Position numbers and translations under genes: made by a program. This document shows positions 1 through 64,000 of a stretch of 64,000 bases of DNA, in pieces. This stretch comes from an uncultured Methanosarcinales archaeon (GTDB lineage: Archaea; Nanobdellota; Nanobdellia; Woesearchaeales; GW2011-AR15): NCBI GenBank assembly GCA_964552005.1, contig CAZKFC010000001.1, forward strand, positions 109,934-173,933, read 5' to 3'. Every line of letters starts with the position of its first letter. The first letter of the stretch is position 1. The notes beneath the pieces were generated by a model that was not told where the DNA came from, did no database searches, and saw only the letters and a program-made list of their open reading frames with translations.

Positions 1-9
1 ACTCTTGGT

Positions 10-615
10 TTGCTTGCTTTAATTTTCCTTATTAAATTTATTTTAGATGCACAAGATGATGATAAAAAAAGAGCAATGTTAATTGATTTACTTCTAATCT
101 TAATAATTATTATCTTAGGATTAGTAGTTGTAACTTTATGTTTTAACACATTTAAAACTAAAATTGGCTTAGAGTATCAAAACAAGATAAATGAAACACA
201 GAACCAATGTTTAACATATTATGATGAAGGCATATGTAAATCTAGTTATTATATTAAATTTAATGAAGATTCTAAATTTAAACTAGATTTGTCTGATTGG
301 TTCTATGATCCTGATAATGATGAATTACATTATAGTGCGAGCGAAGTTGATAATATTAAATTAAAAAGAACTAAGAGTGTTGTTACATTGATCCCAGAAA
401 AGAATTGGCATGGTACAGAAGAAATTATATTTTATGCAGATGATAGAAAAGGCGGGACTGCAGAATCCAGAAAATTTTATATCCATGTTTTGGATAAAAA
501 AGAATTTTTTGTACAAGACTTTGTACTAGATTACCATGTTTATTTATTTGTTGGGATTGGACTTATTTTACTATTGGTCATTCTGTTTTTGATATCTCTT
601 ATTCTTATAGATTAA
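10..615 (+). CDS. Hypothetical membrane protein with TM helices at both the N- and C-terminus. The true start may lie upstream of the window.
   Basis: ORF track; hydrophobic N- and C-terminal segments; no recognisable catalytic motif. Confidence 0.35.
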   Translation: MLALIFLIKFILDAQDDDKKRAMLIDLLLILIIIILGLVVVTLCFNTFKTKIGLEYQNKINETQNQCLTYYDEGICKSSYYIKFNEDSKFKLDLSDWFYDPDNDELHYSASEVDNIKLKRTKSVVTLIPEKNWHGTEEIIFYADDRKGGTAESRKFYIHVLDKKEFFVQDFVLDYHVYLFVGIGLILLLVILFLISLILID

Positions 616-1751
616 CCAATAATTTCTTTAACAGCGTATATGAATAAGCCAGAACTCCATGCAAAGGGAGATTCTGCTTTATAAAAAAATCTTTTTACTG
701 GTCCGTTTTTGTCATACACTTCATAAACATGTCTGTGCTTAATAATTAATGAAGAAATCTTGTCTAATAATTCAATTGCTTTTTTTTTCATGCCCAATTT
801 ATTTTTTGCTAATGCATTTATACACCCGAGCCATAGCCATGACAATCCGTTATGATAATCTTTCAACCCAAGTAATTTTGTTTGCAATGAAACATAATTA
901 TCAGGATAATTAGGATGAACACATTGCGATGGAATTTCGTTAATATCAAATATATGGGATGCTTCTTCAATATGGCGTGCTTTTTCCTTATCAGCAATAT
1001 CCCATAAAATAGCTAAGATATTGCCGTCTGTGGAAAAATAATTATACCTTTTATTACTATCAATCCAGTCTAAATAATGTTCTCCACTCCAAAATAATTC
1101 ATTAATTTTATTCTTTACTTTTTTGTGCAGATTAAGATAAGTCTTACTTTTGTTTTTATCACCACTTTTTTCATAAACTTTTGAAATACAGTACAAAGCA
1201 TGACAATGACACACGTTTGTGTAGAGAACTTTCCCTTTTTTCTTTATGCTGTCTGCCCAGTTGCAATATTCATTCTCCTCTATAAGCAAATCTTTGTCTT
1301 TGTCATTTAGAAAATTCCACTTCATTACTTTTTCAACTTTTTCAATATTATTTGCTAAGAACTTTTTATCTTTTGTAGCTTTCATATATTCATATAAAGA
1401 AATAATAAAAAGGCTGTTCTGATCAACTGTTTTTTTATGTGATTTATCTGTCTTATACACAGCTTTTCTCTTTCCCAAATTAAATCCATAAAAAGAGAAG
1501 ACAATGCCAAGCGAATTTTTACCTATCCTTAGCGGAATTTGTCCTTCTGCATTTATATTTCTTAAAAATAGTTTAAGGTTCTGCCTTACAATATCATAAT
1601 CTTCCTTTACTAAACTACCGTAGCTAGCAAAAAACGAGTCACGCGCCCAATAATCTTTGAAATGATGCAGACCAGCAAAAATGCCTTCTTTAGAGTAACA
1701 CGCTCTTAAATTATCAGAGGCAATTTTTAATGCCTGATTAATATTATTCAT
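612..1751 (-). CDS. (alpha/alpha)6-barrel glycoside hydrolase, amylo-alpha-1,6-glucosidase/GDE_C-like. The likely true start is the internal Met of MNNINQALK.
   Basis: The GLHHFKDYWARDS motif and overall similarity to glycogen-debranching/GH63-like six-hairpin glycosidases; the N-terminal 66 aa of the listed ORF are Cys/Phe-rich junk, so the start was trimmed. Confidence 0.5.
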   Translation of the reverse strand: MNNINQALKIASDNLRACYSKEGIFAGLHHFKDYWARDSFFASYGSLVKEDYDIVRQNLKLFLRNINAEGQIPLRIGKNSLGIVFSFYGFNLGKRKAVYKTDKSHKKTVDQNSLFIISLYEYMKATKDKKFLANNIEKVEKVMKWNFLNDKDKDLLIEENEYCNWADSIKKKGKVLYTNVCHCHALYCISKVYEKSGDKNKSKTYLNLHKKVKNKINELFWSGEHYLDWIDSNKRYNYFSTDGNILAILWDIADKEKARHIEEASHIFDINEIPSQCVHPNYPDNYVSLQTKLLGLKDYHNGLSWLWLGCINALAKNKLGMKKKAIELLDKISSLIIKHRHVYEVYDKNGPVKRFFYKAESPFAWSSGLFIYAVKEIIG

Positions 1752-1839
1752 AAATATACTTTTATTATAAGCATTTTTATATTTTTGCACAAAATTTTTA
1801 AATATATCAATTCTATATACTTGTATAGGGGGTTTTAAC

Positions 1840-2103
1840 TTGGATTTTGATAAATTAATGGAATACCAGAACTTACTGCAGCAAAGATTAAGAAAGGAGC
1901 AGCAGGTTGATAAGAAAATTGAATTACTTACTATAATAAACCACCTTACCATGGGGCCAAAAAATATTGTCCAGAAAGAACAGATAATGATAGAGGCTGT
2001 TTCTCGAGGGTTTTCTGAGAGTGAAGTTGATAAATTACTTGATCAGTTAATAAAAGAAAACATAATTTATGAATCTTCTCCAGGTTACATCAAAAAAAGA
2101 TGA
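1840..2103 (+). CDS. Small hypothetical protein, possibly winged-helix-like
   Basis: 87-aa ORF only; no motif. Confidence 0.25.
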   Translation: MDFDKLMEYQNLLQQRLRKEQQVDKKIELLTIINHLTMGPKNIVQKEQIMIEAVSRGFSESEVDKLLDQLIKENIIYESSPGYIKKR

Positions 2104-2165
2104 AATCTTTTTTTGGGCTTTAAAAATTAATAAAATTTTTAAAATATTAAAAAAAGGTGATTATT

Positions 2166-2879
2166 ATGACAGAAGCATTATACATGGATGATTCTTATTT
2201 AAAAGAGTTTGAAGCAATAGTAAAAACAGTTAGTAATGGTAAATACATTGTTTTAGATAAAACTGCTTTTTTTCCTAAAGGCGGCGGTGTTGAATGGGAT
2301 ACAGGTGTTATGGTACGCAAGAAAGATAATAAAGAATTTAAAGTTATCTATGCAGGTAAATTTAAGGGAGAGATTAGCCACGAAGTTGATCAAGAAGGCT
2401 TAAAAGAAGGTGATGATGTCCATTGTAAAATTGATTGGAACAGGCGCTATAAATTAATGAGGTATCATACAGCTACACATGTTTTTACCGGTATTTTATT
2501 TAAAGACTATAATCTTAAGGTTACAGGCAACCAATTGACAACAGAGAAAGGCAGGGTTGATTTAAATATGGAAACCATGGACGTTAGTTTATTAAAAGAG
2601 GCTATTGAAAAATCTAATGACATAATAAAAAAAGACTTGCCTGTTGAGATTTATTATGTGAGCAGGAAAGAAGCAGAAAAGCATCCTGACCTGTTTAAAT
2701 TGGCCATAGGATTTCCACATGATATTGATAAAATTAGGATTGTTGATATAAAAGGATTTGATAAACAGGCAGACGGGGGCTGCCATGTTAAATCATTAAA
2801 AGAAATTGGTAAATTAGTGTTTAAGGAAGCTGTTAATAAAGGCAAGCAGAATAGGAGGGTTTATTTTACAGTTGAATAA
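2166..2879 (+). CDS. alaX: AlaX-type alanyl-tRNA editing protein (tRNA synthetase class II second additional domain)
   Basis: The HTATHV ... GGCHV zinc-binding motifs typical of AlaRS/ThrRS editing domains; an ATG start with GGTGA 7 nt upstream (the listed ORF starts at an upstream GTG). Confidence 0.75.
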   Translation: MTEALYMDDSYLKEFEAIVKTVSNGKYIVLDKTAFFPKGGGVEWDTGVMVRKKDNKEFKVIYAGKFKGEISHEVDQEGLKEGDDVHCKIDWNRRYKLMRYHTATHVFTGILFKDYNLKVTGNQLTTEKGRVDLNMETMDVSLLKEAIEKSNDIIKKDLPVEIYYVSRKEAEKHPDLFKLAIGFPHDIDKIRIVDIKGFDKQADGGCHVKSLKEIGKLVFKEAVNKGKQNRRVYFTVE

Positions 2880-2926
2880 TTTTTTTTGAACCAATATCTT
2901 TAAAAACGTTTGTTTCTCAAGTAGAT

Positions 2927-3586
2927 ATGATGAAAAAAATTGAGGTTTATGTTAAAGAAGCCTTAAAGAAAGGATATTCTTCTGATCAAATAGAATCAAA
3001 GCTAATTGAATCAGGATATCCTGTGAAAACTGCTAAATCTCTTGTTAATAAATATATTAAAAAACCAATTAGTTTTAAACATCTAATTTTTATTTTGGCT
3101 CCAATAGTTCTTATCATTATAATTTCCGCTCTTTTATTTAAGCAAACAGAGATAGAATCTAATACACAAACCGATGAAATAATAAGTCCAGGACTATATC
3201 TAATTGATAAGGATAGGTATGTTGTGGTTTATCCAGAATCTTGTCTGGTTGAAGAATCTCTTAACAGAATTAATTGTCTTTCTGAAGAAAATAATGTGAA
3301 TTTATCAGAATATTCTTTTTGTGGATTATATGTTGGGAAACATGTTTATGAAAATATGAATCTTGATTCAGGCATGATTGTAGGGGATATAATAACTGCT
3401 GCAAATGAATTAAAAATGAATGAGGAGCTAGATTTTTGGGATTTTTTATCTACAAAACAACCAGGGGATAAAGTCATGCTTACAATAAAAGATAAGGGAG
3501 ATATTGAGATAGAAATATATAAGTCATTATCTTCACAAAAGAATACAATTGGATATTCACTTTCTAGTCTTTTGTGCAAGGAATAA
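2927..3586 (+). CDS. Membrane-anchored protein with a C-terminal PDZ-like domain
   Basis: N-terminal TM; C-terminal GMIVGDIITAANE...GDKVMLTIKDKGDIEIE resembles a PDZ fold. Confidence 0.4.
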   Translation: MMKKIEVYVKEALKKGYSSDQIESKLIESGYPVKTAKSLVNKYIKKPISFKHLIFILAPIVLIIIISALLFKQTEIESNTQTDEIISPGLYLIDKDRYVVVYPESCLVEESLNRINCLSEENNVNLSEYSFCGLYVGKHVYENMNLDSGMIVGDIITAANELKMNEELDFWDFLSTKQPGDKVMLTIKDKGDIEIEIYKSLSSQKNTIGYSLSSLLCKE

Positions 3587-3589
3587 TTT

Positions 3590-4215
3590 ATTATTAGCGA
3601 GCGAGTTTTAGCTCGCTAAGGGGTTTAAAACCCCGCACTTTAGTGCGAGTTCTAGAAAGTTTTTATAGCGGCTTCGCCGCAGTATATATTGCGGACGAAG
3701 TCACGCTGTATAACAACATAGATAGCGTGAGCTTTGCTCCGTGGAGGAGCAAAAATGCAAATAAGCACAACATTGAGACGATACAGCCACAAAGTTGGTT
3801 TAAATTTTTGGCACTTTGAATGGTGTACAAAGTACCGCTATAATATGATGAAGCGAACGGAGATTAAAAATCTTGTGCAAGCAAGCATATTGAAAAGTGC
3901 AAAAGAGCATAATATAAAGATTCACATAATTAAGGTACTGCCTGAACATGTTCATCTTTTGGCAAGCCTGCCAAAAGGAATGCTTGATTCACAAGCATTA
4001 AGATTATTGAAAGGTAGGTCTGCTTATCTGATTTTTAGGAACAGAAAAAACATGAGATTAAGATATCCACGAGGAAATTTCTGGGTAGCAGGAGCATTTT
4101 CTGTAACAGTTGGATATAATGACTTAGACTCAATGGCAAATTACATAGAAAATCAAGAACTTCATCATGGGTTAGCCAGCACTTAGCTGGAAACCCCACA
4201 CTTTTGTGTGGGGAG
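3590..4215 (+). mobile_element. IS200/IS605-family insertion sequence carrying TnpA only (no TnpB). It is bounded by GC-rich subterminal hairpins.
   Basis: Y1 HUH transposase ORF flanked by stacked imperfect palindromes: 3597-3730 (agcgagcgagttttagctcgct; ggggtttaaaacccc; gcggcttcgccgc; ggagcaaa/gctcc) and 4170-4215 (ccagcacttagctgg; ccccacacttttgtgtgggg). Local GC content is clearly higher than in the surrounding AT-rich DNA. Confidence 0.75.
3755..4186 (+). CDS. tnpA: IS200/IS605 family Y1 (HUH) transposase TnpA
   Basis: The HVHLL HUH motif and a conserved Tyr near the C-terminus (NYIENQ); length about 143 aa; GGAGGAG RBS 5 nt upstream of the ATG. Confidence 0.85.
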   Translation: MQISTTLRRYSHKVGLNFWHFEWCTKYRYNMMKRTEIKNLVQASILKSAKEHNIKIHIIKVLPEHVHLLASLPKGMLDSQALRLLKGRSAYLIFRNRKNMRLRYPRGNFWVAGAFSVTVGYNDLDSMANYIENQELHHGLAST

Positions 4216-4219
4216 GATG

Positions 4220-4495
4220 TCATATTTTTATTAATTTTAGTTTTTTGAGTTTCATAATAAAATTAATTAAATCTTTATGGACTATGCTATCCTCAATTTC
4301 AAATTGTTGGCTAAGTTTTTTTTTAATTTTATTTAATGAGGTTTTTCCATCTATTAAATTCCAAATTAGTGAACCCAGAGAATTCAGCTGATAAAATGTC
4401 TGATTTTTAGTGTTATATATTAATACTTCTGTATCAGCATATTCATACACCACATCCTCTATAATAACAGGAACAATACTTGTTTTGGAATTCAT
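4220..4495 (-). CDS. PqqD-family RiPP recognition element (RRE) protein
   Basis: 91 aa; the pattern VLIYNTKNQTFYQLNSLGSLIWNLIDGKTSL...DLINFIMKL matches the PqqD/RRE consensus (YxLNxxGxxIWxLxDG). Confidence 0.7.
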   Translation of the reverse strand: MNSKTSIVPVIIEDVVYEYADTEVLIYNTKNQTFYQLNSLGSLIWNLIDGKTSLNKIKKKLSQQFEIEDSIVHKDLINFIMKLKKLKLIKI

Positions 4496-5511
4496 GTTTT
4501 ACATTTCTTTTTAAATCTTAGTAACAAACTTAGTTTATATAAATTATACAATTTTAAGTGAATTGGACACATTCTTATTTGAGTAATAAATCTTTGATTT
4601 TTATTAGGATAATACTTATTAAAAATATAATTTATATTAATAAACTTAAGTGCATTTTTGATTCTTTTTTTACTGTTTTTCTCTAAATTTGAAAAAACAA
4701 AATCTGGAATATTGGTATTAAAATATTTTTTCATAAAACTAAGACCTAATAATACAACATCATTTGTCCCGTACTTAATTGATTTTTGTATTAGTTTTCT
4801 CCAATTAATTTTCTTTTTTTTAATTATTAATTTTATGTCAATAAAATTACGGAGATAATAACTAACTTGTTGGTAAAACAGTGAAGATAATGAAATAATA
4901 ATCATATCTTCAAAACATGGCACACAATATGATTTACTAAGCTTTTTATTATTTAGTATGTCTTCTGTTTTGATAGTAAAAGGATTGCCCTTTTCCAAAA
5001 CATCCCAATGCACTTCTACTAACACTTTACCATATTTTGTTTTTTTTGAAAAGGGCAAATGATGAGAATAATTTTTCCAGTAATTTGAGTGGATGTCATG
5101 TAACTTTTCTTCACAGTATCCTTCTTTTCGTAGTATCTTTTTAATAAGTACTAAATTCTTTTTTTTAATCAATAGATCAATGTCCCGAAGTACTCTTAAA
5201 TTTATTGGAGTATAAATCGTATTTAGAAGACTTACTCCCTTTATGAAAACATAATTGATTTTGTTTGTTTTTAAGTGATGAGCAATTTTTTTTGATTCTC
5301 TTAAAAGAAGTATATTAATCTGCAGATTTTTTATTGCCTCTTTTTTAAATTTTGTTTTAACTTCACTATCAGTAATTTTTTCTCCAAGAAGACCGTATAT
5401 GTATGATCCTATCATATTGTTTGATGAAAACACTATTAATTCTTGCCAATTAATTTTATCTTTAATTCTTTTAGGTGAATTTATTATATTCAGAACTGTT
5501 TGATAATTCAT
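4492..5511 (-). CDS. Uncharacterised nucleotidyltransferase (NTP_transf_5/PF14907-like), the type found in lasso-peptide and other RiPP clusters
   Basis: Size and motifs (IKGVSLLNTIY...RVLRDIDLL); 4-nt overlap with the PqqD-like gene. Confidence 0.55.
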   Translation of the reverse strand: MNYQTVLNIINSPKRIKDKINWQELIVFSSNNMIGSYIYGLLGEKITDSEVKTKFKKEAIKNLQINILLLRESKKIAHHLKTNKINYVFIKGVSLLNTIYTPINLRVLRDIDLLIKKKNLVLIKKILRKEGYCEEKLHDIHSNYWKNYSHHLPFSKKTKYGKVLVEVHWDVLEKGNPFTIKTEDILNNKKLSKSYCVPCFEDMIIISLSSLFYQQVSYYLRNFIDIKLIIKKKKINWRKLIQKSIKYGTNDVVLLGLSFMKKYFNTNIPDFVFSNLEKNSKKRIKNALKFININYIFNKYYPNKNQRFITQIRMCPIHLKLYNLYKLSLLLRFKKKCKT

Positions 5512-5551
5512 ATTACAAAAGATTGATAGTTAAAATAAATAGCTTTTGGTA

Positions 5552-6397
5552 TTAGATTATTTTTTTCAATATGTTCTCTTTATAAGGAAAATGTAGTTCA
5601 TAACAAGATATGTGATTACAAAAATCAATAGCTTTTTTAATGGCAAATTTTTGTAATTGAGTTTTATTTTTGAAATGAACAGACATTGATACAAACTCAT
5701 TTTGGAGTAGCATTGGAACACTTTCTGTAAATCCCAATCTTTTTTTGGATAATTTTGTAGATTGTTTAATAAAAAAAATCTTTGATATTTTACTTTTTTT
5801 GATATCTGGTCGTACAGACCCACCGAAAGGTGTGGCAAAAGAGTAGTAGATATTGTTAATCTTTCTTATAGCAATAAATTCATCACCCTGTGTGGTAAAT
5901 CCGGTTTTTTTGGCAAATTCTGCTAAAGTTGTTTTTCCACTTCCAGGAAGACCAGAAAAGAGGTTAGACTTTTTATTATATATTATTGATGAACTATGAA
6001 GTAAAAAACCATCTTTTTGAAGTAGAAATATTGCATAAGCAGATCTTACTATATTTCTAATTATGAGAGGAAATTTCCCATATTTTGCAGGAAGCTTGTA
6101 TTCATAATCAGAACCCAGTTTTCCATTGAACAAAGTTGACTCTAATAAATATATATTTTGATTTTCAATAATCTTAATTTTATTATAAACCACTTCATTT
6201 TTCTTTTCATTTAGTACAATATTATTCACATTTTTGTTGTTATTTTTTAATACAATATTTAAATCTGCAGTTCTGCTTTTTACATTATATTCTTTAAAAA
6301 TATCTATACAATCTTCGGACACAGAAGACGGCAAATTTAATTTAATAATGTGATTAAATATAGCAAAGTAAAACTCTTTTGTCATATTAGAATCCAA
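5552..6397 (-). CDS. HPr-kinase/phosphorylase-like P-loop serine kinase, of the RiPP-associated kinase type
   Basis: Walker A motif SGLPGSGKTTLAEF followed by GDEFIAI, comparable to the HprK C-terminal domain (GxSGxGKS...ADD). Confidence 0.6.
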   Translation of the reverse strand: MDSNMTKEFYFAIFNHIIKLNLPSSVSEDCIDIFKEYNVKSRTADLNIVLKNNNKNVNNIVLNEKKNEVVYNKIKIIENQNIYLLESTLFNGKLGSDYEYKLPAKYGKFPLIIRNIVRSAYAIFLLQKDGFLLHSSSIIYNKKSNLFSGLPGSGKTTLAEFAKKTGFTTQGDEFIAIRKINNIYYSFATPFGGSVRPDIKKSKISKIFFIKQSTKLSKKRLGFTESVPMLLQNEFVSMSVHFKNKTQLQKFAIKKAIDFCNHISCYELHFPYKENILKKII

Positions 6398-6420
6398 GAA
6401 TGTAACTACAATCTTAAATA

Positions 6421-6498
6421 TTATGTTGTTCTTGCATCTAAAATTTCAATTTTATCTAATTTTTTTATTTTAGGGGCCATATATTTATTTTTTTTCAT
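6421..6498 (-). CDS. Candidate 25-aa precursor/leader-type peptide MKKNKYMAPKIKKLDKIEILDARTT. It was found by hand and is below the ORF-track size cut-off.
   Basis: ATG ORF lying in the 145-nt gap between the adenylating enzyme and kinase genes, on the same strand. A TATA-like tttataaag sits about 27-34 nt upstream. The peptide has a C-terminal Thr-Thr. Confidence 0.2.
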   Translation of the reverse strand: MKKNKYMAPKIKKLDKIEILDARTT

Positions 6499-6542
6499 GA
6501 ATCATACATAATCATAATTACTTTATAAATGTTTTTTTAAAT

Positions 6543-7832
6543 CTATTTTTTGACTTTGGAAATAATTGATCGTTTTTTGTAATCTGTTTTTTTTGGTACT
6601 CCAGAGGTAATATTTATTTTTATTTCAAGGGCAGGTCCAAAAAAAGACATTAGTGCTTTTTTTGCTTTTTCGAGTTTAATCTTGGATTTGTTATTGAATT
6701 TTTGGGATTTTATTATGTTTATTAGTATCTTATCTTTTTTTTCCTGAATTATTTCAAATTGTTTAATCCCATTTAAAGATCTTAGGTGCCAAGATGGGAT
6801 TCTGTTTGGAGATATTTTTCTGTTATTTGGTAAAATAAATATATCATCTTTTCTTCCTGTTAATTGCTTTAATAATGGCCAAGTTCTACCACAGTAACAT
6901 CTTTTGCTAATAGGTATGCCTAAATCTCCCAAATCATATCTAATCAAAGGCATTGCATAATTATAAAGATTTGTTATAACTATGTGTCCTTCTTTGTTGG
7001 ACTCAATTTCATTTCCTTCAGAATCAAGAAACTCCACAATACAACCATCCGTGATTATGTGGAGACCATTGTGTTTTTCACATTCAAAAGCAATTCTTGA
7101 TACTTCAGCGGCCCCATAGATATTAAATATCTTATTACCAAAAAATTTTGTTAATTTTCTTCTTTCAATTAAAGTAATTACCTCACCATGAAGAGAGATT
7201 GTTCTTGGCTTTTTGATTTTTATATTATTTTCTTGTAGATAAGTAATAAATTCAATAAGAAATGAAGGAGAACTTGCAATATGTTTTGGTGATATTTTTA
7301 TATATTCTCTAACAACATCTTCTAATGTATCTGAGATATCAAGGTCATACCTTTTAAAAATTCCAAATTTAGATAACAATGACTTTTTTGTATTTGGTTC
7401 AGGGATATGAAATCTTATAGTTTTATCTAGTAGAGATCTTCCCTGTTCTAATGCCACATATAGAATTAAAGCGTTATTATAATCAATTTCTTTTTTTGTA
7501 GTGAGGATTTTTAATGGTTTGCCTGTAGAACCCGAAGTAAAAATTATTTCATGTTTTTTTCTTAATTTTTTTTTTGAAATTATAGATTCATAATTTTCTT
7601 GAATATCTTCTTTTTTTGTAATTGGAATTTTTTTTAAATCGTTTTTTGTTCTTATATCTCTTGGGGATATGTTGTTATCGTTAAAGAGCTTTCTGTAATA
7701 AGGAACATTATTATAAGAATAGTGAATTAAATTTTTTAATTTCTCATTTTGAATTTTTTCCAACTTTTCAAGATTAAATCTTTGATGTAGCTTTAGTTTT
7801 AGTAAATAGTAGAGAGTTTTTATAATTGCCAT
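6543..7832 (-). CDS. Adenylate-forming enzyme of the phenylacetate-CoA ligase / coenzyme F390 synthetase / CapK family
   Basis: The FTSGSTGKP AMP-binding motif, the N-terminal YYRKLF region and the C-terminal YDLGD region are typical of COG1541. Confidence 0.7.
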   Translation of the reverse strand: MAIIKTLYYLLKLKLHQRFNLEKLEKIQNEKLKNLIHYSYNNVPYYRKLFNDNNISPRDIRTKNDLKKIPITKKEDIQENYESIISKKKLRKKHEIIFTSGSTGKPLKILTTKKEIDYNNALILYVALEQGRSLLDKTIRFHIPEPNTKKSLLSKFGIFKRYDLDISDTLEDVVREYIKISPKHIASSPSFLIEFITYLQENNIKIKKPRTISLHGEVITLIERRKLTKFFGNKIFNIYGAAEVSRIAFECEKHNGLHIITDGCIVEFLDSEGNEIESNKEGHIVITNLYNYAMPLIRYDLGDLGIPISKRCYCGRTWPLLKQLTGRKDDIFILPNNRKISPNRIPSWHLRSLNGIKQFEIIQEKKDKILINIIKSQKFNNKSKIKLEKAKKALMSFFGPALEIKINITSGVPKKTDYKKRSIISKVKK

Positions 7833-7893
7833 ATCACCTTTTTATCTATATTATTAAAAAAATATTTAAGAATATATAAAATCATCTAGATTA

Positions 7894-9453
7894 ATGAAAA
7901 CTATTCTTATCTGTTTTGACGATGTAGGTTCGATCTCTGTTAGGTTATTGCATGCTTTCTTAGATAAAAAGGAACACGATGTTACCTCTGTTTTTCTAAT
8001 TGATGTTTCAAAACCAATTGATTATAATTTTTTTGTTAAAACAATCAAGAATTATAATCCAGGTTTAGTTGCTATTCAGGTTTTATCTAATTATGTTAAG
8101 CTTTCTGAAAAAATTACCAAAAAGATAAAAAAAAATATTGGGTGTCACGTGCTGTGGGGAGGTCCACATCCAACCATAAATCCACACACTAGCTTGAAAT
8201 ATGCAGATTTTATTTGTGTTGGTGAAGCTGAATATGCTATTAGTGAACTAATCACCTTAATGCAACAAAATAAACCAATTTATACTATCAAAAATATTGG
8301 TTATAAAAAAAATAATAAGAAATACATAAACCCTTTGCGACCCTTGATACAAGATTTAGATAGGTTGCCTTTTCCAGATTTTTCCGATAAAAAGAAAGTC
8401 TATATCTACAAAAATAAGATTTTTAAGACCCCACCAATAGATAGCTTGGAATACTACTATAAGTTCAATTATCCAATTATCACTTCAAGAGGATGCCCCT
8501 ATAATTGTACTTATTGTGGTAGTTATAATTTGAAGAAAATATATGGGAAAACATATCATGTGAGAAGAAGGGGCGTTAAAAATGTGATTGAAGAACTTAA
8601 ACTTGCCAAAAAGATGTTTCCTTCTATTGTAAAAGTGGCTTTTGTTGATGATGTTTTTACCTTAGATATTAAGTGGCTTAAGAAGTTTTGTAAAGAATAT
8701 AAGCATAATATAAATTTGCCATTTTATTGTCATCTACATACTAAAATGGCTGATGAGGAAAAATTAAAATTAATTAAAGAAGCTAATTGTGTAAATGTAG
8801 GTTTAGGAATCCAATCAGGCTCCGAAAAAATACGAAAAGAAATATTTCACAGATTTGAATCAAATAAAGAAATATTCCAAGTTTCAGATTCTTTAAAAAA
8901 TAAAAAAATAAAGGTGGTGTATGACGTTATTGTTGATAATCCTTATGAAGAATTTGAAGAATATATCTCATCTTTAAGTCTTTTTTTTAAACTTAAAAAA
9001 CCCTTTACCATTAGACTATTTAGTTTGGTGTTCTATCCAAATTTTGAGTTAACATTAAAAGCATTAAAAGATAAAAAAATTTCAATAAAAAACGTTGTAG
9101 GATATAGTAATAATGTTGTTTATCATGGTATGCGATCGAAATATTCTAAAAAAAGTATGTTTATCTATAGTTTATATTCTCTTCTTGGTAAATATTACAT
9201 CCCAAATAAATTTATTAAATTTATTTCACAATCAAAGTACTTAAGAAAAAATCCAAAAGGTTTGTTTTGGTTGACAAATATTATTACAACCACACACTAT
9301 ATTTATAGTTTATTTATTGGATTGATATTTAATTTTATTAAATTACCTAAAAGAACCTTATCTATGATACTAAGAATTTTAAGTAACTTTGTAAATCAAA
9401 AAGTATTTCCATTTATTCATTTACCATATATCTATGAAGAAGAAAAACCATAA
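7894..9453 (+). CDS. B12-binding (class B) radical SAM enzyme
   Basis: N-terminal cobalamin-binding Rossmann segment (ILICFDD...) followed by the radical SAM cluster motif CPYNCTYC. Confidence 0.8.
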   Translation: MKTILICFDDVGSISVRLLHAFLDKKEHDVTSVFLIDVSKPIDYNFFVKTIKNYNPGLVAIQVLSNYVKLSEKITKKIKKNIGCHVLWGGPHPTINPHTSLKYADFICVGEAEYAISELITLMQQNKPIYTIKNIGYKKNNKKYINPLRPLIQDLDRLPFPDFSDKKKVYIYKNKIFKTPPIDSLEYYYKFNYPIITSRGCPYNCTYCGSYNLKKIYGKTYHVRRRGVKNVIEELKLAKKMFPSIVKVAFVDDVFTLDIKWLKKFCKEYKHNINLPFYCHLHTKMADEEKLKLIKEANCVNVGLGIQSGSEKIRKEIFHRFESNKEIFQVSDSLKNKKIKVVYDVIVDNPYEEFEEYISSLSLFFKLKKPFTIRLFSLVFYPNFELTLKALKDKKISIKNVVGYSNNVVYHGMRSKYSKKSMFIYSLYSLLGKYYIPNKFIKFISQSKYLRKNPKGLFWLTNIITTTHYIYSLFIGLIFNFIKLPKRTLSMILRILSNFVNQKVFPFIHLPYIYEEEKP

Positions 9454-9790
9454 TACGAAAAATGGAAGACATCAAGAATATGTAATTAGAGGGAGAAGTA
9501 TGTTACCTTTCTATCCACCAGGTAAAAAGGTAAAACTATATTCTACCAAAACCTATGTTGTTGGAGACATTATTGGGTATCTTGATAAGAAACAACTCAT
9601 CGTACACAGAGTTATTGATGTTAAAAAAAGTTATTTAATTACTAAGGGAGATTTTAATTTTTTTATTGATTCAAAAATCAGAACAAATAAAGTTATTGGA
9701 AAGATAAATAATAATAACAAGTTACTTAATTACTTTATTGCAAGAATATCAATGTTATTAGGTAAGATTTATTCTTTGTTTCATAGTTAA
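9434..9790 (+). CDS. Mini S26/S24-fold peptidase with a Ser/His dyad (archaeal/eukaryal Sec11-type signal-peptidase-like)
   Basis: GRSMLPF (Ser motif) ... GD ... LIVHRVIDV (His in place of the bacterial Lys). It overlaps the upstream rSAM gene by 20 nt. Confidence 0.45.
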   Translation: MKKKNHNTKNGRHQEYVIRGRSMLPFYPPGKKVKLYSTKTYVVGDIIGYLDKKQLIVHRVIDVKKSYLITKGDFNFFIDSKIRTNKVIGKINNNNKLLNYFIARISMLLGKIYSLFHS

Positions 9791-9821
9791 ATATTTAAAA
9801 AATTGAGCAATACTCACAACC

Positions 9822-11234
9822 ATGAAAGTACTTCTTATTAGTCCAACCGATTTTAATAACTATAGAAAAGTTCAACCTGGGAGAATTCCTTTAAATTTGC
9901 TTTATATTGCATCTTACTTAAGACAACATCAAGCAAATATTGAATTAAAGGTAATTGATTGTATTGCAGAGAAATTATCATTGGAAAAAACAAATCATAT
10001 TATTAAAAAATATTCTCCGGATCTTGTTGGTATTACGTTAGTAACTGAATTTTATAATTCAGCCATAAATTTAACCAAAAATATTAAACAAATAATACCT
10101 AATTGCAAGATTGTTTTTGGAGGATTACATGCCTCTGCTTTGCCGAAAGAGATTATCAAAAACGATTTTATAGACTTTGTTTTAGCCGGAGAAGCAGAAA
10201 TTGCATTTCATAATTTGTGCGGTTATTTAAATGGAAAACTGAAAATTACCTCTGTACCAGGATTATACTATAAAAAAAAAGGCAAAATTAAGTCTAATAA
10301 AATTAAATTCATCAAAGATTTAGATAGTTTACCCTTTCCAGCCAGAGAGTTAGTAAATCAAAAATTATATTTTACAAAATATTCAAAAAAAACAACATCA
10401 ATAATGGTTAGTAGAGGATGTCCTTATTCTTGTATTTATTGTGCTCATAAACTCGCATTTGGACAGAAAATAAGAAGAAGAAGTATAAAAAATGTCATAG
10501 AAGAGATTAAACACTGCATAGCTAAATATGATATACATTCTTTTGAATTCATAGACTCTCTTTTTATTTCTTCAAATAAATATACAAAAAAACTCTGTGA
10601 ACAAATTATTAAAGATAACTTGAAAATTACTTGGAGATGTCAAACAAGAATAGATTCTTTTATTCCCAATAAAAATAATATGAAAAAAGACATCATTCAA
10701 TTGATAAAATTAATGAAAAGATCGGGTTGTCAGAGAATTTATTTTGGTATTGATTCAGGCAACGAAGAAATATTAAGAATAAATAAGAAATCACAGAAAT
10801 TAAATGAAATTAAGGAAGTAATTGATTTAATTAACAAACAGGGTATAAAAACACAAGCCACTTTTGTTTTGGGGTTATTGGGAGAAAATAAAAAAACAAT
10901 TCAAGATACTTTTGATTTTGCTAATACTTTAAATCTTGACGACATTTATTATACAAGAGCCTATGCATATCCAGGAACAGAATTTTATGATAAATTAGCA
11001 GATGCAAAAAAAATAAAGAAGAAATATTGGATAAAAGGACAAGATATTATTTACTATGATAACTTTACTAGTAAGGATTTGGATAAGATTATTAAATCTC
11101 GGTTACTAAAATCCAAATTAAGTCCAGTTTACTTAGCTAGACAATTAATTTTATTAATAAAAAATCCTTCTAAGGACAACATACGTTCTTTTCTTTATAG
11201 GACTAAAAAAGTAATAAAAAAAATTATTAGTTAG
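9822..11234 (+). CDS. B12-binding (class B) radical SAM enzyme, a paralog of the 7894-9453 gene
   Basis: N-terminal B12-binding region (MKVLLISPTD...) and the CPYSCIYC motif. Confidence 0.8.
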   Translation: MKVLLISPTDFNNYRKVQPGRIPLNLLYIASYLRQHQANIELKVIDCIAEKLSLEKTNHIIKKYSPDLVGITLVTEFYNSAINLTKNIKQIIPNCKIVFGGLHASALPKEIIKNDFIDFVLAGEAEIAFHNLCGYLNGKLKITSVPGLYYKKKGKIKSNKIKFIKDLDSLPFPARELVNQKLYFTKYSKKTTSIMVSRGCPYSCIYCAHKLAFGQKIRRRSIKNVIEEIKHCIAKYDIHSFEFIDSLFISSNKYTKKLCEQIIKDNLKITWRCQTRIDSFIPNKNNMKKDIIQLIKLMKRSGCQRIYFGIDSGNEEILRINKKSQKLNEIKEVIDLINKQGIKTQATFVLGLLGENKKTIQDTFDFANTLNLDDIYYTRAYAYPGTEFYDKLADAKKIKKKYWIKGQDIIYYDNFTSKDLDKIIKSRLLKSKLSPVYLARQLILLIKNPSKDNIRSFLYRTKKVIKKIIS

Positions 11235-11608
11235 TCTTTTGAGATATTATATAAGGCTTTTAACGCAACGATTCCTGCACCTGGCGCAACAAATAAAGTT
11301 ATATTTGCTAACAATGGGTCAATAAAGTTTAGCCATTCTCCTATTACCGGAACTAAGCCAACTAATTTTGTCAATGTAACAGATAATGCATTTGCACTTA
11401 CCAAAAAAGTCAATGTTGCTATTAAGTATAAAGAAATCTCTTTATCTGTAATATTAAGCAATCCAACTACAAGTCCTAATGCACCCAACATCCAGAAAAC
11501 ACTGCCTGTTAACGCAGATACAAAAGCTATCACTAATCCCAGAATAAACGACCACGGCCCCACTTTATTAAGCAATCCATCGTTTTCAGGTTCTTCTTTT
11601 TTAGCCAT
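11231..11608 (-). CDS. Small hypothetical membrane protein with about four TM helices
   Basis: Hydrophobic segments; convergent with the rSAM gene and overlapping its end. Confidence 0.45.
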   Translation of the reverse strand: MAKKEEPENDGLLNKVGPWSFILGLVIAFVSALTGSVFWMLGALGLVVGLLNITDKEISLYLIATLTFLVSANALSVTLTKLVGLVPVIGEWLNFIDPLLANITLFVAPGAGIVALKALYNISKD

Positions 11609-11686
11609 ATTCTATCACCCCACAAAGTAATATAAAATTAAAGAATTATTAAATATAAAAATGTTTTCATTTTAAAGTGGTTTCAC

Positions 11687-11710
11687 TTTTTATAAATAAC
11701 TTTTATAAAT
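11687..11710 (+). promoter_or_regulatory. Two tandem archaeal TATA-like elements (ttttataaata / ttttataaat) upstream of the tRNA
   Basis: The second TATA is centred about 27 nt upstream of the tRNA 5' end at 11734. Confidence 0.35.
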
Positions 11711-11733
11711 TATGATTTTTTCTCTTATCGTCA

Positions 11734-11907
11734 AGGGGACGTAGTACAACCTGGCTAGTATAAGCGGCTCCAGTCATGGAGTGATGAGTCTTCGGACAAT
11801 GACTTATCTGTGGTCAGTCACCTGAGGAAGTGACCGCTAGATCGGGGTTCAAATCTATTACGGCCTGTTAGGATGCAGGAACGAATAGTGGTTATCCCTG
11901 CGTCCCC
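11734..11907 (+). tRNA. tRNA-Trp (anticodon CCA) interrupted by two introns. One is a canonical 37/38 intron of about 59 nt, and the other is a non-canonical intron of about 41 nt inserted after the T-loop.
   Basis: Hand folding: acceptor GGGGACG/CGTCCCC; D-stem GTAC/GTAT; anticodon stem AGCGG (11762-66) pairs with CCGCT (11833-37); loop CT-CCA-G; T-stem CGGGG (11842-46), T-loop TTCAAAT, with the 3' T-stem CCCTG displaced to 11895-99. Confidence 0.55.
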
Positions 11908-11934
11908 ACTCTTTCCAAATGAAAATAAAATTGA

Positions 11935-12250
11935 GATGATGAAAACTCATGAAAATATCCTCATAATTAGTATAATTCTTTTATCAAGTGTTATAACATT
12001 GGTTGATATAGGAGATGCACCGGTTTATCAAGATGAACACCTTCAAGTTTTACAAGTTAAATCTATTGATGATGTAGGTTATCCAAACAATTTGTATAAA
12101 GGGCAAGAAATAGTAATTAAAACAACAAAAAAGGGAATCATAAAAAACAAGATCCCATATGAAGTTTTCACGGGTTGGTTTCCTGCATATGTACAATATT
12201 TTATCATGAGAATTTTTGGATTTTCTAGAACTTCATTAAGATATCTATAA
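11935..12250 (+). CDS. Hypothetical small membrane protein. The listed ORF (from 11873) starts inside the tRNA, so an internal Met start is assumed.
   Basis: ORF only; one TM segment; doubtful. Confidence 0.2.
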
Positions 12251-12680
12251 AGAGTTTATATTTTAAAAACAAAGAATATATTTGTGTTAAAACAAATAAT
12301 AAAAACACAAATCCTGCAAAAACAGGTGATAAAGTTAAACTTATTGATACTGCTAAGATGAATAAGATTGTTGCTAGAATAATTGCTTCGTGCTTTTTAA
12401 TTTTATCCGAAGCAATAGGTCTTAATTTTTTCTTATGATGTAATTTATTTTTTTTAAAATCAAGAATATCATTGATTACATAATTTGTTGAAGAGATTAA
12501 ACATAAAGCAACAAAACCGAGTAAAGTCTTTTCTAAGACAATTAGATTAAAAATCTGTTTTCCAAATACTATCGGAAGAAAAATAATCAAGTTTTTGTAC
12601 CACTGATATATCCTTATTTCATCCAAAGTATCTTTTATTTTCATATTCTTCTTTAACTTATATTTATTACAAACATACAA
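12225..12680 (-). pseudogene. Truncated UbiA-family prenyltransferase. Only the N-terminal approximately 150 aa with the first Asp-rich motif are present.
   Basis: YQWYKNLIIFLPIVFG ... NDILDF ... KKLRPIASDKI matches the UbiA/DPPR-synthase N-terminal half. Full-length members are about 280-300 aa, and the second Asp-rich motif is absent. Confidence 0.45.
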
Positions 12681-12689
12681 CTTGGTTTT

Positions 12690-13742
12690 CTAAAAAAACC
12701 AACTTACTATTTTTAATACTCCTTGTCTCCAAAGAGTGCTATGTGTAACACCATACTTATTTTCAAATTTATCTAGATTTTTAACATACCATATATACGT
12801 TCTTAGCAATGTGTCTTTATTTGAATACATAGGTTTGAAACCAAGAATTTTCTCAGCTTTTTCAATTGAAACAACAGAATCTTTTACCGCTGTCTCATAA
12901 ATCCATTGGTATAATGGAGACAACTTTAAAAAGTCTAGTATTTTAAGTAAACTAATTACAGGAAATTTAGGTAGTGGGATATTTTTCTTTTTAAATCCTG
13001 CATGATAGACAACATACCCAAAATCTTCGCGCATAGTTAAGAATTCTTTTGCTCCAATATTAAAAGTATCATTCACTTTATCTTCTGCTTTTTTTAGACA
13101 CAGTTCAATGGCAACACACAAATCTTCTACATCTAAAAGTTGATAGTGATTATTCCCGTTTCCAATAAGGGGTATGTTCTTTCCCCTTCTTATCCAATCT
13201 GAATAAATTGCCATTATGCCTAATCTCCCAGGACCCATAAATGTTTTAGGTCTTAGGATTGTAACACACATACCTTTTTTTCTATATTTATCACATATTT
13301 TTTCTGCTTTTATTTTGGCTTTTCCATACGATCCAACACCCTTTAGTTTATGGTGTTCATACAAGGGAGTGGAGTCAGGTATACCATAAACTGCAGTTGA
13401 TGAGATATAGATAAATTTTTTTATTTTTTGCCTATGTGCTACTCTAAGTATGTTTTCAGTTCCCATGATTTCTGTTGAGTAAATATCTCTTGCTGAGTAC
13501 AAGGGTAAAGCAGCAGCAGCATGAACAATGTAGTCGACACCGGTGAATATTCTATTTAGATTTTTTATTTTCCTTATATCACTCCAAACATACTTAGCTT
13601 TGTACTTCATATCATTGTAGTTTAAAGGCATCACAAGATCTATTACTTTGAGTTTATATCCTTTTTTGTAAAGATAGTTTACAAGATTGGTTCCAAGAAA
13701 TCCAGACCCACCAGTTATTAACACAGTTTTCTTCTTTACCAT
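12690..13742 (-). CDS. NAD-dependent sugar epimerase/dehydratase (extended SDR)
   Basis: N-terminal VLITGGSGFLGTNLVNYL Rossmann motif and a YxxxK region. Confidence 0.8.
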   Translation of the reverse strand: MVKKKTVLITGGSGFLGTNLVNYLYKKGYKLKVIDLVMPLNYNDMKYKAKYVWSDIRKIKNLNRIFTGVDYIVHAAAALPLYSARDIYSTEIMGTENILRVAHRQKIKKFIYISSTAVYGIPDSTPLYEHHKLKGVGSYGKAKIKAEKICDKYRKKGMCVTILRPKTFMGPGRLGIMAIYSDWIRRGKNIPLIGNGNNHYQLLDVEDLCVAIELCLKKAEDKVNDTFNIGAKEFLTMREDFGYVVYHAGFKKKNIPLPKFPVISLLKILDFLKLSPLYQWIYETAVKDSVVSIEKAEKILGFKPMYSNKDTLLRTYIWYVKNLDKFENKYGVTHSTLWRQGVLKIVSWFF

Positions 13743-13801
13743 AGGTTTATAATTGTTAATAAATTTATAAATATTTTTAAGAGATAAAAAATTTGTTGTG
13801 A

Positions 13802-15298
13802 TTAGGGTTTGTTTATAGTATATTGTTTAGATCTATTTACAAATTCTAAATCATAAAACTCAAAATTTTTTATTTTTGTTTTGAAAGAGACCTTATATTT
13901 GTTTTTTATTAACAAATTAAAATCATTGCAGTCCGTTGAAAGATTTTCTTTTACTATAAGTAAGCAATATATCTCTCCTTCTTTCAATGTATTATTTAGA
14001 ATATCCTCATATAAATAATCAAATGGTGTTCCACACCCCATATGTAAAGAAAATGCGGTTAAAGGATAATTTTTGTTTGTTAACCAATATAAACCAGGGT
14101 TCCATCCCCAGTAGTAGAAGCTTTCATTTTCGTTTAAATTATTTTTTAGAAAAGAGACAATTGCTTGTTGTTCAGAGTATGATGAAAATTCATGGAATTT
14201 TACTGAGTTTTTAATATTGTGTTCAGGATAATATTTTATTGATGTTAGAAAGGTAAATAACAATAATAAACTTATGAACAGTTTAAGATTTATATTTTGT
14301 TTTATTTTATTAAAAAGATTACTACTAAAAATTACAATTATGGGGAATAATGAAACTAAATAATGACCAAAACTAGGTGTTATTGTTTGATATATTAATG
14401 CAAACATACTCAACAAAAGTGCAATTTTAGATGTAAGATTTAGTTTTTTATATAACTTTAAACCAATTAATATTAATCCAATCATTAAAATGATAGCTTC
14501 AAAATATAAAATTGGAAACCCTTTATTGTGGAAAACTGCAAAATATTTTGAATAAATTAAATAAAAAGATTTTATAGAAACATATGCTAAGTAAATTAAA
14601 TTGATTTTAAATCTAACATAAAAATATCCAAGAGAAACAATGCCAATTGCAAAAGAGATAGATGAATATTGAATTATGTGTTTAATTTTCTTCTTTTGAA
14701 ATAATAATATTAAATTGAATATGCCTATATAGACCATGTTAAGAGAATTGGATAATAAAGCAATCGCCCAAAATAAGGAAGATAGATAAAAATATTTTTT
14801 ATTATCAGATGTAAAATACTTCGTTAAAAAATATAAAGATAATACAAAATATAAATTAAAGAATGTTCCAGGTTTGTTTAGAAAACCTTGTAATAATGGA
14901 ATGTGCATTAAAATTGAATAAATAAATCCTCCAAATAATGCCTCTTTATGGTTCTTTCTAATTTCATATAAATATAGTAGTAGAAAGAACAGAGACAAAA
15001 AGAAAATAAAACAACCATATAATCTAAAAACAAAAAAAGAGTGGTTTTTTAATATTAAAGGTGGAAAATAATTCATATATGAGATTGGTGTTTTTGTGTC
15101 AGCATATGAATAGGGATTTTTTCCTTTTAACCAACTATCAGATAAATAAAGCATAACTCCTTCATCATCTTCTAGAGGAACATTGAACCATAACAATCTA
15201 AGAGATATACTAAATATTAATAAGAAAAAGAACCATTTATTAAAAAATAATTTCTTATAATTTTTGGTCTTTTGTTTCATATGTTTTTCTAAAGGCAT
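13802..15298 (-). CDS. Polytopic GT-C-type glycosyltransferase (ArnT/PMT-like) membrane protein
   Basis: At least 10 predicted TM helices; DDEG acidic motif in the first external loop. Confidence 0.5.
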   Translation of the reverse strand: MPLEKHMKQKTKNYKKLFFNKWFFFLLIFSISLRLLWFNVPLEDDEGVMLYLSDSWLKGKNPYSYADTKTPISYMNYFPPLILKNHSFFVFRLYGCFIFFLSLFFLLLYLYEIRKNHKEALFGGFIYSILMHIPLLQGFLNKPGTFFNLYFVLSLYFLTKYFTSDNKKYFYLSSLFWAIALLSNSLNMVYIGIFNLILLFQKKKIKHIIQYSSISFAIGIVSLGYFYVRFKINLIYLAYVSIKSFYLIYSKYFAVFHNKGFPILYFEAIILMIGLILIGLKLYKKLNLTSKIALLLSMFALIYQTITPSFGHYLVSLFPIIVIFSSNLFNKIKQNINLKLFISLLLLFTFLTSIKYYPEHNIKNSVKFHEFSSYSEQQAIVSFLKNNLNENESFYYWGWNPGLYWLTNKNYPLTAFSLHMGCGTPFDYLYEDILNNTLKEGEIYCLLIVKENLSTDCNDFNLLIKNKYKVSFKTKIKNFEFYDLEFVNRSKQYTINKP

Positions 15299-15704
15299 TG
15301 TCTTGTTTTTAATTTATTCCTTTTGTATGGGTGATATGTTTTATTACTACTTTCTTAAAGAGAATAAATAAACGATATATACTAAAAGCACAAAGTACAT
15401 ATACAATTCCTATTACTGGAGTTAAATATCTCTCTGAACCAATTGATAATAAAAGTAATAAAATTATTAATATTACAGTATATAATAACGTTGTACCTGA
15501 AAGGTTTTTCTCTTTTATTGTTAAAATCCCTCCTACTGTAAAAAATATTAACCTTTAAATTGAAAATAATAAATTTATAGTTTCAGTTTCTGTATCCCTA
15601 AAGTTTAAAATTCTTATAACAAATAACACCATTTAAATTATATAGTCTTTCAGGAGGTCTAAGGTCTATGTTTTTAACTTTAGCTAATTTTAACAAATTC
15701 AACA

Positions 15705-17408
15705 TCATTTTTTATCAAAAACATAATCCGGAATTAATATAATAGAGTTTCCCTTTTTTTCCAAAGATTCTATTTGACTTTTTAATTCATAATCTATTTT
15801 TTCAATTTCTGTCCTGTTAATAGGGTCAAACAGAGACCATGATTTTTTAAGGGGGTATACTACCAAAGCAGGGGTTGTAATTTTATTATTCTTCTTATTA
15901 TTCACATGTTTTATGTATTCACCTATCTTTGTCCACAAATCTTGATTTTGGAAAAAGAAGCTTGGTGGATAATCATTATATTGAATTTCTCCTTCTGTTG
16001 TATAAAAAAAAGCATGGGGAACAATTATATCAACACCGTTTTCAATTAGCCAGTTTGTTGTTGCTATTACTTTATTATATGTCAAATCCCAACCATATCC
16101 TGCAAAGGTTTCTGTTAACGAATAAGGTTTATTATATATGAACTCTGCTGATGAAACCAAAATTGGAGTTATTTTATTTTTATCAAAATATATAATATCA
16201 TCTGTACCTGGAATATCTAAATATTCCATAGTTCTAAAGAAATCTCCTTCAAAATTAACAATATCATAAAGATTTTCTTCAATTAAAACGTGACCAGTTA
16301 ACAATACTTTATGACTGCTTGTCCAATCATGTATTGTTTTAAAATAATTTTCAACATATAAATCTGTTCTTACTTCAAAATAATCTCTTTTTACTTTTTC
16401 AGAAATATTTCCTTCATCATCATACCAGAGGTAATACACATAATTTGTTATGTTGTATCCTTTTTTTTCATAAAACTCTTTTTCAAACAAATTGCTCCAT
16501 GCAATTGAACCCACATCATAAATATCATATGTGTTTGCATAAAAACCAGGTTCATCTGTGAAAAAACCAACTATTGTGTTCCCAAAATGGTCTGGAAATC
16601 TTCTATAATATTCTTCATGTGTAAGATTGATGAAATTAAGAGTTGCATTAGGATTCATCAAATCAACATAATAATGATGCTTATATTCAGTTTTAAAATG
16701 ACCATAATCCTGATAAAAAACATAAATCGAATTATTTTTGTATTCTTCACCAAATGAGCAGGAAATATTATTGCAATATTTTTCTTTTACATTAGAGGTA
16801 TTATCAATATTTGAGAATATGACAGAAACAATTTTTCTTGCCTTAAATTGAGTATTGGGCAGACTGAAATTTGAATTTTTCATTTTTTTCATTTTCAAAT
16901 TTTTTGCTATTAAATTAGGATTTTTTTCTAATACTTTTCCATTTGCAATTCCACTTGGCCAATCAAACTCATCGTAGATCCATGCTTTCATGTCTTTTTT
17001 TTGTAATTCTTTTAATGCATGTCCAACAAATTCAAACCATTCTTCAGAAAGATATTCTTGTACTAGTCCAGAACGTGCATGAATTATAACTTCTTTAATT
17101 CCAGTAGACTGCATTAACTCAATTTGTCTTGTGATTTCTTTTTTACTTAAATTACCATTCCAGAACCAGAAAGGTATGACTCTTTGGGGTGTATAATTAA
17201 GTCTTTTAAATAAAAATATGGTACTATTATCTCTATGAAATTTATTGATATCTACAGTTAATGAGATATCTTTCTCTTTATACAATATATTGTTTTTTCC
17301 ATCTACAGATTTTTTTATTATCTCAAATGAGATAAAACTGAAAAATAGAATAAACAATATTAGGAGTGAAACTTTGATTGTTTTTCCATTAAAAATACCC
17401 ATTAACAT
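15705..17408 (-). CDS. Secreted or anchored hypothetical protein, possibly a TIM-barrel glycosidase-like enzyme
   Basis: N-terminal signal anchor; FWFWNG / DEFDWPSG motifs; no firm family assignment. Confidence 0.3.
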   Translation of the reverse strand: MLMGIFNGKTIKVSLLILFILFFSFISFEIIKKSVDGKNNILYKEKDISLTVDINKFHRDNSTIFLFKRLNYTPQRVIPFWFWNGNLSKKEITRQIELMQSTGIKEVIIHARSGLVQEYLSEEWFEFVGHALKELQKKDMKAWIYDEFDWPSGIANGKVLEKNPNLIAKNLKMKKMKNSNFSLPNTQFKARKIVSVIFSNIDNTSNVKEKYCNNISCSFGEEYKNNSIYVFYQDYGHFKTEYKHHYYVDLMNPNATLNFINLTHEEYYRRFPDHFGNTIVGFFTDEPGFYANTYDIYDVGSIAWSNLFEKEFYEKKGYNITNYVYYLWYDDEGNISEKVKRDYFEVRTDLYVENYFKTIHDWTSSHKVLLTGHVLIEENLYDIVNFEGDFFRTMEYLDIPGTDDIIYFDKNKITPILVSSAEFIYNKPYSLTETFAGYGWDLTYNKVIATTNWLIENGVDIIVPHAFFYTTEGEIQYNDYPPSFFFQNQDLWTKIGEYIKHVNNKKNNKITTPALVVYPLKKSWSLFDPINRTEIEKIDYELKSQIESLEKKGNSIILIPDYVFDKK

Positions 17409-17477
17409 TATAAATCTTTTTTGTAATTTCTTATTATCTTTATTTCATATATACTTTTTCTTATATTAACCTTCTTT

Positions 17478-18590
17478 TTATAGATATTCTTTTGGAATTT
17501 GAAATATTCTTGGATTCAAGTCTTTGTGTAATGGGACCTTATTTAAGACAGTTAGGGGAAGGTTAAGTACTTCATCGAAAAGCCTTTTTAGAGTTGACCA
17601 TCTAATCTTGTTTTCTTCATTTATAATTTTCAGTGCTTCTTCTCTTGAAATCTGATTATTTCTTATCATATTGCTTCTTAACTCATCATTTTCTGTAAAT
17701 CCTACCATCTTATAATATAAGAAATTATAGAGTGGCGGAATTAAATCATCTATTCTCCATGTGGCAAGGGTATCTTTTGCTGTTTCCCAATTAAGTTCTT
17801 TTTTAATAGTAGACACTATTTCTCTCTCATTCCACATAAAATAATCAAAATATCTTATAAGTTTTATCTTCTTTATTAGATTTTTTCCTTCAAAAAACAC
17901 ATAAAAACCAAACAAATTCTCAATAAGATCAAATGTTGTAAAATATTTGGGATTTTTAACATATTCCCTAAGATAACCAAGTAAAAGTTTAATCTTTAAC
18001 TTTGTAGATAAATTATGTCCTTGTAAATTAACGCCCAAAAATCCAGATTTAAAAGGGACCCATTCAAAAGCAGATTCTGCATCCAGCATTAATGATAAAT
18101 TATTCTTTACGCACACACTCCTTAGATGGTATTCCATTGTTTTATCTGCTAACATTAATATTGGAATCATGGCTACAGAAGGTTTTTTAAGCCATGCTCG
18201 AAAATTATTACTGAGCATTTTAATATTTTTTTTGATTTTATAGTTAATAACCAAATGATCTACATTTAATTTCTTAACAACCTTTTTTGCATTTTTGCTG
18301 CCAAGGGGAGATTGAATACCACATTTAAAAGTACACACTAATACCTTCAGTTTGTGAATTTTAACTAATCTATAAAGAAGATATGTACTGTCTCTTCCTC
18401 CACTAAAACCTATACAACAATCGTATTTACTCCTGGACTTTTGTTTGTATTTTTTTATTTCTCTTTCAAATATAGCCCTTCCTTTTACAGTAATTGGTTT
18501 GTAATTTAGACAGAAATTACATATGCCTTTTTTATTAAATTTTATATTAGGATATGTTTCTGGGAGAATGCATCTAGTACATCTTTTCAT
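17478..18590 (-). CDS. N-acetyl sugar amidotransferase (PP-loop ATPase with an N-terminal Zn ribbon; WbuX/LegA-like surface-polysaccharide enzyme)
   Basis: CxxC...CxxC ribbon plus the GFSGGRDS PP-loop (SGGxDS). Confidence 0.7.
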   Translation of the reverse strand: MKRCTRCILPETYPNIKFNKKGICNFCLNYKPITVKGRAIFEREIKKYKQKSRSKYDCCIGFSGGRDSTYLLYRLVKIHKLKVLVCTFKCGIQSPLGSKNAKKVVKKLNVDHLVINYKIKKNIKMLSNNFRAWLKKPSVAMIPILMLADKTMEYHLRSVCVKNNLSLMLDAESAFEWVPFKSGFLGVNLQGHNLSTKLKIKLLLGYLREYVKNPKYFTTFDLIENLFGFYVFFEGKNLIKKIKLIRYFDYFMWNEREIVSTIKKELNWETAKDTLATWRIDDLIPPLYNFLYYKMVGFTENDELRSNMIRNNQISREEALKIINEENKIRWSTLKRLFDEVLNLPLTVLNKVPLHKDLNPRIFQIPKEYL

Positions 18591-18714
18591 AAATAAAAGA
18601 AAAACGGCAATTTATTTAAATTTGCATGCTTTTAATAATTTGAGTTTTATATTTACTATTACTGAACTAATAATATACAAGATTACTACATTGTAATCTT
18701 CTAGAGATTAAAAC

Positions 18715-19410
18715 ATGGTCACTGTTCCAAAGCATTTTAGTAGGAATTATATAGTCTATCTAGACTCTATCTCCAAAATAAATAAGGTTTGGTATTTAAA
18801 CATTCAAAAAGAAATTAATCCCCTAATAAAAGGAAAGACTATTTTAGATATTGGGAATGGTGGCATATTTAATTTTGACATTTCATTGCCAAAAAAAATA
18901 ATAGCAATAGATCCTGCTTTTAAGTATTTTTTCAAATTAAAAAAATATTCTAATGTTGTTTATGGATTTGACGATGCTAGATCTCTCAAATCAATTAAAA
19001 GAGAATCCGTTGATGTGGTTTTGTTTCAATTGGTTTTACATCATGTAACAGGTAAATCGTTTAATGAAACTATCAATAATCTTAAACAAATTTTTGTTGA
19101 AACTGGGAGAGTTTTAAAACCCAAAAGAGAAATTGTTATTGTGGGATCTGTTGTTTTCAAATTTCTTGAAGAAATTGAAAAAATATTCTACTATCCACAG
19201 ATATACTTCTTTAAATTGTTCAACAAACCAACTGTTTTTGAATTTTCAGAAAAAACACTACTTTCTCTTATACAGAAAGGAAATTTTCAATTAATTAAAA
19301 TTAAAACCATATATTATGGGAAGAAATTAGATGTGCTAAATGGAATAAAACCAGGATTATTAATATTTCCAGCTTTTGGATGCTTTCGGATAAATGTAAA
19401 CTTTTTATGA
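18715..19410 (+). CDS. Class I SAM-dependent methyltransferase
   Basis: ILDIGNGGG glycine-rich motif I. Confidence 0.55.
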   Translation: MVTVPKHFSRNYIVYLDSISKINKVWYLNIQKEINPLIKGKTILDIGNGGIFNFDISLPKKIIAIDPAFKYFFKLKKYSNVVYGFDDARSLKSIKRESVDVVLFQLVLHHVTGKSFNETINNLKQIFVETGRVLKPKREIVIVGSVVFKFLEEIEKIFYYPQIYFFKLFNKPTVFEFSEKTLLSLIQKGNFQLIKIKTIYYGKKLDVLNGIKPGLLIFPAFGCFRINVNFL

Positions 19411-19436
19411 CCAGAAAAAAATAACCACTTAGTCAA

Positions 19437-20195
19437 ATGGAAACTCTGTGTTTAATCCCAGTTTATAATGAAGATTCAACAATTGAGTTTCTGATTCATG
19501 AAATACACAAGTATGAGGTTGATATTCTTGTTGTGGATGACTGCTCAACAGATAAAACGCTTGAAAAAGTAAAAAAATGGGATATTAAGATAATATCTAA
19601 CAGCAAAAGGCTTGGTAAGGGTGGATGCATCATTAAGGGTCTTAAATTTGCCAGAAAAAACAATTATAAGACCCTTATAATCCTTGATGGGGACTTAGAA
19701 CACAACCCTAACTTAATTCCTTTATTCATTAGAAAGATATCTAGGTATGATATTGTTCTGGGACAGAGATGTGAGTTTAGATCTATACAAAGATTTATTT
19801 TAAATAGGTTTGGTGCTTTCTTTTTTAAATTACTCAACCAAAACATCTATGATATTTCATGTGGTTTTAAAATATTAAAAATTAGTTCTTTTAAACAAAT
19901 CCAATTTTACAGCAAGGGATTTGAAATTGATCTTGAAATTTTGCTGGAATCGTTAAAGAATGAACTAAGTATTGGTCTAATAAATATTCCTTCCAGAAAG
20001 ATTGAGAAAAGTCATTTAAAAATTTCAGATATGATCTCTTCAAATAATTATTTTGACAAATGGATTATCAGTAACATTAATCATTTTAAAATCAAAACAC
20101 ATAAAAAGATCTTATTATTAGTTTTTTCTTATATTGGTTTATTCATTGGAACAATGTTAGCCTTGGTCGTAAAATGGAAGACATTTTTAGAATAA
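19437..20195 (+). CDS. GT2 glycosyltransferase (dolichyl-phosphate sugar synthase-like) with a C-terminal TM helix
   Basis: LIPVYNEDSTIE ... VVDDCSTDKT ... DGD motifs. Confidence 0.8.
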   Translation: METLCLIPVYNEDSTIEFLIHEIHKYEVDILVVDDCSTDKTLEKVKKWDIKIISNSKRLGKGGCIIKGLKFARKNNYKTLIILDGDLEHNPNLIPLFIRKISRYDIVLGQRCEFRSIQRFILNRFGAFFFKLLNQNIYDISCGFKILKISSFKQIQFYSKGFEIDLEILLESLKNELSIGLINIPSRKIEKSHLKISDMISSNNYFDKWIISNINHFKIKTHKKILLLVFSYIGLFIGTMLALVVKWKTFLE

Positions 20196-20295
20196 TATTT
20201 TTGACTCATGTTCCTTATTATATTATCTCTTTTTTATCTATATATTATATTAGAAAAACACGAAAATATCTACGTGAAATTACTAGGAGATTATA

Positions 20296-20424
20296 ATGAA
20301 TACATCAACAGCAATAATTATTACACAGGTTCCAATTGCAATCTCAATTTTAGTAGGGTCATATGAGATTTATAAATTAAGAAAAGAATTGATGGGTTTA
20401 CTTGAAAAAATAACAAAAAAATAA
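20296..20424 (+). CDS. 42-aa single-TM micropeptide MNTSTAIIITQVPIAISILVGSYEIYKLRKELMGLLEKITKK
   Basis: Found by hand. It has an AGGAG RBS 7 nt upstream, and its stop sits 1 nt before the start of the next gene. Confidence 0.35.
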   Translation: MNTSTAIIITQVPIAISILVGSYEIYKLRKELMGLLEKITKK

Positions 20425-20425
20425 A

Positions 20426-21724
20426 ATGTTTTATCACTTTAAAGATTACTTTATTCTTTCACTGATCTTCTGGTTATCTGCTTTTTTTTTATTTACTCCG
20501 CAAATATTGGTAATTGATGGGATACAGTATTATGCACCTGTAAGATCCCTTGTAATAGATAAGGACATACAATATGATAATGAATTTAAGGAAATTTGCT
20601 CAAAAGATTTCACACCAGAAGTAAAAGAAACAAGTTGTACTTATTATATAAGTTATCAAACAGAGACAGGACATACAAGAAATAATGCTATGTTTGGCGC
20701 CACTTTTTTTTGGTTGCCTTTCTTTGTTTTTGCTCATACCTTATCTTTTCTATTTAATCTTCCAATAAACGGATACACAAACTTATATTTTAATATAACT
20801 CTTTTTGGGACGGTTGTATATTCCTATCTTGCCTTGCTTTTGATTTATAGATTTGTTAAAAATTATTTTGATATTTCAACATCTCTCTTTGCTGTAATAA
20901 TCTATTTTTTATCTTCTTCTTTTTTATTTTATGCATTTAAACAGCCAGCAAGTAATCATGGTATCTCTCTATTTACAACGGTTCTGTTTTTGAATTTTTA
21001 TTATTTGATTAAATCTAAAATAAAATTTTTTTGGATATTGCTTGGTTTTATTTCGGGATTAATGAGTATTGTTAGATGGAATAATCTGGTTTTTGTTATT
21101 CTTCCTGTAAAAAGATTAGTATTGGATTTTTTTAAAACAAAATCAAAAAAAAGTTTTATTCATCTGTTCTGTTTTAGTTTTGGTTTTTTAATTGCAGTGT
21201 TACCACAATTTATAGTTTTGAAAATTATATATGGTGTATGGGTAAAGAGTTTAGTATCTACAACATTGCAAATCTGGCCGAAATATTTTTTTCACATCTT
21301 TATTTTACCACCCCATGGAATAATTTTATGGACTCCGATAACCATTTTTTCACTAATTGGATTAATACATCTTTTCAGACAACACAAAAATTTAAGAGAA
21401 TTACTTCTGGTTTTTTGGATAACTGTATTTTTTCTATCCACGTTTGAATATTACCATGGGGGTTCTTCATTTGGGATAAGATATCTCTTTGGTATGACAC
21501 CTGTTTTTATTTTGGGTCTGGCCTCTTTTTTGGAAAGATTTAAGTTATCCAGGAGATATTACACACTTTTCTTTTTACCTTTTATTGTTTGGAACTTGCT
21601 ACTAATATCTCAGATAGATAAAAATTATCTCCTATTAGCGCATTTTCAATCTTTTAAAGAGATGTTCTTTAATCAATTCAGATCTTGGGAGAATTTATGG
21701 AATATGCTGTTAACTAGACTCTAG
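20426..21724 (+). CDS. Polytopic membrane protein, possibly a GT-C glycosyltransferase or glycan polymerase
   Basis: At least 10 TM helices; lies within the glycosylation cluster. Confidence 0.4.
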   Translation: MFYHFKDYFILSLIFWLSAFFLFTPQILVIDGIQYYAPVRSLVIDKDIQYDNEFKEICSKDFTPEVKETSCTYYISYQTETGHTRNNAMFGATFFWLPFFVFAHTLSFLFNLPINGYTNLYFNITLFGTVVYSYLALLLIYRFVKNYFDISTSLFAVIIYFLSSSFLFYAFKQPASNHGISLFTTVLFLNFYYLIKSKIKFFWILLGFISGLMSIVRWNNLVFVILPVKRLVLDFFKTKSKKSFIHLFCFSFGFLIAVLPQFIVLKIIYGVWVKSLVSTTLQIWPKYFFHIFILPPHGIILWTPITIFSLIGLIHLFRQHKNLRELLLVFWITVFFLSTFEYYHGGSSFGIRYLFGMTPVFILGLASFLERFKLSRRYYTLFFLPFIVWNLLLISQIDKNYLLLAHFQSFKEMFFNQFRSWENLWNMLLTRL

Positions 21725-21824
21725 ATGTATATTTTTAGTATGTTATAGGGAAGGGTCCACTTTCTAGGCTATTATCTTAATAAATACCATAAATATTAAA
21801 TAAACGCCAAAGCTATTCTGTGAT

Positions 21825-22688
21825 ATGATAGAAATAGCCATAGGGATTATAGCATATAATGAAGAGAAGAATCTACCTAAATTACTTGATATAATTAAGG
21901 ACTTAAAAATAAAAGAACTCTTTTTGTTTTCCGATGGGAGTACTGATAAAACCAATAATATAATTATGAATTTTAAGGGTAAAAAGACGAATAATGTTTA
22001 TAAGATAATTGGGAAAAAGAGAAGAGGGAAGTATTTTAGGATAAATCAATTTATTGAGAAAACTACTTGTGATATCTTACTACTTTGTAACGGAGATATT
22101 TTACCTAAAGAAGGGTTCCTAAAGAAGATTATTAAATTTATGCAAGATAAAACCATAGCTATAATCACAACAAGAGGCGTATGTGTGAATAAGAAGGATT
22201 CTTTGTTGAATCAGGCAGTACATGTTTATTGGGAGCTGCATCATGAATTTAGCTTAATTCAACCAAAAGGAACAGGCTTGCTAGCATTAAGAAAAGAAAG
22301 GATTAAATTGCCTAAAACATCTGTAGATGAGATCTACTTAATATCTTTACTTGAAAAAAAAGGTCGTATAAAATATGCAGACAATATTACATATTACACA
22401 AAAAGTCCAGAAAAACTAAGTGAGTTTGTAAAACAAATAAGAAGATATCATAATGGTCATAAAATTGTTGCAAAGAAAACAAATTTTAAAGATATAACTT
22501 TAAATTATGTGCAAAGTATAAAAATTATTTTCAATTACTTGACACATAACACAAATAAAATTTTACTGTTTTTTATGCTTCTCTGCATTGAAATGCTAGG
22601 GAGAATTTTAGCAAATTTTGATTATTTTTTTAAGGAAGAACAACCTGTGTGGGATGTTGCAGAATCTACAAAGAATTTGAAAATTTAA
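21825..22688 (+). CDS. GT2 glycosyltransferase
   Basis: IGIIAYNEEKNL ... SDGSTD ... DxD-like motifs. Confidence 0.7.
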   Translation: MIEIAIGIIAYNEEKNLPKLLDIIKDLKIKELFLFSDGSTDKTNNIIMNFKGKKTNNVYKIIGKKRRGKYFRINQFIEKTTCDILLLCNGDILPKEGFLKKIIKFMQDKTIAIITTRGVCVNKKDSLLNQAVHVYWELHHEFSLIQPKGTGLLALRKERIKLPKTSVDEIYLISLLEKKGRIKYADNITYYTKSPEKLSEFVKQIRRYHNGHKIVAKKTNFKDITLNYVQSIKIIFNYLTHNTNKILLFFMLLCIEMLGRILANFDYFFKEEQPVWDVAESTKNLKI

Positions 22689-24517
22689 TTTAAAGACTTT
22701 ACTATCTCAACAATCTTTTTCCCCTCAGCCTTTCCCCTCAGCTTACTCATCACTTTTCCAACCAAAGTATTTAAAGGAAGATTTTTATTCTTAACAATAA
22801 TCTTCTTAATCTCTTCTTCTAGCTCTTTATCACTCAATAATTTGTATTTTGAATAATCTATCCTCTTATTATGGGCAATTTCAACAAGGATCTCAAACAC
22901 AGCATCTTTGCTTATCTCTTTTCTATCTAATTTATCAAAAATCTCATCAATATAGTTGCCAATATCAATCTCTTTATTATATCTTTTTTTAATCTCTTTC
23001 GGCATTTCTATTAATGTTCTTACAATAAAGCTGGGCTTGATCTTTTTATGCTTATTTACATAATACTCCAAATCAACATCTTTTTTTATCAATTCTTTTG
23101 TAATACCTTGCGTAATCTTGTATCGCTTTGATATCCTTTCTATTTTTTCAGATACTAATTCAGGTATTTCAATAGACTCGAGAACTTTTTTTGTTACTTT
23201 TATGTTTGGGATATCAGTCTCAGGATATAATCTATGCGCCCCGGGCAATGGCCTTGCATATGAGCTGGTTGCATCATTATGATTTGGAATGCGTGTTTCT
23301 TCGGGCACACCTTTTAAACAGTATAATGCGCGTTCATAAACAGCATTTATTGCTTTCTCTGCAATTCCTTTTTTCTCAGCAATAATCAGAATTAAATTAC
23401 TCTCTTTTGCATTGAATAATTTCCTTAATTTTTTAAACTCATTTTCTAGTTTATATTTTTTTAAATCCTCATCAGTATGAATAAGGCCTTTTGTTCCGTA
23501 TGATTTTGCATATTCGCTTACTTCCTTGCCAAAAGTTTTTCCAGGGCATAATTCTTTTTTTAGTAAGCCAGAAAAACCAGGTAATAAAAGAGCATATACT
23601 TTGCTATTATTTTTTATTAAATTAGAAATAATTTTTGATTTTGTTTTTCTGAAAATATGAGTAACGTCTTTTTCTTTTTTATTGAATTTTTTAACTTTTC
23701 TAAGTTTAAGTTCTTTTTTTATTTGCAATAAATTAAATTGTCTTAATACCTCATTTTCGACCAATTTCTCAATCTTTCTCAAATCCTGCCATCCTTTGAC
23801 CTCAATTCTCGCGCCATTCCTGATAGAAATATTGACGTCCTGCCTTATGCTTCCAATGCCTCTTTTAACATTAAAAGACCTTAACATCGTTCCAATTTGT
23901 AAAGCAACTTCTTTTACATGGCTTGGATCTTTAAGAGAAGCATCTGTACCTAATTCAAGTAAGGGAATTCCTAATCTGGATAAAGAATAATACACTTTAT
24001 TATGTTCTTTTTTTTCGATTTTGCAGGCATCTTCTTCTAAATTTAGCAAAGTAACTTTAACATTTCCTTTTGATGTTTTAATATATGAAGAATCACTTTC
24101 AATACCAACTAACATTGTTCTCTGGAATCCAGTAATTGCAGATCCGTCTGTCACTGTTTTTCTCATGACACATATTGTATCAGGAATCTTTAATTTAAGG
24201 AGTTTGGCAACACCTAGTGCTATAGTGAAAGCATCTTTATTAACAGGATGCGGAGGCTCTTCATCTAAATCAACCAGGCATGCTTCATTCTCATATCCAT
24301 GATAAATAAACAAACGATCTCTAAACTGTTCATATGCGCTTGCTAAATCAATCTCGCCAGTTTCACCGGCAACAGCCCTTAATTTTCTTACTGTTTCAGA
24401 AATTAGCTTATTTTCAGTCATTGTAGAAGAACAATTACAGAATAATTTTTTGGTGTTTAATTCTTGGTGGATTTCTATGCCTGCTTTGAAACCGAGTTTT
24501 TTATAGTCTAGACGCAT
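22685..24517 (-). CDS. gatE: Archaeal Glu-tRNA(Gln) amidotransferase subunit E (GatE). The start was trimmed to the MRLDYKKLGFKAGIEIHQ Met.
   Basis: LGFKAGIEIHQELNTKKLFCNCSS catalytic signature; GAD insertion; C-terminal YqeY-like tail; about 610 aa. Confidence 0.85.
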   Translation of the reverse strand: MRLDYKKLGFKAGIEIHQELNTKKLFCNCSSTMTENKLISETVRKLRAVAGETGEIDLASAYEQFRDRLFIYHGYENEACLVDLDEEPPHPVNKDAFTIALGVAKLLKLKIPDTICVMRKTVTDGSAITGFQRTMLVGIESDSSYIKTSKGNVKVTLLNLEEDACKIEKKEHNKVYYSLSRLGIPLLELGTDASLKDPSHVKEVALQIGTMLRSFNVKRGIGSIRQDVNISIRNGARIEVKGWQDLRKIEKLVENEVLRQFNLLQIKKELKLRKVKKFNKKEKDVTHIFRKTKSKIISNLIKNNSKVYALLLPGFSGLLKKELCPGKTFGKEVSEYAKSYGTKGLIHTDEDLKKYKLENEFKKLRKLFNAKESNLILIIAEKKGIAEKAINAVYERALYCLKGVPEETRIPNHNDATSSYARPLPGAHRLYPETDIPNIKVTKKVLESIEIPELVSEKIERISKRYKITQGITKELIKKDVDLEYYVNKHKKIKPSFIVRTLIEMPKEIKKRYNKEIDIGNYIDEIFDKLDRKEISKDAVFEILVEIAHNKRIDYSKYKLLSDKELEEEIKKIIVKNKNLPLNTLVGKVMSKLRGKAEGKKIVEIVKSLN

Positions 24518-24601
24518 ATAACAAGTGATATTAGCATTATTTAAATAAATTTTGTCTAAGAGAGAAAATATTTTAAATAAACTTTGCTTAACTAATTTAA
24601 T

Positions 24602-25012
24602 ATGAGACGCTATACTAAAGAACAACTTATTTTTTATCTAAAAAAACTAGCTAAAGAATTAAAAAAAAGTCCAACTATAAAAGATATGAACAATAAAAAG
24701 AAATATCCTTCTGCTTCAACATATTTTAAAAGATTTGGTTCTTGGAACAATTCTTTAAAAAAAGCAGGTCTTAAGATTAATGTAAGGAAAAAATACAGTA
24801 AAAAAGAATTAATTGAAAATGTTAAATTATTGGCAAAGGAAATTGGAGACATCCCTAAAGCAGTTCATTTAAAAAAGAAAAAATGGATTGCATCTTATTC
24901 TACATACAGAAAGTACTTTGGCAGCTGGAAAAAAACTTTGAAAGCTGCGGGAATAGCAAAAACAGAACAAATATTAAATCTAAAGGAGTTTACAAGGAAA
25001 AAAAGAAGATAA
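24602..25012 (+). CDS. Hypothetical basic protein with an internally duplicated motif of about 35 aa (homing-endonuclease-associated-repeat-like)
   Basis: KYPSASTYFKRFGSWNNSLKKAGL versus ASYSTYRKYFGSWKKTLKAAGI. Confidence 0.4.
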   Translation: MRRYTKEQLIFYLKKLAKELKKSPTIKDMNNKKKYPSASTYFKRFGSWNNSLKKAGLKINVRKKYSKKELIENVKLLAKEIGDIPKAVHLKKKKWIASYSTYRKYFGSWKKTLKAAGIAKTEQILNLKEFTRKKRR

Positions 25013-25043
25013 ATTTAAATTAAGTTCTTTATTCATTAGATTT

Positions 25044-26801
25044 ATGTTGTACAAAGAGCTTGTTGAATTATACGAGAAATTAGATAGTACTTCTAAAAGA
25101 TTGGAGAAAATTTATTATTTATCTGAATTAATTAAAAAGACAGAAGCTAAAAATTTAGCGCTAATTATGTTAATGGCCCAAGGAAAAATATTTCCTGATT
25201 GGGAGGATAAGAAAATTGGCGTTGCTTCTAAACTTATTATTAAAGCCATTCAAAGAACTACTGGCATTTCAATAAAAGAGATTGAAGAAGAATGGAAAAA
25301 ACAAGGCGATTTAGGTAATGTTGCTCAGCTATTAATAAAAAAAAAGAAGCAATCATCATTATTTCCAAAAAGATTAACTGTGGAAAAGGTTTATAATAAT
25401 CTAAAAAGTTTAGCATCTTTAGAAGGAAAGGGCAGTGTTGATAATAAAATAAATATTATCTCTGAATTATTGATTAATTCTACGCCGATAGAAGCTAAAT
25501 ATATTATAAGGACAGCTATTGATAATCTAAGGGTAGGAATAGGTTCTGGAAGTATCAGAGATGCGTTGGTCTGGGCCTTTTTTTCAGATGAATTAGATAT
25601 TAAATATGATCCTGAAAATGTTAAAATTGAGGTTAAAGATCGTGCTAGGTATAACGAGGTTCTTGAGAAGGTCAGGCATGCTTATGATTTAACAAATGAT
25701 TTTGGTAAAATCGCTTTAATATTAAAAGAAAAAGGTCTTAATGGATTAAATGAACTTTCTTTACAAGTTGGCAAGCCAATTAATGTTATGCTCTACCAAA
25801 AAGCAAAGAATATTGAAGATGCTTTTTCTATTGTTGGGAAGCCAGCTGCTTTTGAATTTAAATATGATGGTTTTAGAATGCAGATTCATATAGATAAAGA
25901 CATTCAAATATTTACAAGAAGATTAGAAAATGTTACAGAACAATTTCCAGAAGTTGTTTCTTATCTAAGAAAATATGTTAAAGTTAAAAATGCAATTTTA
26001 GATGCTGAAGCTGTTGGATTTGATCCTTCAACTAAGAACTATGTTCCGTTCCAAAAAATATCTCAGCGTATAAAAAGGAAGTATGATATTAAAAATATGG
26101 CCAAAAGATTCCCTGTTGAAGTCAATATATTTGATGTTCTTTATTATAATAATAATAATTTACTTAGTAGACCATTTAAAGAGAGACGGGAGATACTTGA
26201 AAAAATTGTTATAGAAAAACCAAGAAAAATAGTTTTGGCAAAACAAATTATTACTGCTAATTTAAACAAAGCACAAAAATTTTATGATCAATCTCTAAAA
26301 TTAGGTGAAGAGGGGATAATGGCCAAAAACCTTAATAGTGTATATAAGCCAGGTTCTCGTGTAGGATATGGTGTCAAGATTAAGCCAATCTTAGAGCCGT
26401 TAGATTTAGTTATTGTGGCTGCAGAATATGGTGAAGGTAAAAGAAGTGGCTGGCTAACTAGTTTTTATTTGGCCTGTTCTGATAATGGTCAATTAAAAGA
26501 AATTGGCAAGGTAAGCACAGGTCTAAAAGAACTTGAGAAAGAGGGTGTTACATTCAAAAAATTAACAGAGTTATTAAAACCATTAATTACAGAATCTTCA
26601 GGCAAACATGTTATAGTTAAGCCCAAAATTATTATTGAGGTTGGTTATGAAGAAATTCAGAAATCTGTTAATTATGATAGCGGTTATGCATTAAGATTCC
26701 CAAGATTTTTAAGATTAAGGACAGATGAAAAAACAATTAAAGATATAAATACAATAGATGATGTAAAAAAATTATATATCCAGCAAAGGGGTTGTAATTA
26801 A
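25044..26801 (+). CDS. lig: ATP-dependent DNA ligase
   Basis: EFKYDGFRMQIH (KxDG adenylation motif), EGIMAK, and a C-terminal OB domain. Confidence 0.9.
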   Translation: MLYKELVELYEKLDSTSKRLEKIYYLSELIKKTEAKNLALIMLMAQGKIFPDWEDKKIGVASKLIIKAIQRTTGISIKEIEEEWKKQGDLGNVAQLLIKKKKQSSLFPKRLTVEKVYNNLKSLASLEGKGSVDNKINIISELLINSTPIEAKYIIRTAIDNLRVGIGSGSIRDALVWAFFSDELDIKYDPENVKIEVKDRARYNEVLEKVRHAYDLTNDFGKIALILKEKGLNGLNELSLQVGKPINVMLYQKAKNIEDAFSIVGKPAAFEFKYDGFRMQIHIDKDIQIFTRRLENVTEQFPEVVSYLRKYVKVKNAILDAEAVGFDPSTKNYVPFQKISQRIKRKYDIKNMAKRFPVEVNIFDVLYYNNNNLLSRPFKERREILEKIVIEKPRKIVLAKQIITANLNKAQKFYDQSLKLGEEGIMAKNLNSVYKPGSRVGYGVKIKPILEPLDLVIVAAEYGEGKRSGWLTSFYLACSDNGQLKEIGKVSTGLKELEKEGVTFKKLTELLKPLITESSGKHVIVKPKIIIEVGYEEIQKSVNYDSGYALRFPRFLRLRTDEKTIKDINTIDDVKKLYIQQRGCN

Positions 26802-27850
26802 ATTAATTTGTTCTTTATTAGAAATTTATAAATTTCTTCACTTACAAACTTGTGTCCGTTCTCATTTAAATGAAATTCATCACTTATATAATAACTTGTC
26901 GGGTCTTCGCTCTCTTTAAATAAAGGGTATAAATCAAGATAATAAATCTTGTTTTTGTTAGTAATTTTTTTTAAAATGTTTGCTATCTTTTTTTGGTCAA
27001 AGTTATTATTATTCATTGTATTATCAAATTGCATTTTTATTGGCAAATTTACTATTACCAATTTTATATTCTTTTTTATGCAAATTTTATTTATCTCTTC
27101 AATTAGTTTAGTAAATAATTTTACGGATTCTCGCATCTCATATGTTTCATTTTTAAGAAACAATATGGCATCAGCATTATACCCTTTATTATCTTTAAAG
27201 AACACACCATTAGTTACTTCATTAAATATATATTCGAAACTTCCATAATTTTTCCCTAACCTTAACTGTAACATATAAACTGCCTGTGATTTTATCGCTA
27301 AGTTCCAAAGAAACTGATCTATTTTTGATAAATAAAATGCTTTATTGTTTTTATCTAGAATTAATTGATTATCTTTTATATAGAATAGCCTTTTTACATA
27401 ACTCTCTCTCAAATCATTCGGTGCTACTACCAAAATCATAATGTCAGGGTTATATCTTATAACATGATTTTTTAGAACCAAATATTCTTGATCTGTGGCG
27501 TAAGCAGACACTCCAAAATTCAATATTTCTGAATCTTCAAATTTATCTTGTATAATTCCAGGAAAAATCATTTGTCTAGGAAAACTTACTCCAGCAGTAT
27601 AAGAATCTCCAACAAATACAATTCTTTTTGAACTTTTTTCTAATTTATGGTTAGAATCTCTAAAACCAAAAGAATTGGTTGTAAACGTATCTAATCTTAG
27701 ATTATGGACATAAGTCCATACTAAGACATTATCATATTGGATAACAGGCCTTGAATATTCTAAAAAAATTATTCTGGTACTTAATTCAAGAAGGAGCAAT
27801 GCAAATAATATAGTAAAAATACCTAAAAAAACTCGGTTTTTTAGCTTCAT
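26798..27850 (-). CDS. SGNH/GDSL-type hydrolase with an N-terminal signal anchor
   Basis: IVFVGDSYTAG motif (GDSx). Confidence 0.55.
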   Translation of the reverse strand: MKLKNRVFLGIFTILFALLLLELSTRIIFLEYSRPVIQYDNVLVWTYVHNLRLDTFTTNSFGFRDSNHKLEKSSKRIVFVGDSYTAGVSFPRQMIFPGIIQDKFEDSEILNFGVSAYATDQEYLVLKNHVIRYNPDIMILVVAPNDLRESYVKRLFYIKDNQLILDKNNKAFYLSKIDQFLWNLAIKSQAVYMLQLRLGKNYGSFEYIFNEVTNGVFFKDNKGYNADAILFLKNETYEMRESVKLFTKLIEEINKICIKKNIKLVIVNLPIKMQFDNTMNNNNFDQKKIANILKKITNKNKIYYLDLYPLFKESEDPTSYYISDEFHLNENGHKFVSEEIYKFLIKNKLI

Positions 27851-27902
27851 AATATTCAGTATATCAGCAAACTTTAAATAATTTCATTAACTACAATAGT
27901 TT

Positions 27903-28064
27903 ATGGCTAAATGTTCCATATGCAATAAAAAAATAGAAACTACTTTTTTAAATAAGCTAATAGGCACATACATAAAAGATAAAAAAGGAAAGAAACATGC
28001 GGTTTGTTTTGAATGTCAGAAAAAATTTCCTTCTAAAGAAGAATTATTAAAAAACATAAAATAA
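27903..28064 (+). CDS. 53-aa zinc-ribbon protein (CxxC...CxxC)
   Basis: Found by hand: MAKCSICNKKIETTF...HAVCFECQKKF. Confidence 0.35.
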   Translation: MAKCSICNKKIETTFLNKLIGTYIKDKKGKKHAVCFECQKKFPSKEELLKNIK

Positions 28065-28098
28065 TTTTTAAATCCAATGTTGTTTCTTGGCTTTTATG

Positions 28099-28171
28099 CC
28101 CTCGTAGCTCAGTGGCTAGAGCGACAGTCTCGTAAACTGTAGGTCGGGAGTTCAACTCTCCCCGAGGGCTT
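28099..28171 (+). tRNA. tRNA-Thr (anticodon CGT)
   Basis: Hand fold: acceptor GCCCTCG/CGAGGGC; D-arm TAGCTCAGTGGCTAGAGC; anticodon stem ACAGT/ACTGT with loop CT-CGT-AA; T-arm GGGAG-TTCAACT-CTCCC. Confidence 0.85.
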
Positions 28172-28177
28172 ATTACA

Positions 28178-28771
28178 ATGACTCATTATTACTCAGAAAA
28201 ACAAAACTCAAAGTTAAATTTGAAAAAAATACTTATAAAATTGAAAAATAAAGAGTTTGAATTATATAGTGCTTCAGGCATCTTTTCTAAAAATAAAGTC
28301 GACAAAGGTACTAAGTTACTAATTGAAAACTGTGTTATTGAACCAATTTGGTCTGTCTTAGACATTGGTTGTGGTATTGGAGTTATAGGTATTGCTGTTA
28401 AACTGTTAAATCCCTCTACAAAAGTAATAATGTCTGATATTAATCAAAGAGCTGTTATGATAAGTAAAAAAAATGTTAAGTTACATAATTTAGATATAGA
28501 AGTTATTAAAAGCAATTTATATTCAAAAATTAAAGATAAATTTGACACTATCTTAGTTAATCCGCCGCAGACAGCAGGTAAAGAAATTTGTTTTAAAATA
28601 ATTGATGGTGCAAAGAAACATCTTAATGAAAAAGGATTTTTACAATTAGTGGCCAGGCATAATAAAGGCGGCTCCATGTTAGAAAAATATATGAAAGAAA
28701 TCTTTGGTAATGTCAAACAGATAGCAAAAGGCTCTGGCTATAGATTATATGTCAGTCTTATGAATAGTTAA
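28178..28771 (+). CDS. Methyltransferase small-domain protein (RsmC/HemK-like N2-G or N6-A methyltransferase)
   Basis: VLDIGCGIGVIG motif I and NPPQ motif IV. Confidence 0.6.
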   Translation: MTHYYSEKQNSKLNLKKILIKLKNKEFELYSASGIFSKNKVDKGTKLLIENCVIEPIWSVLDIGCGIGVIGIAVKLLNPSTKVIMSDINQRAVMISKKNVKLHNLDIEVIKSNLYSKIKDKFDTILVNPPQTAGKEICFKIIDGAKKHLNEKGFLQLVARHNKGGSMLEKYMKEIFGNVKQIAKGSGYRLYVSLMNS

Positions 28772-30001
28772 TTCTTTTTTTTCTTTTTTCTCAAGTTTTT
28801 TTGTTTCTTTTGTTTTAAATATAATTGTTCCAAATATTGAAACAAACGAAGTTGCAAATATTAATAATAACACAATTTCTGGAAATGAAGGAATTATGAT
28901 GCCTTCATTATATGGTAAAAACGCAAGTAGAGTAGCTACAAATCCTCTTGGCACCATTGTAGATATTAAAAAAGCATTTCTTTTATATTTATGTTCAAAA
29001 AGAGAAATTATTCTTACACCAAGATATCTTGTTGCAATCATAATAACTAAAATACCAATAGTCATATATATTATTGGTAGTGTAACTAAACTGAGATCTG
29101 TTATCATGCCTAAAAACACAAAGAAGAATGTTTTTATAAAAAATGAAAAATCAAGTTGTATTAATCGTATTGATTTTAGTGATTGTATGTGTTCTTTCCG
29201 ATAGAATTTTTCTTTCAGGTTTAATGCTTTTATTATAGGACGTATATTACCCAGTAGTAAAGAAAAGAATAATGTTGCCATAACGCCACTTCCGCCAAAA
29301 AATTCTGCTATACCATATAAAATGAAAATCATTGCTAATATAAACACATAATTACGCTTTTTATGGGGAGGTATTTGCTTGACAGTTTTAAACCAGATTG
29401 AAAAAAAGACAATAGCAAACAATAATCCAATAGAAAATTCCACTAAAACAGACTGAATCATAGCAAAAACAGAGTTTAATAACGAGAAGGACTCTTGTTT
29501 GAGTATATTAATTAAAGAAACAGCTATTAAAATTAAAGTTGTATCATTTAATATGGATTCTAATACAAGAAGATGTTTGGTTTCCCTATTTATTTTAAGC
29601 CCTTCCAATAAAACTTGTACCATGACCGTAGTTGTACCGCTTGACACAACTCCTAGCAGAAATCCGTGCAACAAATTCCATCCAAAAACAAAGTGTACAA
29701 AAAAACCCACTAACACAGTTATTAAAACATTTACAATGACAGTAAATAAAGTTGCGTCCAACATCTTTTTGAGTAGTAAGGATAAGTCAAATTCAAGTCC
29801 ACTATCTATTAATATAATTAAAATAGCTAACGTCGCAAAAATACCTGCCACAGCCCTGAAATCCGCGGGATTAATTAAACCAAAAATAGGTCCAATTAAT
29901 AACCCAATAATGATCATAAATAAAGCTTCAGGAATTTTGGTTTTTTCAGAAAAAATATTGGCAATATAACCTACCATAATTATTAATCCCAAAAACAACA
30001 C
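28745..30001 (-). CDS. Cation:proton (Na+/H+) antiporter, CPA1/NhaP-like
   Basis: About 12 TM helices; typical CPA signature organisation. Confidence 0.65.
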   Translation of the reverse strand: MLFLGLIIMVGYIANIFSEKTKIPEALFMIIIGLLIGPIFGLINPADFRAVAGIFATLAILIILIDSGLEFDLSLLLKKMLDATLFTVIVNVLITVLVGFFVHFVFGWNLLHGFLLGVVSSGTTTVMVQVLLEGLKINRETKHLLVLESILNDTTLILIAVSLINILKQESFSLLNSVFAMIQSVLVEFSIGLLFAIVFFSIWFKTVKQIPPHKKRNYVFILAMIFILYGIAEFFGGSGVMATLFFSLLLGNIRPIIKALNLKEKFYRKEHIQSLKSIRLIQLDFSFFIKTFFFVFLGMITDLSLVTLPIIYMTIGILVIMIATRYLGVRIISLFEHKYKRNAFLISTMVPRGFVATLLAFLPYNEGIIIPSFPEIVLLLIFATSFVSIFGTIIFKTKETKKLEKKEKKELTIHKTDI

Positions 30002-30073
30002 TGTCTCAACTGCGATATATTCCCACCCTTAAATTAGTTATGCAAAAAAATTGTTCTCCTTAAAAAGTTTTCC

Positions 30074-30430
30074 TTATATCTCTTTCACTCCATTTACTGT
30101 GTAAGTAACTAATCTAATTCCTAGACCTAATTTAAGTAATGCAGAAAGAACTGCCATATGTTCTTTTCCTGTGCCGGAAGTTAAGTTTAGGGCAACCTCT
30201 GTTCCCTGGATTTTGTCTTTTAGGGCATCCCGGATTTTATCTATAAGTAATTCAATGCTTTCATTAGAATTAATAATAATGAAGTCCATGTTCTCATCTT
30301 TATTAAAAGTTTCACTCCCAAATTCATTAGTTATAAGAAAAACCTTGTCCCAGTCTTCACTCTTTATTAACCTGCCAACCTGACCCCATGTTCCTTTCCC
30401 AGTACTTATTAATGCAACTAGTTCTGTCAT
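30074..30430 (-). CDS. Hypothetical small Rossmann-like protein
   Basis: ISTGKG ... NLTSGTGKEHMA glycine-rich loops; family not recognised. Confidence 0.35.
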   Translation of the reverse strand: MTELVALISTGKGTWGQVGRLIKSEDWDKVFLITNEFGSETFNKDENMDFIIINSNESIELLIDKIRDALKDKIQGTEVALNLTSGTGKEHMAVLSALLKLGLGIRLVTYTVNGVKEI

Positions 30431-30463
30431 ATTTTATAGACAATGGAGATACATTTTTAAAAA

Positions 30464-30754
30464 TTATCCTGTTTCTTTATTTTTATATCTAAATAGTGCA
30501 CTCCATACAGTATTGCGGTGTTTATTCAGTAATTTTGAAATTTTGGTAATTGAGAATCCTAACTCTAATAGGTGAGTACAAACAATTTCTAATATACTAT
30601 AATTTCTGTTAGAGAATTCGTTTACATCTATGAAATAATCTCTTCTCTTTTTAGGAAAGGGCTCTTTTATTTTTTTGATAGCCGAGTGATATGTTGTCCA
30701 TATCGTGCGATGATCTCTATTCAATAATAAGGCAATTTGACTTATTTTTAACAA
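30464..30754 (-). CDS. Small DNA-binding protein with two tandem HTH-like repeats
   Basis: ISQIALLLNRDHRTIWTTY and ITKISKLLNKHRNTVWSAL. Confidence 0.4.
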   Translation of the reverse strand: MLKISQIALLLNRDHRTIWTTYHSAIKKIKEPFPKKRRDYFIDVNEFSNRNYSILEIVCTHLLELGFSITKISKLLNKHRNTVWSALFRYKNKETG

Positions 30755-31072
30755 ATAATTTTCCTTAAGATATTTTACAAGGCTTTCTAACGGGCTAGTT
30801 TTATGTGAGAAGATTGATATGGGAATGAGAATTTTTTTTTGTAATAACTGAATTATGTCTACGTCAGAAATTTCATATCTGTCTTGTAGTTTAGACAGGG
30901 TTCTTTCAAATGATTTTGTATTCTTAGGTCTCTTTAAATTAGTAGATGTACTTAATTTGTAGGCAAAATATTTTCTTTTAATTTTATTAATACTTAATTT
31001 GTAGGCAACTATTATTTATATTTTGCCATTGGACATAAGATTTATAAAACTACCTTTATTATATGAAAAAAC

Positions 31073-31639
31073 ATGTTATTTACAATTAATGAGTTAATTG
31101 ATTTGGTAATTATGATTTTAGCTATAGGATATATTTTTTCTACTTTTGTAAAAAGAAAACCTATTTCAGGGTATGATCCTCTGGCATATTATCAAAGACA
31201 ACCAATAATTGAAGATATTAAATATGGTGCGATGATAGCAGCACCCGCCATAGTTTTACATGAACTTGCTCATAAGTTTGTGGCAATGGGTTTCGGCGCA
31301 ACTGCTATATTACATGCACCAATTAACTGGTACATTATTATAATTATCATGAGATTACTTAATTTTCCTTTGCTTTTTTTTGTGGGTGGATATGTTACCC
31401 ACACATATTTACCGCCTTTGCAATCTGCGTTAGTTGCTGCTGCTGGTCCCTTAATGAATTTGTTATTGTTTGGAATAGCCAGATTAATACTTAAGTTTAA
31501 ACTAGTAGACAGAAAATATTATGAAGTTGTTGCGATATCTGGCAGATTGAGCATGTTTCTATTTATATTTAACATGATACCTTTGCCGGGTTTTGATGGC
31601 TTTCATTTCTTTACAGAACTAATAAAATTTATATTCTAG
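31073..31639 (+). CDS. M50-family (site-2-protease-like) intramembrane zinc metalloprotease
   Basis: HELAHKFVA (HExxH) within a TM region and a PLPGFDG (LDG-like) motif. Confidence 0.65.
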   Translation: MLFTINELIDLVIMILAIGYIFSTFVKRKPISGYDPLAYYQRQPIIEDIKYGAMIAAPAIVLHELAHKFVAMGFGATAILHAPINWYIIIIIMRLLNFPLLFFVGGYVTHTYLPPLQSALVAAAGPLMNLLLFGIARLILKFKLVDRKYYEVVAISGRLSMFLFIFNMIPLPGFDGFHFFTELIKFIF

Positions 31640-31695
31640 GGTCGTAAAGTTTTTATACCAGTATCTACTCTTATATAGAAAAAGGGGGCTGAAAC

Positions 31696-34600
31696 TTGAG
31701 GAAGGGTCTTGGATATATTTTTTTATTGTTGGTTTTAATAGGTGTTGTATATGCTTCATTTAATGTTAACCTTGAATCTCCTTTAGATAATATTTTTCTT
31801 AATTATAATGATGTTAATTTTACATTTAATGTTACAGGTAATTATTCTTATTATAATTGTAGTATTTATACTAATCATACAGGTAGCTGGTTGCTTAATT
31901 CAACTAATTCTTCTGTGAAAAATTATACATCTACCCCCTTTACCTTAAATAATCTGCCAGAGGGCGGGTTTATTTGGAATGTCTATTGTGTTAATGCAAC
32001 AGAAGAAAATTGGAGTGTTTCAAACTACACTTTCACAGTTGACACTATTAATCCAAATTGGTCTAATAATGTTACTAGTCCATCTTCTGGAGCAACATAT
32101 TCAACTGGAGTAAATTATTTTTTTAATGTAACCTGGACTGATGTTAATTTAGACAGTGTATGGATAGAGCATAACTTTACAGGCGGATCTCCTCAGAATG
32201 ATACCAACATGAGCGGTGTTGGAGATAATTATTTTTACAACACGTCAAATTTAGCTGCAGGCGTATATTATTGGAGAATGTATGCCAATGACAGTGCTGG
32301 TAATTTAAACTTAACGTATGCTTTTGTTTATACAGTAAATAAGGCAAGTTCTTCTGTAAATTTAACATTGAATGGCACAGCAAATAATTTCTCAATTAAT
32401 ATGGGAGATAGTGTTAACATTACTGGAAACTTGGAGGTGGGAGAAGGTATTCTTGAATTGTACAGAGAAGGAAGTTTAATAAATAGTGGCAGTTCACCGA
32501 TATCAAACATTAGTGTTTTTAATACACCAGGCACTTATAATATTTCAGTAACTTATCCAGCAACACAGAATTATTCTTTTGGTTCTGAAACTTGGTGGGT
32601 ACATGTTAATGATACTTCGGTACCAAACATTACTTTTATTTCACCACAAAATAATTCAGTGATTAGTCAAACTAATGTAATATTAAATGTTACTACAAGT
32701 GTTTTAAGTACGTGTCAATATATCTTAGATGGTGGAAGTTATGACAATATCACAACCAATTTTATTACAATTCACAATATAACATTAACAAGTTTATCAG
32801 ATGCCTTGCATAATATAACTGTTAATTGTACTAACCAGTTTAGTAATAGCACAGTTGAAAGTATTAGTTTTACAGTCGATGCTACTTATCCAGGATGGTC
32901 TAATAATGTAAGTTATCCAAGTTCTCCTCTAAATTATACAGGGGCACAAAATTACCAGTTTAATGTTACTTGGATAGATTCTAATCTAGACAGTGTTTGG
33001 ATTGAACACAATTTTAACGGCACATTGCTTAATTATACTAATGTTCCTAATGTAAGTAATGTGTATTTCTATAATTACACAAATTTAGCAGCGGGCACAT
33101 ATCAATGGCGTATGTTTGCTAATGATTCTGTTGGAAATGTAAATTATACAGATGCATTTGTCTACACTATCAATAGGGCAGCTTCTAATGTGTCTTTAAA
33201 ATTAAACGGTAGTTCAGCAAATATGTCTATAGATGAAGGAGATAGTGTTAATATTACTGCAGTATTAATAACAGGAGAAGCTAATATTGAATTATATAAC
33301 AATGGTCTTTTAATAAATAATGGCAGTTCACCTTTAGAAAATATTACAATATTCAACACAGCAGGCACTTATAATATTACAGTTAATTATCCAACAACAC
33401 AAAATTATACTAGCGACTCAGAGACATGGTGGGTGATTGTAAATGACACTTCAGCCCCTGTTTTAACTTTTGTATCACCAGTAAATGGATCAACAACAAA
33501 CGAAACATTTGTTATTTTAAATTTAACAACCGATGATTCTTCAACATGTCAATATTTTAGGAATAATGGCAATTACACAAACATTACAACTAGTTACACA
33601 ACACTGCATAATATAACATTAACAAGTTTATTAGATGCCTTGCATAATATAACTGTTAATTGTACTAACCAATTTTCTTTAGACACAGTTGAGTCTATTA
33701 GTATAACTGTAGATACTGTAGGATCCTCTGTTGTAATTAATTATCCTACTAATAATTTGACAATAAATAATCAATTAATAGAGCTTAACTTTACATTAAA
33801 TGAGAGTAATCCGGATAGTGCATGGTACACTAAAAATTACAATAATACAAAATATCCTTTGAGCTCATTAAGTGATGGTATTAATTTGGAGAACATATCT
33901 TTACAGAAAGCAGGGTGGCACATCTTAACATTATATGTTAATGACACAAGCGGTTATGAAGCATATGATACAGTTTTCTTTTACCTTAATTTAAGTATTA
34001 ATTTAACAGAGTGGACAAATAACTTAAATGTAAGTTTAGATGATGTTGATTCTGTTGAACCATTTAACTCTACAGGAGATTTAATTACAGGGAATGTCAG
34101 TGCAAAAGATCCAATTTCACTAGAACTCAACTTTACAGACATTTCTGTTAACATATATAATTTCACTGGTACATATGCAAACTGGGAATATTTGTTTGAT
34201 GTAACTGATACAGACGCAACATTTGTAAGTGATGTACAAGCAGAAGGGAAAAACCCTGTTGATTATGTTTATTTCAAAAACTTTACGAAATTCTTTAACC
34301 AGAGCAATGATTATTATAGTAAAGTCAAACTGCCAAATAATGTGAGTGCATACACTGGGATTTTTTATTGCAACAGTTCTGATGCATCAAGTTGCTCAGA
34401 GATATCACCATGTTCAGGAAGTTTCACAGAATCTACAGGGACAGCATGCTATAATAATACTGCAGATAATGTTTTTGTGTATGTGCCGCATTTCAGCGCT
34501 GTATTTGGAGATAATGATACTTTGCAGCCAGTAATAAATATAACTGCTCCTACAAATAACTCTGTGGTGGGGCAAAGTTATCAAATTCCTTTAACATTTA

Positions 34601-36075
34601 CGGTTAACGAATATTCAAACTGTGGTTATGCAATTAATAATGGTGCTTTAACTGGACTGGGTTGGGAAACAACTTTCAGCACTAACTTTAATCATTATGT
34701 AAATGAAAAAATAAATGTAACAGTAAATTGTACAGATCCAGAAAGTAATACTGCAAGTTCTACTATTAACATTACCATTAATGATGTTACAGATCCTATT
34801 ATATCAGAAACAGTTACTGTTACAGATGATGATGTGGACATAGATTTCACTACTAATGAGCCTACTAATTACAGTGTTGAAATAGAAGGTGATACTACAA
34901 GCACATATGATGAAACAGAGACATCAGCGAGTTGGTCAACTTCACATTCAGAATCTTTCAACAGCATAGGTGATGATGACTACGATTATACTATTATAGC
35001 GTGTGATCAGCTTGGTAATTGTGAGACTGAAACAGGCACTTTTACAGTTGATACTAGTGCAGATGACGAAGACACAGGTGGTGGCGGAGGGGGAGGCGGT
35101 GGCAGTGGCGCTGCTTCTTCGGCAACAACAGTCAGCCAGGTATGGCAGACACCCTCAAAAGGACAATATTTAATGAACATACCAAGTACAGCAATCGCCT
35201 TTACCGAAATAGATTTTACTTTAAAAAAGGACTTAACAAAGAATTTATTGTTAACTGTGCAGACAAGAGACCTCCCGAGTTATATTCCGGAATTAAAAGA
35301 TAACAAGATATTCCAATACATTAAGATTGACAAATACCCTATTGTAGATGAAGATTTAAGCAAGGTAGAAATTAAATTTAGGGTTGACAAATCATGGTCA
35401 AACACCAATAATATTGATATTAATACAGTAAGTTTATGGCGCTACACAAATAAATGGGTGAAATTAACAACTACAAAGAAAACCACAGATTCCAATTATA
35501 TATATTACGAAGTTACTTCTCCAGGGCTAAGTTATTTTGCGATTGCCGGCACAGAGATTGTGGCAACTTCTGATACAGGGGTAACAGAGCAAAATGCTTC
35601 GACAGGATCAACACCAACCGGAGAAGCAGTTGAAGAAGTGACGACAACAGAACAACAAGACCAGCCAGAAGAAACAACTAAGAAAAAGAAAATATCCGGT
35701 TTTATCTGGATACCACTTGTAATACTTCTTTTAGTGGTCGGGGCGGGCGCTGGTTTCATTTACTATCAGAGAAATTTGTCTGTCCAGACAGATGATGAAT
35801 TAAAAAGTTTAAGGGATTATGTCGAAAGATGTAAATCAGAAGGCATTGAGTTTAAACACATTAGAGACACTTTAGTTAAGGCTGGATGGTCAGAATCTAT
35901 AATAGATTTAGTGTTGCACGATGTAGACATACCAAAAAAAGACATGGATCAATTGCTTAACTATATTAGTGTGTTAAGAAACAAGGGTAAATTAGATGAA
36001 GATATAAAAACTAACTTAAGGAAAGCGGGCTGGCAGGAAGAAGTCATTGAGGAAGCAATGAAGAAAGCCAAATAA
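31696..36075 (+). CDS. Giant surface (S-layer-like) glycoprotein with a TTG start, signal peptide, two tandem modules of about 280 aa, a poly-Gly hinge, a C-terminal TM anchor and a short cytoplasmic tail
   Basis: GGGGG SD 6 nt upstream; dozens of N-x-S/T sequons; a G9 run at nt 35078-35110; GFIWIPLVILLLVVGAGAGFIYY anchor. Confidence 0.8.
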   Translation: MRKGLGYIFLLLVLIGVVYASFNVNLESPLDNIFLNYNDVNFTFNVTGNYSYYNCSIYTNHTGSWLLNSTNSSVKNYTSTPFTLNNLPEGGFIWNVYCVNATEENWSVSNYTFTVDTINPNWSNNVTSPSSGATYSTGVNYFFNVTWTDVNLDSVWIEHNFTGGSPQNDTNMSGVGDNYFYNTSNLAAGVYYWRMYANDSAGNLNLTYAFVYTVNKASSSVNLTLNGTANNFSINMGDSVNITGNLEVGEGILELYREGSLINSGSSPISNISVFNTPGTYNISVTYPATQNYSFGSETWWVHVNDTSVPNITFISPQNNSVISQTNVILNVTTSVLSTCQYILDGGSYDNITTNFITIHNITLTSLSDALHNITVNCTNQFSNSTVESISFTVDATYPGWSNNVSYPSSPLNYTGAQNYQFNVTWIDSNLDSVWIEHNFNGTLLNYTNVPNVSNVYFYNYTNLAAGTYQWRMFANDSVGNVNYTDAFVYTINRAASNVSLKLNGSSANMSIDEGDSVNITAVLITGEANIELYNNGLLINNGSSPLENITIFNTAGTYNITVNYPTTQNYTSDSETWWVIVNDTSAPVLTFVSPVNGSTTNETFVILNLTTDDSSTCQYFRNNGNYTNITTSYTTLHNITLTSLLDALHNITVNCTNQFSLDTVESISITVDTVGSSVVINYPTNNLTINNQLIELNFTLNESNPDSAWYTKNYNNTKYPLSSLSDGINLENISLQKAGWHILTLYVNDTSGYEAYDTVFFYLNLSINLTEWTNNLNVSLDDVDSVEPFNSTGDLITGNVSAKDPISLELNFTDISVNIYNFTGTYANWEYLFDVTDTDATFVSDVQAEGKNPVDYVYFKNFTKFFNQSNDYYSKVKLPNNVSAYTGIFYCNSSDASSCSEISPCSGSFTESTGTACYNNTADNVFVYVPHFSAVFGDNDTLQPVINITAPTNNSVVGQSYQIPLTFTVNEYSNCGYAINNGALTGLGWETTFSTNFNHYVNEKINVTVNCTDPESNTASSTINITINDVTDPIISETVTVTDDDVDIDFTTNEPTNYSVEIEGDTTSTYDETETSASWSTSHSESFNSIGDDDYDYTIIACDQLGNCETETGTFTVDTSADDEDTGGGGGGGGGSGAASSATTVSQVWQTPSKGQYLMNIPSTAIAFTEIDFTLKKDLTKNLLLTVQTRDLPSYIPELKDNKIFQYIKIDKYPIVDEDLSKVEIKFRVDKSWSNTNNIDINTVSLWRYTNKWVKLTTTKKTTDSNYIYYEVTSPGLSYFAIAGTEIVATSDTGVTEQNASTGSTPTGEAVEEVTTTEQQDQPEETTKKKKISGFIWIPLVILLLVVGAGAGFIYYQRNLSVQTDDELKSLRDYVERCKSEGIEFKHIRDTLVKAGWSESIIDLVLHDVDIPKKDMDQLLNYISVLRNKGKLDEDIKTNLRKAGWQEEVIEEAMKKAK

Positions 36076-36510
36076 TTAATTTTTAATCATGTCTCCAATA
36101 GTAAATTTCTGGGTTTTTGTTTTTAGGTTTTGAGGTTCAATTTCTTTTGTCTCAACTAAGCTTATGTCTAACTGCCGTTCCAATTTACGCGCCAGGTCCA
36201 AGGGCGGAGTATAATTGCCAGATTCAATTTTATGTATTAAGGATTCTTTCTCTGTGAGAAACTTTGCAAATTCTTTTTGTTTTAATCCTAATTTTTCACG
36301 TTTCTCCCTAATAATCTTGGGATAATCTTCCCTGATAACCTGTATTACTTCGCGCTCAGGTTTTTTTTTCTTTACTATGGTTTTTTTTATAACAGGTTTT
36401 TTAACTACCTGGCCGAAGGAAGAGCATTGTTTGCAAACTCTAAGTTCAACACCTTCAATCAGCGCCGTAACTAATTTCTTTTCTGCACCGCACATTTCAC
36501 AAGCTGGCAT
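36076..36510 (-). CDS. Archaeal multiprotein-bridging factor 1 (aMBF1) with an N-terminal Zn ribbon and a C-terminal HTH_3
   Basis: CEMCG...CKQC ribbon plus REKLGLKQKEFAKFL...IESG HTH. Confidence 0.8.
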   Translation of the reverse strand: MPACEMCGAEKKLVTALIEGVELRVCKQCSSFGQVVKKPVIKKTIVKKKKPEREVIQVIREDYPKIIREKREKLGLKQKEFAKFLTEKESLIHKIESGNYTPPLDLARKLERQLDISLVETKEIEPQNLKTKTQKFTIGDMIKN

Positions 36511-36515
36511 TTTTC

Positions 36516-37655
36516 TTACTTGGTAAATTTTAACATATTAAAAATCTCTTTTCCCTGGTTAAAAAGATATGACTTAGCTATTTTAAATTTATGTTTTTTC
36601 GCTATTTCAACTAAGAGCTCTTTATCTTTTACTAATAAAACAATAACGCCATCTTTTTTTAGTATGATAGAGGCTTGATGCAAAAATTCGCTATACATAT
36701 TTCTTAATCTAGGAATGTTTTTGTGTTTTGACATCCTTGGCGGGTCTGTAACAATGCAGTCAACTGAGTTTTTTTCAAATTTAGTTGAGAGCCAGTCAAC
36801 ACTTACTTTACTTAAATTAAGGTTTTTTTCTATGCCTGCCAACTTAGCATTTTTTTGGCTAGCCTTTAAATATCTCAACTGGAAGTCATAACCGAATATG
36901 TTGGTTTTTTCCTTTATAATTTTAGAATCATGTCCCTTAAAAAATTCCTTTTCAAATGCCTTAAAAAAATCAAACTTTGTAAAAAACAATTTGTCTTTGT
37001 TATAATACTGCACAGGAAATTTAGTTGCGTATAATGTGGCCTCAATAGGAATTACACCAGAGCCCATGAATGGATCTATTAAAATTTTATCTTTAGTAAA
37101 TCCGCTTTCCTTAACAAGAGAATATCCAGTTACACCTTTCAATGATTCAGGATGGTTAAATATTTTATACTGTCTTTTCGCTAATTCAAACCCTGAAAAA
37201 TCTATCCCAAAATAGCCTTTATTATTATATATGTATAAATAAAATATTAAATCAGGATTATCAAACTCTGTTTTCAAGTTTTTATGTTTTTTTATTATTA
37301 AATTGGCAACTTTGCCAGCAATATCCACGCTGTGGAAGTCATGCTTTCCAGCACGTTTGCATTTTACAATAAACGAAGTTTTAATCCAGTTAGACAAGTC
37401 AATTTTTTCTAACTCTGTCTTTATATTATTTACAGATTTTTTCAATGTTTTTTCAACTGTAAACTCAGTCAAAAGCAAGCCTGCCCTGAACATGGACTGT
37501 GCTTTGTAGCATACTGAGCATAAATCAATCAAGTCTTTAAAAGAAAATTTAATAACGGTTTCTTCTTTTACAACATTTTTACATCTGATTAACTCTTTTA
37601 ATTCTAGAGCAGTAATATGTTCAATGCCTTTACTAGTTATGGCAAAACCTTTCAT
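36516..37655 (-). CDS. THUMP-domain tRNA (guanine-N2) methyltransferase (Trm14/TrmN-like)
   Basis: N-terminal THUMP-like region; DPFMGSG motif I; VTDPP motif IV. Confidence 0.65.
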   Translation of the reverse strand: MKGFAITSKGIEHITALELKELIRCKNVVKEETVIKFSFKDLIDLCSVCYKAQSMFRAGLLLTEFTVEKTLKKSVNNIKTELEKIDLSNWIKTSFIVKCKRAGKHDFHSVDIAGKVANLIIKKHKNLKTEFDNPDLIFYLYIYNNKGYFGIDFSGFELAKRQYKIFNHPESLKGVTGYSLVKESGFTKDKILIDPFMGSGVIPIEATLYATKFPVQYYNKDKLFFTKFDFFKAFEKEFFKGHDSKIIKEKTNIFGYDFQLRYLKASQKNAKLAGIEKNLNLSKVSVDWLSTKFEKNSVDCIVTDPPRMSKHKNIPRLRNMYSEFLHQASIILKKDGVIVLLVKDKELLVEIAKKHKFKIAKSYLFNQGKEIFNMLKFTK

Positions 37656-37687
37656 ACTTTTTAGAAAAATTATGTTGTTTTTAAGAC

Positions 37688-40120
37688 TTACCCAAGAATC
37701 TTAGCAGCATCAGCAACTTTATCTCCTTTGTTTAGTCTCATTAATCTAACACCTTGAGTGTTTCTACCAATAACAGATATAAATTTAGCGCTAGTCCTTA
37801 TAACTTGGCCAGCTACACTGATAAACATCAATCCAGTTTCATCATCAACTGTTTTTATTGTTACTACACGGCCATTACGTTCAGTAGTTTTTATATTAAT
37901 AACACCACTTCCTCCTCTGTTAATTAATCTGTAATCTTTAATAGGAGTTCTTTTTCCGTAACCATTTTCTGTAACAGTAAGTAGAGTTTTAGTTTCATCT
38001 GCCACAACCATTCCTATAACACGGTCATCTTTTTTCTTTAATCTAATGCCGCGAACACCAAGAGAATGTCTGCTTACACTTCTTACATCTGTTTCATTAA
38101 ACCGGACAGCCATACCTTGTCTTGTAGCCATAATTAATTGTTGATTGCCGTCTGTTTTAACAACATCGATAACATCATCATTTTCTCGTAAGTTAATGGC
38201 CCAGATACCTCCCTGTCTCGGCCTAGAATATGCTCTTAATTTTGTTTTTTTAACTAAGCCCTTGGCTGTTGCAAATACCAAATATTCTTGATCTTTAAAA
38301 TCTTTTACTGGAATTACTGCAGATATTTTTTCATTTTTTTCAACACCAACCAGATTAACTATTGCTTTGCCTTTTGAATATCTGCCAACTTCAGGTATAC
38401 GATAAACTTTTAACCAATATACTTTACCTTTATCTGTGAATATTAATAGGTATGAATGTGTATTAGCAATAAATAAATGCTCAATAAAATCTTCTTCTTT
38501 TGTCTCTGCTCCAATAACGCCTTTACCGCCACGCATTTGTTGTTTATATTCTGTTAACTGCATTCTTTTTATATAGCCACTATGAGAAATTGTAACAACA
38601 ACATCTTCTTCTTCTATCAAATCTTCTATATCAATATCTTCTTCATAATCAATTATATCTGTTCTACGCTCATCACCATATTTCTCGATTAATTCTTCTT
38701 GTTCTTTAACAATGATCTGTAATATTTTATTTTTATCAGCCAGGATGCTTTCTAAACTAGCGATTGTTTTTAATAATTCATCATATTCAGACTTTATCTT
38801 TTGTTGTTCTAGTGCAGCTAATCTTTGTAATTTCATGTCAAGAATTGCCTTGGCTTGCTCAAGGCTTAACTTATAACTTTTTATTAAAGCGGTTTGGGCA
38901 GCTTCGGCATTCTTTGATTTCTTTATCCTATCAATAACTTTATCAATGTTTTTTAATGCAATAATTAAGCCTTCAAGGATATGTGCACGGTGTTTAGCTT
39001 TCTTTAGCTCATATTTTGTTTTCCTTGTTATAATTATTACTCTGTGCTCTATGAAATGCTCAATCATGCTTTTTAAGTTGAGAGTTTTTGGTATGTTATT
39101 CACAAGAGCTAAAAATCTTACACCATAAACGCTTTCCAGTCTGGAATTTTTATACAACTGGTTCATGACAATCTCATAATTAGAATTCTTTTTTAAAGTT
39201 AAAACAACGCGCATACCTTCTCTATCTGACTCATCCCTTAATTCTGCCAAATCAGTAATTATTTTTTTCTTGACAAGGTCAGCAATATTTTCTAATAAAA
39301 CAGATTTGTTAACCATGTAAGGTATTTCTTTTATTATTAATGATGTTCGACCTTTCTTTTCCTCAACTTCTATACGGGCTCTTAGCCTTATCTTGCCCTT
39401 GCCAGTGCTGTAAGCTTGTTTAATGCCTGAATCCCCACACAATAATCCGCCAGTAGGGAAATCAGGTCCCTTTATAATCTCGCTTAGTTGTAATATGGAT
39501 ATATCAGGATTTTCAATAGTCATAATAATGGCACGGCAGATTTCTTTTAAATTATGAGGAGGTATGTTGGTTGCCATGCCGACCGCAATGCCAGAAGAGC
39601 CATTGATAAGCAGGTTTGGTATTTTACTTGGTAATATCACTGGTTCATTTAAAGAGCCGTCAAAATTCGGTGTAAAATCAACTGTTTCTTTATCAATATC
39701 AGCCAGTATCTCAGTAGAAATCTTTTCTAGCCTTGCTTCTGTGTATCTCATGGCAGCAGCTGAATCTCCATCTATGCTGCCAAAATTGCCCTGTCCCCTA
39801 ATTAAAGGATATCTTAAAGACCAGGGCTGTGCCATTCTAACTAAAGCATCATATACACTAGAATCGCCATGAGGATGCCATTTACCTAAACAATCACCAA
39901 CAATACGTGCGCATTTTTTAAATGGCTTGCCATGTTGTAAACCAAGGTCCATCATCGTATATAAAACACGTCTATGAACTGGTTTGAGGCCATCTCTTAT
40001 ATCTGGTAGGGCCCTAGCAACAATGACAGACATAGCATAATCTAGGAAATTTGATTTAAGCTCATCTTCAATTACAATTGGAATAATCCTATCTTTTTTT
40101 TCAGTGTTATCTTGGCTCAT
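37688..40120 (-). CDS. gyrA: DNA gyrase subunit A
   Basis: [26 protein letters not shown], the active-site Tyr region, and C-terminal beta-pinwheel repeats. Confidence 0.95.
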
Positions 40121-40256
40121 TTTTTAGTCAATTTTTGCTTAGAAAACAAGTATTTTTGTCCTCTATAAAACTAAATATTTTCGTATTTAAAAAGGTTTGG
40201 GTGTAATACTTGAAAAATACCTAAAATTTATAAAGCCATCTGAATTTAATGAAATG

Positions 40257-40958
40257 AGGCCAATGACAAAAAAACCAATTATCAGCTTAAGAAATGTGTG
40301 GAAAACATACCAGATGGGTGAAGTACAAGTACATGCTTTACGTGGTTTAGATTTAGAAGTAAAGAAAGGAGAATTTTTAGCTATCCAAGGCCCTTCGGGT
40401 AGTGGAAAAAGTACTGCTATGAATCTTGTTGGCTGCTTAGATATTCCTACTAAAGGTAAAATATACTTGGAAAGTCAAGACATATCACAATTAGGAGAAT
40501 CAGAACTTGCCCAAATTCGAGGCAGAAAAATCGGTTTCATATTTCAACAATTTAATTTAATTAATACATTATCAGCTTTAGAAAATGTTATGCTACCAAT
40601 GATTTTTCAAGGTGTTGGTGTGAGTGAAAGAAAAAAACGTGCAACTGAATTATTAACAAAAGTTGGTTTGGGAGATAGAGTTGATCATAAACCAACCGAG
40701 TTATCTGGAGGGCAACAACAACGGGTTGCTATTGCGCGTTCATTAGCAGTTGATCCGGATGTTATTTTGGCAGATGAGCCAACAGGAAATTTGGATAGCA
40801 AGACAGGTATAAATGTCATGCATTTTTTAAAATCATTACATAAAGATGAAGGTAAAACTATAGTTATGGTTACCCATGATAATCATTTAGCTAAACAAGC
40901 GCAAAGGATAGAATATTTAAAAGACGGAAAAATTGTAAAAAATCGTAGAGGTGGATAA
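40257..40958 (+). CDS. ABC transporter ATP-binding protein (MacB/LolD type)
   Basis: GPSGSGKST Walker A, LSGGQQQRVAIARSLA signature, ILADEPTGNLD Walker B. Confidence 0.9.
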   Translation, partial: RPMTKKPIISLRNVWKTYQMGEVQVHALRGLDLEVKKGEFLAIQGPSGSGKSTAMNLVGCLDIPTKGKIYLESQDISQLGESELAQIRGRKIGFIFQQFNLINTLSALENVMLPMIFQGVGVSERKKRATELLTKVGLGDRVDHKPTELSGGQQQRVAIARSLAVDPDVILADEPTGNLDSKTGINVMHFLKSLHKDEGKTIVMVTHDNHLAKQAQRIEYLKDGKIVKNRRGG

Positions 40959-42246
40959 GATGAAAAAAAATTTGTTGTTATTTGGCATATTTACAATATT
41001 ATTTTTATCTATGGTTAAGGCACAGACAATTGAGGCTCCCCAGATTAACATAACCCTGATGAACCAGGATCCTGATCCTGTCGGGCCTGGTGAGTATGTT
41101 GAGATTAGGTTTAAAATTTATAATAATTATGCAGGCACAGAAGCCAAAAATTTCCAGTTAGAGCTTGATCCAATATACCCGTTTTCATTGGATCCTAATG
41201 AGAAGGCATTGCGTGATATAGGAACGTTGCCCGCGCTGGGAGATGGTGGGAATGTTATTGTTGTTAAATATAAAGTTAGAGTAGATGACAATGCAGTTGA
41301 AGGCTCTAACCCGATAAAACTTAAATATAAACATGACAATATTGATTGGATAACACGCGAGTTTAACATTAATGTGCAGACTATTGATGCAAACCTTGCC
41401 ATTATTTCTGTTGCGACTGATCCAAGCAAAATAAAACCAGGTGATAAAGCAATTGTGAAAATTAAGGTTAAGAACATGGCAGATTCTACAATGAAAGATA
41501 TTACTATGAAACTAGATTTGACTTTTTCAAGTTTTCTTGACCAAGTAGCGACATTAACAGCTACTGACTCATTAACAGCATTTAACTCGTTGCCGTTTGC
41601 ACCAATGGAAAGTGCAACTGAACAAAAAATCTATAAATTGGAACCTGGCGAGGAACATATATTTAATTATGATTTAATTGCATATTCAGATGCAGAATCA
41701 AGAGTGTATAAAGTTCCAGTTATAATAACATATTATGACGAGTTGGAAACAGTATATACAAAGAATGACATCATTGGTTTAATAGTAGGTACAAAACCAG
41801 ATATGAGTGTTGTTATAGACGAATCTGATTTATACGTTGGCAAACAATCTGGAGTAGTTACAATTAGATTTATTAACAAAGGTTTTTCTGATGTTAAGTT
41901 TCTTGATGTGGAGGTTGGGGATACTTCTGATTTTGAGCTTTTGTCTTCGCCAGAAGTATATATTGGAAATGTTGATAGTGATGATTATGAAACAGCGGAT
42001 TTTAACATATATCTGAATAATGGTGCCATAAAAAAAGAAAAATCTATTACTTTTCCGGTCCACGTAGAATATAGGGATGCTAATAATAATATATATATGG
42101 AAGATTATAATCTTGAATTAAAAATATTAAAACCTGAGAAGTTGGGGATTAAGAGAAGTTCAGGAATGTCTACTTTCCTAATTATAATTGTAATTGTGGG
42201 TGTGGGCGGCTACTTTTATTATCGAAGAAAAAAAAGAAGGAAATAA
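40951..42246 (+). CDS. Secreted beta-rich protein with a C-terminal TM anchor and RRKKRRK tail. It is the accessory component of the MacB-like exporter.
   Basis: Signal peptide; CARDB/DUF11-like repeats; gene overlap with the ATPase. Confidence 0.55.
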   Translation: MDKMKKNLLLFGIFTILFLSMVKAQTIEAPQINITLMNQDPDPVGPGEYVEIRFKIYNNYAGTEAKNFQLELDPIYPFSLDPNEKALRDIGTLPALGDGGNVIVVKYKVRVDDNAVEGSNPIKLKYKHDNIDWITREFNINVQTIDANLAIISVATDPSKIKPGDKAIVKIKVKNMADSTMKDITMKLDLTFSSFLDQVATLTATDSLTAFNSLPFAPMESATEQKIYKLEPGEEHIFNYDLIAYSDAESRVYKVPVIITYYDELETVYTKNDIIGLIVGTKPDMSVVIDESDLYVGKQSGVVTIRFINKGFSDVKFLDVEVGDTSDFELLSSPEVYIGNVDSDDYETADFNIYLNNGAIKKEKSITFPVHVEYRDANNNIYMEDYNLELKILKPEKLGIKRSSGMSTFLIIIVIVGVGGYFYYRRKKRRK

Positions 42247-42262
42247 AACATTTCTTTTTTAA

Positions 42263-43507
42263 TTGACAATGATAAGGGATTATTTTAGGATAGCAACTCT
42301 TAATTTAAGAAAAAGGAAATTAAGAAGTTGGCTGACCATGATTGGTATCTTCATTGGGGTAGCTGCTGTTATTTCTTTAATTGGTTTGGGAGAAGGCTTA
42401 AGAACAGCAATTAGTTCTCAGTTCGGTTTTTTGGGAAGCGATATATTGAGTATACAGGCTTCCGGGCTAAACTATGCAGGTTCTCCTGGAAGTGGTGTTA
42501 TAGACCCTCTAGACAATAAATTAGTAGATAAAATTGAAAGAATAAGAGGTGTAGAAAGTGCCTATAACAGGTATATTGAGATTGCAACCTTTGAATTTAA
42601 AGATGCACAGACATTTGGCCCGATCACAACTATACCGGAAGGTGTTGACAGGAAAACTTTCGAGCGCCTATTAAATTTAGAGACAATGGAAGGTCGGATG
42701 TTGACAGATACAGATAACCGCAGGGTTCTATTAGGATATAATTATGCAAAACAAGTTGTTTTTGGTGAGGATAATGTTTTCAAGAAAGGTATACACGCCG
42801 GCGATAAGTTATATATTAATGATGAACAATTTGAAGTTGTTGGAGTTCTTGAGAAATCAGGTAATTTTATGTTTGATGGTGCTGCTTTCCTTAATGAAAA
42901 TGTTTTTTTAGATATGTTTGGAGATGACGGCACAACAGATATAATCGCAGTTAAAGTTGAAGATGAGAATAAAGTTGAGATGGTGAAAGAATCTATTGAA
43001 AAATTACTTCGGAAAGAAAGAAATGTGAAAAAAGGCGAAGAAGATTTTGTTGTACAAAGCCCTCAGAAGATACTTGAAACACTCAACTCAACATTATTTG
43101 CTGTACAATTATTTGTTTATATAATAGCCGGTATTTCAATTGTTGTGGGAGGCATTGGAATAATGAACACAATGTACACAGCTGTCTTGGAAAGGACAAA
43201 AGAGATTGGAATTATGAAAGCTATCGGAGCAAAAAATTCTACAATATTCACTTTGTTTTTCATTGAATCCGGATTTTTGGGGATGGTAGGCGGCTTAATT
43301 GGTATTGCATTAGGAATGGTTCTTGCTTACGGGTTGGCTACTGTCGGCAAGTTAGCTTTAGGATCAGAACTTATCCAGGTTCATATCCCCTTTTACTTAG
43401 TACTGGGAGCTTTAACAGGTTCTTTCATGCTAGGAACCTTTTTTGGTGTAATACCCGCCACACAAGCTTCAAAATTACAGCCAGTGGATGCTTTAAGATC
43501 AAAATGA
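42263..43507 (+). CDS. ABC transporter permease (FtsX/MacB family)
   Basis: N-terminal TM, large external domain, three C-terminal TM helices with the IMNTMYTAVLERTKEIGIMKAIGA motif. Confidence 0.85.
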   Translation: MTMIRDYFRIATLNLRKRKLRSWLTMIGIFIGVAAVISLIGLGEGLRTAISSQFGFLGSDILSIQASGLNYAGSPGSGVIDPLDNKLVDKIERIRGVESAYNRYIEIATFEFKDAQTFGPITTIPEGVDRKTFERLLNLETMEGRMLTDTDNRRVLLGYNYAKQVVFGEDNVFKKGIHAGDKLYINDEQFEVVGVLEKSGNFMFDGAAFLNENVFLDMFGDDGTTDIIAVKVEDENKVEMVKESIEKLLRKERNVKKGEEDFVVQSPQKILETLNSTLFAVQLFVYIIAGISIVVGGIGIMNTMYTAVLERTKEIGIMKAIGAKNSTIFTLFFIESGFLGMVGGLIGIALGMVLAYGLATVGKLALGSELIQVHIPFYLVLGALTGSFMLGTFFGVIPATQASKLQPVDALRSK

Positions 43508-44715
43508 ATGTGGAAGAAATTAAATATTCAATAAAGAACGTTTTTAAAAGAAAAACCAGGAGTTTCCTTACTATATTATCAATCTTAATGGGTATAACTG
43601 CAATTTTTACATTAACTAGTTTTGGTCTTGGTATACAAAATTATGTTAATGTATTAGCAGAGGAAGCAGGCGCGAGATTATTATACATACAGGCACAAAG
43701 TTTTGGTGTGCCGGGAACAGACGAAAATTTCTTTATAACTAGTGATGAAGTTGATTTTATCAGGAAAATCAAGGGTGTTGAGCAAGCTGTTGGTTTATAC
43801 ATGAAAGTCGCTGAAATTAAGTCTAAAAACCAAGTTAAGTATAATTGGATTGTGGGTTATGACACGGATTATTATAATTTGTTATTTGAAGGTTTTGGTA
43901 TTGACATAGAGAAAGGTAGGCAACTAAAGGAGGGAGATCTAAACAAAGTACTGCTTGGACATAATTATCAGCTGCCAGATACAATATTTAAAAAACCTTT
44001 GGCAGTGGGTGATAAAGTTGAGTTGAACGGGAATTCGTATGAGATTATAGGTTTTGTCAGTGAGGTTGGCAATCCAGGAGATGACTCAAATATTTACGTA
44101 ACTGAAAGGACAATGGAAAGTTTGTATCCAAATGTTAAAGATAAATTTGGTTGGGTGATGCTTAATGCAGAAAAATCAACAAGTCCAGAAGATCTTGCAG
44201 AGAAGATTGAAGAAAAACTTCGTAAATATAGAGGTCAAGAAGAAGGTAAAGAAGATTTTTTCGTGCAGACTTTTTCTGATGTTATTGAGACTTTTGGCAC
44301 CATCATAAATATCCTTACCGGAGTTTTAATCTTAATTGCAATTATATCATTGATTGTGGCGGCTGTTAATATTATGAACACGATGTATACAGCTGTTTTG
44401 GAAAGAACTAAAGAAATCGGTATAATGAAAGCCATTGGCGCGAGAAATAAAGACATAATGTTTATCTTTGTTTTTGAAGCTGGTTTGCTTGGATTATTGG
44501 GAGGCGTTCTTGGGGTTATCTTTGGTTATTTTATAGCAAGTTTAGCAGGGCAAATCGCAGCTTCTGCTGGTTATTCATCTTTATACCCTATCTTTCCTAA
44601 TTCCTTAATCTTTGGTTGTATTTTCTTTGCATTTTCAGTTGGAGCCTTATCAGGGTTATTTCCTGCTATCAGAGCCTCCAAATTAAACCCGACAGACGCA
44701 CTCAGATACGAATAA
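43504..44715 (+). CDS. ABC transporter permease (FtsX/MacB family), a paralog of the preceding gene
   Basis: Same motif IMNTMYTAVLERTKEIGIMKAIGA. Confidence 0.85.
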   Translation: MNVEEIKYSIKNVFKRKTRSFLTILSILMGITAIFTLTSFGLGIQNYVNVLAEEAGARLLYIQAQSFGVPGTDENFFITSDEVDFIRKIKGVEQAVGLYMKVAEIKSKNQVKYNWIVGYDTDYYNLLFEGFGIDIEKGRQLKEGDLNKVLLGHNYQLPDTIFKKPLAVGDKVELNGNSYEIIGFVSEVGNPGDDSNIYVTERTMESLYPNVKDKFGWVMLNAEKSTSPEDLAEKIEEKLRKYRGQEEGKEDFFVQTFSDVIETFGTIINILTGVLILIAIISLIVAAVNIMNTMYTAVLERTKEIGIMKAIGARNKDIMFIFVFEAGLLGLLGGVLGVIFGYFIASLAGQIAASAGYSSLYPIFPNSLIFGCIFFAFSVGALSGLFPAIRASKLNPTDALRYE

Positions 44716-44859
44716 AACTCGTACTGATGGCCAGAAAAACAAGTTTTTCTAGGGCATTAAGATAAGAGTAAATTATGTGTTTTTAGAGGAAATTTAAGAA
44801 AGATTTTTAAATTCTGACTCTTTATGAGCATAATAAAGTTTTAGGAGGTTGATTATAAA

Positions 44860-44994
44860 ATGGAAGGATATTGTGTTAAATGTAAAGCAAAAAAAGAAAT
44901 ATCTGAAGGTAAGGAAGTCACTATGAAGAATGGCAGGAAGGCCATGAAAGGTAAATGTCCAACTTGTGGGACAGGCATGTACAGAATCTTATAA
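44860..44994 (+). CDS. 44-aa zinc-ribbon protein
   Basis: Found by hand: MEGYCVKCKAK...GKCPTCGTGMYRIL; AGGAGG RBS 7-12 nt upstream. Confidence 0.4.
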   Translation: MEGYCVKCKAKKEISEGKEVTMKNGRKAMKGKCPTCGTGMYRIL

Positions 44995-45058
44995 ATATTT
45001 TTCCCCTTTTTTTTAATGACGATAGATTTAAATAGTATTTAGTTCTTAAATCCATAAT

Positions 45059-46123
45059 ATGGTTAAAGCAAATGTAGACAGGATATTAGATATCTTAAAA
45101 GAAAAAAAGTCTGTTTCTGTTAATGAACTTGCTAATAAATTATCTCTGCCAAAAACTGATGTGGAGAAGTCTGCTGAATATTTAGAAGAAGATGGTGTTG
45201 TCAAAATAGATCATAAATTCCCTAATACTTATGTAACTTTAATAAAACAACCTGGAAAAAAAGAGGAAAAGCCAGCTGAAGAGACTAAAGAAGAACCTCA
45301 ACAACCTTCATCAGTATCAACGGTGCCCGAACAAGAAGATTCTCCAACAGATATTAGCTCTTCAAGTATGCCGCTTCCGCCTCCGCCCGAACAAATCGTG
45401 CCAAAAACATCAGAAACACCTTCTTTTCAACCACCCAGTTTAACTAAACCAGAACCAAACCTTCCTAAAGAAGAAACACTTTCTCAACAACAACCGTCAC
45501 AATCACAACCAACACAATTATCTTCCCCGCAATCGTCTACAACCGAAACACCAGAAGAAGATAAAAAACCAAATAAAACACCTTTCTTAATTGATGAACC
45601 CAAGCAGCCAGATGATGAAAAAAATGTTTCTGCATCCATGGACATTATGAAACAATCCCCTGTACAAGAAATAGAAGAGCCGCAACCAGACCTTAATGAG
45701 AATCCAATTGAACCAGAACAACCTAAGTTTGATATGGCACCGCCTTCGCCGCAAGCAGCAACTGAGATGGCTCCAAACTCAATGATGCAGTCAAAAGTAC
45801 CAGACTCAAATACAGAGCCAAAACAAAAAGAACAGCCTTCAATGTTTGCGTCTCAGGAAGATTTCGCTCCAAAAAAAGAATTTATTTTTCCGGACTATGC
45901 AGATACAGATATAGAAAAAATTGAATATTTAATAGAAAAAGCAAATAATAAATTGACAAACAAAGATTTTCAGGACATTACTAGTTTATACAGGAAAATT
46001 TATGACATGTTTACTAAATCTGAAGGTTTGAGTCCAAACGAGCGTCATTTACTTAGCGGGAAAATCCAGGATTTATTCCAAAGGATAAAACGATTATATC
46101 TAATTGAAGGCATAACTGTATAA
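45059..46123 (+). CDS. Protein with an N-terminal winged-helix domain, a long Pro/Gln/Ser/Glu-rich disordered linker and a conserved C-terminal helical domain
   Basis: VNELANKLSLPKTDVEKSAEYLEEDGVVKI wHTH; low-complexity region from residue 70 to 250. Confidence 0.45.
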   Translation: MVKANVDRILDILKEKKSVSVNELANKLSLPKTDVEKSAEYLEEDGVVKIDHKFPNTYVTLIKQPGKKEEKPAEETKEEPQQPSSVSTVPEQEDSPTDISSSSMPLPPPPEQIVPKTSETPSFQPPSLTKPEPNLPKEETLSQQQPSQSQPTQLSSPQSSTTETPEEDKKPNKTPFLIDEPKQPDDEKNVSASMDIMKQSPVQEIEEPQPDLNENPIEPEQPKFDMAPPSPQAATEMAPNSMMQSKVPDSNTEPKQKEQPSMFASQEDFAPKKEFIFPDYADTDIEKIEYLIEKANNKLTNKDFQDITSLYRKIYDMFTKSEGLSPNERHLLSGKIQDLFQRIKRLYLIEGITV

Positions 46124-46153
46124 AAACATTTATTAATTCCAATTCTGTTTTTT

Positions 46154-47458
46154 ATGTTAATGAAAGCTAATCCAGGGGATAAAGTAAAAGTCACCACTAA
46201 AACTGAGACATATACAGGGATTTTAATACCAACGCCAAAGCTGACAGACGAAGACAGTTTAATTTTAAAACTGGAAAACGGTTATAATATAGGTATAAAT
46301 AAAAAAGATATCAAGAAAATCAAGCTTCTTGAAGAATATATAGTTAAGCATAGTAAAAAAAGTAAGCTTGTTCCTAAAAAAAATCTGCCAACAGTTTCAA
46401 TATTATCAACTGGAGGAACAATAAGTTCAAAGGTTGATTACAGGACAGGCGGCGTTTATGCGGATTATACAGCAGAAGATTTTGTTGGGCTGTGTCCCGA
46501 ATTAAAAGAAATAGCAAATCTCAGGGCAAGGAAAGTTATGTCTTTAATGTCTGAAGACATGCTTCCTAAAGACTGGCTTAATATTGCTAAATTTATTTCT
46601 GCTGAAATAAAGAAAGGCGTTGACGGCATAGTTGTTACTCAGGGAACAGATACATTGCATTTTACAACAGCGGCAATATCTTTCATGCTTGAGCAGATTA
46701 ATGTCCCTGTTATTTTTACTGCCTCTCAAAGATCTATTGACAGGGGAAGCAGCGACGCTTTCATGAACCTTATATGTGCGGTTAAAGCCGCTGCTAAGTT
46801 TGATGCGGCTGAGGTTATGACTTGCATGCACGGCAGCATAAACGATGATTATTGTTTTTTAATTAGAGGGACCAAAGTAAGGAAGATGCATACTTCAAGA
46901 AGAGATGCTTTCAGGCCAATAAATGATGTGCCAATAGCAAAAGTCTTCCCAGATAAAAATATTGAGATCTTAAACAAGAACTATAAAAAAGCAGATAGAA
47001 AAAATAAAAAAATAGTTAAGCTGAAAGCCAATTTTGATGACAAAATTGCTCTTGTCTATGTTTATCCCGGTCTTAATCCAGATATAATCGATTTCTATAA
47101 AAAGAAAGGTGTCAAAGGTTTTGTGATAGCAGCAACAGCATTAGGCCATGTCAATACCTGGACAGAAAAATCTCTTATTCCGTACATAAAAAATTGTTAT
47201 AGCAAAAAAATCCCTGTTTTCATTACTTCCCAAACATTATACGGAGCTGTTAACCCTTATGTATATACTAATTTAAGAAAGGTCTCTATTGAAGCTAAGG
47301 GAATTTACTTAAAAGATATTCTGCCGGAAACAGCTTACATCAAACTTGGTTGGGTACTTGGCCAGACTAAAAACTATAAAAAAATAAAAGAAATGATGCT
47401 GACCAATTATCATGGAGAATATAGTGAAAGCTTAACACCAGATATGTTTCTTTATTAG
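46154..47458 (+). CDS. gatD: Archaeal Glu-tRNA(Gln) amidotransferase subunit D (GatD; L-asparaginase-like)
   Basis: ISILSTGGTISS asparaginase threonine motif; about 434 aa with the N-terminal GatD-specific domain. Confidence 0.85.
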   Translation: MLMKANPGDKVKVTTKTETYTGILIPTPKLTDEDSLILKLENGYNIGINKKDIKKIKLLEEYIVKHSKKSKLVPKKNLPTVSILSTGGTISSKVDYRTGGVYADYTAEDFVGLCPELKEIANLRARKVMSLMSEDMLPKDWLNIAKFISAEIKKGVDGIVVTQGTDTLHFTTAAISFMLEQINVPVIFTASQRSIDRGSSDAFMNLICAVKAAAKFDAAEVMTCMHGSINDDYCFLIRGTKVRKMHTSRRDAFRPINDVPIAKVFPDKNIEILNKNYKKADRKNKKIVKLKANFDDKIALVYVYPGLNPDIIDFYKKKGVKGFVIAATALGHVNTWTEKSLIPYIKNCYSKKIPVFITSQTLYGAVNPYVYTNLRKVSIEAKGIYLKDILPETAYIKLGWVLGQTKNYKKIKEMMLTNYHGEYSESLTPDMFLY

Positions 47459-47460
47459 AA

Positions 47461-48762
47461 TTAAGGAGTTTTTCTCAACATTGTTCTTGGGAAGGGTATA
47501 GCATCTTTTATATTATCTATACCACAGATCCAGGCAACAACTCTCTCAACTCCTAAGCCATAACCAGAATGGGGTACAGAACCATATTTTCTTAAATCAA
47601 AGTACCAGTCATAAGTAGAAGGATCTTCCCCTTCTGCCTTTAACCTTTTAATCATATCATCTACCATTAAAGATCGTTCTGAGCCGCCAACAATTTCACA
47701 ATATCCTTCAGGAGCTAACATGTCAAAGCATAGTGCTTCTTTAGGATTTTCTTTGCTTGGTGGCTTATAAAAACCCATGATTTCTGTCGGATAATGCGTA
47801 ACAACAACAGGGCTTTTAAAATGTTCAGCAATCTTTTCTTCTTCTATTGTCCTTAAATCTTTTCCCCAAGGAACATTCATGTTATATTTATTGTTAAGAA
47901 TATTTAAAGCTTCCTTATATTTAATAGTTGGATATTTTACTTTTGCGTAACGTTCCAATAATGTTATGTCCCTTTTTAAAATTTGCAGTTCTTTTTTATT
48001 GTGTTTTAAAACTTGTTGCAAAATATAACGGACTTCATCTTTAGCAACTTGTGTTACTTCATCCAATTGCATCCAGGCAGCTTCCATTTCAGCCATCCAA
48101 AACTCAGATAAATGTCGGCTTGTTTTTGACTTTTCAGCTCTAAACGTAGGGCCCATGTTATAGATTTTACCTAAAGAAAAAATCCCTGCCTCAGCGTATA
48201 ACTGCCAGCTCTGGCTTAAGTATACTTTGTCTTTGAAATATTTTACTTCAAACAAAGTAGAGCCGCCTTCACACATACTTGGCTGGAATATGGGTGCATC
48301 AAATTCATAGTAACCATTTTTTCTAAAGAATTCATGGATTGCTCCAACAACGGTGTGTCTAATCTTTAAGATGGCGTTTAATTTTCTTGATCTTAGCCAT
48401 AAATGTCTATTATCTAGTAGAAATTCAGTTGAAAAATCTTTTGTTATTGGAAATGGCTCAGCAATCTGTACTATTTCTAAATTTTTAACATTAACTTCAT
48501 ATCCTGTTGGAGCCCTATCATCTTTTTTAATCTCACCAGATAGTTTTATTGAAGATTCCATTGTTAATTTTGAAGCTTCATCAAACAATTTTTTATCAAT
48601 GTCTTTTTTAACAACACACTGTATGATATCAGACTGGTCTCTTAACACAATAAAAACAAATTTGTTAGACATCCTGATTCTGTAAACCCAACCTCTTAAA
48701 TTTACTTTTCCAGAACCTTTTTTAATTGCTTCTTCAACAGTAATATAGTTTGATTTGTCCAT
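47461..48762 (-). CDS. Class IIb aspartyl/asparaginyl-tRNA synthetase (archaeal-type AspRS or AsnRS). The start was trimmed to MDKSNYI.
   Basis: N-terminal OB anticodon-binding domain (VNLRGWVYRIR); motif 2 FRAEKSKTSRHLSEFWMAEME; motif 3 GGSER..GLGVERV. Confidence 0.85.
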   Translation of the reverse strand: MDKSNYITVEEAIKKGSGKVNLRGWVYRIRMSNKFVFIVLRDQSDIIQCVVKKDIDKKLFDEASKLTMESSIKLSGEIKKDDRAPTGYEVNVKNLEIVQIAEPFPITKDFSTEFLLDNRHLWLRSRKLNAILKIRHTVVGAIHEFFRKNGYYEFDAPIFQPSMCEGGSTLFEVKYFKDKVYLSQSWQLYAEAGIFSLGKIYNMGPTFRAEKSKTSRHLSEFWMAEMEAAWMQLDEVTQVAKDEVRYILQQVLKHNKKELQILKRDITLLERYAKVKYPTIKYKEALNILNNKYNMNVPWGKDLRTIEEEKIAEHFKSPVVVTHYPTEIMGFYKPPSKENPKEALCFDMLAPEGYCEIVGGSERSLMVDDMIKRLKAEGEDPSTYDWYFDLRKYGSVPHSGYGLGVERVVAWICGIDNIKDAIPFPRTMLRKTP

Positions 48763-48861
48763 TTTTATAAAAAGGAGAATATGGCAATTTAAAAAAATTA
48801 CTTCTATTCTCATTAAAGACATCAAAATCTTTTTAAATTCACCAAATTTTATTCTCAGGTA

Positions 48862-49479
48862 ATGAGAATGAAGTACAAAATCGAAAAGCGGAATAGAATA
48901 ATAATAGGTGTTGTTTTATCGCTTTTCATGCTTTCTAGTTTGGGTAGTGTTATTCTTTATTATGGTAATTCTGATAGTGATTCAAATAAATTTACTTTAG
49001 ATTTGTCAAATGGCAAATACCAGTTTGTCAGGAAACAAGACAATAGCGGCAATCTATATTATGAGGTTAGCTCTGATAATACAAAGTTTAATGTGTTTTA
49101 TGCACCGGAACAACTTACGCTTGATATTAACAAGGACATTCTTGATCAGATTAAAGACACGTATTTTTTTTATCTTACCTTTAATCCAGAAGAGCCAGAT
49201 TTGACATATGTAGATTACTTAAGGTTTGACTTGCGCAACAATATTCCTAAAACAAAATATTTTCAAGACGCAATTCTAAAGGAAAGCGAAACATATAATC
49301 TGCCAATAGTAACATGCGAGAATGCTACCTTGCAAACGCCGGTTATTGTGCTAAAACAGGGCAACTCGACTAATGTAACAGAGGCTGATAATTGCATTAA
49401 CTTAGAATTTGCGCCCTACCAATTATTACAGGTTAGAGATATCTTAGTATATTTAATGCACAATATAGATATAAGGTGA
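48862..49479 (+). CDS. Hypothetical N-terminally anchored exported protein
   Basis: N-terminal TM helix; paralogous to the next gene. Confidence 0.4.
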   Translation: MRMKYKIEKRNRIIIGVVLSLFMLSSLGSVILYYGNSDSDSNKFTLDLSNGKYQFVRKQDNSGNLYYEVSSDNTKFNVFYAPEQLTLDINKDILDQIKDTYFFYLTFNPEEPDLTYVDYLRFDLRNNIPKTKYFQDAILKESETYNLPIVTCENATLQTPVIVLKQGNSTNVTEADNCINLEFAPYQLLQVRDILVYLMHNIDIR

Positions 49480-49483
49480 ACAA

Positions 49484-50161
49484 ATGGCAAAATCTAAAAA
49501 AACAAAGAAAAAAGAGGATATGGAGAAAGACAAAATCTTTATCTATGGTCTGATTTTTTTAATATTGGTTTTTGGAGCGTTTATTTTTGGTGTAAGGTAT
49601 GTTAAGCTCAAAAAAGAAACACCTCAAATTGAGATTAGGGAATATAACGGTTATGTTTTTAAAAAGTACGGCGACATCTGGGTAACAACTATTAAAGTAA
49701 GTGACAGGTTAAAAGGAACAGAGACTAATTACGAGATATTGTTTCACTACACACCTGATGAAGTTGAAAATATCCCTACAATTAAAAATATGAGGAATGA
49801 AAGTGTCACCCCAAATTTATTTTTAGATGCAAAGCAAATTTACCTTACCTTTGACCCAGACAGTTCAGGAGAAGTAAAATCTAGAATTTTACAATCAGGT
49901 GTTGAATTAGCGAAAGTAATTAGTAATATATATAAAAAAAGTGCTAAATCTGCAGTAACTAAAAATGTAAGTGAGATACCTACTGCTCCTATAATAACGT
50001 GTGATGATATAGGGCCATTTACAAGAGTCATATACCTTAATATTGGTAATGAAACTAAAATATTTAGCGATCATGGTTGTATAGTAGTGCAAGGGACCGA
50101 TGGTGAAGAGTTATTGAAATCCGCAGAAAGACTTACCTTTGAACTATTGCAAATCCTTTAG
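49484..50161 (+). CDS. Hypothetical N-terminally anchored exported protein, a tandem paralog of the preceding gene
   Basis: Shared C-terminal region (PIVTCENA...VLKQGNST... versus PIITCDDI...YLNIGNET...). Confidence 0.4.
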   Translation: MAKSKKTKKKEDMEKDKIFIYGLIFLILVFGAFIFGVRYVKLKKETPQIEIREYNGYVFKKYGDIWVTTIKVSDRLKGTETNYEILFHYTPDEVENIPTIKNMRNESVTPNLFLDAKQIYLTFDPDSSGEVKSRILQSGVELAKVISNIYKKSAKSAVTKNVSEIPTAPIITCDDIGPFTRVIYLNIGNETKIFSDHGCIVVQGTDGEELLKSAERLTFELLQIL

Positions 50162-50185
50162 CCTCACTAAAAAGCTTCTTATACT

Positions 50186-50713
50186 TCAAAAACTTACAAA
50201 GGTTTTTAGTTTTGTATATACAGGGCCTTCCTTAGTTAAAGTACTTTCATATAAGATAAAACTGTCAACATCAAAACTTTTTTCTTCAGTTTTTATTTTT
50301 TGAAGAAATTCTTTAAATCTTGTTTTGTCTTTAACAAAAGAAACTCTGGCTAGTGTAATATGGGGATGAAACTGGAAATCTTTCTTAACTTTCAAGGCAT
50401 TTTCAATATCCTGTTGTAATTTATTTAAAACAATATTTTCTTGTACTCCCAACCAGATAACTCTAACATAATTTTGACTAGGGAAAACCCCAATGTTAGA
50501 AGTTTTTAGTTTAAACTTGTCAAATTTTATTTTTTTAAGATTTTCAATTACTTTCTCGCAAAGTTCTCTGTTAACATCTCCAAGAAACTTTAAAGTTAAA
50601 TGAAAAGATGAAGTTAACCTTAACTTTGCTAAATCTTTGTCAAGTCTAGCTTGTATTCTTTTAATATATTTTTGAACTTCAATGGAAGGATCTATTGCAA
50701 TAAATAATCTCAT
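50186..50713 (-). CDS. thpR: RNA 2',3'-cyclic phosphodiesterase (LigT/ThpR, 2H phosphoesterase)
   Basis: Two H-x-T/S-x motifs (HLTLKFLG; HPHITLAR). Confidence 0.8.
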   Translation of the reverse strand: MRLFIAIDPSIEVQKYIKRIQARLDKDLAKLRLTSSFHLTLKFLGDVNRELCEKVIENLKKIKFDKFKLKTSNIGVFPSQNYVRVIWLGVQENIVLNKLQQDIENALKVKKDFQFHPHITLARVSFVKDKTRFKEFLQKIKTEEKSFDVDSFILYESTLTKEGPVYTKLKTFVSF

Positions 50714-50764
50714 GAATAATTAAGAAATAAAAATCTTTATTTAAATTTTATAAAAAAGAAGAAT

Positions 50765-51232
50765 TTATTCTAGATCTTCGCCAAAGTTTTCTGAGTCTTT
50801 GTCTTCTTTTTCAGGACTAGATTCTTCTTTTTCTTCAGTTTCCTCTGCTTTTTCTTCAGGCTTTTCCTCAGGTGTTTCTTCTTCAGCAGGTTCTTCTGGG
50901 GCCTCTGCAGGTTCCTCGGCAGGTTCTTCTTTGGTTTCTTCAACTGTTTCTTCAGGTTTTTCTTTCTCTTCTGCTTGCTCTGCTTCTTCTTTAGGTTGTT
51001 CAGCTTCACCTTCGGATTTGCCAATAACCTCAGCAAAACCAACTCTCCTCAACACCTTAGTAACACGTACACGAACTTCGTCGTTAACTTGTGTCCCTGG
51101 AATTACCAAGACAAAACCGTCTTTTTTTGCAATTCCATCGCCTTTGTCGCCAAGGGCTTCTATTTTCACATCTAACTCATCGCCTTCTTTAACTGGCGCA
51201 AATCTATTGTATCCATTCATATTTTTTAACAC
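50765..51232 (-). CDS. TRAM-domain RNA-binding protein with a long acidic E/K/P-rich C-terminal tail
   Basis: GDELDVKIEALGDKGDGIAKKDGFVLVIPG ... RVRVTKV TRAM fold. Confidence 0.75.
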   Translation of the reverse strand: MLKNMNGYNRFAPVKEGDELDVKIEALGDKGDGIAKKDGFVLVIPGTQVNDEVRVRVTKVLRRVGFAEVIGKSEGEAEQPKEEAEQAEEKEKPEETVEETKEEPAEEPAEAPEEPAEEETPEEKPEEKAEETEEKEESSPEKEDKDSENFGEDLE

Positions 51233-51318
51233 CTTATCTACTTTAAGAGGTTGACACCTCTATTTTCTTAAAAAATCTTTTGAATTTATAAATATATAGA
51301 AAAAAAGAAAGAAAAAAA

Positions 51319-52305
51319 TTAGAAATCCCTTAACCCGGAAGTTTCTACCATGAAAGCAGCTTCACCGTCTGGTAAATTTGGGCTATCTACCAATTTTGCA
51401 ACACGGCTGCCTTTTTTGCCCTTTCTAAGGTAAACTCTGAAGGTGGAAGCATGTGCAACTATGTGTCCGCCTATTGCTGCGGTAGGATCTCCGAAAAACA
51501 CGTCCGGTCTGGACATGACTTGGTTTGTCACATACACCAAAACATTGTGTGTGTCTGCTATTTTTAATAGCTCGTGCATGTGTTTGTTTAGTTTTTGCTG
51601 ACGCTCTGCTAATGTTCCCCGGCCAATAAATTCTGCTCTGAAATGAGCTGTTAATGAATCAACAATAACAACTTTAACATTCAAGCCTTGTTTTGTTATT
51701 AAATCGCTAACCTTTTCTGCTAACAACATCTGGTGATCTGAATTATAGGCACGGGCTACTTTAACATTTTCCAGTACTTGTTCAGGGTCAAGACCAGCAC
51801 CTTTTGCAAGTTCAACTATCCTCTCAGGTCTAAATGTGTTTTCTGTATCTATAAATACCGCTACTGCAGTAGGGTCTTGTTTTTGGCATTGGACTGCTAG
51901 TGCAAACGCAATCTGTGTTTTACCACTGCCAAACTCGCCAAAACATTCAACAATGGCAGAAGTTTCAAAACCTCCTCCAAGTAAATTATCTAAATTAGAA
52001 GAGCCTGTTGGCACTTTCAAAATGTTTTGTCTTTTCTTTAGTATGTCTGTGCCTGATTCAAAGCCCATTTTCATTGCAGATCTTGCGGCCGCAATAATTT
52101 TTTTGGCAGCTGCTTCTCCAACTCCGGATGCCTCAACCAATTCACCGGGCGTGGCAACTGCTATTGACATTAAATCCTCGAATCCTGATACAGACAATTT
52201 TTCTGCAGTTGCAGGACCTACTCCTGGTAAATCCATAACTGTAATTTCTTTTTCTTCCATTTTTGGTTCTATTATTACGATTTCTTGTTTACTCATAAAT
52301 ATCAC
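51319..52305 (-). CDS. radA: Archaeal RadA recombinase
   Basis: N-terminal HhH (LPGVGPATAEKL), GEFGSGKTQ Walker A, and the RecA/RadA core. Confidence 0.9.
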   Translation of the reverse strand: MIFMSKQEIVIIEPKMEEKEITVMDLPGVGPATAEKLSVSGFEDLMSIAVATPGELVEASGVGEAAAKKIIAAARSAMKMGFESGTDILKKRQNILKVPTGSSNLDNLLGGGFETSAIVECFGEFGSGKTQIAFALAVQCQKQDPTAVAVFIDTENTFRPERIVELAKGAGLDPEQVLENVKVARAYNSDHQMLLAEKVSDLITKQGLNVKVVIVDSLTAHFRAEFIGRGTLAERQQKLNKHMHELLKIADTHNVLVYVTNQVMSRPDVFFGDPTAAIGGHIVAHASTFRVYLRKGKKGSRVAKLVDSPNLPDGEAAFMVETSGLRDF

Positions 52306-52326
52306 CTTTTTTATAAGATTTTTGGA

Positions 52327-52653
52327 TTAAGCAACTTCGTTTTCAGAATAGCTGTCTTTTAATGTAATATATTCATAGGCTTTCTGAAGAACCAATGCTG
52401 CCTTTGGCAGGTCGTTTATCCTTAACGAGTTTGTTGAGTTCCACTCACCATTTTTGTCCTGGTAATTTCTATCCAGGGAAACTGTCCGGTATTCAACAAC
52501 TTTACCATCTCTTTCAGTATGGTTTTTCCACACAGTGGCAGAAATTGCGCCAGCCCTAAACTTTTTTTCTGGCAGGTTTGTTTTAAGTTCTGTTTTTTGC
52601 ATATATATCGCCTCCGTTTCCTTATCGGTTTTTATTTCAAGAGTCTCCTTCAT
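52327..52653 (-). CDS. Hypothetical small protein, possibly an OB-like nucleic-acid-binding protein
   Basis: 108 aa; lies between radA and the RPA-like gene; no firm family. Confidence 0.35.
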   Translation of the reverse strand: MKETLEIKTDKETEAIYMQKTELKTNLPEKKFRAGAISATVWKNHTERDGKVVEYRTVSLDRNYQDKNGEWNSTNSLRINDLPKAALVLQKAYEYITLKDSYSENEVA

Positions 52654-52746
52654 TATGGATTACAAGATCCCAGAGACTGGAGGGTGCTTGTATCTTACAA
52701 GCTTTTATGATATGTAAAACAGAATTCCTTTATATACCTCACACGA

Positions 52747-52892
52747 GAATGTCCAGTGTGTCCACTGACATGTTTTAGGAAGTGGACTTCCCAAACGTGT
52801 TTTAAAGTGAGGGTGTGTCCACTGACATGTTTTAGGAAGTGGACTTTAGGAAAGAGCAAGGCAGTGAGTATATGTCTACCGATATGTTTTAG
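52747..52892. repeat. Three tandem units, each a 33-nt hairpin repeat plus a 24-nt unique spacer, with a 57-nt period. The third repeat is degenerate.
   Basis: tgtgTCCACTgacatgttttaggaAGTGGActt at 52747-52779 and again at 52804-52836 (identical). A degenerate copy, about 24 of 33 matching, lies at 52861-52892. The spacers are cccaaacgtgttttaaagtgaggg and taggaaagagcaaggcagtgagta. Confidence 0.6.
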
Positions 52893-52936
52893 CAGAGGAC
52901 TCTAAGAAAAAAAGCAGATATGACCAGTGCTTATAA

Positions 52937-54331
52937 TTAATATATAGAATCTAGGTCTGTTATATCTTCAATATCATCAATATCTTCAAGTTCTTTTTGT
53001 GGCTTTGATTCTTCTGGCTCTTCAGGCGTCTCAATCTCTTTAATTAATGTTTCTGATAAGTCAACAGCCTCACTTTCCTTATTCTCTTTAACTTGTTCAA
53101 CTGTTTCAAGAGTTTCTTCTGGTTTTTCTTCAATAGCATCATTAATAGGGCTTGGCATGAAATCCTCTTTACTTGGTTCTTCCCTTGTTTTTTCTAGCAT
53201 AATTGTTTCTTCCACGGGCTCTTCCACAGCTTCTTCTTTTATAATTTCTGATGTTGATGATTCTTTACTTGGCTGAGTTTCTTCCACAATATTATCTGAT
53301 TTAACTTGGACAGTCTCAACTTTATTTTCTTTTACTGATTCTTCTTTTACAGATTCAAGTTCTTTGTCTAATCTGGCAATTTCTTCTTTAGGATCAGGGT
53401 TTGTAAAGACTAGTTGTGGAATAAATTCAATCCGGTCAAACATATCGTTTTTATTAGTTCTGCCGACAAACTTTACAATCTGGCCAAGCAACTCGTTCTT
53501 AATATCTTCAAATGAGCTTTCTTTTTTTGCAATAATCTCTTCATTATTCATATTAAGCAGGTTTTGGACTTGGTTACGCCATAACACCACACGGACATTT
53601 TCTGTCCCGTCATCTAAAAATAGATTAAGAACATATGCATAACTAGGATCTACTTTATTATGAACATCACAATAAAACCCGTCTTCTCTTTTTTTAACCC
53701 GTTTATTACACTGAGGACACACTTCAAAGAACCTCGGATCAAATACTTGAACTATTGTACCTAGAATTTCAACATTATTCTCATTTTCTTTTAAATCAGC
53801 TATCTTCTTACGTTCAGCTTTATCTTTTACTTCAATATCTTTTACATCATTGGGAGATATTGTAACAGTAGTTTTCTCACCAAGGTGCACTTCCATTCTA
53901 CCCCTATTATCTCTAGAATAGCCGTTCTCAATCTTTATTATATCATTTTCTTTTATTTTGCTTAGAAGATCAGCCTTATCATTCCACGCCACTACTCTTA
54001 TCATGCCTGTTTCATCACCTATTATGAATGAGCCAACCCTGCCTTTCCTATTATCTTTTTCAAAGGTTCTGACTTCATATATATTCATGACCTTGCCTGT
54101 TAATTCGACATGCCTCATCCCAGCCAAAACATTTTTTATCTGCAGTTTACCTGGATCTTCCAATATTTTAACGCCGAGCTCATTTGCTATAATATGTAAG
54201 GCGCCTTCCTCGCTTATTAATCCAGATAATTGATCTAGTTTATCTTTTACTCTTGAATTTATTTCTTGGTCAGAAAGGCCGGCTTTCTCTTTGATTTTTT
54301 CTATTATGATGTGTTTAGGAATCTTTATCAT
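52937..54331 (-). CDS. Replication protein A (RPA)-like ssDNA-binding protein with OB folds, a Zn ribbon and an acidic C-terminal tail
   Basis: Tandem OB-fold-like regions and a CPQCNKRV...CDVHNKV zinc ribbon typical of archaeal RPA. Confidence 0.65.
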   Translation of the reverse strand: MIKIPKHIIIEKIKEKAGLSDQEINSRVKDKLDQLSGLISEEGALHIIANELGVKILEDPGKLQIKNVLAGMRHVELTGKVMNIYEVRTFEKDNRKGRVGSFIIGDETGMIRVVAWNDKADLLSKIKENDIIKIENGYSRDNRGRMEVHLGEKTTVTISPNDVKDIEVKDKAERKKIADLKENENNVEILGTIVQVFDPRFFEVCPQCNKRVKKREDGFYCDVHNKVDPSYAYVLNLFLDDGTENVRVVLWRNQVQNLLNMNNEEIIAKKESSFEDIKNELLGQIVKFVGRTNKNDMFDRIEFIPQLVFTNPDPKEEIARLDKELESVKEESVKENKVETVQVKSDNIVEETQPSKESSTSEIIKEEAVEEPVEETIMLEKTREEPSKEDFMPSPINDAIEEKPEETLETVEQVKENKESEAVDLSETLIKEIETPEEPEESKPQKELEDIDDIEDITDLDSIY

Positions 54332-54425
54332 GCTTAACCCCCCAAAATGATTTCTTTAAAAAGAAAAGTTATTTATAAAAATATTGGGATAAATTTTATA
54401 TAGTTCTCTTTACAAAATATTTTTC

Positions 54426-54893
54426 ATGTATAAAAAAGCACAGGCAACTTCGTGGTCATTAAAGGAAATAGGAGATTTATTGTTGAGGATATTTGCTGTT
54501 TTGATATTAATTGTGTTTTTAGTTAGTGTTGTTAATATATTTACACAATCAAAACCTATTAGGAATGTATATCAAGATTTTGAACGTGTTATTGGCGAGA
54601 TAGAAGATTTGAACGAGGGAGAAGAACTTCTTGTTCCTATATTATCTGATGGTTATCATATGATTGTAAGGCCAATGGACGTTGTGAAAGAACAACAGTT
54701 TGGCTGTAGATTAGATGAAAGTGATTATTGTGCTTGTCTATTAAATGAAGATGATCAAATCCTTAGATGTAAATCTTTTAGCAAGAAAGATGATGAAGGC
54801 ATTGTTGAAATAGATCCGTTAACAGATGTTTATTTAACAAATAGTCGGGGAGTTCTTTTAAGTTATGATAACGGAGAAATTAATTTAAGTTAG
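54426..54893 (+). CDS. Hypothetical anchored protein with the N-terminus MYKKAQATSW followed by a TM helix
   Basis: Same [KR]KA-x-W-TM N-terminal pattern as the neighbouring minus-strand genes; 14-nt convergent 3' overlap with the 1178-aa gene. Confidence 0.35.
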   Translation: MYKKAQATSWSLKEIGDLLLRIFAVLILIVFLVSVVNIFTQSKPIRNVYQDFERVIGEIEDLNEGEELLVPILSDGYHMIVRPMDVVKEQQFGCRLDESDYCACLLNEDDQILRCKSFSKKDDEGIVEIDPLTDVYLTNSRGVLLSYDNGEINLS

Positions 54894-57800
54894 AGACATG
54901 ATTTACAGATTCTGCAATATCGCCATTATTTCCCAATATACAACCTTGCTTTCCTAATTGAGCATATGCTCCTCCTTTACAGAAAGCAGCGTTCATTAAC
55001 ATACTTTCTGAACAACCGCTATTTTTCATAGCTTCCCCTAGTTGTTGAGCAGTCAGCCATTGTCCTTTTACTTTGAATCTGTAATAAGTACTTCCTGAAT
55101 AATATTCAGCACCCCATTCAGACCTTACACCTAAACCATTTGTTATAGTTCCACCGCAACTTCCCTGTAGACTGTGAGTCAGTTCATGTCTAAATAGAGT
55201 ATTAAGTTGAGCTATGCTTGCACCTGTTAAAGCTTCTTCTTTACAATAAATACCATTACCACAACTACCTGAAACTCTCCAACACCAATAAGCAATTGGA
55301 CTTGGCGGTTGGCACTCACCACTTGGAGAGACAGGATACAATTCCATAGAACTTCCCATATCGTTCTTTATTTTTTCATAAATTTCCATATACGTCCCAT
55401 GATAAGTTTCGCCTGAATAACCAGAAGGATAATCATCGTCAATAACAATAACATCTTCTATTTCATCATATTCCATTACACTTTGTTGTCTCGCACCACC
55501 AGTATGCATTGTTAATGCAAACTTAACATCTACAGGTTTTGTTTTATAGGCATTATCTTCATATATGAAAGCTTCAGCATCTGTATCAATACAAAATTTA
55601 AATATCTTAGATTCATCATATCCTTCTGGTTTATCTATGCAACCCACACCATTCCAAACTTTACCAGAATCATAACAGTTTTTTGCCAAAAGATTGTTTT
55701 TACAGTAATCTAAGTTCCAATTTGTTTTACCATTGTTATCAAGAACTTCCAAAACACACTCCCTATAAGTTTTGGTTAAATCTCTACAAGATAGTTCTTG
55801 TCTGTCTTCTTCGCAATATTGTGGATTATTATCTTGATCTAGGCAAGTTGGCTGATTAAATTCAAGTTCACAAACATATTCTCCAGCTATTTGATATCCA
55901 TCCGTATTTGTGTAACAATCTAAAATCTGGCCTTCGTCATCACATGTTAAAGGAACACCATTTTCATCATAACATATAGTTCCACTTGGCAATCTCCCAT
56001 GACAAGTATAATCATAGAATGCACATTCTTTTACTTCTGTAATTAACTGGTTGCTGGCAAAAGACATATCATTATGGATTTCTGTAAAATCAAAGTCAAA
56101 TTCTTCATTTATTTCAGGGTTAAGGAAATAATATCCTGTATCTGTCTCAGACATTAATTGTGATAATGCTTCTAGATCAAGCACAGTAGTTACTTCGTCT
56201 GCAGAATCCGTATTAGAAGGATTCCATTCAATATCTCCGGGACATGCACCTTGAAATTGAGATGCTTGTGTATGAAAATCTTCAACATAATTTTGTACTC
56301 TTCTTACAATATCTTCATAATTTGGTTCATTCTCAAATGCAGGGGCTCTGCAGCCCCAACCATTATAGCCACGTAAGGCCATATCCCAACCAGAATATAC
56401 AACATGTTTATTATCAAGGGAAGGGAATTCACTATTATCACAATCATAGGGTTTATTAGCACTTGGGTTCCGGCAGTTAAAAGCATTGCATTTCTCTAAT
56501 AAAATTTTAGCACCACATTCAATGTTGTCATTTAGTTTATAGATGTCTAATGGATGACCATCTATCTCACTATTACCACAATCTCTTCTACCAGTAATTT
56601 GCATAATACCAACACCACCATCGCCACTTACTTTAACAGTGCCGTCATTTCTATAATGGTTACCTCCACTTTCTTTCTGGGCTATTGTTAATAATATTGT
56701 TCCAGGTATATTATATGCATTTGCAACCTGGCAAACTTTCTTTTGTTGGTCTGACAGTTCTTCATAAGTTAATCTACCTGTAATTTTGTCTTTGTCAGGA
56801 ACAAAGATAAATAATCCTACTACCAGAATTAAAACAAAGAATAATGAAAAAACAATCAATTTGTTTTTTTTGATATAATAAACAATCCCAATTATAACAA
56901 ATATTAACAATATTACAATTATTATTGTTTTATAAGATCTTTCAGGTTCTTGAATAATAACCTCTTCTACATTAACTTCTTCTTCAACTATTTCTTCTGG
57001 TACAAATTCAGGTGGGGTTTCTCTTGCTTCAAATTCATGTTTGCATTCTCCAATACAACATTCAGTTGAATCTGCTGATAATACTTGAGTACCAAAACAA
57101 TCTTCATCATAATTACATATTTGTCCACCAGTTTTTTCACACGATTCGTATTGTTCGTATATTTCTTCATCAGGTGCTTTCGGTATGAAATCAAATTCAT
57201 CAAATATTGTAATATCTTCAATTTCAGAAACTACAGATCCAGTAATTAAATTTGGTTCATCACTTTCTGAATTCTCATCTTCACATACTCTTTTAGCGCC
57301 AATATAATGTTCATTCCAATGATCTTCTTCCAAACTGTCTATTTGTACAGGACTTCCAGCATGAATAAATTGACAATCACCATAATAAATACCTACATGT
57401 GATATTCCTTCAGTATGTGTGTCTGCAAAAAAGATTAAGTCGCCTTTTTGAAGTTCATCACAATTTGGGATTATTGAAGCATAATTATCAACATCTAATG
57501 TTGGATCATGGTCAACAGGCTTTCCAATATTGTGGGCTTGCCAATTTGCATTTCTTTCCTGAATGAAAAAACTATCATCTCCTGTTTTTTCAGAATAATA
57601 ATTGTATACCCATTTAGTGAATGAACTACAATCTATAGTACATCTACCAGTTTCCCTAGTCAATAATCTCCACCTATTAGCTGTCCATCCTAATTCTTCT
57701 AATTCTGGCGAGATACTAGGCAATCTACAATTAGAATCTGTTGGTGGCAATTCATCAGAGGGCCATTCACGAGATCCTAGAAAATAGGGGTGTCCTATAC

Positions 57801-58416
57801 CTTTTTCAGCAATTTCAACTAGATTTTCACCACAACTACCTGTAAAAGTAATTTCTCTTGTTGTTTCACTAACTTTGTTTCTTAATCTATATGTGCTCTC
57901 GCTCAAAAGTAATTCTTGTTCATCATTAATTTCAAGTTTCAATCCTCTGTTATATCTGCCATATAAATTAAATCCTGGGCTATCTTCAAAAAAATAAAAG
58001 TTGTAAATTGGATAAGGAATTCCATCGTTTGGAAATACTCCAGTGTATGTTTTTAACAAGTTAATTAATCTATAAGTTACAGTACCTTTTACATTTGCTA
58101 CACAGTTTTTAGAAGGAGTATTTAATAATTTGTAGCCGTAATAAGAAGGTCTTTCAGAATCACATACCCAATTATAGAGAAAACCTGTATTTGCACCTTC
58201 ATACAATGCCTGCATAAACGCTAATTTTGTTGAAAAATCAATGTAATTTTGGACATTTTCAGCTTTTTCATACGCGTCCATCAAACTAAATTGGGTAGTG
58301 CCAACTTTTTCATTATATATAGAGAATTTAGCCCACAACATTGTTATAATTGTAAATACTAAAATAGCTGTAATAAATACTAACCATAAGGAATATTCAG
58401 TTGCTTTCTTACGCAT
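54880..58416 (-). CDS. 1178-aa Cys-rich multidomain envelope protein. From N- to C-terminus: an MRKKA prepilin-like/signal-anchor, an NlpC/P60 cysteine peptidase, a two-TM hairpin, a family-1 lytic transglycosylase (SLT), a Cys-rich region, and a C-terminal HExxH zincin.
   Basis: NlpC/P60 (RCTIDCSSFTKWVY ... ISHVGIYYG ... FIHAG); SLT (IAQKESGGNHY ... GVGIMQITG); HELTHSLQG; TM hairpin YKTIIIVILLIFVIIGIVYY/LIVFSLFFVLILVVGLFIFV. Confidence 0.8.
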   Translation of the reverse strand: MRKKATEYSLWLVFITAILVFTIITMLWAKFSIYNEKVGTTQFSLMDAYEKAENVQNYIDFSTKLAFMQALYEGANTGFLYNWVCDSERPSYYGYKLLNTPSKNCVANVKGTVTYRLINLLKTYTGVFPNDGIPYPIYNFYFFEDSPGFNLYGRYNRGLKLEINDEQELLLSESTYRLRNKVSETTREITFTGSCGENLVEIAEKGIGHPYFLGSREWPSDELPPTDSNCRLPSISPELEELGWTANRWRLLTRETGRCTIDCSSFTKWVYNYYSEKTGDDSFFIQERNANWQAHNIGKPVDHDPTLDVDNYASIIPNCDELQKGDLIFFADTHTEGISHVGIYYGDCQFIHAGSPVQIDSLEEDHWNEHYIGAKRVCEDENSESDEPNLITGSVVSEIEDITIFDEFDFIPKAPDEEIYEQYESCEKTGGQICNYDEDCFGTQVLSADSTECCIGECKHEFEARETPPEFVPEEIVEEEVNVEEVIIQEPERSYKTIIIVILLIFVIIGIVYYIKKNKLIVFSLFFVLILVVGLFIFVPDKDKITGRLTYEELSDQQKKVCQVANAYNIPGTILLTIAQKESGGNHYRNDGTVKVSGDGGVGIMQITGRRDCGNSEIDGHPLDIYKLNDNIECGAKILLEKCNAFNCRNPSANKPYDCDNSEFPSLDNKHVVYSGWDMALRGYNGWGCRAPAFENEPNYEDIVRRVQNYVEDFHTQASQFQGACPGDIEWNPSNTDSADEVTTVLDLEALSQLMSETDTGYYFLNPEINEEFDFDFTEIHNDMSFASNQLITEVKECAFYDYTCHGRLPSGTICYDENGVPLTCDDEGQILDCYTNTDGYQIAGEYVCELEFNQPTCLDQDNNPQYCEEDRQELSCRDLTKTYRECVLEVLDNNGKTNWNLDYCKNNLLAKNCYDSGKVWNGVGCIDKPEGYDESKIFKFCIDTDAEAFIYEDNAYKTKPVDVKFALTMHTGGARQQSVMEYDEIEDVIVIDDDYPSGYSGETYHGTYMEIYEKIKNDMGSSMELYPVSPSGECQPPSPIAYWCWRVSGSCGNGIYCKEEALTGASIAQLNTLFRHELTHSLQGSCGGTITNGLGVRSEWGAEYYSGSTYYRFKVKGQWLTAQQLGEAMKNSGCSESMLMNAAFCKGGAYAQLGKQGCILGNNGDIAESVNHVSNLN

Positions 58417-58861
58417 TGTTAAACTTTACCTCTATATATGAAAATGAATCTTCAAATATTATTGGCAAATATGTTTTAGCATCTATCTCGCCAATTTGTA
58501 ATTCAGACATATCCATACAATCACGGCTGTTTTCCCTAACTCTAGTTCCGTTAATATTCATGGTCCAGCATAATGGATAACCGAAAGCGTCTTCCAATAA
58601 ACTATTTACAGCAGTCTTTGTTCTGGAAAAATCTTTTTCCTGGAAATCTTTAATTATGGTTTGTTCAATATTATTGTCTTCTGCCCTTAACAAATTTAAT
58701 AAAAATAAATCAGAGTTTAGTTCTTGTTTTATTTCATTTAATTTATGTGTGGTTCTGCCAAAAAAACCTACAGAAGCTAATAAAATAATGAATAATATTA
58801 ATATAATAACAACAGCAATAATATCAACTTCTACAAATGCTTTTTTCTTCATTTTCTCCAT
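58409..58861 (-). CDS. Prepilin-like (class III signal peptide) protein
   Basis: MEKMKKKA|FVEVDIIAVVIILILFIILL, with a KKA motif followed directly by a hydrophobic helix that has E at +3 and D at +5; 8-nt overlap with the downstream gene. Confidence 0.5.
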   Translation of the reverse strand: MEKMKKKAFVEVDIIAVVIILILFIILLASVGFFGRTTHKLNEIKQELNSDLFLLNLLRAEDNNIEQTIIKDFQEKDFSRTKTAVNSLLEDAFGYPLCWTMNINGTRVRENSRDCMDMSELQIGEIDAKTYLPIIFEDSFSYIEVKFNNA

Positions 58862-59313
58862 GCAACCTCTATCAGCATATTACCTGGGTGATCATCTACT
58901 AATACAAGGTAACGTTTTTTTACGAGCAGATATTTTTCTGAAAAAGTTAATGGCTCAATATCTTCAAAATATTCTTGGTTATAATACAGAATGTCTTGAT
59001 CATTATTGTAATTTAAAGTGATTCTTGCACCGATTGCTTGTCTTGTAGGTGCCATGCATTTCTGTAGATTTTCTTGTGTAAATTTTTCTGAAACAATATG
59101 ACCAGGATAAGCTCTGTTATTTTCTACTTTAATGAAACAATTCCTTGAATATAAGAATCTCTCTGCTATAGAATAAAATTTTAAATCATCGATGTCAAGG
59201 CTTTTTTCTATTGTGCCATTTGTAATAAAAACTAATAAACCAATTACTAATATTGTGCCTATAATCCTCACTATCCACAATACATTCTCGCCTTGTTCAG
59301 CTTTTTTATTCAT
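58849..59313 (-). CDS. Prepilin-like/anchored protein
   Basis: MNKKA|EQGENVLWIVRIIGTILVIGLLVF; overlapping gene junctions. Confidence 0.45.
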   Translation of the reverse strand: MNKKAEQGENVLWIVRIIGTILVIGLLVFITNGTIEKSLDIDDLKFYSIAERFLYSRNCFIKVENNRAYPGHIVSEKFTQENLQKCMAPTRQAIGARITLNYNNDQDILYYNQEYFEDIEPLTFSEKYLLVKKRYLVLVDDHPGNMLIEVAWRK

Positions 59314-59788
59314 TAATCAGTTCCTCTTTAGTATTATAGTAGCGGACAGTATCGCCAGCTTTTACTATTGCAATTCTAACAGGAATAACGTATTCAGGTG
59401 TTTCTCCAACATAAGTAACAATGGGCTGGACTTCGTCATAATATAACTTTGTAGTAGGATCTTCAATAAAACCATACTTTGCAATACTGCCCTCAATAAT
59501 TGTGCCTTTCTTGTTTATTACCCGAATATTGTTTTCTTGGATGTCAAAAGAAAATTTTTGTGTGTCATGTGGGTAAACATATATTAAATCATTCGGACTT
59601 GCTAATACAGTATCTGTCAATATTCCTAAATCTATAGCTAAATAATTCTTTTCAAAATAATCTGAACTTGTGACCTGCATGACAAAAGCAAACACTGGCA
59701 AAAATATGAAAACAAAAACAACAATTAATCTAACTAATACATTCCATGACAATGTAAAATATTCAGAGCCTCTTTTAGATTTCAGCAT
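59306..59788 (-). CDS. Prepilin-like/anchored protein
   Basis: MLKSKRG|SEYFTLSWNVLVRLIVVFVFIFL; first gene of the minus-strand operon. Confidence 0.45.
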   Translation of the reverse strand: MLKSKRGSEYFTLSWNVLVRLIVVFVFIFLPVFAFVMQVTSSDYFEKNYLAIDLGILTDTVLASPNDLIYVYPHDTQKFSFDIQENNIRVINKKGTIIEGSIAKYGFIEDPTTKLYYDEVQPIVTYVGETPEYVIPVRIAIVKAGDTVRYYNTKEELINE

Positions 59789-60027
59789 GGTTTTATTTTT
59801 AGCATAAAGACTTTATATACTTTTTTGTTAAAACTGTTAAAACCAAAACTTATTTATAGTTAATAAATAGAGAAAATATTAATGTTTTTGAATAAAAAAA
59901 GTCAAGTTACAACATTGTCACCGGCCACAAAATTAATAGGCGTAATAATTTTAGGTGTTGTCTTATTATTAATAATATACTTTGTATTCAAAGATAAATT
60001 AGCTGAAATATTGGTGAGCAATTATAT

Positions 60028-61071
60028 ATGAAAAAAAGAGCATTCATAGAAATACATGGTTTAGTTGAAATTATTTTAGTGTTAGTTGTGATATTCGTAT
60101 TATTAGGGATAACTGGTTATTATAAAATTATATTAAATAGATTTGGTGAAGATACATTATGCCAGGGAAGTTTTGTTGCTAGTGCAATGACTAAGATGTT
60201 TGGCCAAACAACTATAGATCCTAAATGCCGTACTAATAGAATTACTTTAGTAATGGATGTTGAAGATGAAGGCGAGACAGAAACAGGCGGTGTTAAAATG
60301 GCTCTCAAAAAAGATTATCCGCCCCCAATACCAAGTCAAACTTGGGATACTAAATTAAGAGTGGATAACTGGAATGAACAATATGAAGAATTTCCTTATC
60401 CTTATCCTGAAGATGCTCCATCAGGACTTTCGGCAGAGGAAGAAGATGAATACGTTACAGTTAGATACAACATGGACAAGATCTTTGCGGATGAATTAAA
60501 AAGATGCTGGACAATTGTCGGAAAAGGTAATCTGCCATTATTTGATAACTGGTTTAGATTTATTGAATGTAATGGCGGTGAATGTGAAAACATAATGGAG
60601 GCTATGGGTGCAATTGTTGGTATAGGTGGTAGTACAACACCAACTGCAAACTTTTGTGTTTTATGTAGTAGAATTAAATTTAGTAGTGAAGTTATGAAGG
60701 GTTATTCAGGAGAATTTAATTCTATTAACCAGTGGATGAAAAATAATCCATGGCAAGTTGGTAGGCGTACTAGTTATTTAGAATATTTAATGGAAGAAGA
60801 TCAAAGTTTTTTTGCAGCACCTTCATTTTCATATTCTACGAATGAGCCACAAGCAGTTGTTTTTATTAGAGTAAACTTCCACCAAATTCCTGTATGGTTA
60901 TTACAATCTGCTGACTTAGCAGACACAGCACTATCTATGTTACCTTTTTATGAAGGAACGGAAGATAATCCTGTTTACTATGCAAATGCATTAAAGATAT
61001 TGCCGTATAATGAACTTTCAGATCCAAATAGTCCTTATCAATGTGATTATATAGTTGGAAGTTATATTTGA
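60028..61071 (+). CDS. Prepilin-like protein with a large Cys-containing exported domain
   Basis: MKKRA|FIEIHGLVEIILVLVVIFVLL, almost the same signal as the 58409-58861 protein; divergent from the minus-strand operon. Confidence 0.5.
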   Translation: MKKRAFIEIHGLVEIILVLVVIFVLLGITGYYKIILNRFGEDTLCQGSFVASAMTKMFGQTTIDPKCRTNRITLVMDVEDEGETETGGVKMALKKDYPPPIPSQTWDTKLRVDNWNEQYEEFPYPYPEDAPSGLSAEEEDEYVTVRYNMDKIFADELKRCWTIVGKGNLPLFDNWFRFIECNGGECENIMEAMGAIVGIGGSTTPTANFCVLCSRIKFSSEVMKGYSGEFNSINQWMKNNPWQVGRRTSYLEYLMEEDQSFFAAPSFSYSTNEPQAVVFIRVNFHQIPVWLLQSADLADTALSMLPFYEGTEDNPVYYANALKILPYNELSDPNSPYQCDYIVGSYI

Positions 61072-61073
61072 AA

Positions 61074-61217
61074 ATGAATAAAAAAGCTGAATTAACTATT
61101 GAGACAATTGCAATATACTTATTAGCATTATTTTTTGCCGCTGTTGTCATTTATTTAATAATGACTAATGGTTATAAGATACGCGAGTTATTAAACATTT
61201 TATTTGGGATATTATGA
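61074..61217 (+). CDS. 47-aa minor prepilin-like protein MNKKA|ELTIETIAIYLLALFFAAVVIYL...
   Basis: Found by hand. It has E at +1 and +5 after the putative cleavage site. Its start lies 3 nt after the upstream stop, and its stop overlaps the next start (ATGA). Confidence 0.4.
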   Translation: MNKKAELTIETIAIYLLALFFAAVVIYLIMTNGYKIRELLNILFGIL

Positions 61218-64000
61218 ATAAGAGAGCATTAGTGTTTAGGACAGTTGCATTCATTATATTAGTTTTAGCTTTGTTAGTAGTTGGCTTCAATATCTTGGGC
61301 GTATTAAGGGAAGCAGGTATAATCTCACCAGGTTCATTTTTAGATGATTATGGTACTTTTACTCCTTATCATCTTGCGCCAGAAACTGCAGCAGAAGTTA
61401 CTGTTCAAGATTCTGTTAATGCTTTGGTATGCGCAATTAATATGGTTTCTGCATTAGATAATATACCGACATCCGTTTTAAGAGGAGGATCTGTAGAGAG
61501 TTATATTAGCAGCAGACTAAACAGAAATTTGTATGAAAGCAACTGTCCAGATGGTAATTATATTGAATTTACAGAAGAAGAATTAACAAATGTTAGAGGC
61601 AGTAAATGTTTTGAAAATTATGGTGTTTGTGTTTCAGAAGTTGAAAATGATAAGGCACATTATGAAGATGCTGATTATAATCCTAATGATGATATTACAT
61701 GTCCTAGAACAAGACCGGAATGCGAATTGCAATGTAAATTTGCATGGGGGAGATCTTGTGAACCAACCTCTTCTGAAAAAAAAATTTGTGATAATAATTA
61801 TGCCAGATATTGTATGGCCTCTGGTTACTGGTGCCAGCAATTATGTTCATACAGTGTTGGTTCCTTAGGCTATTCCAGGACTGCCCCAACAGGGTGTGAG
61901 GTGGAAAAAGGTAATGTGTATTGTAATGGGGTGAACGGAGAAATCAATTATGATTCAGAAATTGAAGAGAATATTGAAGAATATGCAGCCCAAGTAAGAA
62001 CTGGTTATGATGTTGCTTTAGAGTGTAATGAAGGTGTTTTATTTGGTTCTAGCTGTGTTAAATGCGAATTAGATGAATCACGTTTCAAATGCAAAGTTAA
62101 TAATTTTTATCTACCACAAACAGGAGCAGGTGACAGAGGTACTTTAGATAGGTGGATTGCTGGGTTAGGAGATCCTGAGTTTGTTTTATATTATGAAGCA
62201 TTTCCTGAAGGGGAAGATGAATATTGGAAACCAGATTATGCTAGTTATTCACCATTATTGTTGTATGGTGCTTCTATAGCATCACTAATTCTTCCAGCAG
62301 ATGCTGAGTTGATTAAGGCAGTTCACCAAGAAAGAAGACTTACAGATATTTTGGTAGATAATACTTTAATTGGGAAAATAGGAGGATCTTTGTTTAAACA
62401 AGCCCAACGTGTAAAAAAGGGGCTTTTTTTATTAGGTGTTAAAAATGCAGATTTTGCAGCCAGATTAGATTTAATTGAATTGGCATTAAGAAAATCTGAT
62501 ATTATGTTTCAGGATTCAACAGAATTTTTACCTTTAATAAGAAAATATGTTGATGAAAACTCTTTAAGAATCACTGATGAAATTGCTCTACAAAGAGAAT
62601 TAGCCGGAGAATTCGAAAGACAAATTGCAAGAGCTGAAGGTGTGATTCCTGGTTCAACTGGAGCAAGAGCAATAGAACAAATAGCAGAGGAAGAAGCATT
62701 AGCTTTTATGACACATATCAGAACTGGTTTAGGATCATCTTCTGTTGATATTGCCAAAGCACGCATGGCCAGAAATCTAGGGTTGTCCTTAGATCAAGTT
62801 TATGAAAACGGTAAAATAAGTGTCGAAGCAGTTGGTGAATTCCTAAAAGATAATCCTGATAGGGTTGAGGCTTTTGTTGAGCTTATGGAATCAGGTAGTT
62901 TATCCGCAGACCAGATGGGGGATTATATAAGACTATTAAGAGATACAACAGATGAATTTTCAGATAATTGGATGCAGTATCATCTCATTGGAAGAAATTC
63001 AGATGGTTTGAATGATTTTATGGCTGCATTAGGTCAAAATCCTGAAGAAGTAACAAGGGTTGGAGGTCTTATGCGTAGAATACCTATATTAAGAGCAGGT
63101 GTTCAGATGGCAGAATGGGGCAGAGCCATTGGGTTAGGTGCTTTAAGCTTAACAAGTACAGAAAATAGATGGTTTACAATGGCCTTCTTGTATTTTATGG
63201 GAGATTTAATTGACAGCGTTAATAACAAATTTTTGCCACATGGTGTGAATAATTTAGTTATTCAAACACCGCACATGCTTGGACAAGCCTATACATACGA
63301 ACTTGAAAAATCCACACCTTATTCCATAATTTTAAACAATAATCAAAAAATTGGCAGATTCTATTTTGCTAGTCCATGTAAAGCAGACCTTACAGTTGAA
63401 TCTGAACAGTTTAGTACAACTATCTCAGATATAGGTGACTTATTAATTTATGATTTATATGACTTTGGATCTGGGTTAATGACAGTTAAAAAAGGCACAT
63501 TGGATTATAAAATACCAGCTCCAAGTTTATATGATGAAGGACAAAGACTAAATTCAATATCTAATTATAATACAGTACTTACTCAATTAAGGAATATTGA
63601 CACTAGTTTTTCAACTGTTTCGGGAAGTACATCAATTGAAGATCTGTATAATTATGCAAAAGAAAAATATGCTAATAATGAGTTTGAAAAGGCACTTAAA
63701 GTATTCATGATAATAACAAAATATTATCCGGTTTCTATCGAAGCATACCATTCATATTCAATAATTGATGAGTTCTTAACAGATTACGAACTCTTTTTGA
63801 AAATTCCACCAGATGAATTAAAAAATATTGCTTTTGAGTTTTTTATTGATGATGATGACACAATAAAATATTATTCAGAGTTTTGGGAAGATATTTATAA
63901 TAAACTTGAAAATGGCGAGATATCTAATTACCCCGAGGCTGTTCGTGGACACGCTTGTATGAATGAAGTTACATATAGAGAAAATCTTGGATTATGTATG
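61214..64000 (+). CDS. Large (over 928 aa, open to the window end) prepilin-like anchored protein with Cys-rich and helical regions
   Basis: Hand translation shows an uninterrupted frame from the ATG at 61214 to 64000. The N-terminus is MNKRA|LVFRTVAFIILVLALLVVGF. The gene is absent from the ORF track because no stop lies in the window. Confidence 0.6.
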   Translation, partial: MNKRALVFRTVAFIILVLALLVVGFNILGVLREAGIISPGSFLDDYGTFTPYHLAPETAAEVTVQDSVNALVCAINMVSALDNIPTSVLRGGSVESYISSRLNRNLYESNCPDGNYIEFTEEELTNVRGSKCFENYGVCVSEVENDKAHYEDADYNPNDDITCPRTRPECELQCKFAWGRSCEPTSSEKKICDNNYARYCMASGYWCQQLCSYSVGSLGYSRTAPTGCEVEKGNVYCNGVNGEINYDSEIEENIEEYAAQVRTGYDVALECNEGVLFGSSCVKCELDESRFKCKVNNFYLPQTGAGDRGTLDRWIAGLGDPEFVLYYEAFPEGEDEYWKPDYASYSPLLLYGASIASLILPADAELIKAVHQERRLTDILVDNTLIGKIGGSLFKQAQRVKKGLFLLGVKNADFAARLDLIELALRKSDIMFQDSTEFLPLIRKYVDENSLRITDEIALQRELAGEFERQIARAEGVIPGSTGARAIEQIAEEEALAFMTHIRTGLGSSSVDIAKARMARNLGLSLDQVYENGKISVEAVGEFLKDNPDRVEAFVELMESGSLSADQMGDYIRLLRDTTDEFSDNWMQYHLIGRNSDGLNDFMAALGQNPEEVTRVGGLMRRIPILRAGVQMAEWGRAIGLGALSLTSTENRWFTMAFLYFMGDLIDSVNNKFLPHGVNNLVIQTPHMLGQAYTYELEKSTPYSIILNNNQKIGRFYFASPCKADLTVESEQFSTTISDIGDLLIYDLYDFGSGLMTVKKGTLDYKIPAPSLYDEGQRLNSISNYNTVLTQLRNIDTSFSTVSGSTSIEDLYNYAKEKYANNEFEKALKVFMIITKYYPVSIEAYHSYSIIDEFLTDYELFLKIPPDELKNIAFEFFIDDDDTIKYYSEFWEDIYNKLENGEISNYPEAVRGHACMNEVTYRENLGLCM

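Follow-up and report, generated by a model that had tools for sequence, protein, structure and literature searches.

Linear polyphosphorylated peptides (LPPs), a RiPP family described in 2026 and believed to be confined to Bacillota, are defined by a signal-peptidase-like leader peptidase, a discrete RiPP recognition element (RRE), a kinase of HprK-like type, an NTP_transf_5 protein and a YxxP leader (Popov et al., Nat Commun 2026; PMC13381572). Experiments on these systems demonstrated RRE binding, polyphosphorylation of Ser3 and RRE-dependent SpI-like cleavage; reported precursors range from 35 to 200 aa, LppA comprises a 27-aa leader and a 45-aa core with its site at Ser3, and S3T and S3Y variants are not phosphorylated by Paenibacillus LppK (PMC13381572).

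The stretch of DNA analysed here (64 kb; the window) belongs to a small-genome, Woesearchaeota-like archaeon. Its DPANN affiliation, already proposed in the original prediction, agrees with the closest named GatE homologues, which are from Candidatus Woesearchaeota. The window carries a real cluster that probably belongs, as an archaeal representative, to the extended LPP type of RiPP pathway. It is most likely a cousin of that family equipped with radical SAM enzymes, by which a ribosomal peptide of 25 residues becomes a very small peptide, phosphorylated and further decorated. The original prediction had suggested a new pathway; the core of the island is instead the LPP system already published in May 2026 (PMC13381572).

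Gene content and relation to LPP and lasso clusters

The ORFs of all seven genes first assigned to the island were recovered in the window, and HMMs supported the PaaK/CapK-type adenylase and the two B12-radical SAM enzymes as well as the PqqD and PF14907 proteins. These genes and the associated features are:

2927-3586, plus strand: conserved membrane protein of 219 aa that spans the membrane once and ends in a weakly PDZ-like domain; homologues in loci L006 and L007
4220-4495, minus strand: discrete RRE of the PqqD family, LppB/lasso-B1 counterpart; PF05402 at 6e-14, above cutoff
4492-5511, minus strand: PF14907 nucleotidyltransferase (NTP_transf_5), LppN/PsmN counterpart; PF14907 at 1.6e-32 over the full model length, above cutoff
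5552-6397, minus strand: HprK/PEPCK-fold P-loop kinase, LppK counterpart, as supported by HMM matches of relatives and an AlphaFold model
6421-6498, minus strand: candidate gene for a 25-aa precursor peptide, MKKNKYMAPKIKKLDKIEILDARTT, flanked by the adenylase and kinase genes
6522-6529, minus strand: TATA-like box TTTATAAA, located past the adenylase stop codon and 31 nt upstream of the ATG of the peptide gene
6543-7832, minus strand: PaaK/CapK-type adenylate-forming ligase; AMP-binding above cutoff and a precomputed PF27533 CapK_C domain
7833-7893, no strand: AT-rich divergent intergenic region of 61 nt between the two operons
7894-9453, plus strand: class B (cobalamin-binding) radical SAM enzyme 1; B12-binding 9e-13 and Radical_SAM 3e-18, above cutoff
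9434-9790, plus strand: anchorless archaeal-type signal-peptidase-like Ser/His mini peptidase, 118 aa, S26/S24 fold, LppS counterpart by TIGR02228, motifs and LppS homology
9822-11234, plus strand: class B radical SAM enzyme 2, of the ~470-aa type kept in related loci; B12-binding 4e-17 and Radical_SAM 4e-19, above cutoff

All four LPP core enzyme types are encoded, split over two divergent operons, and the models that define the Bacillota core (PqqD, NTP_transf_5, TIGR02228 and TIGR04249) match the window or its relatives. This gene set is not a chance juxtaposition, given that it recurs with proteins 23-45% identical to those of the window in L006, L007, L010 and L013, each with a PF14907 gene; L007 is syntenic, its flanking genes being 53-67% identical. 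The RRE resembles LppB (BLASTP, E = 2e-10) and its gene overlaps the upstream gene by 4 nt. The PF14907 protein contains a KG..S...RDIDLL motif, and this domain is fused to an S24-like peptidase domain in L010 and L042.

While the PqqD, NTP_transf_5, B12-binding and Radical_SAM assignments all scored above cutoff, direct HMM matches of the kinase were sub-threshold (TIGR04352, 22 bits versus a cutoff of 200; PEPCK_ATP, 1e-3). Its assignment as HprK-like is supported through its relatives, of which an exhaustive HMMER search returned 2437, with HprK_rel_A matching 31 and ScmC 27 of 36 family members, and through its AlphaFold model (pLDDT 90), for which the only PDB matches were PEPCK and HPr kinase/phosphatase. 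The Walker A motif reads GLPGSGKTT, His134, Asp172 and TPFGG are invariant, and the ATG at 6385 is the likely start, giving 277 aa. That the kinase's own scores lie far under the family cutoffs was counted against the LPP reading.

The mini peptidase is no stray addition to the set: it corresponds to LppS, an experimentally characterised leader peptidase that depends on the RRE and with which it shares 29% identity (BLASTP, E = 2e-8). The HMM scan gave no Pfam match for the protein itself and a TIGR02228 match (9.5e-12) of 45.1 bits versus a cutoff of 51.85, whereas its relatives pass Peptidase_S24. Ser22, His58-Arg59 and Lys71-Gly-Asp-x-Asn75 (KGDxN), the Ser/His motifs of archaeal-type signal peptidases, are invariant. 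Its BLAST score is about equal against housekeeping archaeal signal peptidases and against LppS, a point against the LPP reading; only architecture and context set it apart from the former, which have an N-terminal TM segment that it lacks. Among 30 metagenome loci found by the peptidase motif, the kinase was adjacent in 16, PqqD in 8 and PF14907 in 5. In L020 the peptidase is fused to an MsbA-like ABC exporter beside a 63-aa precursor (YSKPLI...); no MsbA-like exporter was found in the window or the archaeal-type loci, a difference from LPPs that was counted against the LPP reading.

The PqqD, HprK-like kinase and PF14907 trio was rightly tied to phosphorylated lasso peptides, the kinase and PF14907 pair being typical of paeninodin-type lasso clusters (PMC8498205), and of the NCBIfam models lasso_PqqD_Bac matches the RRE best (2.9e-12), though below cutoff. 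These features would fit a remnant or split lasso cluster with its cyclase and B2 protease encoded elsewhere, which we regard as extremely improbable: as originally proposed, the window ORFs scanned include neither an Asn-synthase-type cyclase nor a transglutaminase-type protease, the precomputed Pfam lists of L006, L007, L010 and L013 likewise contain no such proteins, and a core of about 3-8 residues would be too short for a 7-9-membered macrolactam ring and a threaded tail.

A conserved small ORF as candidate precursor

No precursor gene had been named in the original prediction. The 25-aa ORF at 6421-6498 is the sole strict-motif match within the window, and its product is predicted to split into a leader, MKKNKYMAPKIKKLDKIEILD (residues 1-21), and the core ARTT. 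Counterparts are found no more than 80 nt from the kinase or PqqD gene in L005, L006, L007, L010, L011, L012 and L013, so that all eight archaeal-type loci, the window included, have such an ORF with the common motif Y-x-x-P-x-[ILV]-x-x-[LI]. Shuffled window sequence yielded 1.4 motif-bearing short ORFs per 64 kb, or ~0.007 per 300 nt. The peptides also share traits outside the search criteria, namely an N-terminus rich in Lys, a small residue at Tyr+16 and a C-terminus 2-8 residues past the predicted cut. Seven of the eight loci have a TTTAWAWA-like box whose first nucleotide is 29-32 nt upstream of the ATG of the peptide gene; this box may serve as a promoter, as may the 7833-7893 intergenic region.

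Aligned on the Tyr, the window peptide is in register with LppA; the alignment gives LppA's published cut and Ser3, and places Thr24 of the window peptide on the Ser3 site. Tyr+18 is T, S or C in 7/8 ORFs, the eighth (L013) having Ser at Tyr+20. Two observations at this site were counted against the LPP reading: the L006 and L007 peptides have Cys there, and the window peptide has Thr, as in the S3T variant that Paenibacillus LppK left unphosphorylated.

With a small ORF co-varying in every related archaeal-type locus, the RiPP reading of the original prediction is strengthened, and the homologous loci do not lack a candidate peptide substrate. The genes might otherwise modify a polysaccharide or lipid, the small ORFs being fortuitous. 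Glycan genes (PMT_2, GT2, EpsG, Polysacc_synt, deacetylase, FemAB) consistently adjoin the cassette, and lipids are often the substrates of B12-radical SAM enzymes in archaea. We nevertheless consider this highly unlikely, since the PqqD-type RRE is a peptide-binding domain and the small ORF is kept in sequence, position and length in all eight loci, mostly with its TATA-like box, against the low background given above. Moreover, experiments have validated its motif as the one by which LPP and lasso leaders bind the RRE (PMC13381572), and Bacillota LPP clusters also lie within capsule loci, yet a peptide is modified.

Predicted route and product

By analogy with the homologous systems, the precursor would be transcribed from its own TATA-type promoter and bound through its leader motif (Y-M-A-P-K-I-K-K-L) by the discrete RRE. 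The RRE would then hand it to the HprK-fold kinase, which would phosphorylate Thr24 (core position 3, Tyr+18), and to the anchorless Ser/His protease, which would cut after Asp21 (Tyr+15) and free the tetrapeptide ARTT. We infer the chemistry beyond phosphorylation and cleavage: the PF14907 transferase may then build on the phosphate, a sugar being one option by the example of pseudomycoidin, and lineage-specific changes such as C-methylation or acyl or amide capping could come from the pair of cobalamin radical SAM enzymes and from the CapK/PaaK-type ligase. The original prediction had likewise put forward C-methylation, nucleotidylation and adenylation as putative modifications of the peptide.

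Besides its archaeal host, the system differs from LPPs in its predicted cores (ARTT, ARTI, TRCT, AAC, AATKN, AITGPSY, TQS and SEVNSTTL), which at about 3-8 residues are far outside the LPP precursor range; the product may therefore be another kind of molecule. The component list is akin to the mycofactocin and PQQ sets, with a radical SAM enzyme, a peptidase and a glycosyl or nucleotidyl transferase besides the short peptide and the PqqD-type RRE. The peptide could thus act as a scaffold from which a small molecule or cofactor is made, following PQQ, mycofactocin or pearlin logic: radical SAM chemistry, phosphorylation and ligation would remodel the short tail on an RRE-bound 21-residue leader, and the tail would then be released as a non- or barely peptidic product. 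The amide-forming enzymes, which differ by locus (CapK-like in the window and L005, ATP-grasp and FemAB in L010, FemAB in L013), would suit such a scheme. However, the tails differ in sequence and length like RiPP cores, whereas conservation would be expected of a cofactor precursor; the locus has no linked oxidoreductase or cofactor-using partner, and the homologous long-core systems (L020, LppA) give peptides. We judge a scaffold role unlikely, and favour the modified peptide.

Candidate tailoring genes and their neighbours

Radical SAM enzymes and the CapK-like ligase further distinguish this system from LPPs. Both radical SAM enzymes have a visible CxxxCxxC motif; enzyme 1 met no NCBIfam equivalog cutoff, and enzyme 2 has homologues in L007, L010, L013 and L030. 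The adenylase bears the ANL motifs TSGSTGKP, YGAAE, YDLGD and GRKDD, with PaaK/FlxY/F390-type matches of 1e-23 to 1e-45, below equivalog cutoffs. Its gene precedes the peptide gene in the same orientation. The original prediction correctly placed this enzyme in the island, but it is no conserved member, a homologous fragment occurring in like position in the closest relative, L005, only; it is a candidate for accessory, lineage-specific tailoring.

Some of these putative tailoring genes may act on glycans rather than the peptide, because PMT_2, GT2 and FemAB genes are interspersed in related loci and the homologue closest to the adenylase (38% identity) belongs to a plain glycan cluster, amid GT4, GT2, epimerase, ABC-2 and exosortase genes and without PqqD. 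Accordingly, the LPP core (peptide, RRE, kinase, peptidase and PF14907) might alone act on the peptide, the B12-radical SAM pair and the ligase being neighbours from an adjacent cell-surface glycan or lipid pathway or makers of a group attached by PF14907. The adenylase is missing from L006, L007, L010 and L013, and the window itself holds a glycan locus at 12-22 kb (UbiA fragment, epimerase, two PMT_2, two GT2 and a GH106-like gene). The B12-radical SAM genes of L007 and L013 run in the same direction as deacetylase and PMT_2 genes, and the best NCBIfam matches of the radical SAM enzymes are lipid and tetrapyrrole enzymes (HpnJ, BchE), all below cutoff. Paenibacillus LppN, furthermore, is inactive without factors encoded beyond the core cluster (PMC13381572). 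Against this division, each of the seven longer related loci has a radical SAM gene, although these loci are otherwise rearranged, and in the window the peptidase gene lies between the two radical SAM genes, overlapping the first by 20 nt. A radical SAM-SPASM enzyme carries a fused PqqD domain within such a locus (L030), and SPASM radical SAM genes follow PqqD directly in L015 and L042. We therefore hold a restriction to the core to be possible but rather doubtful, and prefer radical SAM enzymes that belong to the peptide pathway.

The seven-gene list did not include the conserved membrane protein at 2927-3586, which is probably an extra cluster member separated from the remaining genes by an IS200 insertion. 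In L006 and L007 its homologues (215-219 aa) adjoin the cassette, and their identity of 23-28% equals the divergence of the other island genes; the window protein has one strong TM segment (residues 46-76) and a sub-threshold PDZ_2 match (2e-4).

Enzymes encoded by the island

Our analysis recovered, at the coordinates first given, all seven genes on which the original prediction of a new RiPP-like maturation pathway was based. These ORFs form two divergent operons, with a further small ORF between the adenylase and kinase genes.

Features of the island and of the adjoining transposase gene
3734-4186, plus strand: IS200/IS605-type Y1 transposase gene (PF01797, 2e-21)
4220-4495, minus strand: PqqD-family protein (PF05402, 6e-14)
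4492-5511, minus strand: PF14907 transferase, gene overlapping the PqqD gene by 4 nt
5552-6397, minus strand: HprK-like kinase
6421-6498, minus strand: candidate precursor ORF, 25 aa, MKKNKYMAPKIKKLDKIEILDARTT
6543-7832, minus strand: adenylase, PaaK/CapK-type
7894-9453, plus strand: B12-radical SAM enzyme 1
9434-9790, plus strand: 118-aa peptidase, gene overlapping that of radical SAM enzyme 1 by 20 nt
9822-11234, plus strand: B12-radical SAM enzyme 2

The predicted PqqD, PF14907, adenylase and B12-radical SAM assignments were upheld by Pfam matches above curated cutoffs (PqqD, NTP_transf_5 and AMP-binding, with each radical SAM enzyme matching both B12-binding and Radical_SAM). The PF14907 match to the transferase was full-length (1.6e-32), and a PDB sequence search with PF14907 returned no match. 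The adenylase matched PaaK/FlxY/F390-type models at 1e-23 to 1e-45, all below the equivalog cutoffs, and its precomputed domain is CapK_C. Both radical SAM enzymes are class B members with a B12-binding domain and without SPASM.

The direct matches of the HprK-like kinase were sub-threshold (HprK_rel_A, 22.2 bits versus a cutoff of 200; PEPCK_ATP, 1e-3), but its relatives and predicted fold back the assignment. As a word-indexed search with the kinase found only 2 proteins, an exhaustive HMMER search was used, which yielded 2437 relatives, only 5 of them below 1e-30. Among the 36 relatives that were aligned, 31 matched HprK_rel_A, 27 matched ScmC and 24 matched HprK_rel_B, and the family shows little or no variation in the Walker A motif, at His134 and Asp172, or in a TPFGG motif. 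An AlphaFold model built from the alignment of relatives (pLDDT 90.4) retrieved exclusively PEP carboxykinases and HPr kinase/phosphatases in a Foldseek search of the PDB (probability 1.00; E 1e-6 to 1e-4), and all PDB entries found by sequence with the kinase profile were P-loop or PEPCK proteins. The fold predicted for the kinase is that of the HprK/PEPCK P-loop proteins.

The 118-aa peptidase had no Pfam match and fell short of the TIGR02228 cutoff (9.5e-12; 45.1 bits versus 51.85), and its relatives pass Peptidase_S24. Ser22 (in GxSMxP), His58-Arg59 and Lys71-Gly-Asp-x-Asn75 are invariant, consistent with the mini Ser/His peptidase originally proposed. Judged from motifs and homology, these residues are the signature of a Ser/His signal peptidase of the archaeal/ER type, and the window enzyme has no N-terminal membrane anchor. 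A C-terminal membrane helix was also considered for the peptidase and radical SAM enzyme 1 and was dropped, the Kyte-Doolittle scan giving no transmembrane segment in either protein.

A candidate precursor and the LPP system

The RiPP reading of the locus was supported, and sharpened, by the 25-aa ORF. The comparison loci were those whose kinases are most closely related to that of the window (28-36% identity in the kinase alignment A2); each has a comparable small ORF within 80 nt of its kinase or PqqD gene.

Small ORFs of the archaeal-type loci related to the window
L005: MKKPYIPPEIQTLKENIVLDARTI
L006: ...LNYTRPTLRKIKRNKVVMTRCT
L007: MQKKKKIAYQAPRITRLKKLKVLNAAC
L010: ...MYHKPKVIHLKQIELLEAATKN
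L011: MEKREYKKPKIELIKKTERLYAITGPSY
L012: MKKYSSPKIKKIKEIKILETQS
L013: MKIVYEKPTIKKLKKISKLSSEVNSTTL

A strict motif scan of the 64 kb window gave a single match, the 25-aa ORF itself, and with a relaxed motif, shuffled window sequence contained 1.4 ORFs per 64 kb on average, or about 0.007 per 300 nt. Against this background, the occurrence of a motif ORF in eight of eight loci is not explained by chance. Independently of the peptide motif, seven of the eight loci have a TTTAWAWA-type box whose start is 29-32 nt 5' of the ATG, a spacing that would fit an archaeal promoter for a leaderless or near-leaderless transcript. A peptide-motif scan of the stretches read from the more distant loci L015, L017, L022, L030 and L042 identified no convincing precursor; their precursors may be divergent or lie outside the scanned stretches.

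Linear polyphosphorylated peptides (LPPs) were defined in Bacillota and described as restricted to that group (Popov et al., Nat Commun 2026; PMC13381572). The cluster studied in Paenibacillus alginolyticus, lppA-K-B-S-D-N, illustrates a core set consisting of the leader peptidase LppS, the RRE LppB, the kinase LppK, the PF14907 transferase LppN and the MsbA-like exporter LppD; LPP clusters are embedded in capsule loci, and their precursors are 35-200 aa long with the N-terminal consensus YxxPxVLxHQxIxFETxxS (PMC13381572). Experiments have shown that LppK polyphosphorylates core Ser3, the S3T variant being rejected by the Paenibacillus enzyme, and that LppS makes an RRE-dependent cut after Thr-1, favouring substrate that is phosphorylated; LppN was inactive in the heterologous host (PMC13381572).

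The window shares with this system a discrete PqqD-type RRE, an HprK-like kinase, a PF14907 protein and an anchorless, archaeal-type signal-peptidase-like putative leader peptidase, as well as the lack of a macrolactam cyclase and a glycan-biosynthesis neighbourhood. In BLASTP comparisons with the LppB and LppS sequences of Supplementary Data 1 of PMC13381572, the window PqqD protein was 24% identical to LppB over 70 residues (E = 2e-10), and the peptidase was 29% identical to LppS over 85 residues (E = 2e-8). By BLAST score, the window peptidase is not distinguished from archaeal signal peptidases with a housekeeping role. The part of the LPP paper's domain table covered here has the models PqqD, NTP_transf_5, TIGR02228 and TIGR04249 in common with the window proteins or their relatives.

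The likeness extends to the precursor, which has the YxxPx[V/I/L] leader, the same Tyr-to-cleavage spacing (between Tyr+15 and Tyr+16, counted from the leader-motif Tyr) and a hydroxyl residue at core position 3. A register anchored on this Tyr recovers the 27-aa leader and 45-aa core of the LppA precursor, with Ser3 at Tyr+18; applied to the window peptide, it gives MKKNKYMAPKIKKLDKIEILD, with the predicted core ARTT and Thr24 at Tyr+18. In six other archaeal-type loci, the predicted cores are ARTI, TRCT, AAC, AATKN, AITGPSY and TQS, with T, C, C, T, T and S, respectively, at position 3. For L013, L020 and L021, the leader fits if it is two residues longer, which places a Ser at Tyr+20. Overall, the archaeal-type precursors are 22-36 aa long, with predicted cores of 3-8 residues, a size that should simplify the mass-spectrometric assignment of each modification.

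There are also clear differences. The host is archaeal rather than a member of the Bacillota, as indicated by the nearest named GatE homologues, from Candidatus Woesearchaeota (62-73% identity), and by archaeal marker genes in the window (GatD/GatE, RadA, RPA and ATP-dependent ligase). The window precursor has 25 aa and a core of 4 aa, compared with 35-200 aa for LPPs and the 45-aa core of LppA; its leader lacks the H-Q...F-E-T part and the Ser of the Bacillota consensus; and position 3 is Thr, or Cys in two relatives, in contrast to the Ser of LppA. The window adds two B12-radical SAM enzymes, a CapK/PaaK ligase and a 219-aa membrane protein, and PMT_2 genes occur in the archaeal loci. Within the part of the Bacillota LPP dataset covered here, Radical_SAM is not among the domains listed, and AMP-binding and PMT_2 occur in at least 2 and at least 1 of the 126 loci, respectively. 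The window also differs in having no MsbA-like exporter: ABC_membrane/MsbA-type proteins were absent from the window ORFs scanned and from L006, L007, L010 and L013. The one ABC transporter that these scans revealed in the window is a MacB/FtsX-type system at a distance of 29 kb from the island (40197-44715, plus strand), made up of an ABC_tran ATPase, two MacB_PCD+FtsX permeases and a 431-aa protein with no annotation.

These comparisons support the locus as a precursor-supported RiPP system and as a new, cross-domain variant of the LPP system. The novelty originally claimed holds for the variant and not for the pathway itself, which is the recently described LPP system. The archaeal loci extend this system across domains and pair it with radical SAM enzymes.

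Conservation, gene fusions and other peptide systems

L007 is syntenic with the window, and the flanking genes (AlaX-like, 87-aa protein, 125-aa membrane protein and glycoside hydrolase) are 53-67% identical between the two, whereas the island genes share only 23-45% identity, implying that the island evolves faster than its surroundings. L006, L007, L010 and L013 have in common the peptide, kinase, PqqD, PF14907 and mini peptidase, and each encodes one radical SAM enzyme or more. The radical SAM enzyme is of the B12 class in L007, L010 and L013 and MiaB-like in L006, with an extra SPASM enzyme in L013. The PaaK/CapK-type adenylase recurs in L005 only. A single-pass membrane protein of 215-219 aa with a weak PDZ-like match is common to the window (2927-3586), L006 and L007; in the window, its gene is split from the PqqD gene by the transposase gene, an arrangement also present on contig L001, from another sample.

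Locus searches with the three-sequence peptidase alignment A4 found 2 loci in GTDB genomes, among which the window's own genome did not figure, and a metagenome scan with the peptidase motifs found 30 loci, with an adjacent kinase in 16, PqqD in 8 and PF14907 in 5. Relatives also occur in a Bacteroidota-like contig and other bacterial contigs. In L015, on the high-GC bacterial MAG contig JBFMFE010000295.1, an HprK-like protein, PqqD, radical SAM-SPASM enzyme and S24-like peptidase are encoded in a row (7656-10480), a SynChlorMet-like cassette that also has a signal-peptidase-like enzyme. L010 and L013 carry FemAB-family genes, accompanied in L010 by an ATP-grasp gene.

Several of these loci contain gene fusions. 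In L020 (9944-12157) and L021 (4271-6367), an S24/S26 peptidase domain forms the N-terminus of an MsbA-like ABC exporter; on L020, a Bacteroidota-like contig with a T9SS sorting domain nearby, the fusion adjoins, and follows, PqqD, the kinase and a 63-aa precursor containing YSKPLI (segment ...YSKPLISTIKLDSEISLAMES...). Two independent loci encode a fusion of the S24-like peptidase with PF14907 (L010, 3970-5475; L042, 9956-11554). These exporter and transferase fusions independently support the published leader-peptidase role of the signal-peptidase-like enzyme. L010 also encodes a GT2 glycosyltransferase fused to an HprK-like kinase (1728-3476). The L020/L021 fusion has, with a serine peptidase, the architecture of the peptidase-containing ABC transporters (PCATs) that export bacteriocins and RiPPs: as in PCATs, a leader-peptidase domain lies at the N-terminus of an ABC exporter, but the domain is an S24/S26 Ser/His peptidase rather than a C39 Cys peptidase, and in the window the peptidase is stand-alone with no exporter nearby.

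The trio of RRE, HprK-like kinase and PF14907 and a [Y/W]xxPx[L/I/V] leader motif are likewise found in phosphorylated and phosphoglycosylated lasso peptide clusters such as those of paeninodin and pseudomycoidin (PMC8498205). As originally anticipated, neither a lasso cyclase nor a B2 cysteine protease was found: Asn_synthase-type cyclases (C) had no match in any scanned window ORF, and transglutaminase-like B2 proteins had none among ORFs of at least 87 aa within 1-22 kb. The only PP-loop protein, a 370-aa PP-loop ATPase 6 kb from the island (17478-18590, minus strand), has a borderline QueC match (22.3 bits; cutoff 22) and an ATP_bind_3 match below threshold; it is QueC/TilS-like and, by these matches, not an Asn-synthetase-type cyclase. 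Furthermore, lasso peptides have a ring of 7-9 residues, closed on Asp/Glu, as well as a tail, for which the predicted four-residue core ARTT is too short, and their phosphorylated residue is the C-terminal Ser, whereas the conserved hydroxyl of the window peptide is at core position 3.

An HprK-related P-loop protein and a PqqD-family chaperone also characterize SynChlorMet (ScmC/D/E/F, TIGR04248-04251), together with radical SAM enzymes, and HPr-rel-A (TIGR04352/04353), both NCBIfam systems defined computationally. All window proteins stayed far short of the cutoffs of these families, with 27 bits for ScmD (cutoff 100) and 14.4 bits for the HPr-rel-A PqqD-partner model (cutoff 35), and on the window kinase there was no NCBIfam match to ScmC, a faint PF27840 match being the only one on record. 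The radical SAM enzymes of SynChlorMet, ScmE and ScmF, are of the SPASM type, unlike the cobalamin class B pair of the window, and, judged by the NCBIfam model names, the TIGR04248-04251 series has no model for the peptidase or PF14907. Literature searches yielded no papers on SynChlorMet and nothing relevant on PF14907. With these cutoffs unreached, and the cyclase and B2 protease absent from the ORFs scanned, the locus falls outside the SynChlorMet, HPr-rel-A and lasso classes. Mycofactocin and PQQ pathways also combine a short precursor, PqqD-type RRE, radical SAM chemistry and dedicated peptidase, with a glycosyltransferase in mycofactocin; their radical SAM enzymes are of other classes, they have no kinase, and their precursor tails are conserved, whereas those of the archaeal-type loci are variable.

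Proposed chemistry and genomic surroundings

By homology to the LPP system, the RRE would bind the YxxPxI leader, the kinase would phosphorylate position 3 of the core, and removal of the leader, dependent on the RRE, would fall to the anchorless signal-peptidase-like enzyme. The PF14907 protein may decorate the phosphate, for which the precedent is pseudomycoidin, where a hexose is added to phospho-Ser (PMC8498205). The peptide might also be modified by the pair of class B radical SAM enzymes and capped by the CapK-type ligase.

Action of the radical SAM enzymes on the peptide is favoured by the presence of a radical SAM gene in all seven long related loci, the overlap of the peptidase and radical SAM genes in the window, and a radical SAM-SPASM enzyme with its own PqqD domain inside the related locus L030. 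Against it stand the shared orientation, in L007 and L013, of the radical SAM genes with those for deacetylase and PMT_2, the glycan locus at 12-22 kb, and the occurrence of adenylase relatives in glycan clusters. The nearest adenylase homologue (38% identity) lies in a glycosyltransferase, exosortase and S-layer neighbourhood without PqqD. In L013 (771-12745) and L007 (3068-8431), PMT_2 (GT-C) genes run in the same direction as those for the peptidase, kinase and B12-radical SAM enzymes and almost adjoin them.

In its most complete and rather improbable form, the proposal is that DPANN archaea use LPP-derived machinery to make an unusually small RiPP-type product, with a 3-8-residue core phosphorylated at position 3, C-modified by the cobalamin radical SAM enzymes, capped by the CapK-type ligase and perhaps joined via its phosphate to a sugar or glycan through the action of PF14907 and of PMT_2 glycosyltransferases encoded in the same operon. 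Such a product would be a new phospho-glycopeptide class acting in surface or signalling functions of an episymbiotic archaeon, unlike the linear phosphopeptides of Bacillota. Very few archaeal RiPPs have been characterized, and we know of none from the DPANN group. The conservation and fast evolution of a RiPP locus in the reduced genome of a symbiont suggest a function in surface-glycan biology or in interactions with the host or with competitors.

The island is adjoined by a surface-glycan locus (12690-22688) encoding an epimerase, two glycosyltransferases of the PMT_2 (GT-C) type, a GH106-like protein, the PP-loop ATPase, a methyltransferase and two GT2 glycosyltransferases, which parallels the embedding of Bacillota LPP clusters in capsule loci (PMC13381572). 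At its edge, a UbiA prenyltransferase ORF (12225-12680, minus strand) covers only positions 20-118 of the 250-position model and abuts an unannotated 125-aa ORF (11873-12250, plus strand); the UbiA gene may have been truncated or disrupted. Farther away, a 1178-aa protein (54880-58416, minus strand) combines NlpC/P60, SLT transglycosylase and Wzy_C-like domains. This protein may target bacteria (compare PMC12352652), as its domains are of peptidoglycan-cleaving kinds and the archaeon has no murein.

Follow-up and report, generated by a model that had tools for sequence, protein, structure and literature searches.

The locus at positions 54,426 to 64,000 of the window (the whole stretch of 64,000 nucleotides that was analysed) was read, with a probability of roughly 60%, as the subunit and accessory half of a pilus-like, PilB/PilC-driven archaeal type IV filament system of a Woesearchaeota-type DPANN organism. 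Nine consecutive genes of the locus were found to start with [KR][KR][A/G/S] and then a hydrophobic helix, and the wall-cutting enzymes predicted in one of them (B), within such a pilin-like cluster, suggest adhesion to bacteria or an attack on them. The seven N-termini quoted in the earlier note were all found, at genes B, C, D, E, F, G and H, and its count of at least seven members rises to nine: 54426-54893, which it had taken as a possible member, fits as gene A, and the 49-aa gene X had been missed. The features of the locus are as follows, with a slash at the putative cleavage site.

54426-54893, + strand: gene A, 155 aa, MYKKA/QATSW, hydrophobic (H-) domain 16 residues past the putative cleavage site
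54880-58416, - strand: gene B, 1178 aa, multi-module, MRKKA/TEYSLW
58409-58861, - strand: gene C, 150 aa, MEKMKKKA/FVEVD, H-domain abutting the putative site
58849-59313, - strand: gene D, 154 aa, MNKKA/EQGENVLW
59306-59788, - strand: gene E, 160 aa, MLKSKRG/SEYFTLSW
59789-59881, no strand: divergent E/X intergenic region, 93 bp, with two TATA-like boxes read from the sequence
59882-60031, + strand: gene X, 49 aa, MFLNKKS/QVTT, small pilin-like or Flp-sized, overlapping F by 4 nt (ATGA)
60028-61071, + strand: gene F, 347 aa, MKKRA/FIEI, ectodomain with Cys
61074-61217, + strand: gene G, 47 aa, MNKKA/ELTIE, in a constant position between F and H
61214-64000, + strand: gene H, 929 aa in the window, MNKRA/LVFR, running past the window end

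The translational coupling that had been proposed for overlaps of 4-14 nt may apply to the genes on the same strand, which overlap by 4-13 nt (C/B 8, D/C 13, E/D 8, X/F 4 and G/H 4), but not for A and B, because the 14 nt shared by their 3′ ends belong to a convergent pair. The TATA-like boxes of the E/X intergenic region, TATATAAA, which precedes E by ~24-31 nt, and TTATTTATA, which precedes X by ~27-36 nt, are putative promoters. Gene X was also predicted by independent gene callers, on six contigs.

The [KR][KR][A/G/S] motif is specific to the locus, as it was present in 9 of its 9 genes and in 0 of the 15 other proteins of the window that have a hydrophobic stretch near the N-terminus (Fisher P=7.6e-7); the earlier note had itself proposed an ordinary Sec signal-anchor bias as an observation that would count against its interpretation, and such a bias was not seen in the window. 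Moreover, secreted proteins that this organism encodes elsewhere were found to have ordinary Sec signal peptides (window position 40960; L103:1130). The archaeal class III (prepilin-type) rule places a charged residue at -2 and G, A or S at -1, with the site ahead of the H-domain (PMC4371748), and all nine window genes follow it, in agreement with the class III signatures claimed before. Across orthologues, position -2 is kept as K or R, while position -1 swaps between G, A and S. In particular, the site was found in 107 of the 135 members of the H family with an N-terminal H-domain (K79/R28 at -2; G67/A37/S3 at -1), and it is retained in relatives of higher GC content (MKG/, MKA/Q and MRKG/Q). 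Furthermore, the I family, conserved with the cluster, has an N-terminal transmembrane (TM) helix but no consistent [KR][GAS] site, and therefore serves as an internal negative control for the motif. The H-domain begins within 4-6 residues of the site in B, C, D, F, G and H, and 9-16 polar or amphipathic residues separate the two in E, X and A; the spacing of 5-16 polar residues seen in several proteins is atypical and counts against the main reading. No cluster protein scored above threshold with the curated pilin families of Pfam and NCBIfam (Pilin_N, Class_III_signal, Flp1_like and others), the best score being that of Flp1_like on J, which lies below threshold (E=0.06, 13 bits vs. a cut-off of 33.5). 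No candidate GxGD-type prepilin peptidase was found in the window.

The synteny comparison that had been suggested showed a conserved cluster order in L007/L091, L009, L100, L106, L107 and L108, with gene order kept between genomes at 25-60% identity, and the complete cluster of one relative comprises ~17 genes of this N-terminal type. The cluster is flanked by housekeeping genes, RPA/RadA on one side and PCNA on the other. Orthologues of A with KK[A/G/S] sites were found in L091 (151 aa), L009 (159 aa), L099 (163 aa), L107 and L108; those of C in L007 (46% identity) and L009 (27%, E=4e-8); those of D in L007 (61%), L009, L099 and L107; and that of X in L007, with the site KKA/Q. F has orthologues in L007, L009, L100, L107 and L108, in all of which it is followed by G-H, and equivalents of G, 42-65 aa long, occur in L007, L009, L100, L101 and L106-L108. 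Neither A nor F matched a known family in the HMM searches. The E module is longer in L107 (354 aa) and fused to a NAGPA domain in L009 (430 aa); overall, class III-like proteins of the relatives bear M23, C39_2, NAGPA and CBM35/6 domains. The DPANN origin put forward earlier is plausible, namely a tiny-genome organism of Woesearchaeota type, and Ca. Woesearchaeota is the name given for the related protein P0003.

The link to pilus machinery comes from the relatives of H. The open-ended giant of over 900 aa noticed earlier is 1257 aa in full, its end corresponding to window position 64987, past the last letter of the window, and its family, currently unannotated, comprises at least 263 clusters, almost always with the same type of N-terminus and with the signature motifs LPQ...GDPxY..YYE.FP.GE..W, ASPCKAD and NYCY. 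In three other archaeal loci (L094, L095/L097 and L101), relatives of H and its partner I lie directly downstream of a PilB/CpaF-type ATPase gene and/or a PilC-like gene. In particular, in L095/L097 and L101 the H-like and I-like genes and small class III-like genes directly follow T2SSE (E=4e-15 and 2e-14) and T2SSF (E=2.6e-6) matches, and L094 has the tail end of a PilC-like gene upstream. The best PDB matches of the H-linked ATPase were A. fulgidus GspE2, CpaF and FlaI. The H and I relatives beside these genes, on which the machinery link rests, are distant (24-25% identity), and this counts against the main reading, as does a negative result: no ATPase, platform or prepilin peptidase gene was found in the window (where the earlier note had likewise seen no pilus ATPase or platform gene), in ~4 kb leftward or in any Woesearchaeota-type cluster examined.

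Protein B runs from a class III-like N-terminus and N-module through NlpC/P60, a Cys-rich linker, a TM hairpin, SLT and a Cys-rich region to a C-terminal HExxH module, and its homologues P0002-P0005 all begin with [KR][KR][AG] and a TM helix. Its parts, all on the - strand, are the following.

57916-58416, - strand: N-module (aa 1-167), putative prepilin-type signal and scaffold domain, conserved in P0002-P0004
57289-57639, - strand: NlpC/P60 cysteine peptidase domain (aa 260-376), Pfam PF00877, E=1.1e-14
56791-56928, - strand: TM hairpin (aa 497-515 and 524-542), from a hydropathy scan, with a short basic loop (KKNK)
56470-56724, - strand: SLT lytic transglycosylase domain (aa 565-649), Pfam PF01464, E=2.4e-5
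55102-55188, - strand: candidate zinc-peptidase motif, HELTH (aa 1077-1081) and SEWGAEY (aa 1099-1105), a block conserved in P0002

Of the triple hydrolase fusion described earlier, the HMM searches recovered two modules, NlpC/P60 (54.7 bits vs. a cut-off of 23) and SLT (24.3 bits vs. 21.3), both of them predicted enzymes with intact catalytic residues. For NlpC/P60 these are Cys263 (DCSSF), His340 (SHVGIY) and His352 (FIHAG), and the top PDB matches were LytE and hydrolases of Tn916-like CTns; in the closest orthologue of B, P0002, Ser replaces the catalytic Cys (DSSAF). For SLT, the catalytic Glu-Ser of QKES (IAQKESGG) and GVGIMQI were found, both conserved in P0002 and P0004. The third module, the zincin, is an unconfirmed candidate based solely on the conserved HExxH, a motif with a ~3% chance of arising from composition alone; the HELTH module had no match in Pfam, NCBIfam or the PDB, and its AlphaFold model reached a pLDDT of 34. 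For aa 1-260, AlphaFold gave a helix at 3-75, another at 109-125 and four strands, with a mean pLDDT of only 46, and Foldseek returned no match with this low-confidence model. A pilin fold, in which an extended N-terminal helix packs on a beta-sheet or Ig-like domain, was not evident from models of such low confidence.

The TM hairpin noted earlier in the 1178-aa protein was located at aa 497-542 and is conserved in P0002-P0004. It argues for B as a membrane-anchored protein rather than cargo of a fibre, because an internal hairpin would be incompatible with extraction into one, and pilus anchoring, which the earlier note had considered for the apparatus, is thus unlikely for B itself. On sequence grounds the hydrolases are lineage-specific grafts, because some relatives have the same subunit at ~300 aa without them: the N-module stands alone, hydrolase-free, in L099 (309 aa) and L107 (292 aa). 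In other relatives, the B-type subunit carries M23 and has a neighbour with NAGPA.

From these observations, the following mechanism may be proposed. A PibD-type peptidase encoded elsewhere would trim the short basic leader, after which the small proteins G and X, together with J and K (encoded beyond the window), and the ~150-aa proteins A, C, D and E could form a short filament or pseudopilus or prime its assembly, presumably driven by an ATPase and platform from an unlinked locus. B would be retained in the membrane by its N-terminal helix and internal hairpin, with both enzyme-bearing segments probably extracellular. Upon touching a murein-walled bacterium, SLT would cleave the glycan strands and NlpC/P60 the stem peptides, and the wall of the partner might be opened locally for attachment or nutrient access.

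Other explanations were weighed against this filament reading. One that we regard as unlikely is a bindosome-like anchoring without any filament, in which the class III-type signal only processes and anchors ectoproteins (hydrolases, binding proteins and giants), as in the sugar-binding proteins of Sulfolobus, and the hydrolases release amino sugars and peptides from detrital murein or sacculi instead of breaching a living partner. It would agree with the lack of assembly genes in the cluster, the functional domains carried by a number of class III-like proteins (NlpC/P60, SLT, M23, NAGPA and CBM35/6), the hairpin that keeps B in the membrane and the processing of non-pilin substrates by PibD (PMC4858521, PMC4371748). 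However, the ATPase-PilC operons contain relatives of H and I alongside small pilin-like genes, and many subunits of 47-99 aa and ~150 aa have no enzymatic domain, as in sets of major and minor pilins. Moreover, the Sulfolobus bindosome itself depends on the PilB/PilC-like Bas system, which makes this explanation more a variant of the filament reading than an alternative to it. Decidedly improbable is that the N-terminal motif is just a signal-anchor typical of the lineage (Lys-Lys by the positive-inside rule, followed by a small residue, in a genome rich in AT) on unrelated membrane-anchored surface proteins clustered by chance. The AAA/AAG-rich coding sequence, of low GC content (~29-36%), does favour Lys near N-termini, pilin family matches are lacking among the cluster proteins and the peptidase is not in view; against this stand the 0/15 count in the window, the classical Sec peptides of the same organism, the I family without the motif inside the cluster, the sites kept by higher-GC relatives and by most H-family members, and the conserved gene order.

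Two further explanations, both very improbable, concern the hydrolases and sit poorly with the relatives that keep the cluster without any hydrolase. According to one, the archaeon remodels a wall polymer of its own with the hydrolases to let the apparatus through, as the bacterial BfpH, R64 PilT and VirB1 do, and in bacteria the loci for type IV pili and for secretion do frequently contain a dedicated lytic transglycosylase. Nevertheless, the specificities of SLT, NlpC/P60 and M23 suit bacterial murein rather than pseudomurein. Murein transglycosylases are, moreover, regarded in papers on these lineages as usually absent from Archaea and directed at bacterial walls (PMC8204110). According to the other, the locus derives from, or is what remains of, a conjugative T4SS of the monoderm type, with B in the role of a bifunctional wall hydrolase like VirB1, PrgK or CwlT and the small bitopic proteins acting as channel parts like VirB8 or VirB3. 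The layout of B (N-terminal TM, SLT and NlpC/P60) does resemble Gram-positive VirB1-like hydrolases (PMC12102498, which describes the role of VirB1), and the best matches of its NlpC/P60 domain include, besides the Tn916-like hydrolases, the large 3D and NlpC/P60 proteins P0006-P0008, deemed of ICE type by architecture alone; a weak TrbN match (E=0.14) was also seen. However, VirB4, VirD4, VirB6 and a relaxase were found in none of ~12 related loci, nor were VirB4, VirD4 or VirB6 found in the window; the pairing of a GspE2/CpaF/FlaI-like ATPase with a T2SSF/PilC-like protein beside H is a mark of type IV filaments, not of T4SS; and the cluster lies between housekeeping genes.

Compared with known systems, the cluster shares with archaeal type IV and Tad-like pili (M. 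maripaludis Epd with EppA, Haloferax PilA/PibD and Sulfolobus Aap/Ups) a short, basic leader that ends with [KR][G/A/S] ahead of the H-domain and is often followed by Gln (+1), operons of small and ~150-aa subunits, subunit genes frequently unlinked from pilB/pilC and, in its relatives, the ATPase and PilC-like pair. It differs from them in that no subunit matches a curated pilin family, in the presence of giants (H, 1100-1300 aa) and of a subunit that combines enzymes with an internal TM hairpin, and in the lack of a nearby peptidase, ATPase or platform in the Woesearchaeota-type loci. The organism type, a large secreted SLT/GH23 protein and a proposed role against bacterial walls recall the large SLT proteins of Woese- and Pacearchaeota (fam00969, Castelle 2021; AR20, Castelle 2015; Vigneron et al. 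2022), and B fits fam00969 by description (large, extracellular and with a murein-like LT domain), not by sequence comparison. The view in the earlier note that the system is not a described one therefore holds in part: large extracellular SLT-domain proteins of these lineages, proposed to attack bacterial walls, are already published (PMC8204110; PMC9723730), while no earlier description of the prepilin-like signal, the gene cluster or the pilus-machinery link was found in the literature searched. By term search, 'pili' was found in neither Castelle 2021 nor Vigneron 2022, nor was 'pilin' in the latter, and neither paper appears to describe the N-terminus of prepilin type, the partner domains (NlpC/P60 or M23), the ~17-gene cluster or the PilB/PilC operon link.

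The Sulfolobus bindosome (class III-signal sugar-binding proteins and the Bas system) likewise has functional, non-structural proteins with prepilin-type signals displayed on the surface after PibD processing; its cargo consists of solute-binding proteins instead of wall hydrolases and giants, and BasEF-like genes are not adjacent here. In bacteria, modular pilins such as the bimodular PilB and PilC of S. sanguinis have a functional module grafted onto a pilin-type N-terminal module, and the fimU-pilVWXY1E operon of the PilY1/minor-pilin tip complex combines about four small subunits with one protein of ~1100 aa. Both arrangements resemble the present one, whose grafts are, however, predicted murein hydrolases with an additional TM hairpin and whose signals follow the archaeal logic (charged -2), with no homology detected. 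Finally, the VirB1-like hydrolases of monoderm conjugation (PrgK, TraG of pIP501, CwlT and Tn916 Orf14) are the closest group to the NlpC/P60 domain of B and share with it an N-terminal anchor, SLT and an NlpC/P60- or CHAP-type peptidase, while B is set in an archaeon and outside any T4SS context, its presumed target being a foreign wall.

The locus comprises nine genes within the window (A, B, C, D, E, X, F, G and the open-ended H), in a sequence of low G+C content (about 25-36%). Its leading features are listed below, with a hyphen marking the putative cleavage site in the N-termini.

51319-52305: RadA (Pfam Rad51, E=4e-84), immediately upstream of the locus
52937-54331: RPA-like protein, immediately upstream of the locus
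54426-54893: gene A, starting MYKKA-Q..., which belongs to the set
54880-58416, minus strand: gene B, the hydrolase of 1178 aa
59882-60031, plus strand: gene X, 49 aa, starting MFLNKKS-QVTTLSPATKLIGVIILGVV..., missing from the earlier note's list and overlapping F by ATGA
from 61214, plus strand: gene H, the giant

All the N-termini quoted in the earlier note were found at their genes. X was called by independent gene callers on six contigs and is kept as KKA-Q in the related contig L007, and longer contigs of the same strain give H a full length of 1257 aa. The 93-bp spacer between the divergent operons E-D-C-B and X-F-G-H contains two TATA-like boxes, putative promoter elements that lie some 24-36 nt from the start codons. 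Of the gene overlaps previously put at 4-14 nt, those between same-strand neighbours span 4-13 nt, while the one of 14 nt belongs to the convergent A/B pair.

A prepilin-type (class III) start, in which [KR][KR]?[G/A/S] precedes a hydrophobic helix (H-domain), was found in all nine locus genes, Ser being also allowed at position -1, as in X. In contrast, of the 15 proteins from the rest of the window that also have a hydrophobic segment at the N-terminus, none had [KR][KR]?[GA] before it (Fisher p=7.6e-7), which argues, in the window, against a mere bias of the proteome. Other secreted proteins of the same organism carry ordinary Sec signal peptides. Across orthologues, position -2 was always K or R and position -1 varied among G, A and S, with exchanges such as MNKRA/MNKRG in H, KKA/KKS in G and KKS/KKA in X; K/R at -2 with G/A/S at -1 is the published requirement for archaeal prepilin-peptidase substrates (PMC4371748). 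Family I, which always adjoins H, has an N-terminal TM segment without a consistent site and is an internal negative control for the motif.

Elsewhere in the window, positions 40254-44715 hold an ABC ATPase and two FtsX/MacB-type permeases (assigned from N-terminal sequences only), together with a Sec-secreted protein of 428 aa (MKKNLLLFGIFTILFLSMVKA-Q) that illustrates, by contrast, the normal Sec signal peptides here. A 1288-aa ORF at 32209-36075 (plus strand), whose N-terminus may be mis-called, is a candidate surface protein from its size alone. Moreover, the region 3755-11234 resembles a cluster for the modification of peptides or polysaccharides, judging from Pfam labels taken from the matching contig L103:

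3755-4186: Y1 transposase, IS200/IS605-type
4220-4495: PqqD-like gene, adjoining the Y1 transposase gene
within 3755-11234: NTP_transf_5, ScmC-like (faint) and CapK-like AMP-binding genes
7894-9453 and 9822-11234: two B12-binding radical SAM proteins

As a system, the locus is conserved and extends beyond the window. In GCA_964537195.1 (L007/L091), where B is 50% identical, the order A, B-C-D-E, X-F-G-H is kept, and beyond H come I (217 aa), J (99 aa), two Cys-rich K proteins (93 and 91 aa), proteins of 156, 177, 343 and 160 aa and, finally, an 864-aa TSP3-repeat surface protein, RPA and PCNA flanking the whole cluster on opposite sides. Except for I and the 864-aa protein, these cluster proteins start with [KR][KR]?[G/A/S] and an H-domain, and Gln is frequent at +1. 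A single strand of L009, a distant Woesearchaeota contig, likewise encodes A, B, C, D, E, F, G, H and I orthologues, and the same pattern appeared again in L100, L106, L107 and L108. In the window (50186-54331), L091 and L107, RPA and RadA adjoin the cluster, and genes for a TRAM protein and a 2'-5' RNA ligase lie close by; therefore, its chromosomal position is conserved and not island-like. Another recurrent element is the following:

L091:14840-15398, minus strand: tandem proteins of about 90 aa, starting KKA-QSISINTIV (a textbook pilin-type start), with a short Cys-rich head

A counterpart lies just past the window end (L003:6171-6440), and three or four successive copies occur in L100 and L108. 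One of these proteins exceeded the Pfam threshold for AtDEF-like (defensin-like) domains (E=6.4e-6, 26.8 bits vs. a cut-off of 25); this match apart, Pfam, NCBIfam and PHROGs searches were empty for the small proteins, F, H and I. The tandem proteins may be major pilins or bear antimicrobial-like heads.

The two murein hydrolase assignments proposed earlier for B were borne out, with Pfam NLPC_P60 on aa 260-376 (E=1.1e-14) and Pfam SLT on aa 565-649 (24.3 bits vs. a cut-off of 21.3). The catalytic motifs of both are intact (DCSSF, SHVGIY and FIHAG for NlpC/P60; QKES...GVGIMQI for SLT), and the nearest relatives of the NlpC/P60 domain were LytE and hydrolases of Tn916-like conjugative transposons. 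A hairpin of two hydrophobic helices (aa 497-515 and 524-542), with KKNK as the connecting loop, would place both enzyme-bearing segments outside the cell. The third assignment, a C-terminal zincin, was not upheld: this module had no match in NCBIfam, in Pfam (run on the isolated C-terminus) or in PDB, which was searched by sequence (phmmer) and by profile. The motif HELTH (aa 1077) and the downstream SEWGAEY belong to the best-conserved C-terminal block shared by B and its closest orthologue, P0002 (L007:10001-13681); composition alone would produce an HExxH motif in B with a probability of about 3%, and the HELTH-bearing module is absent from the homologues P0003, P0004 and P0005. The zincin identity is thus unproven. 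AlphaFold models of aa 940-1178 and aa 1-260 (mean pLDDT of 34 and 46, respectively) were too poor to use, making Foldseek on the latter meaningless.

The first 167 residues of B, comprising the signal and an N-module, are common to P0002-P0004, and an M23 peptidase is inserted between the N-module and NlpC/P60 in P0003 and P0004, the former being the closest named homologue (annotated 'Candidatus Woesearchaeota archaeon'), which makes it plausible that the window comes from a Woesearchaeota-type DPANN archaeon. In L107, the gene in the position of B, after E-D-C and adjoining RPA, encodes only 292 aa that align to the N-module alone, which also occurs as a stand-alone 309-aa protein in L099. 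Similarly, the length of E is 160 aa in the window and 354 aa in L107, and in L009 it reaches 430 aa and includes a NAGPA domain. A further protein lies inside an H/I-type cluster and has a class III-like start:

L099:6039-8312, plus strand: CBM35/CBM6 protein, 757 aa, starting KASKKS-FWII..., modules C-terminal (E=3e-11 and 6e-9)

The overall picture is that of a conserved set of pilin-like scaffolds that have acquired wall-active or carbohydrate-binding modules differing between lineages, and would be an archaeal example of functional modules grafted on pilin-like subunits.

Relatives of H were found by scanning metagenome contigs with the H alignment. In L095/L097 and L101, a T2SSE protein of about 748 aa (E=4e-15 and 2e-14) is encoded directly upstream of the H-like and I-like genes and of a run of genes for small proteins starting MKG-, MKKG- or MRKG-Q. 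A polytopic protein of about 690-707 aa is also encoded upstream, matching T2SSF in L101 (E=2.6e-6) and 37% identical in its L095 counterpart, and the tail of the same PilC-like gene opens L094. The best solved relatives of the H-linked ATPase were A. fulgidus GspE2 (1.6e-25), CpaF and FlaI. L098 and L101 were taken as archaeal because of Alba in both and FEN1 in L101 (recognised from N-terminal sequences only). An exhaustive HMMER search extended the H family to at least 263 clusters (E<=1e-3), of which 71 remained at E<=1e-10, mostly of 700-1700 aa. An N-terminal H-domain was present in 135 of 149 representatives, immediately preceded by [KR][GAS] in 107 of those 135 (K79/R28; G67/A37/S3), and none of the 49 members tested had an informative Pfam domain, with DUF6861 and NNH2 as the two single-member matches. 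The linkage to ATPase and PilC-like genes, and this unannotated family with its [KR][GAS] site, argue for H/I as the marker of a predicted, unannotated archaeal pilus-type gene set.

In L095:682-3001 and L101:1485-2578, the DNA upstream of the pilus ATPase encodes several paralogous small membrane proteins (114-239 aa) sharing a motif like F(L)LPFLLVFAIVYG, with no family match and no class III-type start. No prepilin peptidase, ATPase or platform genes were found next to the cluster in the Woesearchaeota-type genomes examined or in the window, as the earlier note had stated for the ATPase and platform of the latter; pilin and motor genes are also unlinked for Haloferax pilins (PMC4371748). 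A search for pilus genes in about 4 kb to the left of the window likewise yielded nothing but proteins secreted by the Sec route. When the full hydrolase alignment was used to scan a genome collection, bacterial NlpC/P60 loci (L011-L090) were all that it retrieved, and a word-index search with the concatenated A+C+D+E+F+I profile gave no match, or one when H was used.

The boldest reading, to which we would assign a probability of roughly 0.35, is a DPANN T4P-like machine whose pilin-type subunits carry murein hydrolases (SLT, NlpC/P60, M23 or NAGPA by lineage, on a conserved minor-pilin-like scaffold) and which latches onto, and opens, the wall of a bacterium serving as host or prey, the H/I pair being a previously unrecognised archaeal pilus type. 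If true, this would be a device for cross-domain episymbiosis or predation. The MxKK[A/G/S] leader would be removed by a prepilin peptidase encoded elsewhere; G, X, J, K and the proteins of about 150 aa would be the subunits, major or minor, of a filament or pseudopilus powered by a PilB/PilC pair that is not linked to the cluster, and H/I would be a conserved large component (adhesin, tip or base part). B itself is unlikely to be pilus-anchored, which the earlier note had suggested, because its TM hairpin would keep it in the membrane; its N-terminal helix may instead dock it at the assembly site, with NlpC/P60 and SLT facing whatever the filament binds.

SLT, NlpC/P60 and M23 specificities suit bacterial murein, not pseudomurein, and a bacterial partner or prey would therefore be the likeliest target. 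The main functional alternative is that the hydrolases scavenge detrital murein. A caution on the bacterial-target mechanism comes from P0002, which has DSSAF in place of the DCSSF of B (aa 259-266), Ser replacing the catalytic Cys nucleophile of NlpC/P60 while the His residues and SLT motifs are kept, so that the peptidase of this lineage may be inactive or altered. As for other origins, a viral one was rejected, phage tail lysins being matched by the NlpC/P60 domain only, and so was a conjugation/T4SS origin, as VirB4, VirD4 and VirB6 were not found in the window or in about 12 related loci. An archaellum was also rejected, with no archaellin, FlaH or FlaJ signatures and an ATPase nearer to GspE2 and CpaF than to FlaI.

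Large extracellular SLT-domain proteins of Woese-/Pacearchaeota and an inferred attack on bacteria have already been published, in Castelle 2021 (PMC8204110), which cites Rinke 2013 and Castelle 2015 for such proteins, and likewise in Vigneron 2022 (PMC9723730). To that extent the system, which the earlier note did not recognise as a described one, is not new; literature term searches gave no description of the cluster, its prepilin-type starts, the H/I family or the PilB/PilC linkage, although absence from text searches is weak evidence. These lineages lay outside the coverage of a census of type IV pili in archaea published in 2016 (PMC4858521), and the cultivated DPANN archaea so far all have archaeal hosts (PMC11291902). 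Furthermore, a 2025 survey of archaeal peptidoglycan hydrolases counted only Sec and Tat signals (PMC12352652), and surveys of this kind may miss prepilin-type export. A possible life of Woese-/Pacearchaeota on bacteria has hitherto been argued from isolated SLT genes only; this locus offers a concrete, testable apparatus with a defined gene set, a searchable signature family (H/I), predicted peptidase cleavage sites and two predicted, assayable enzymes.
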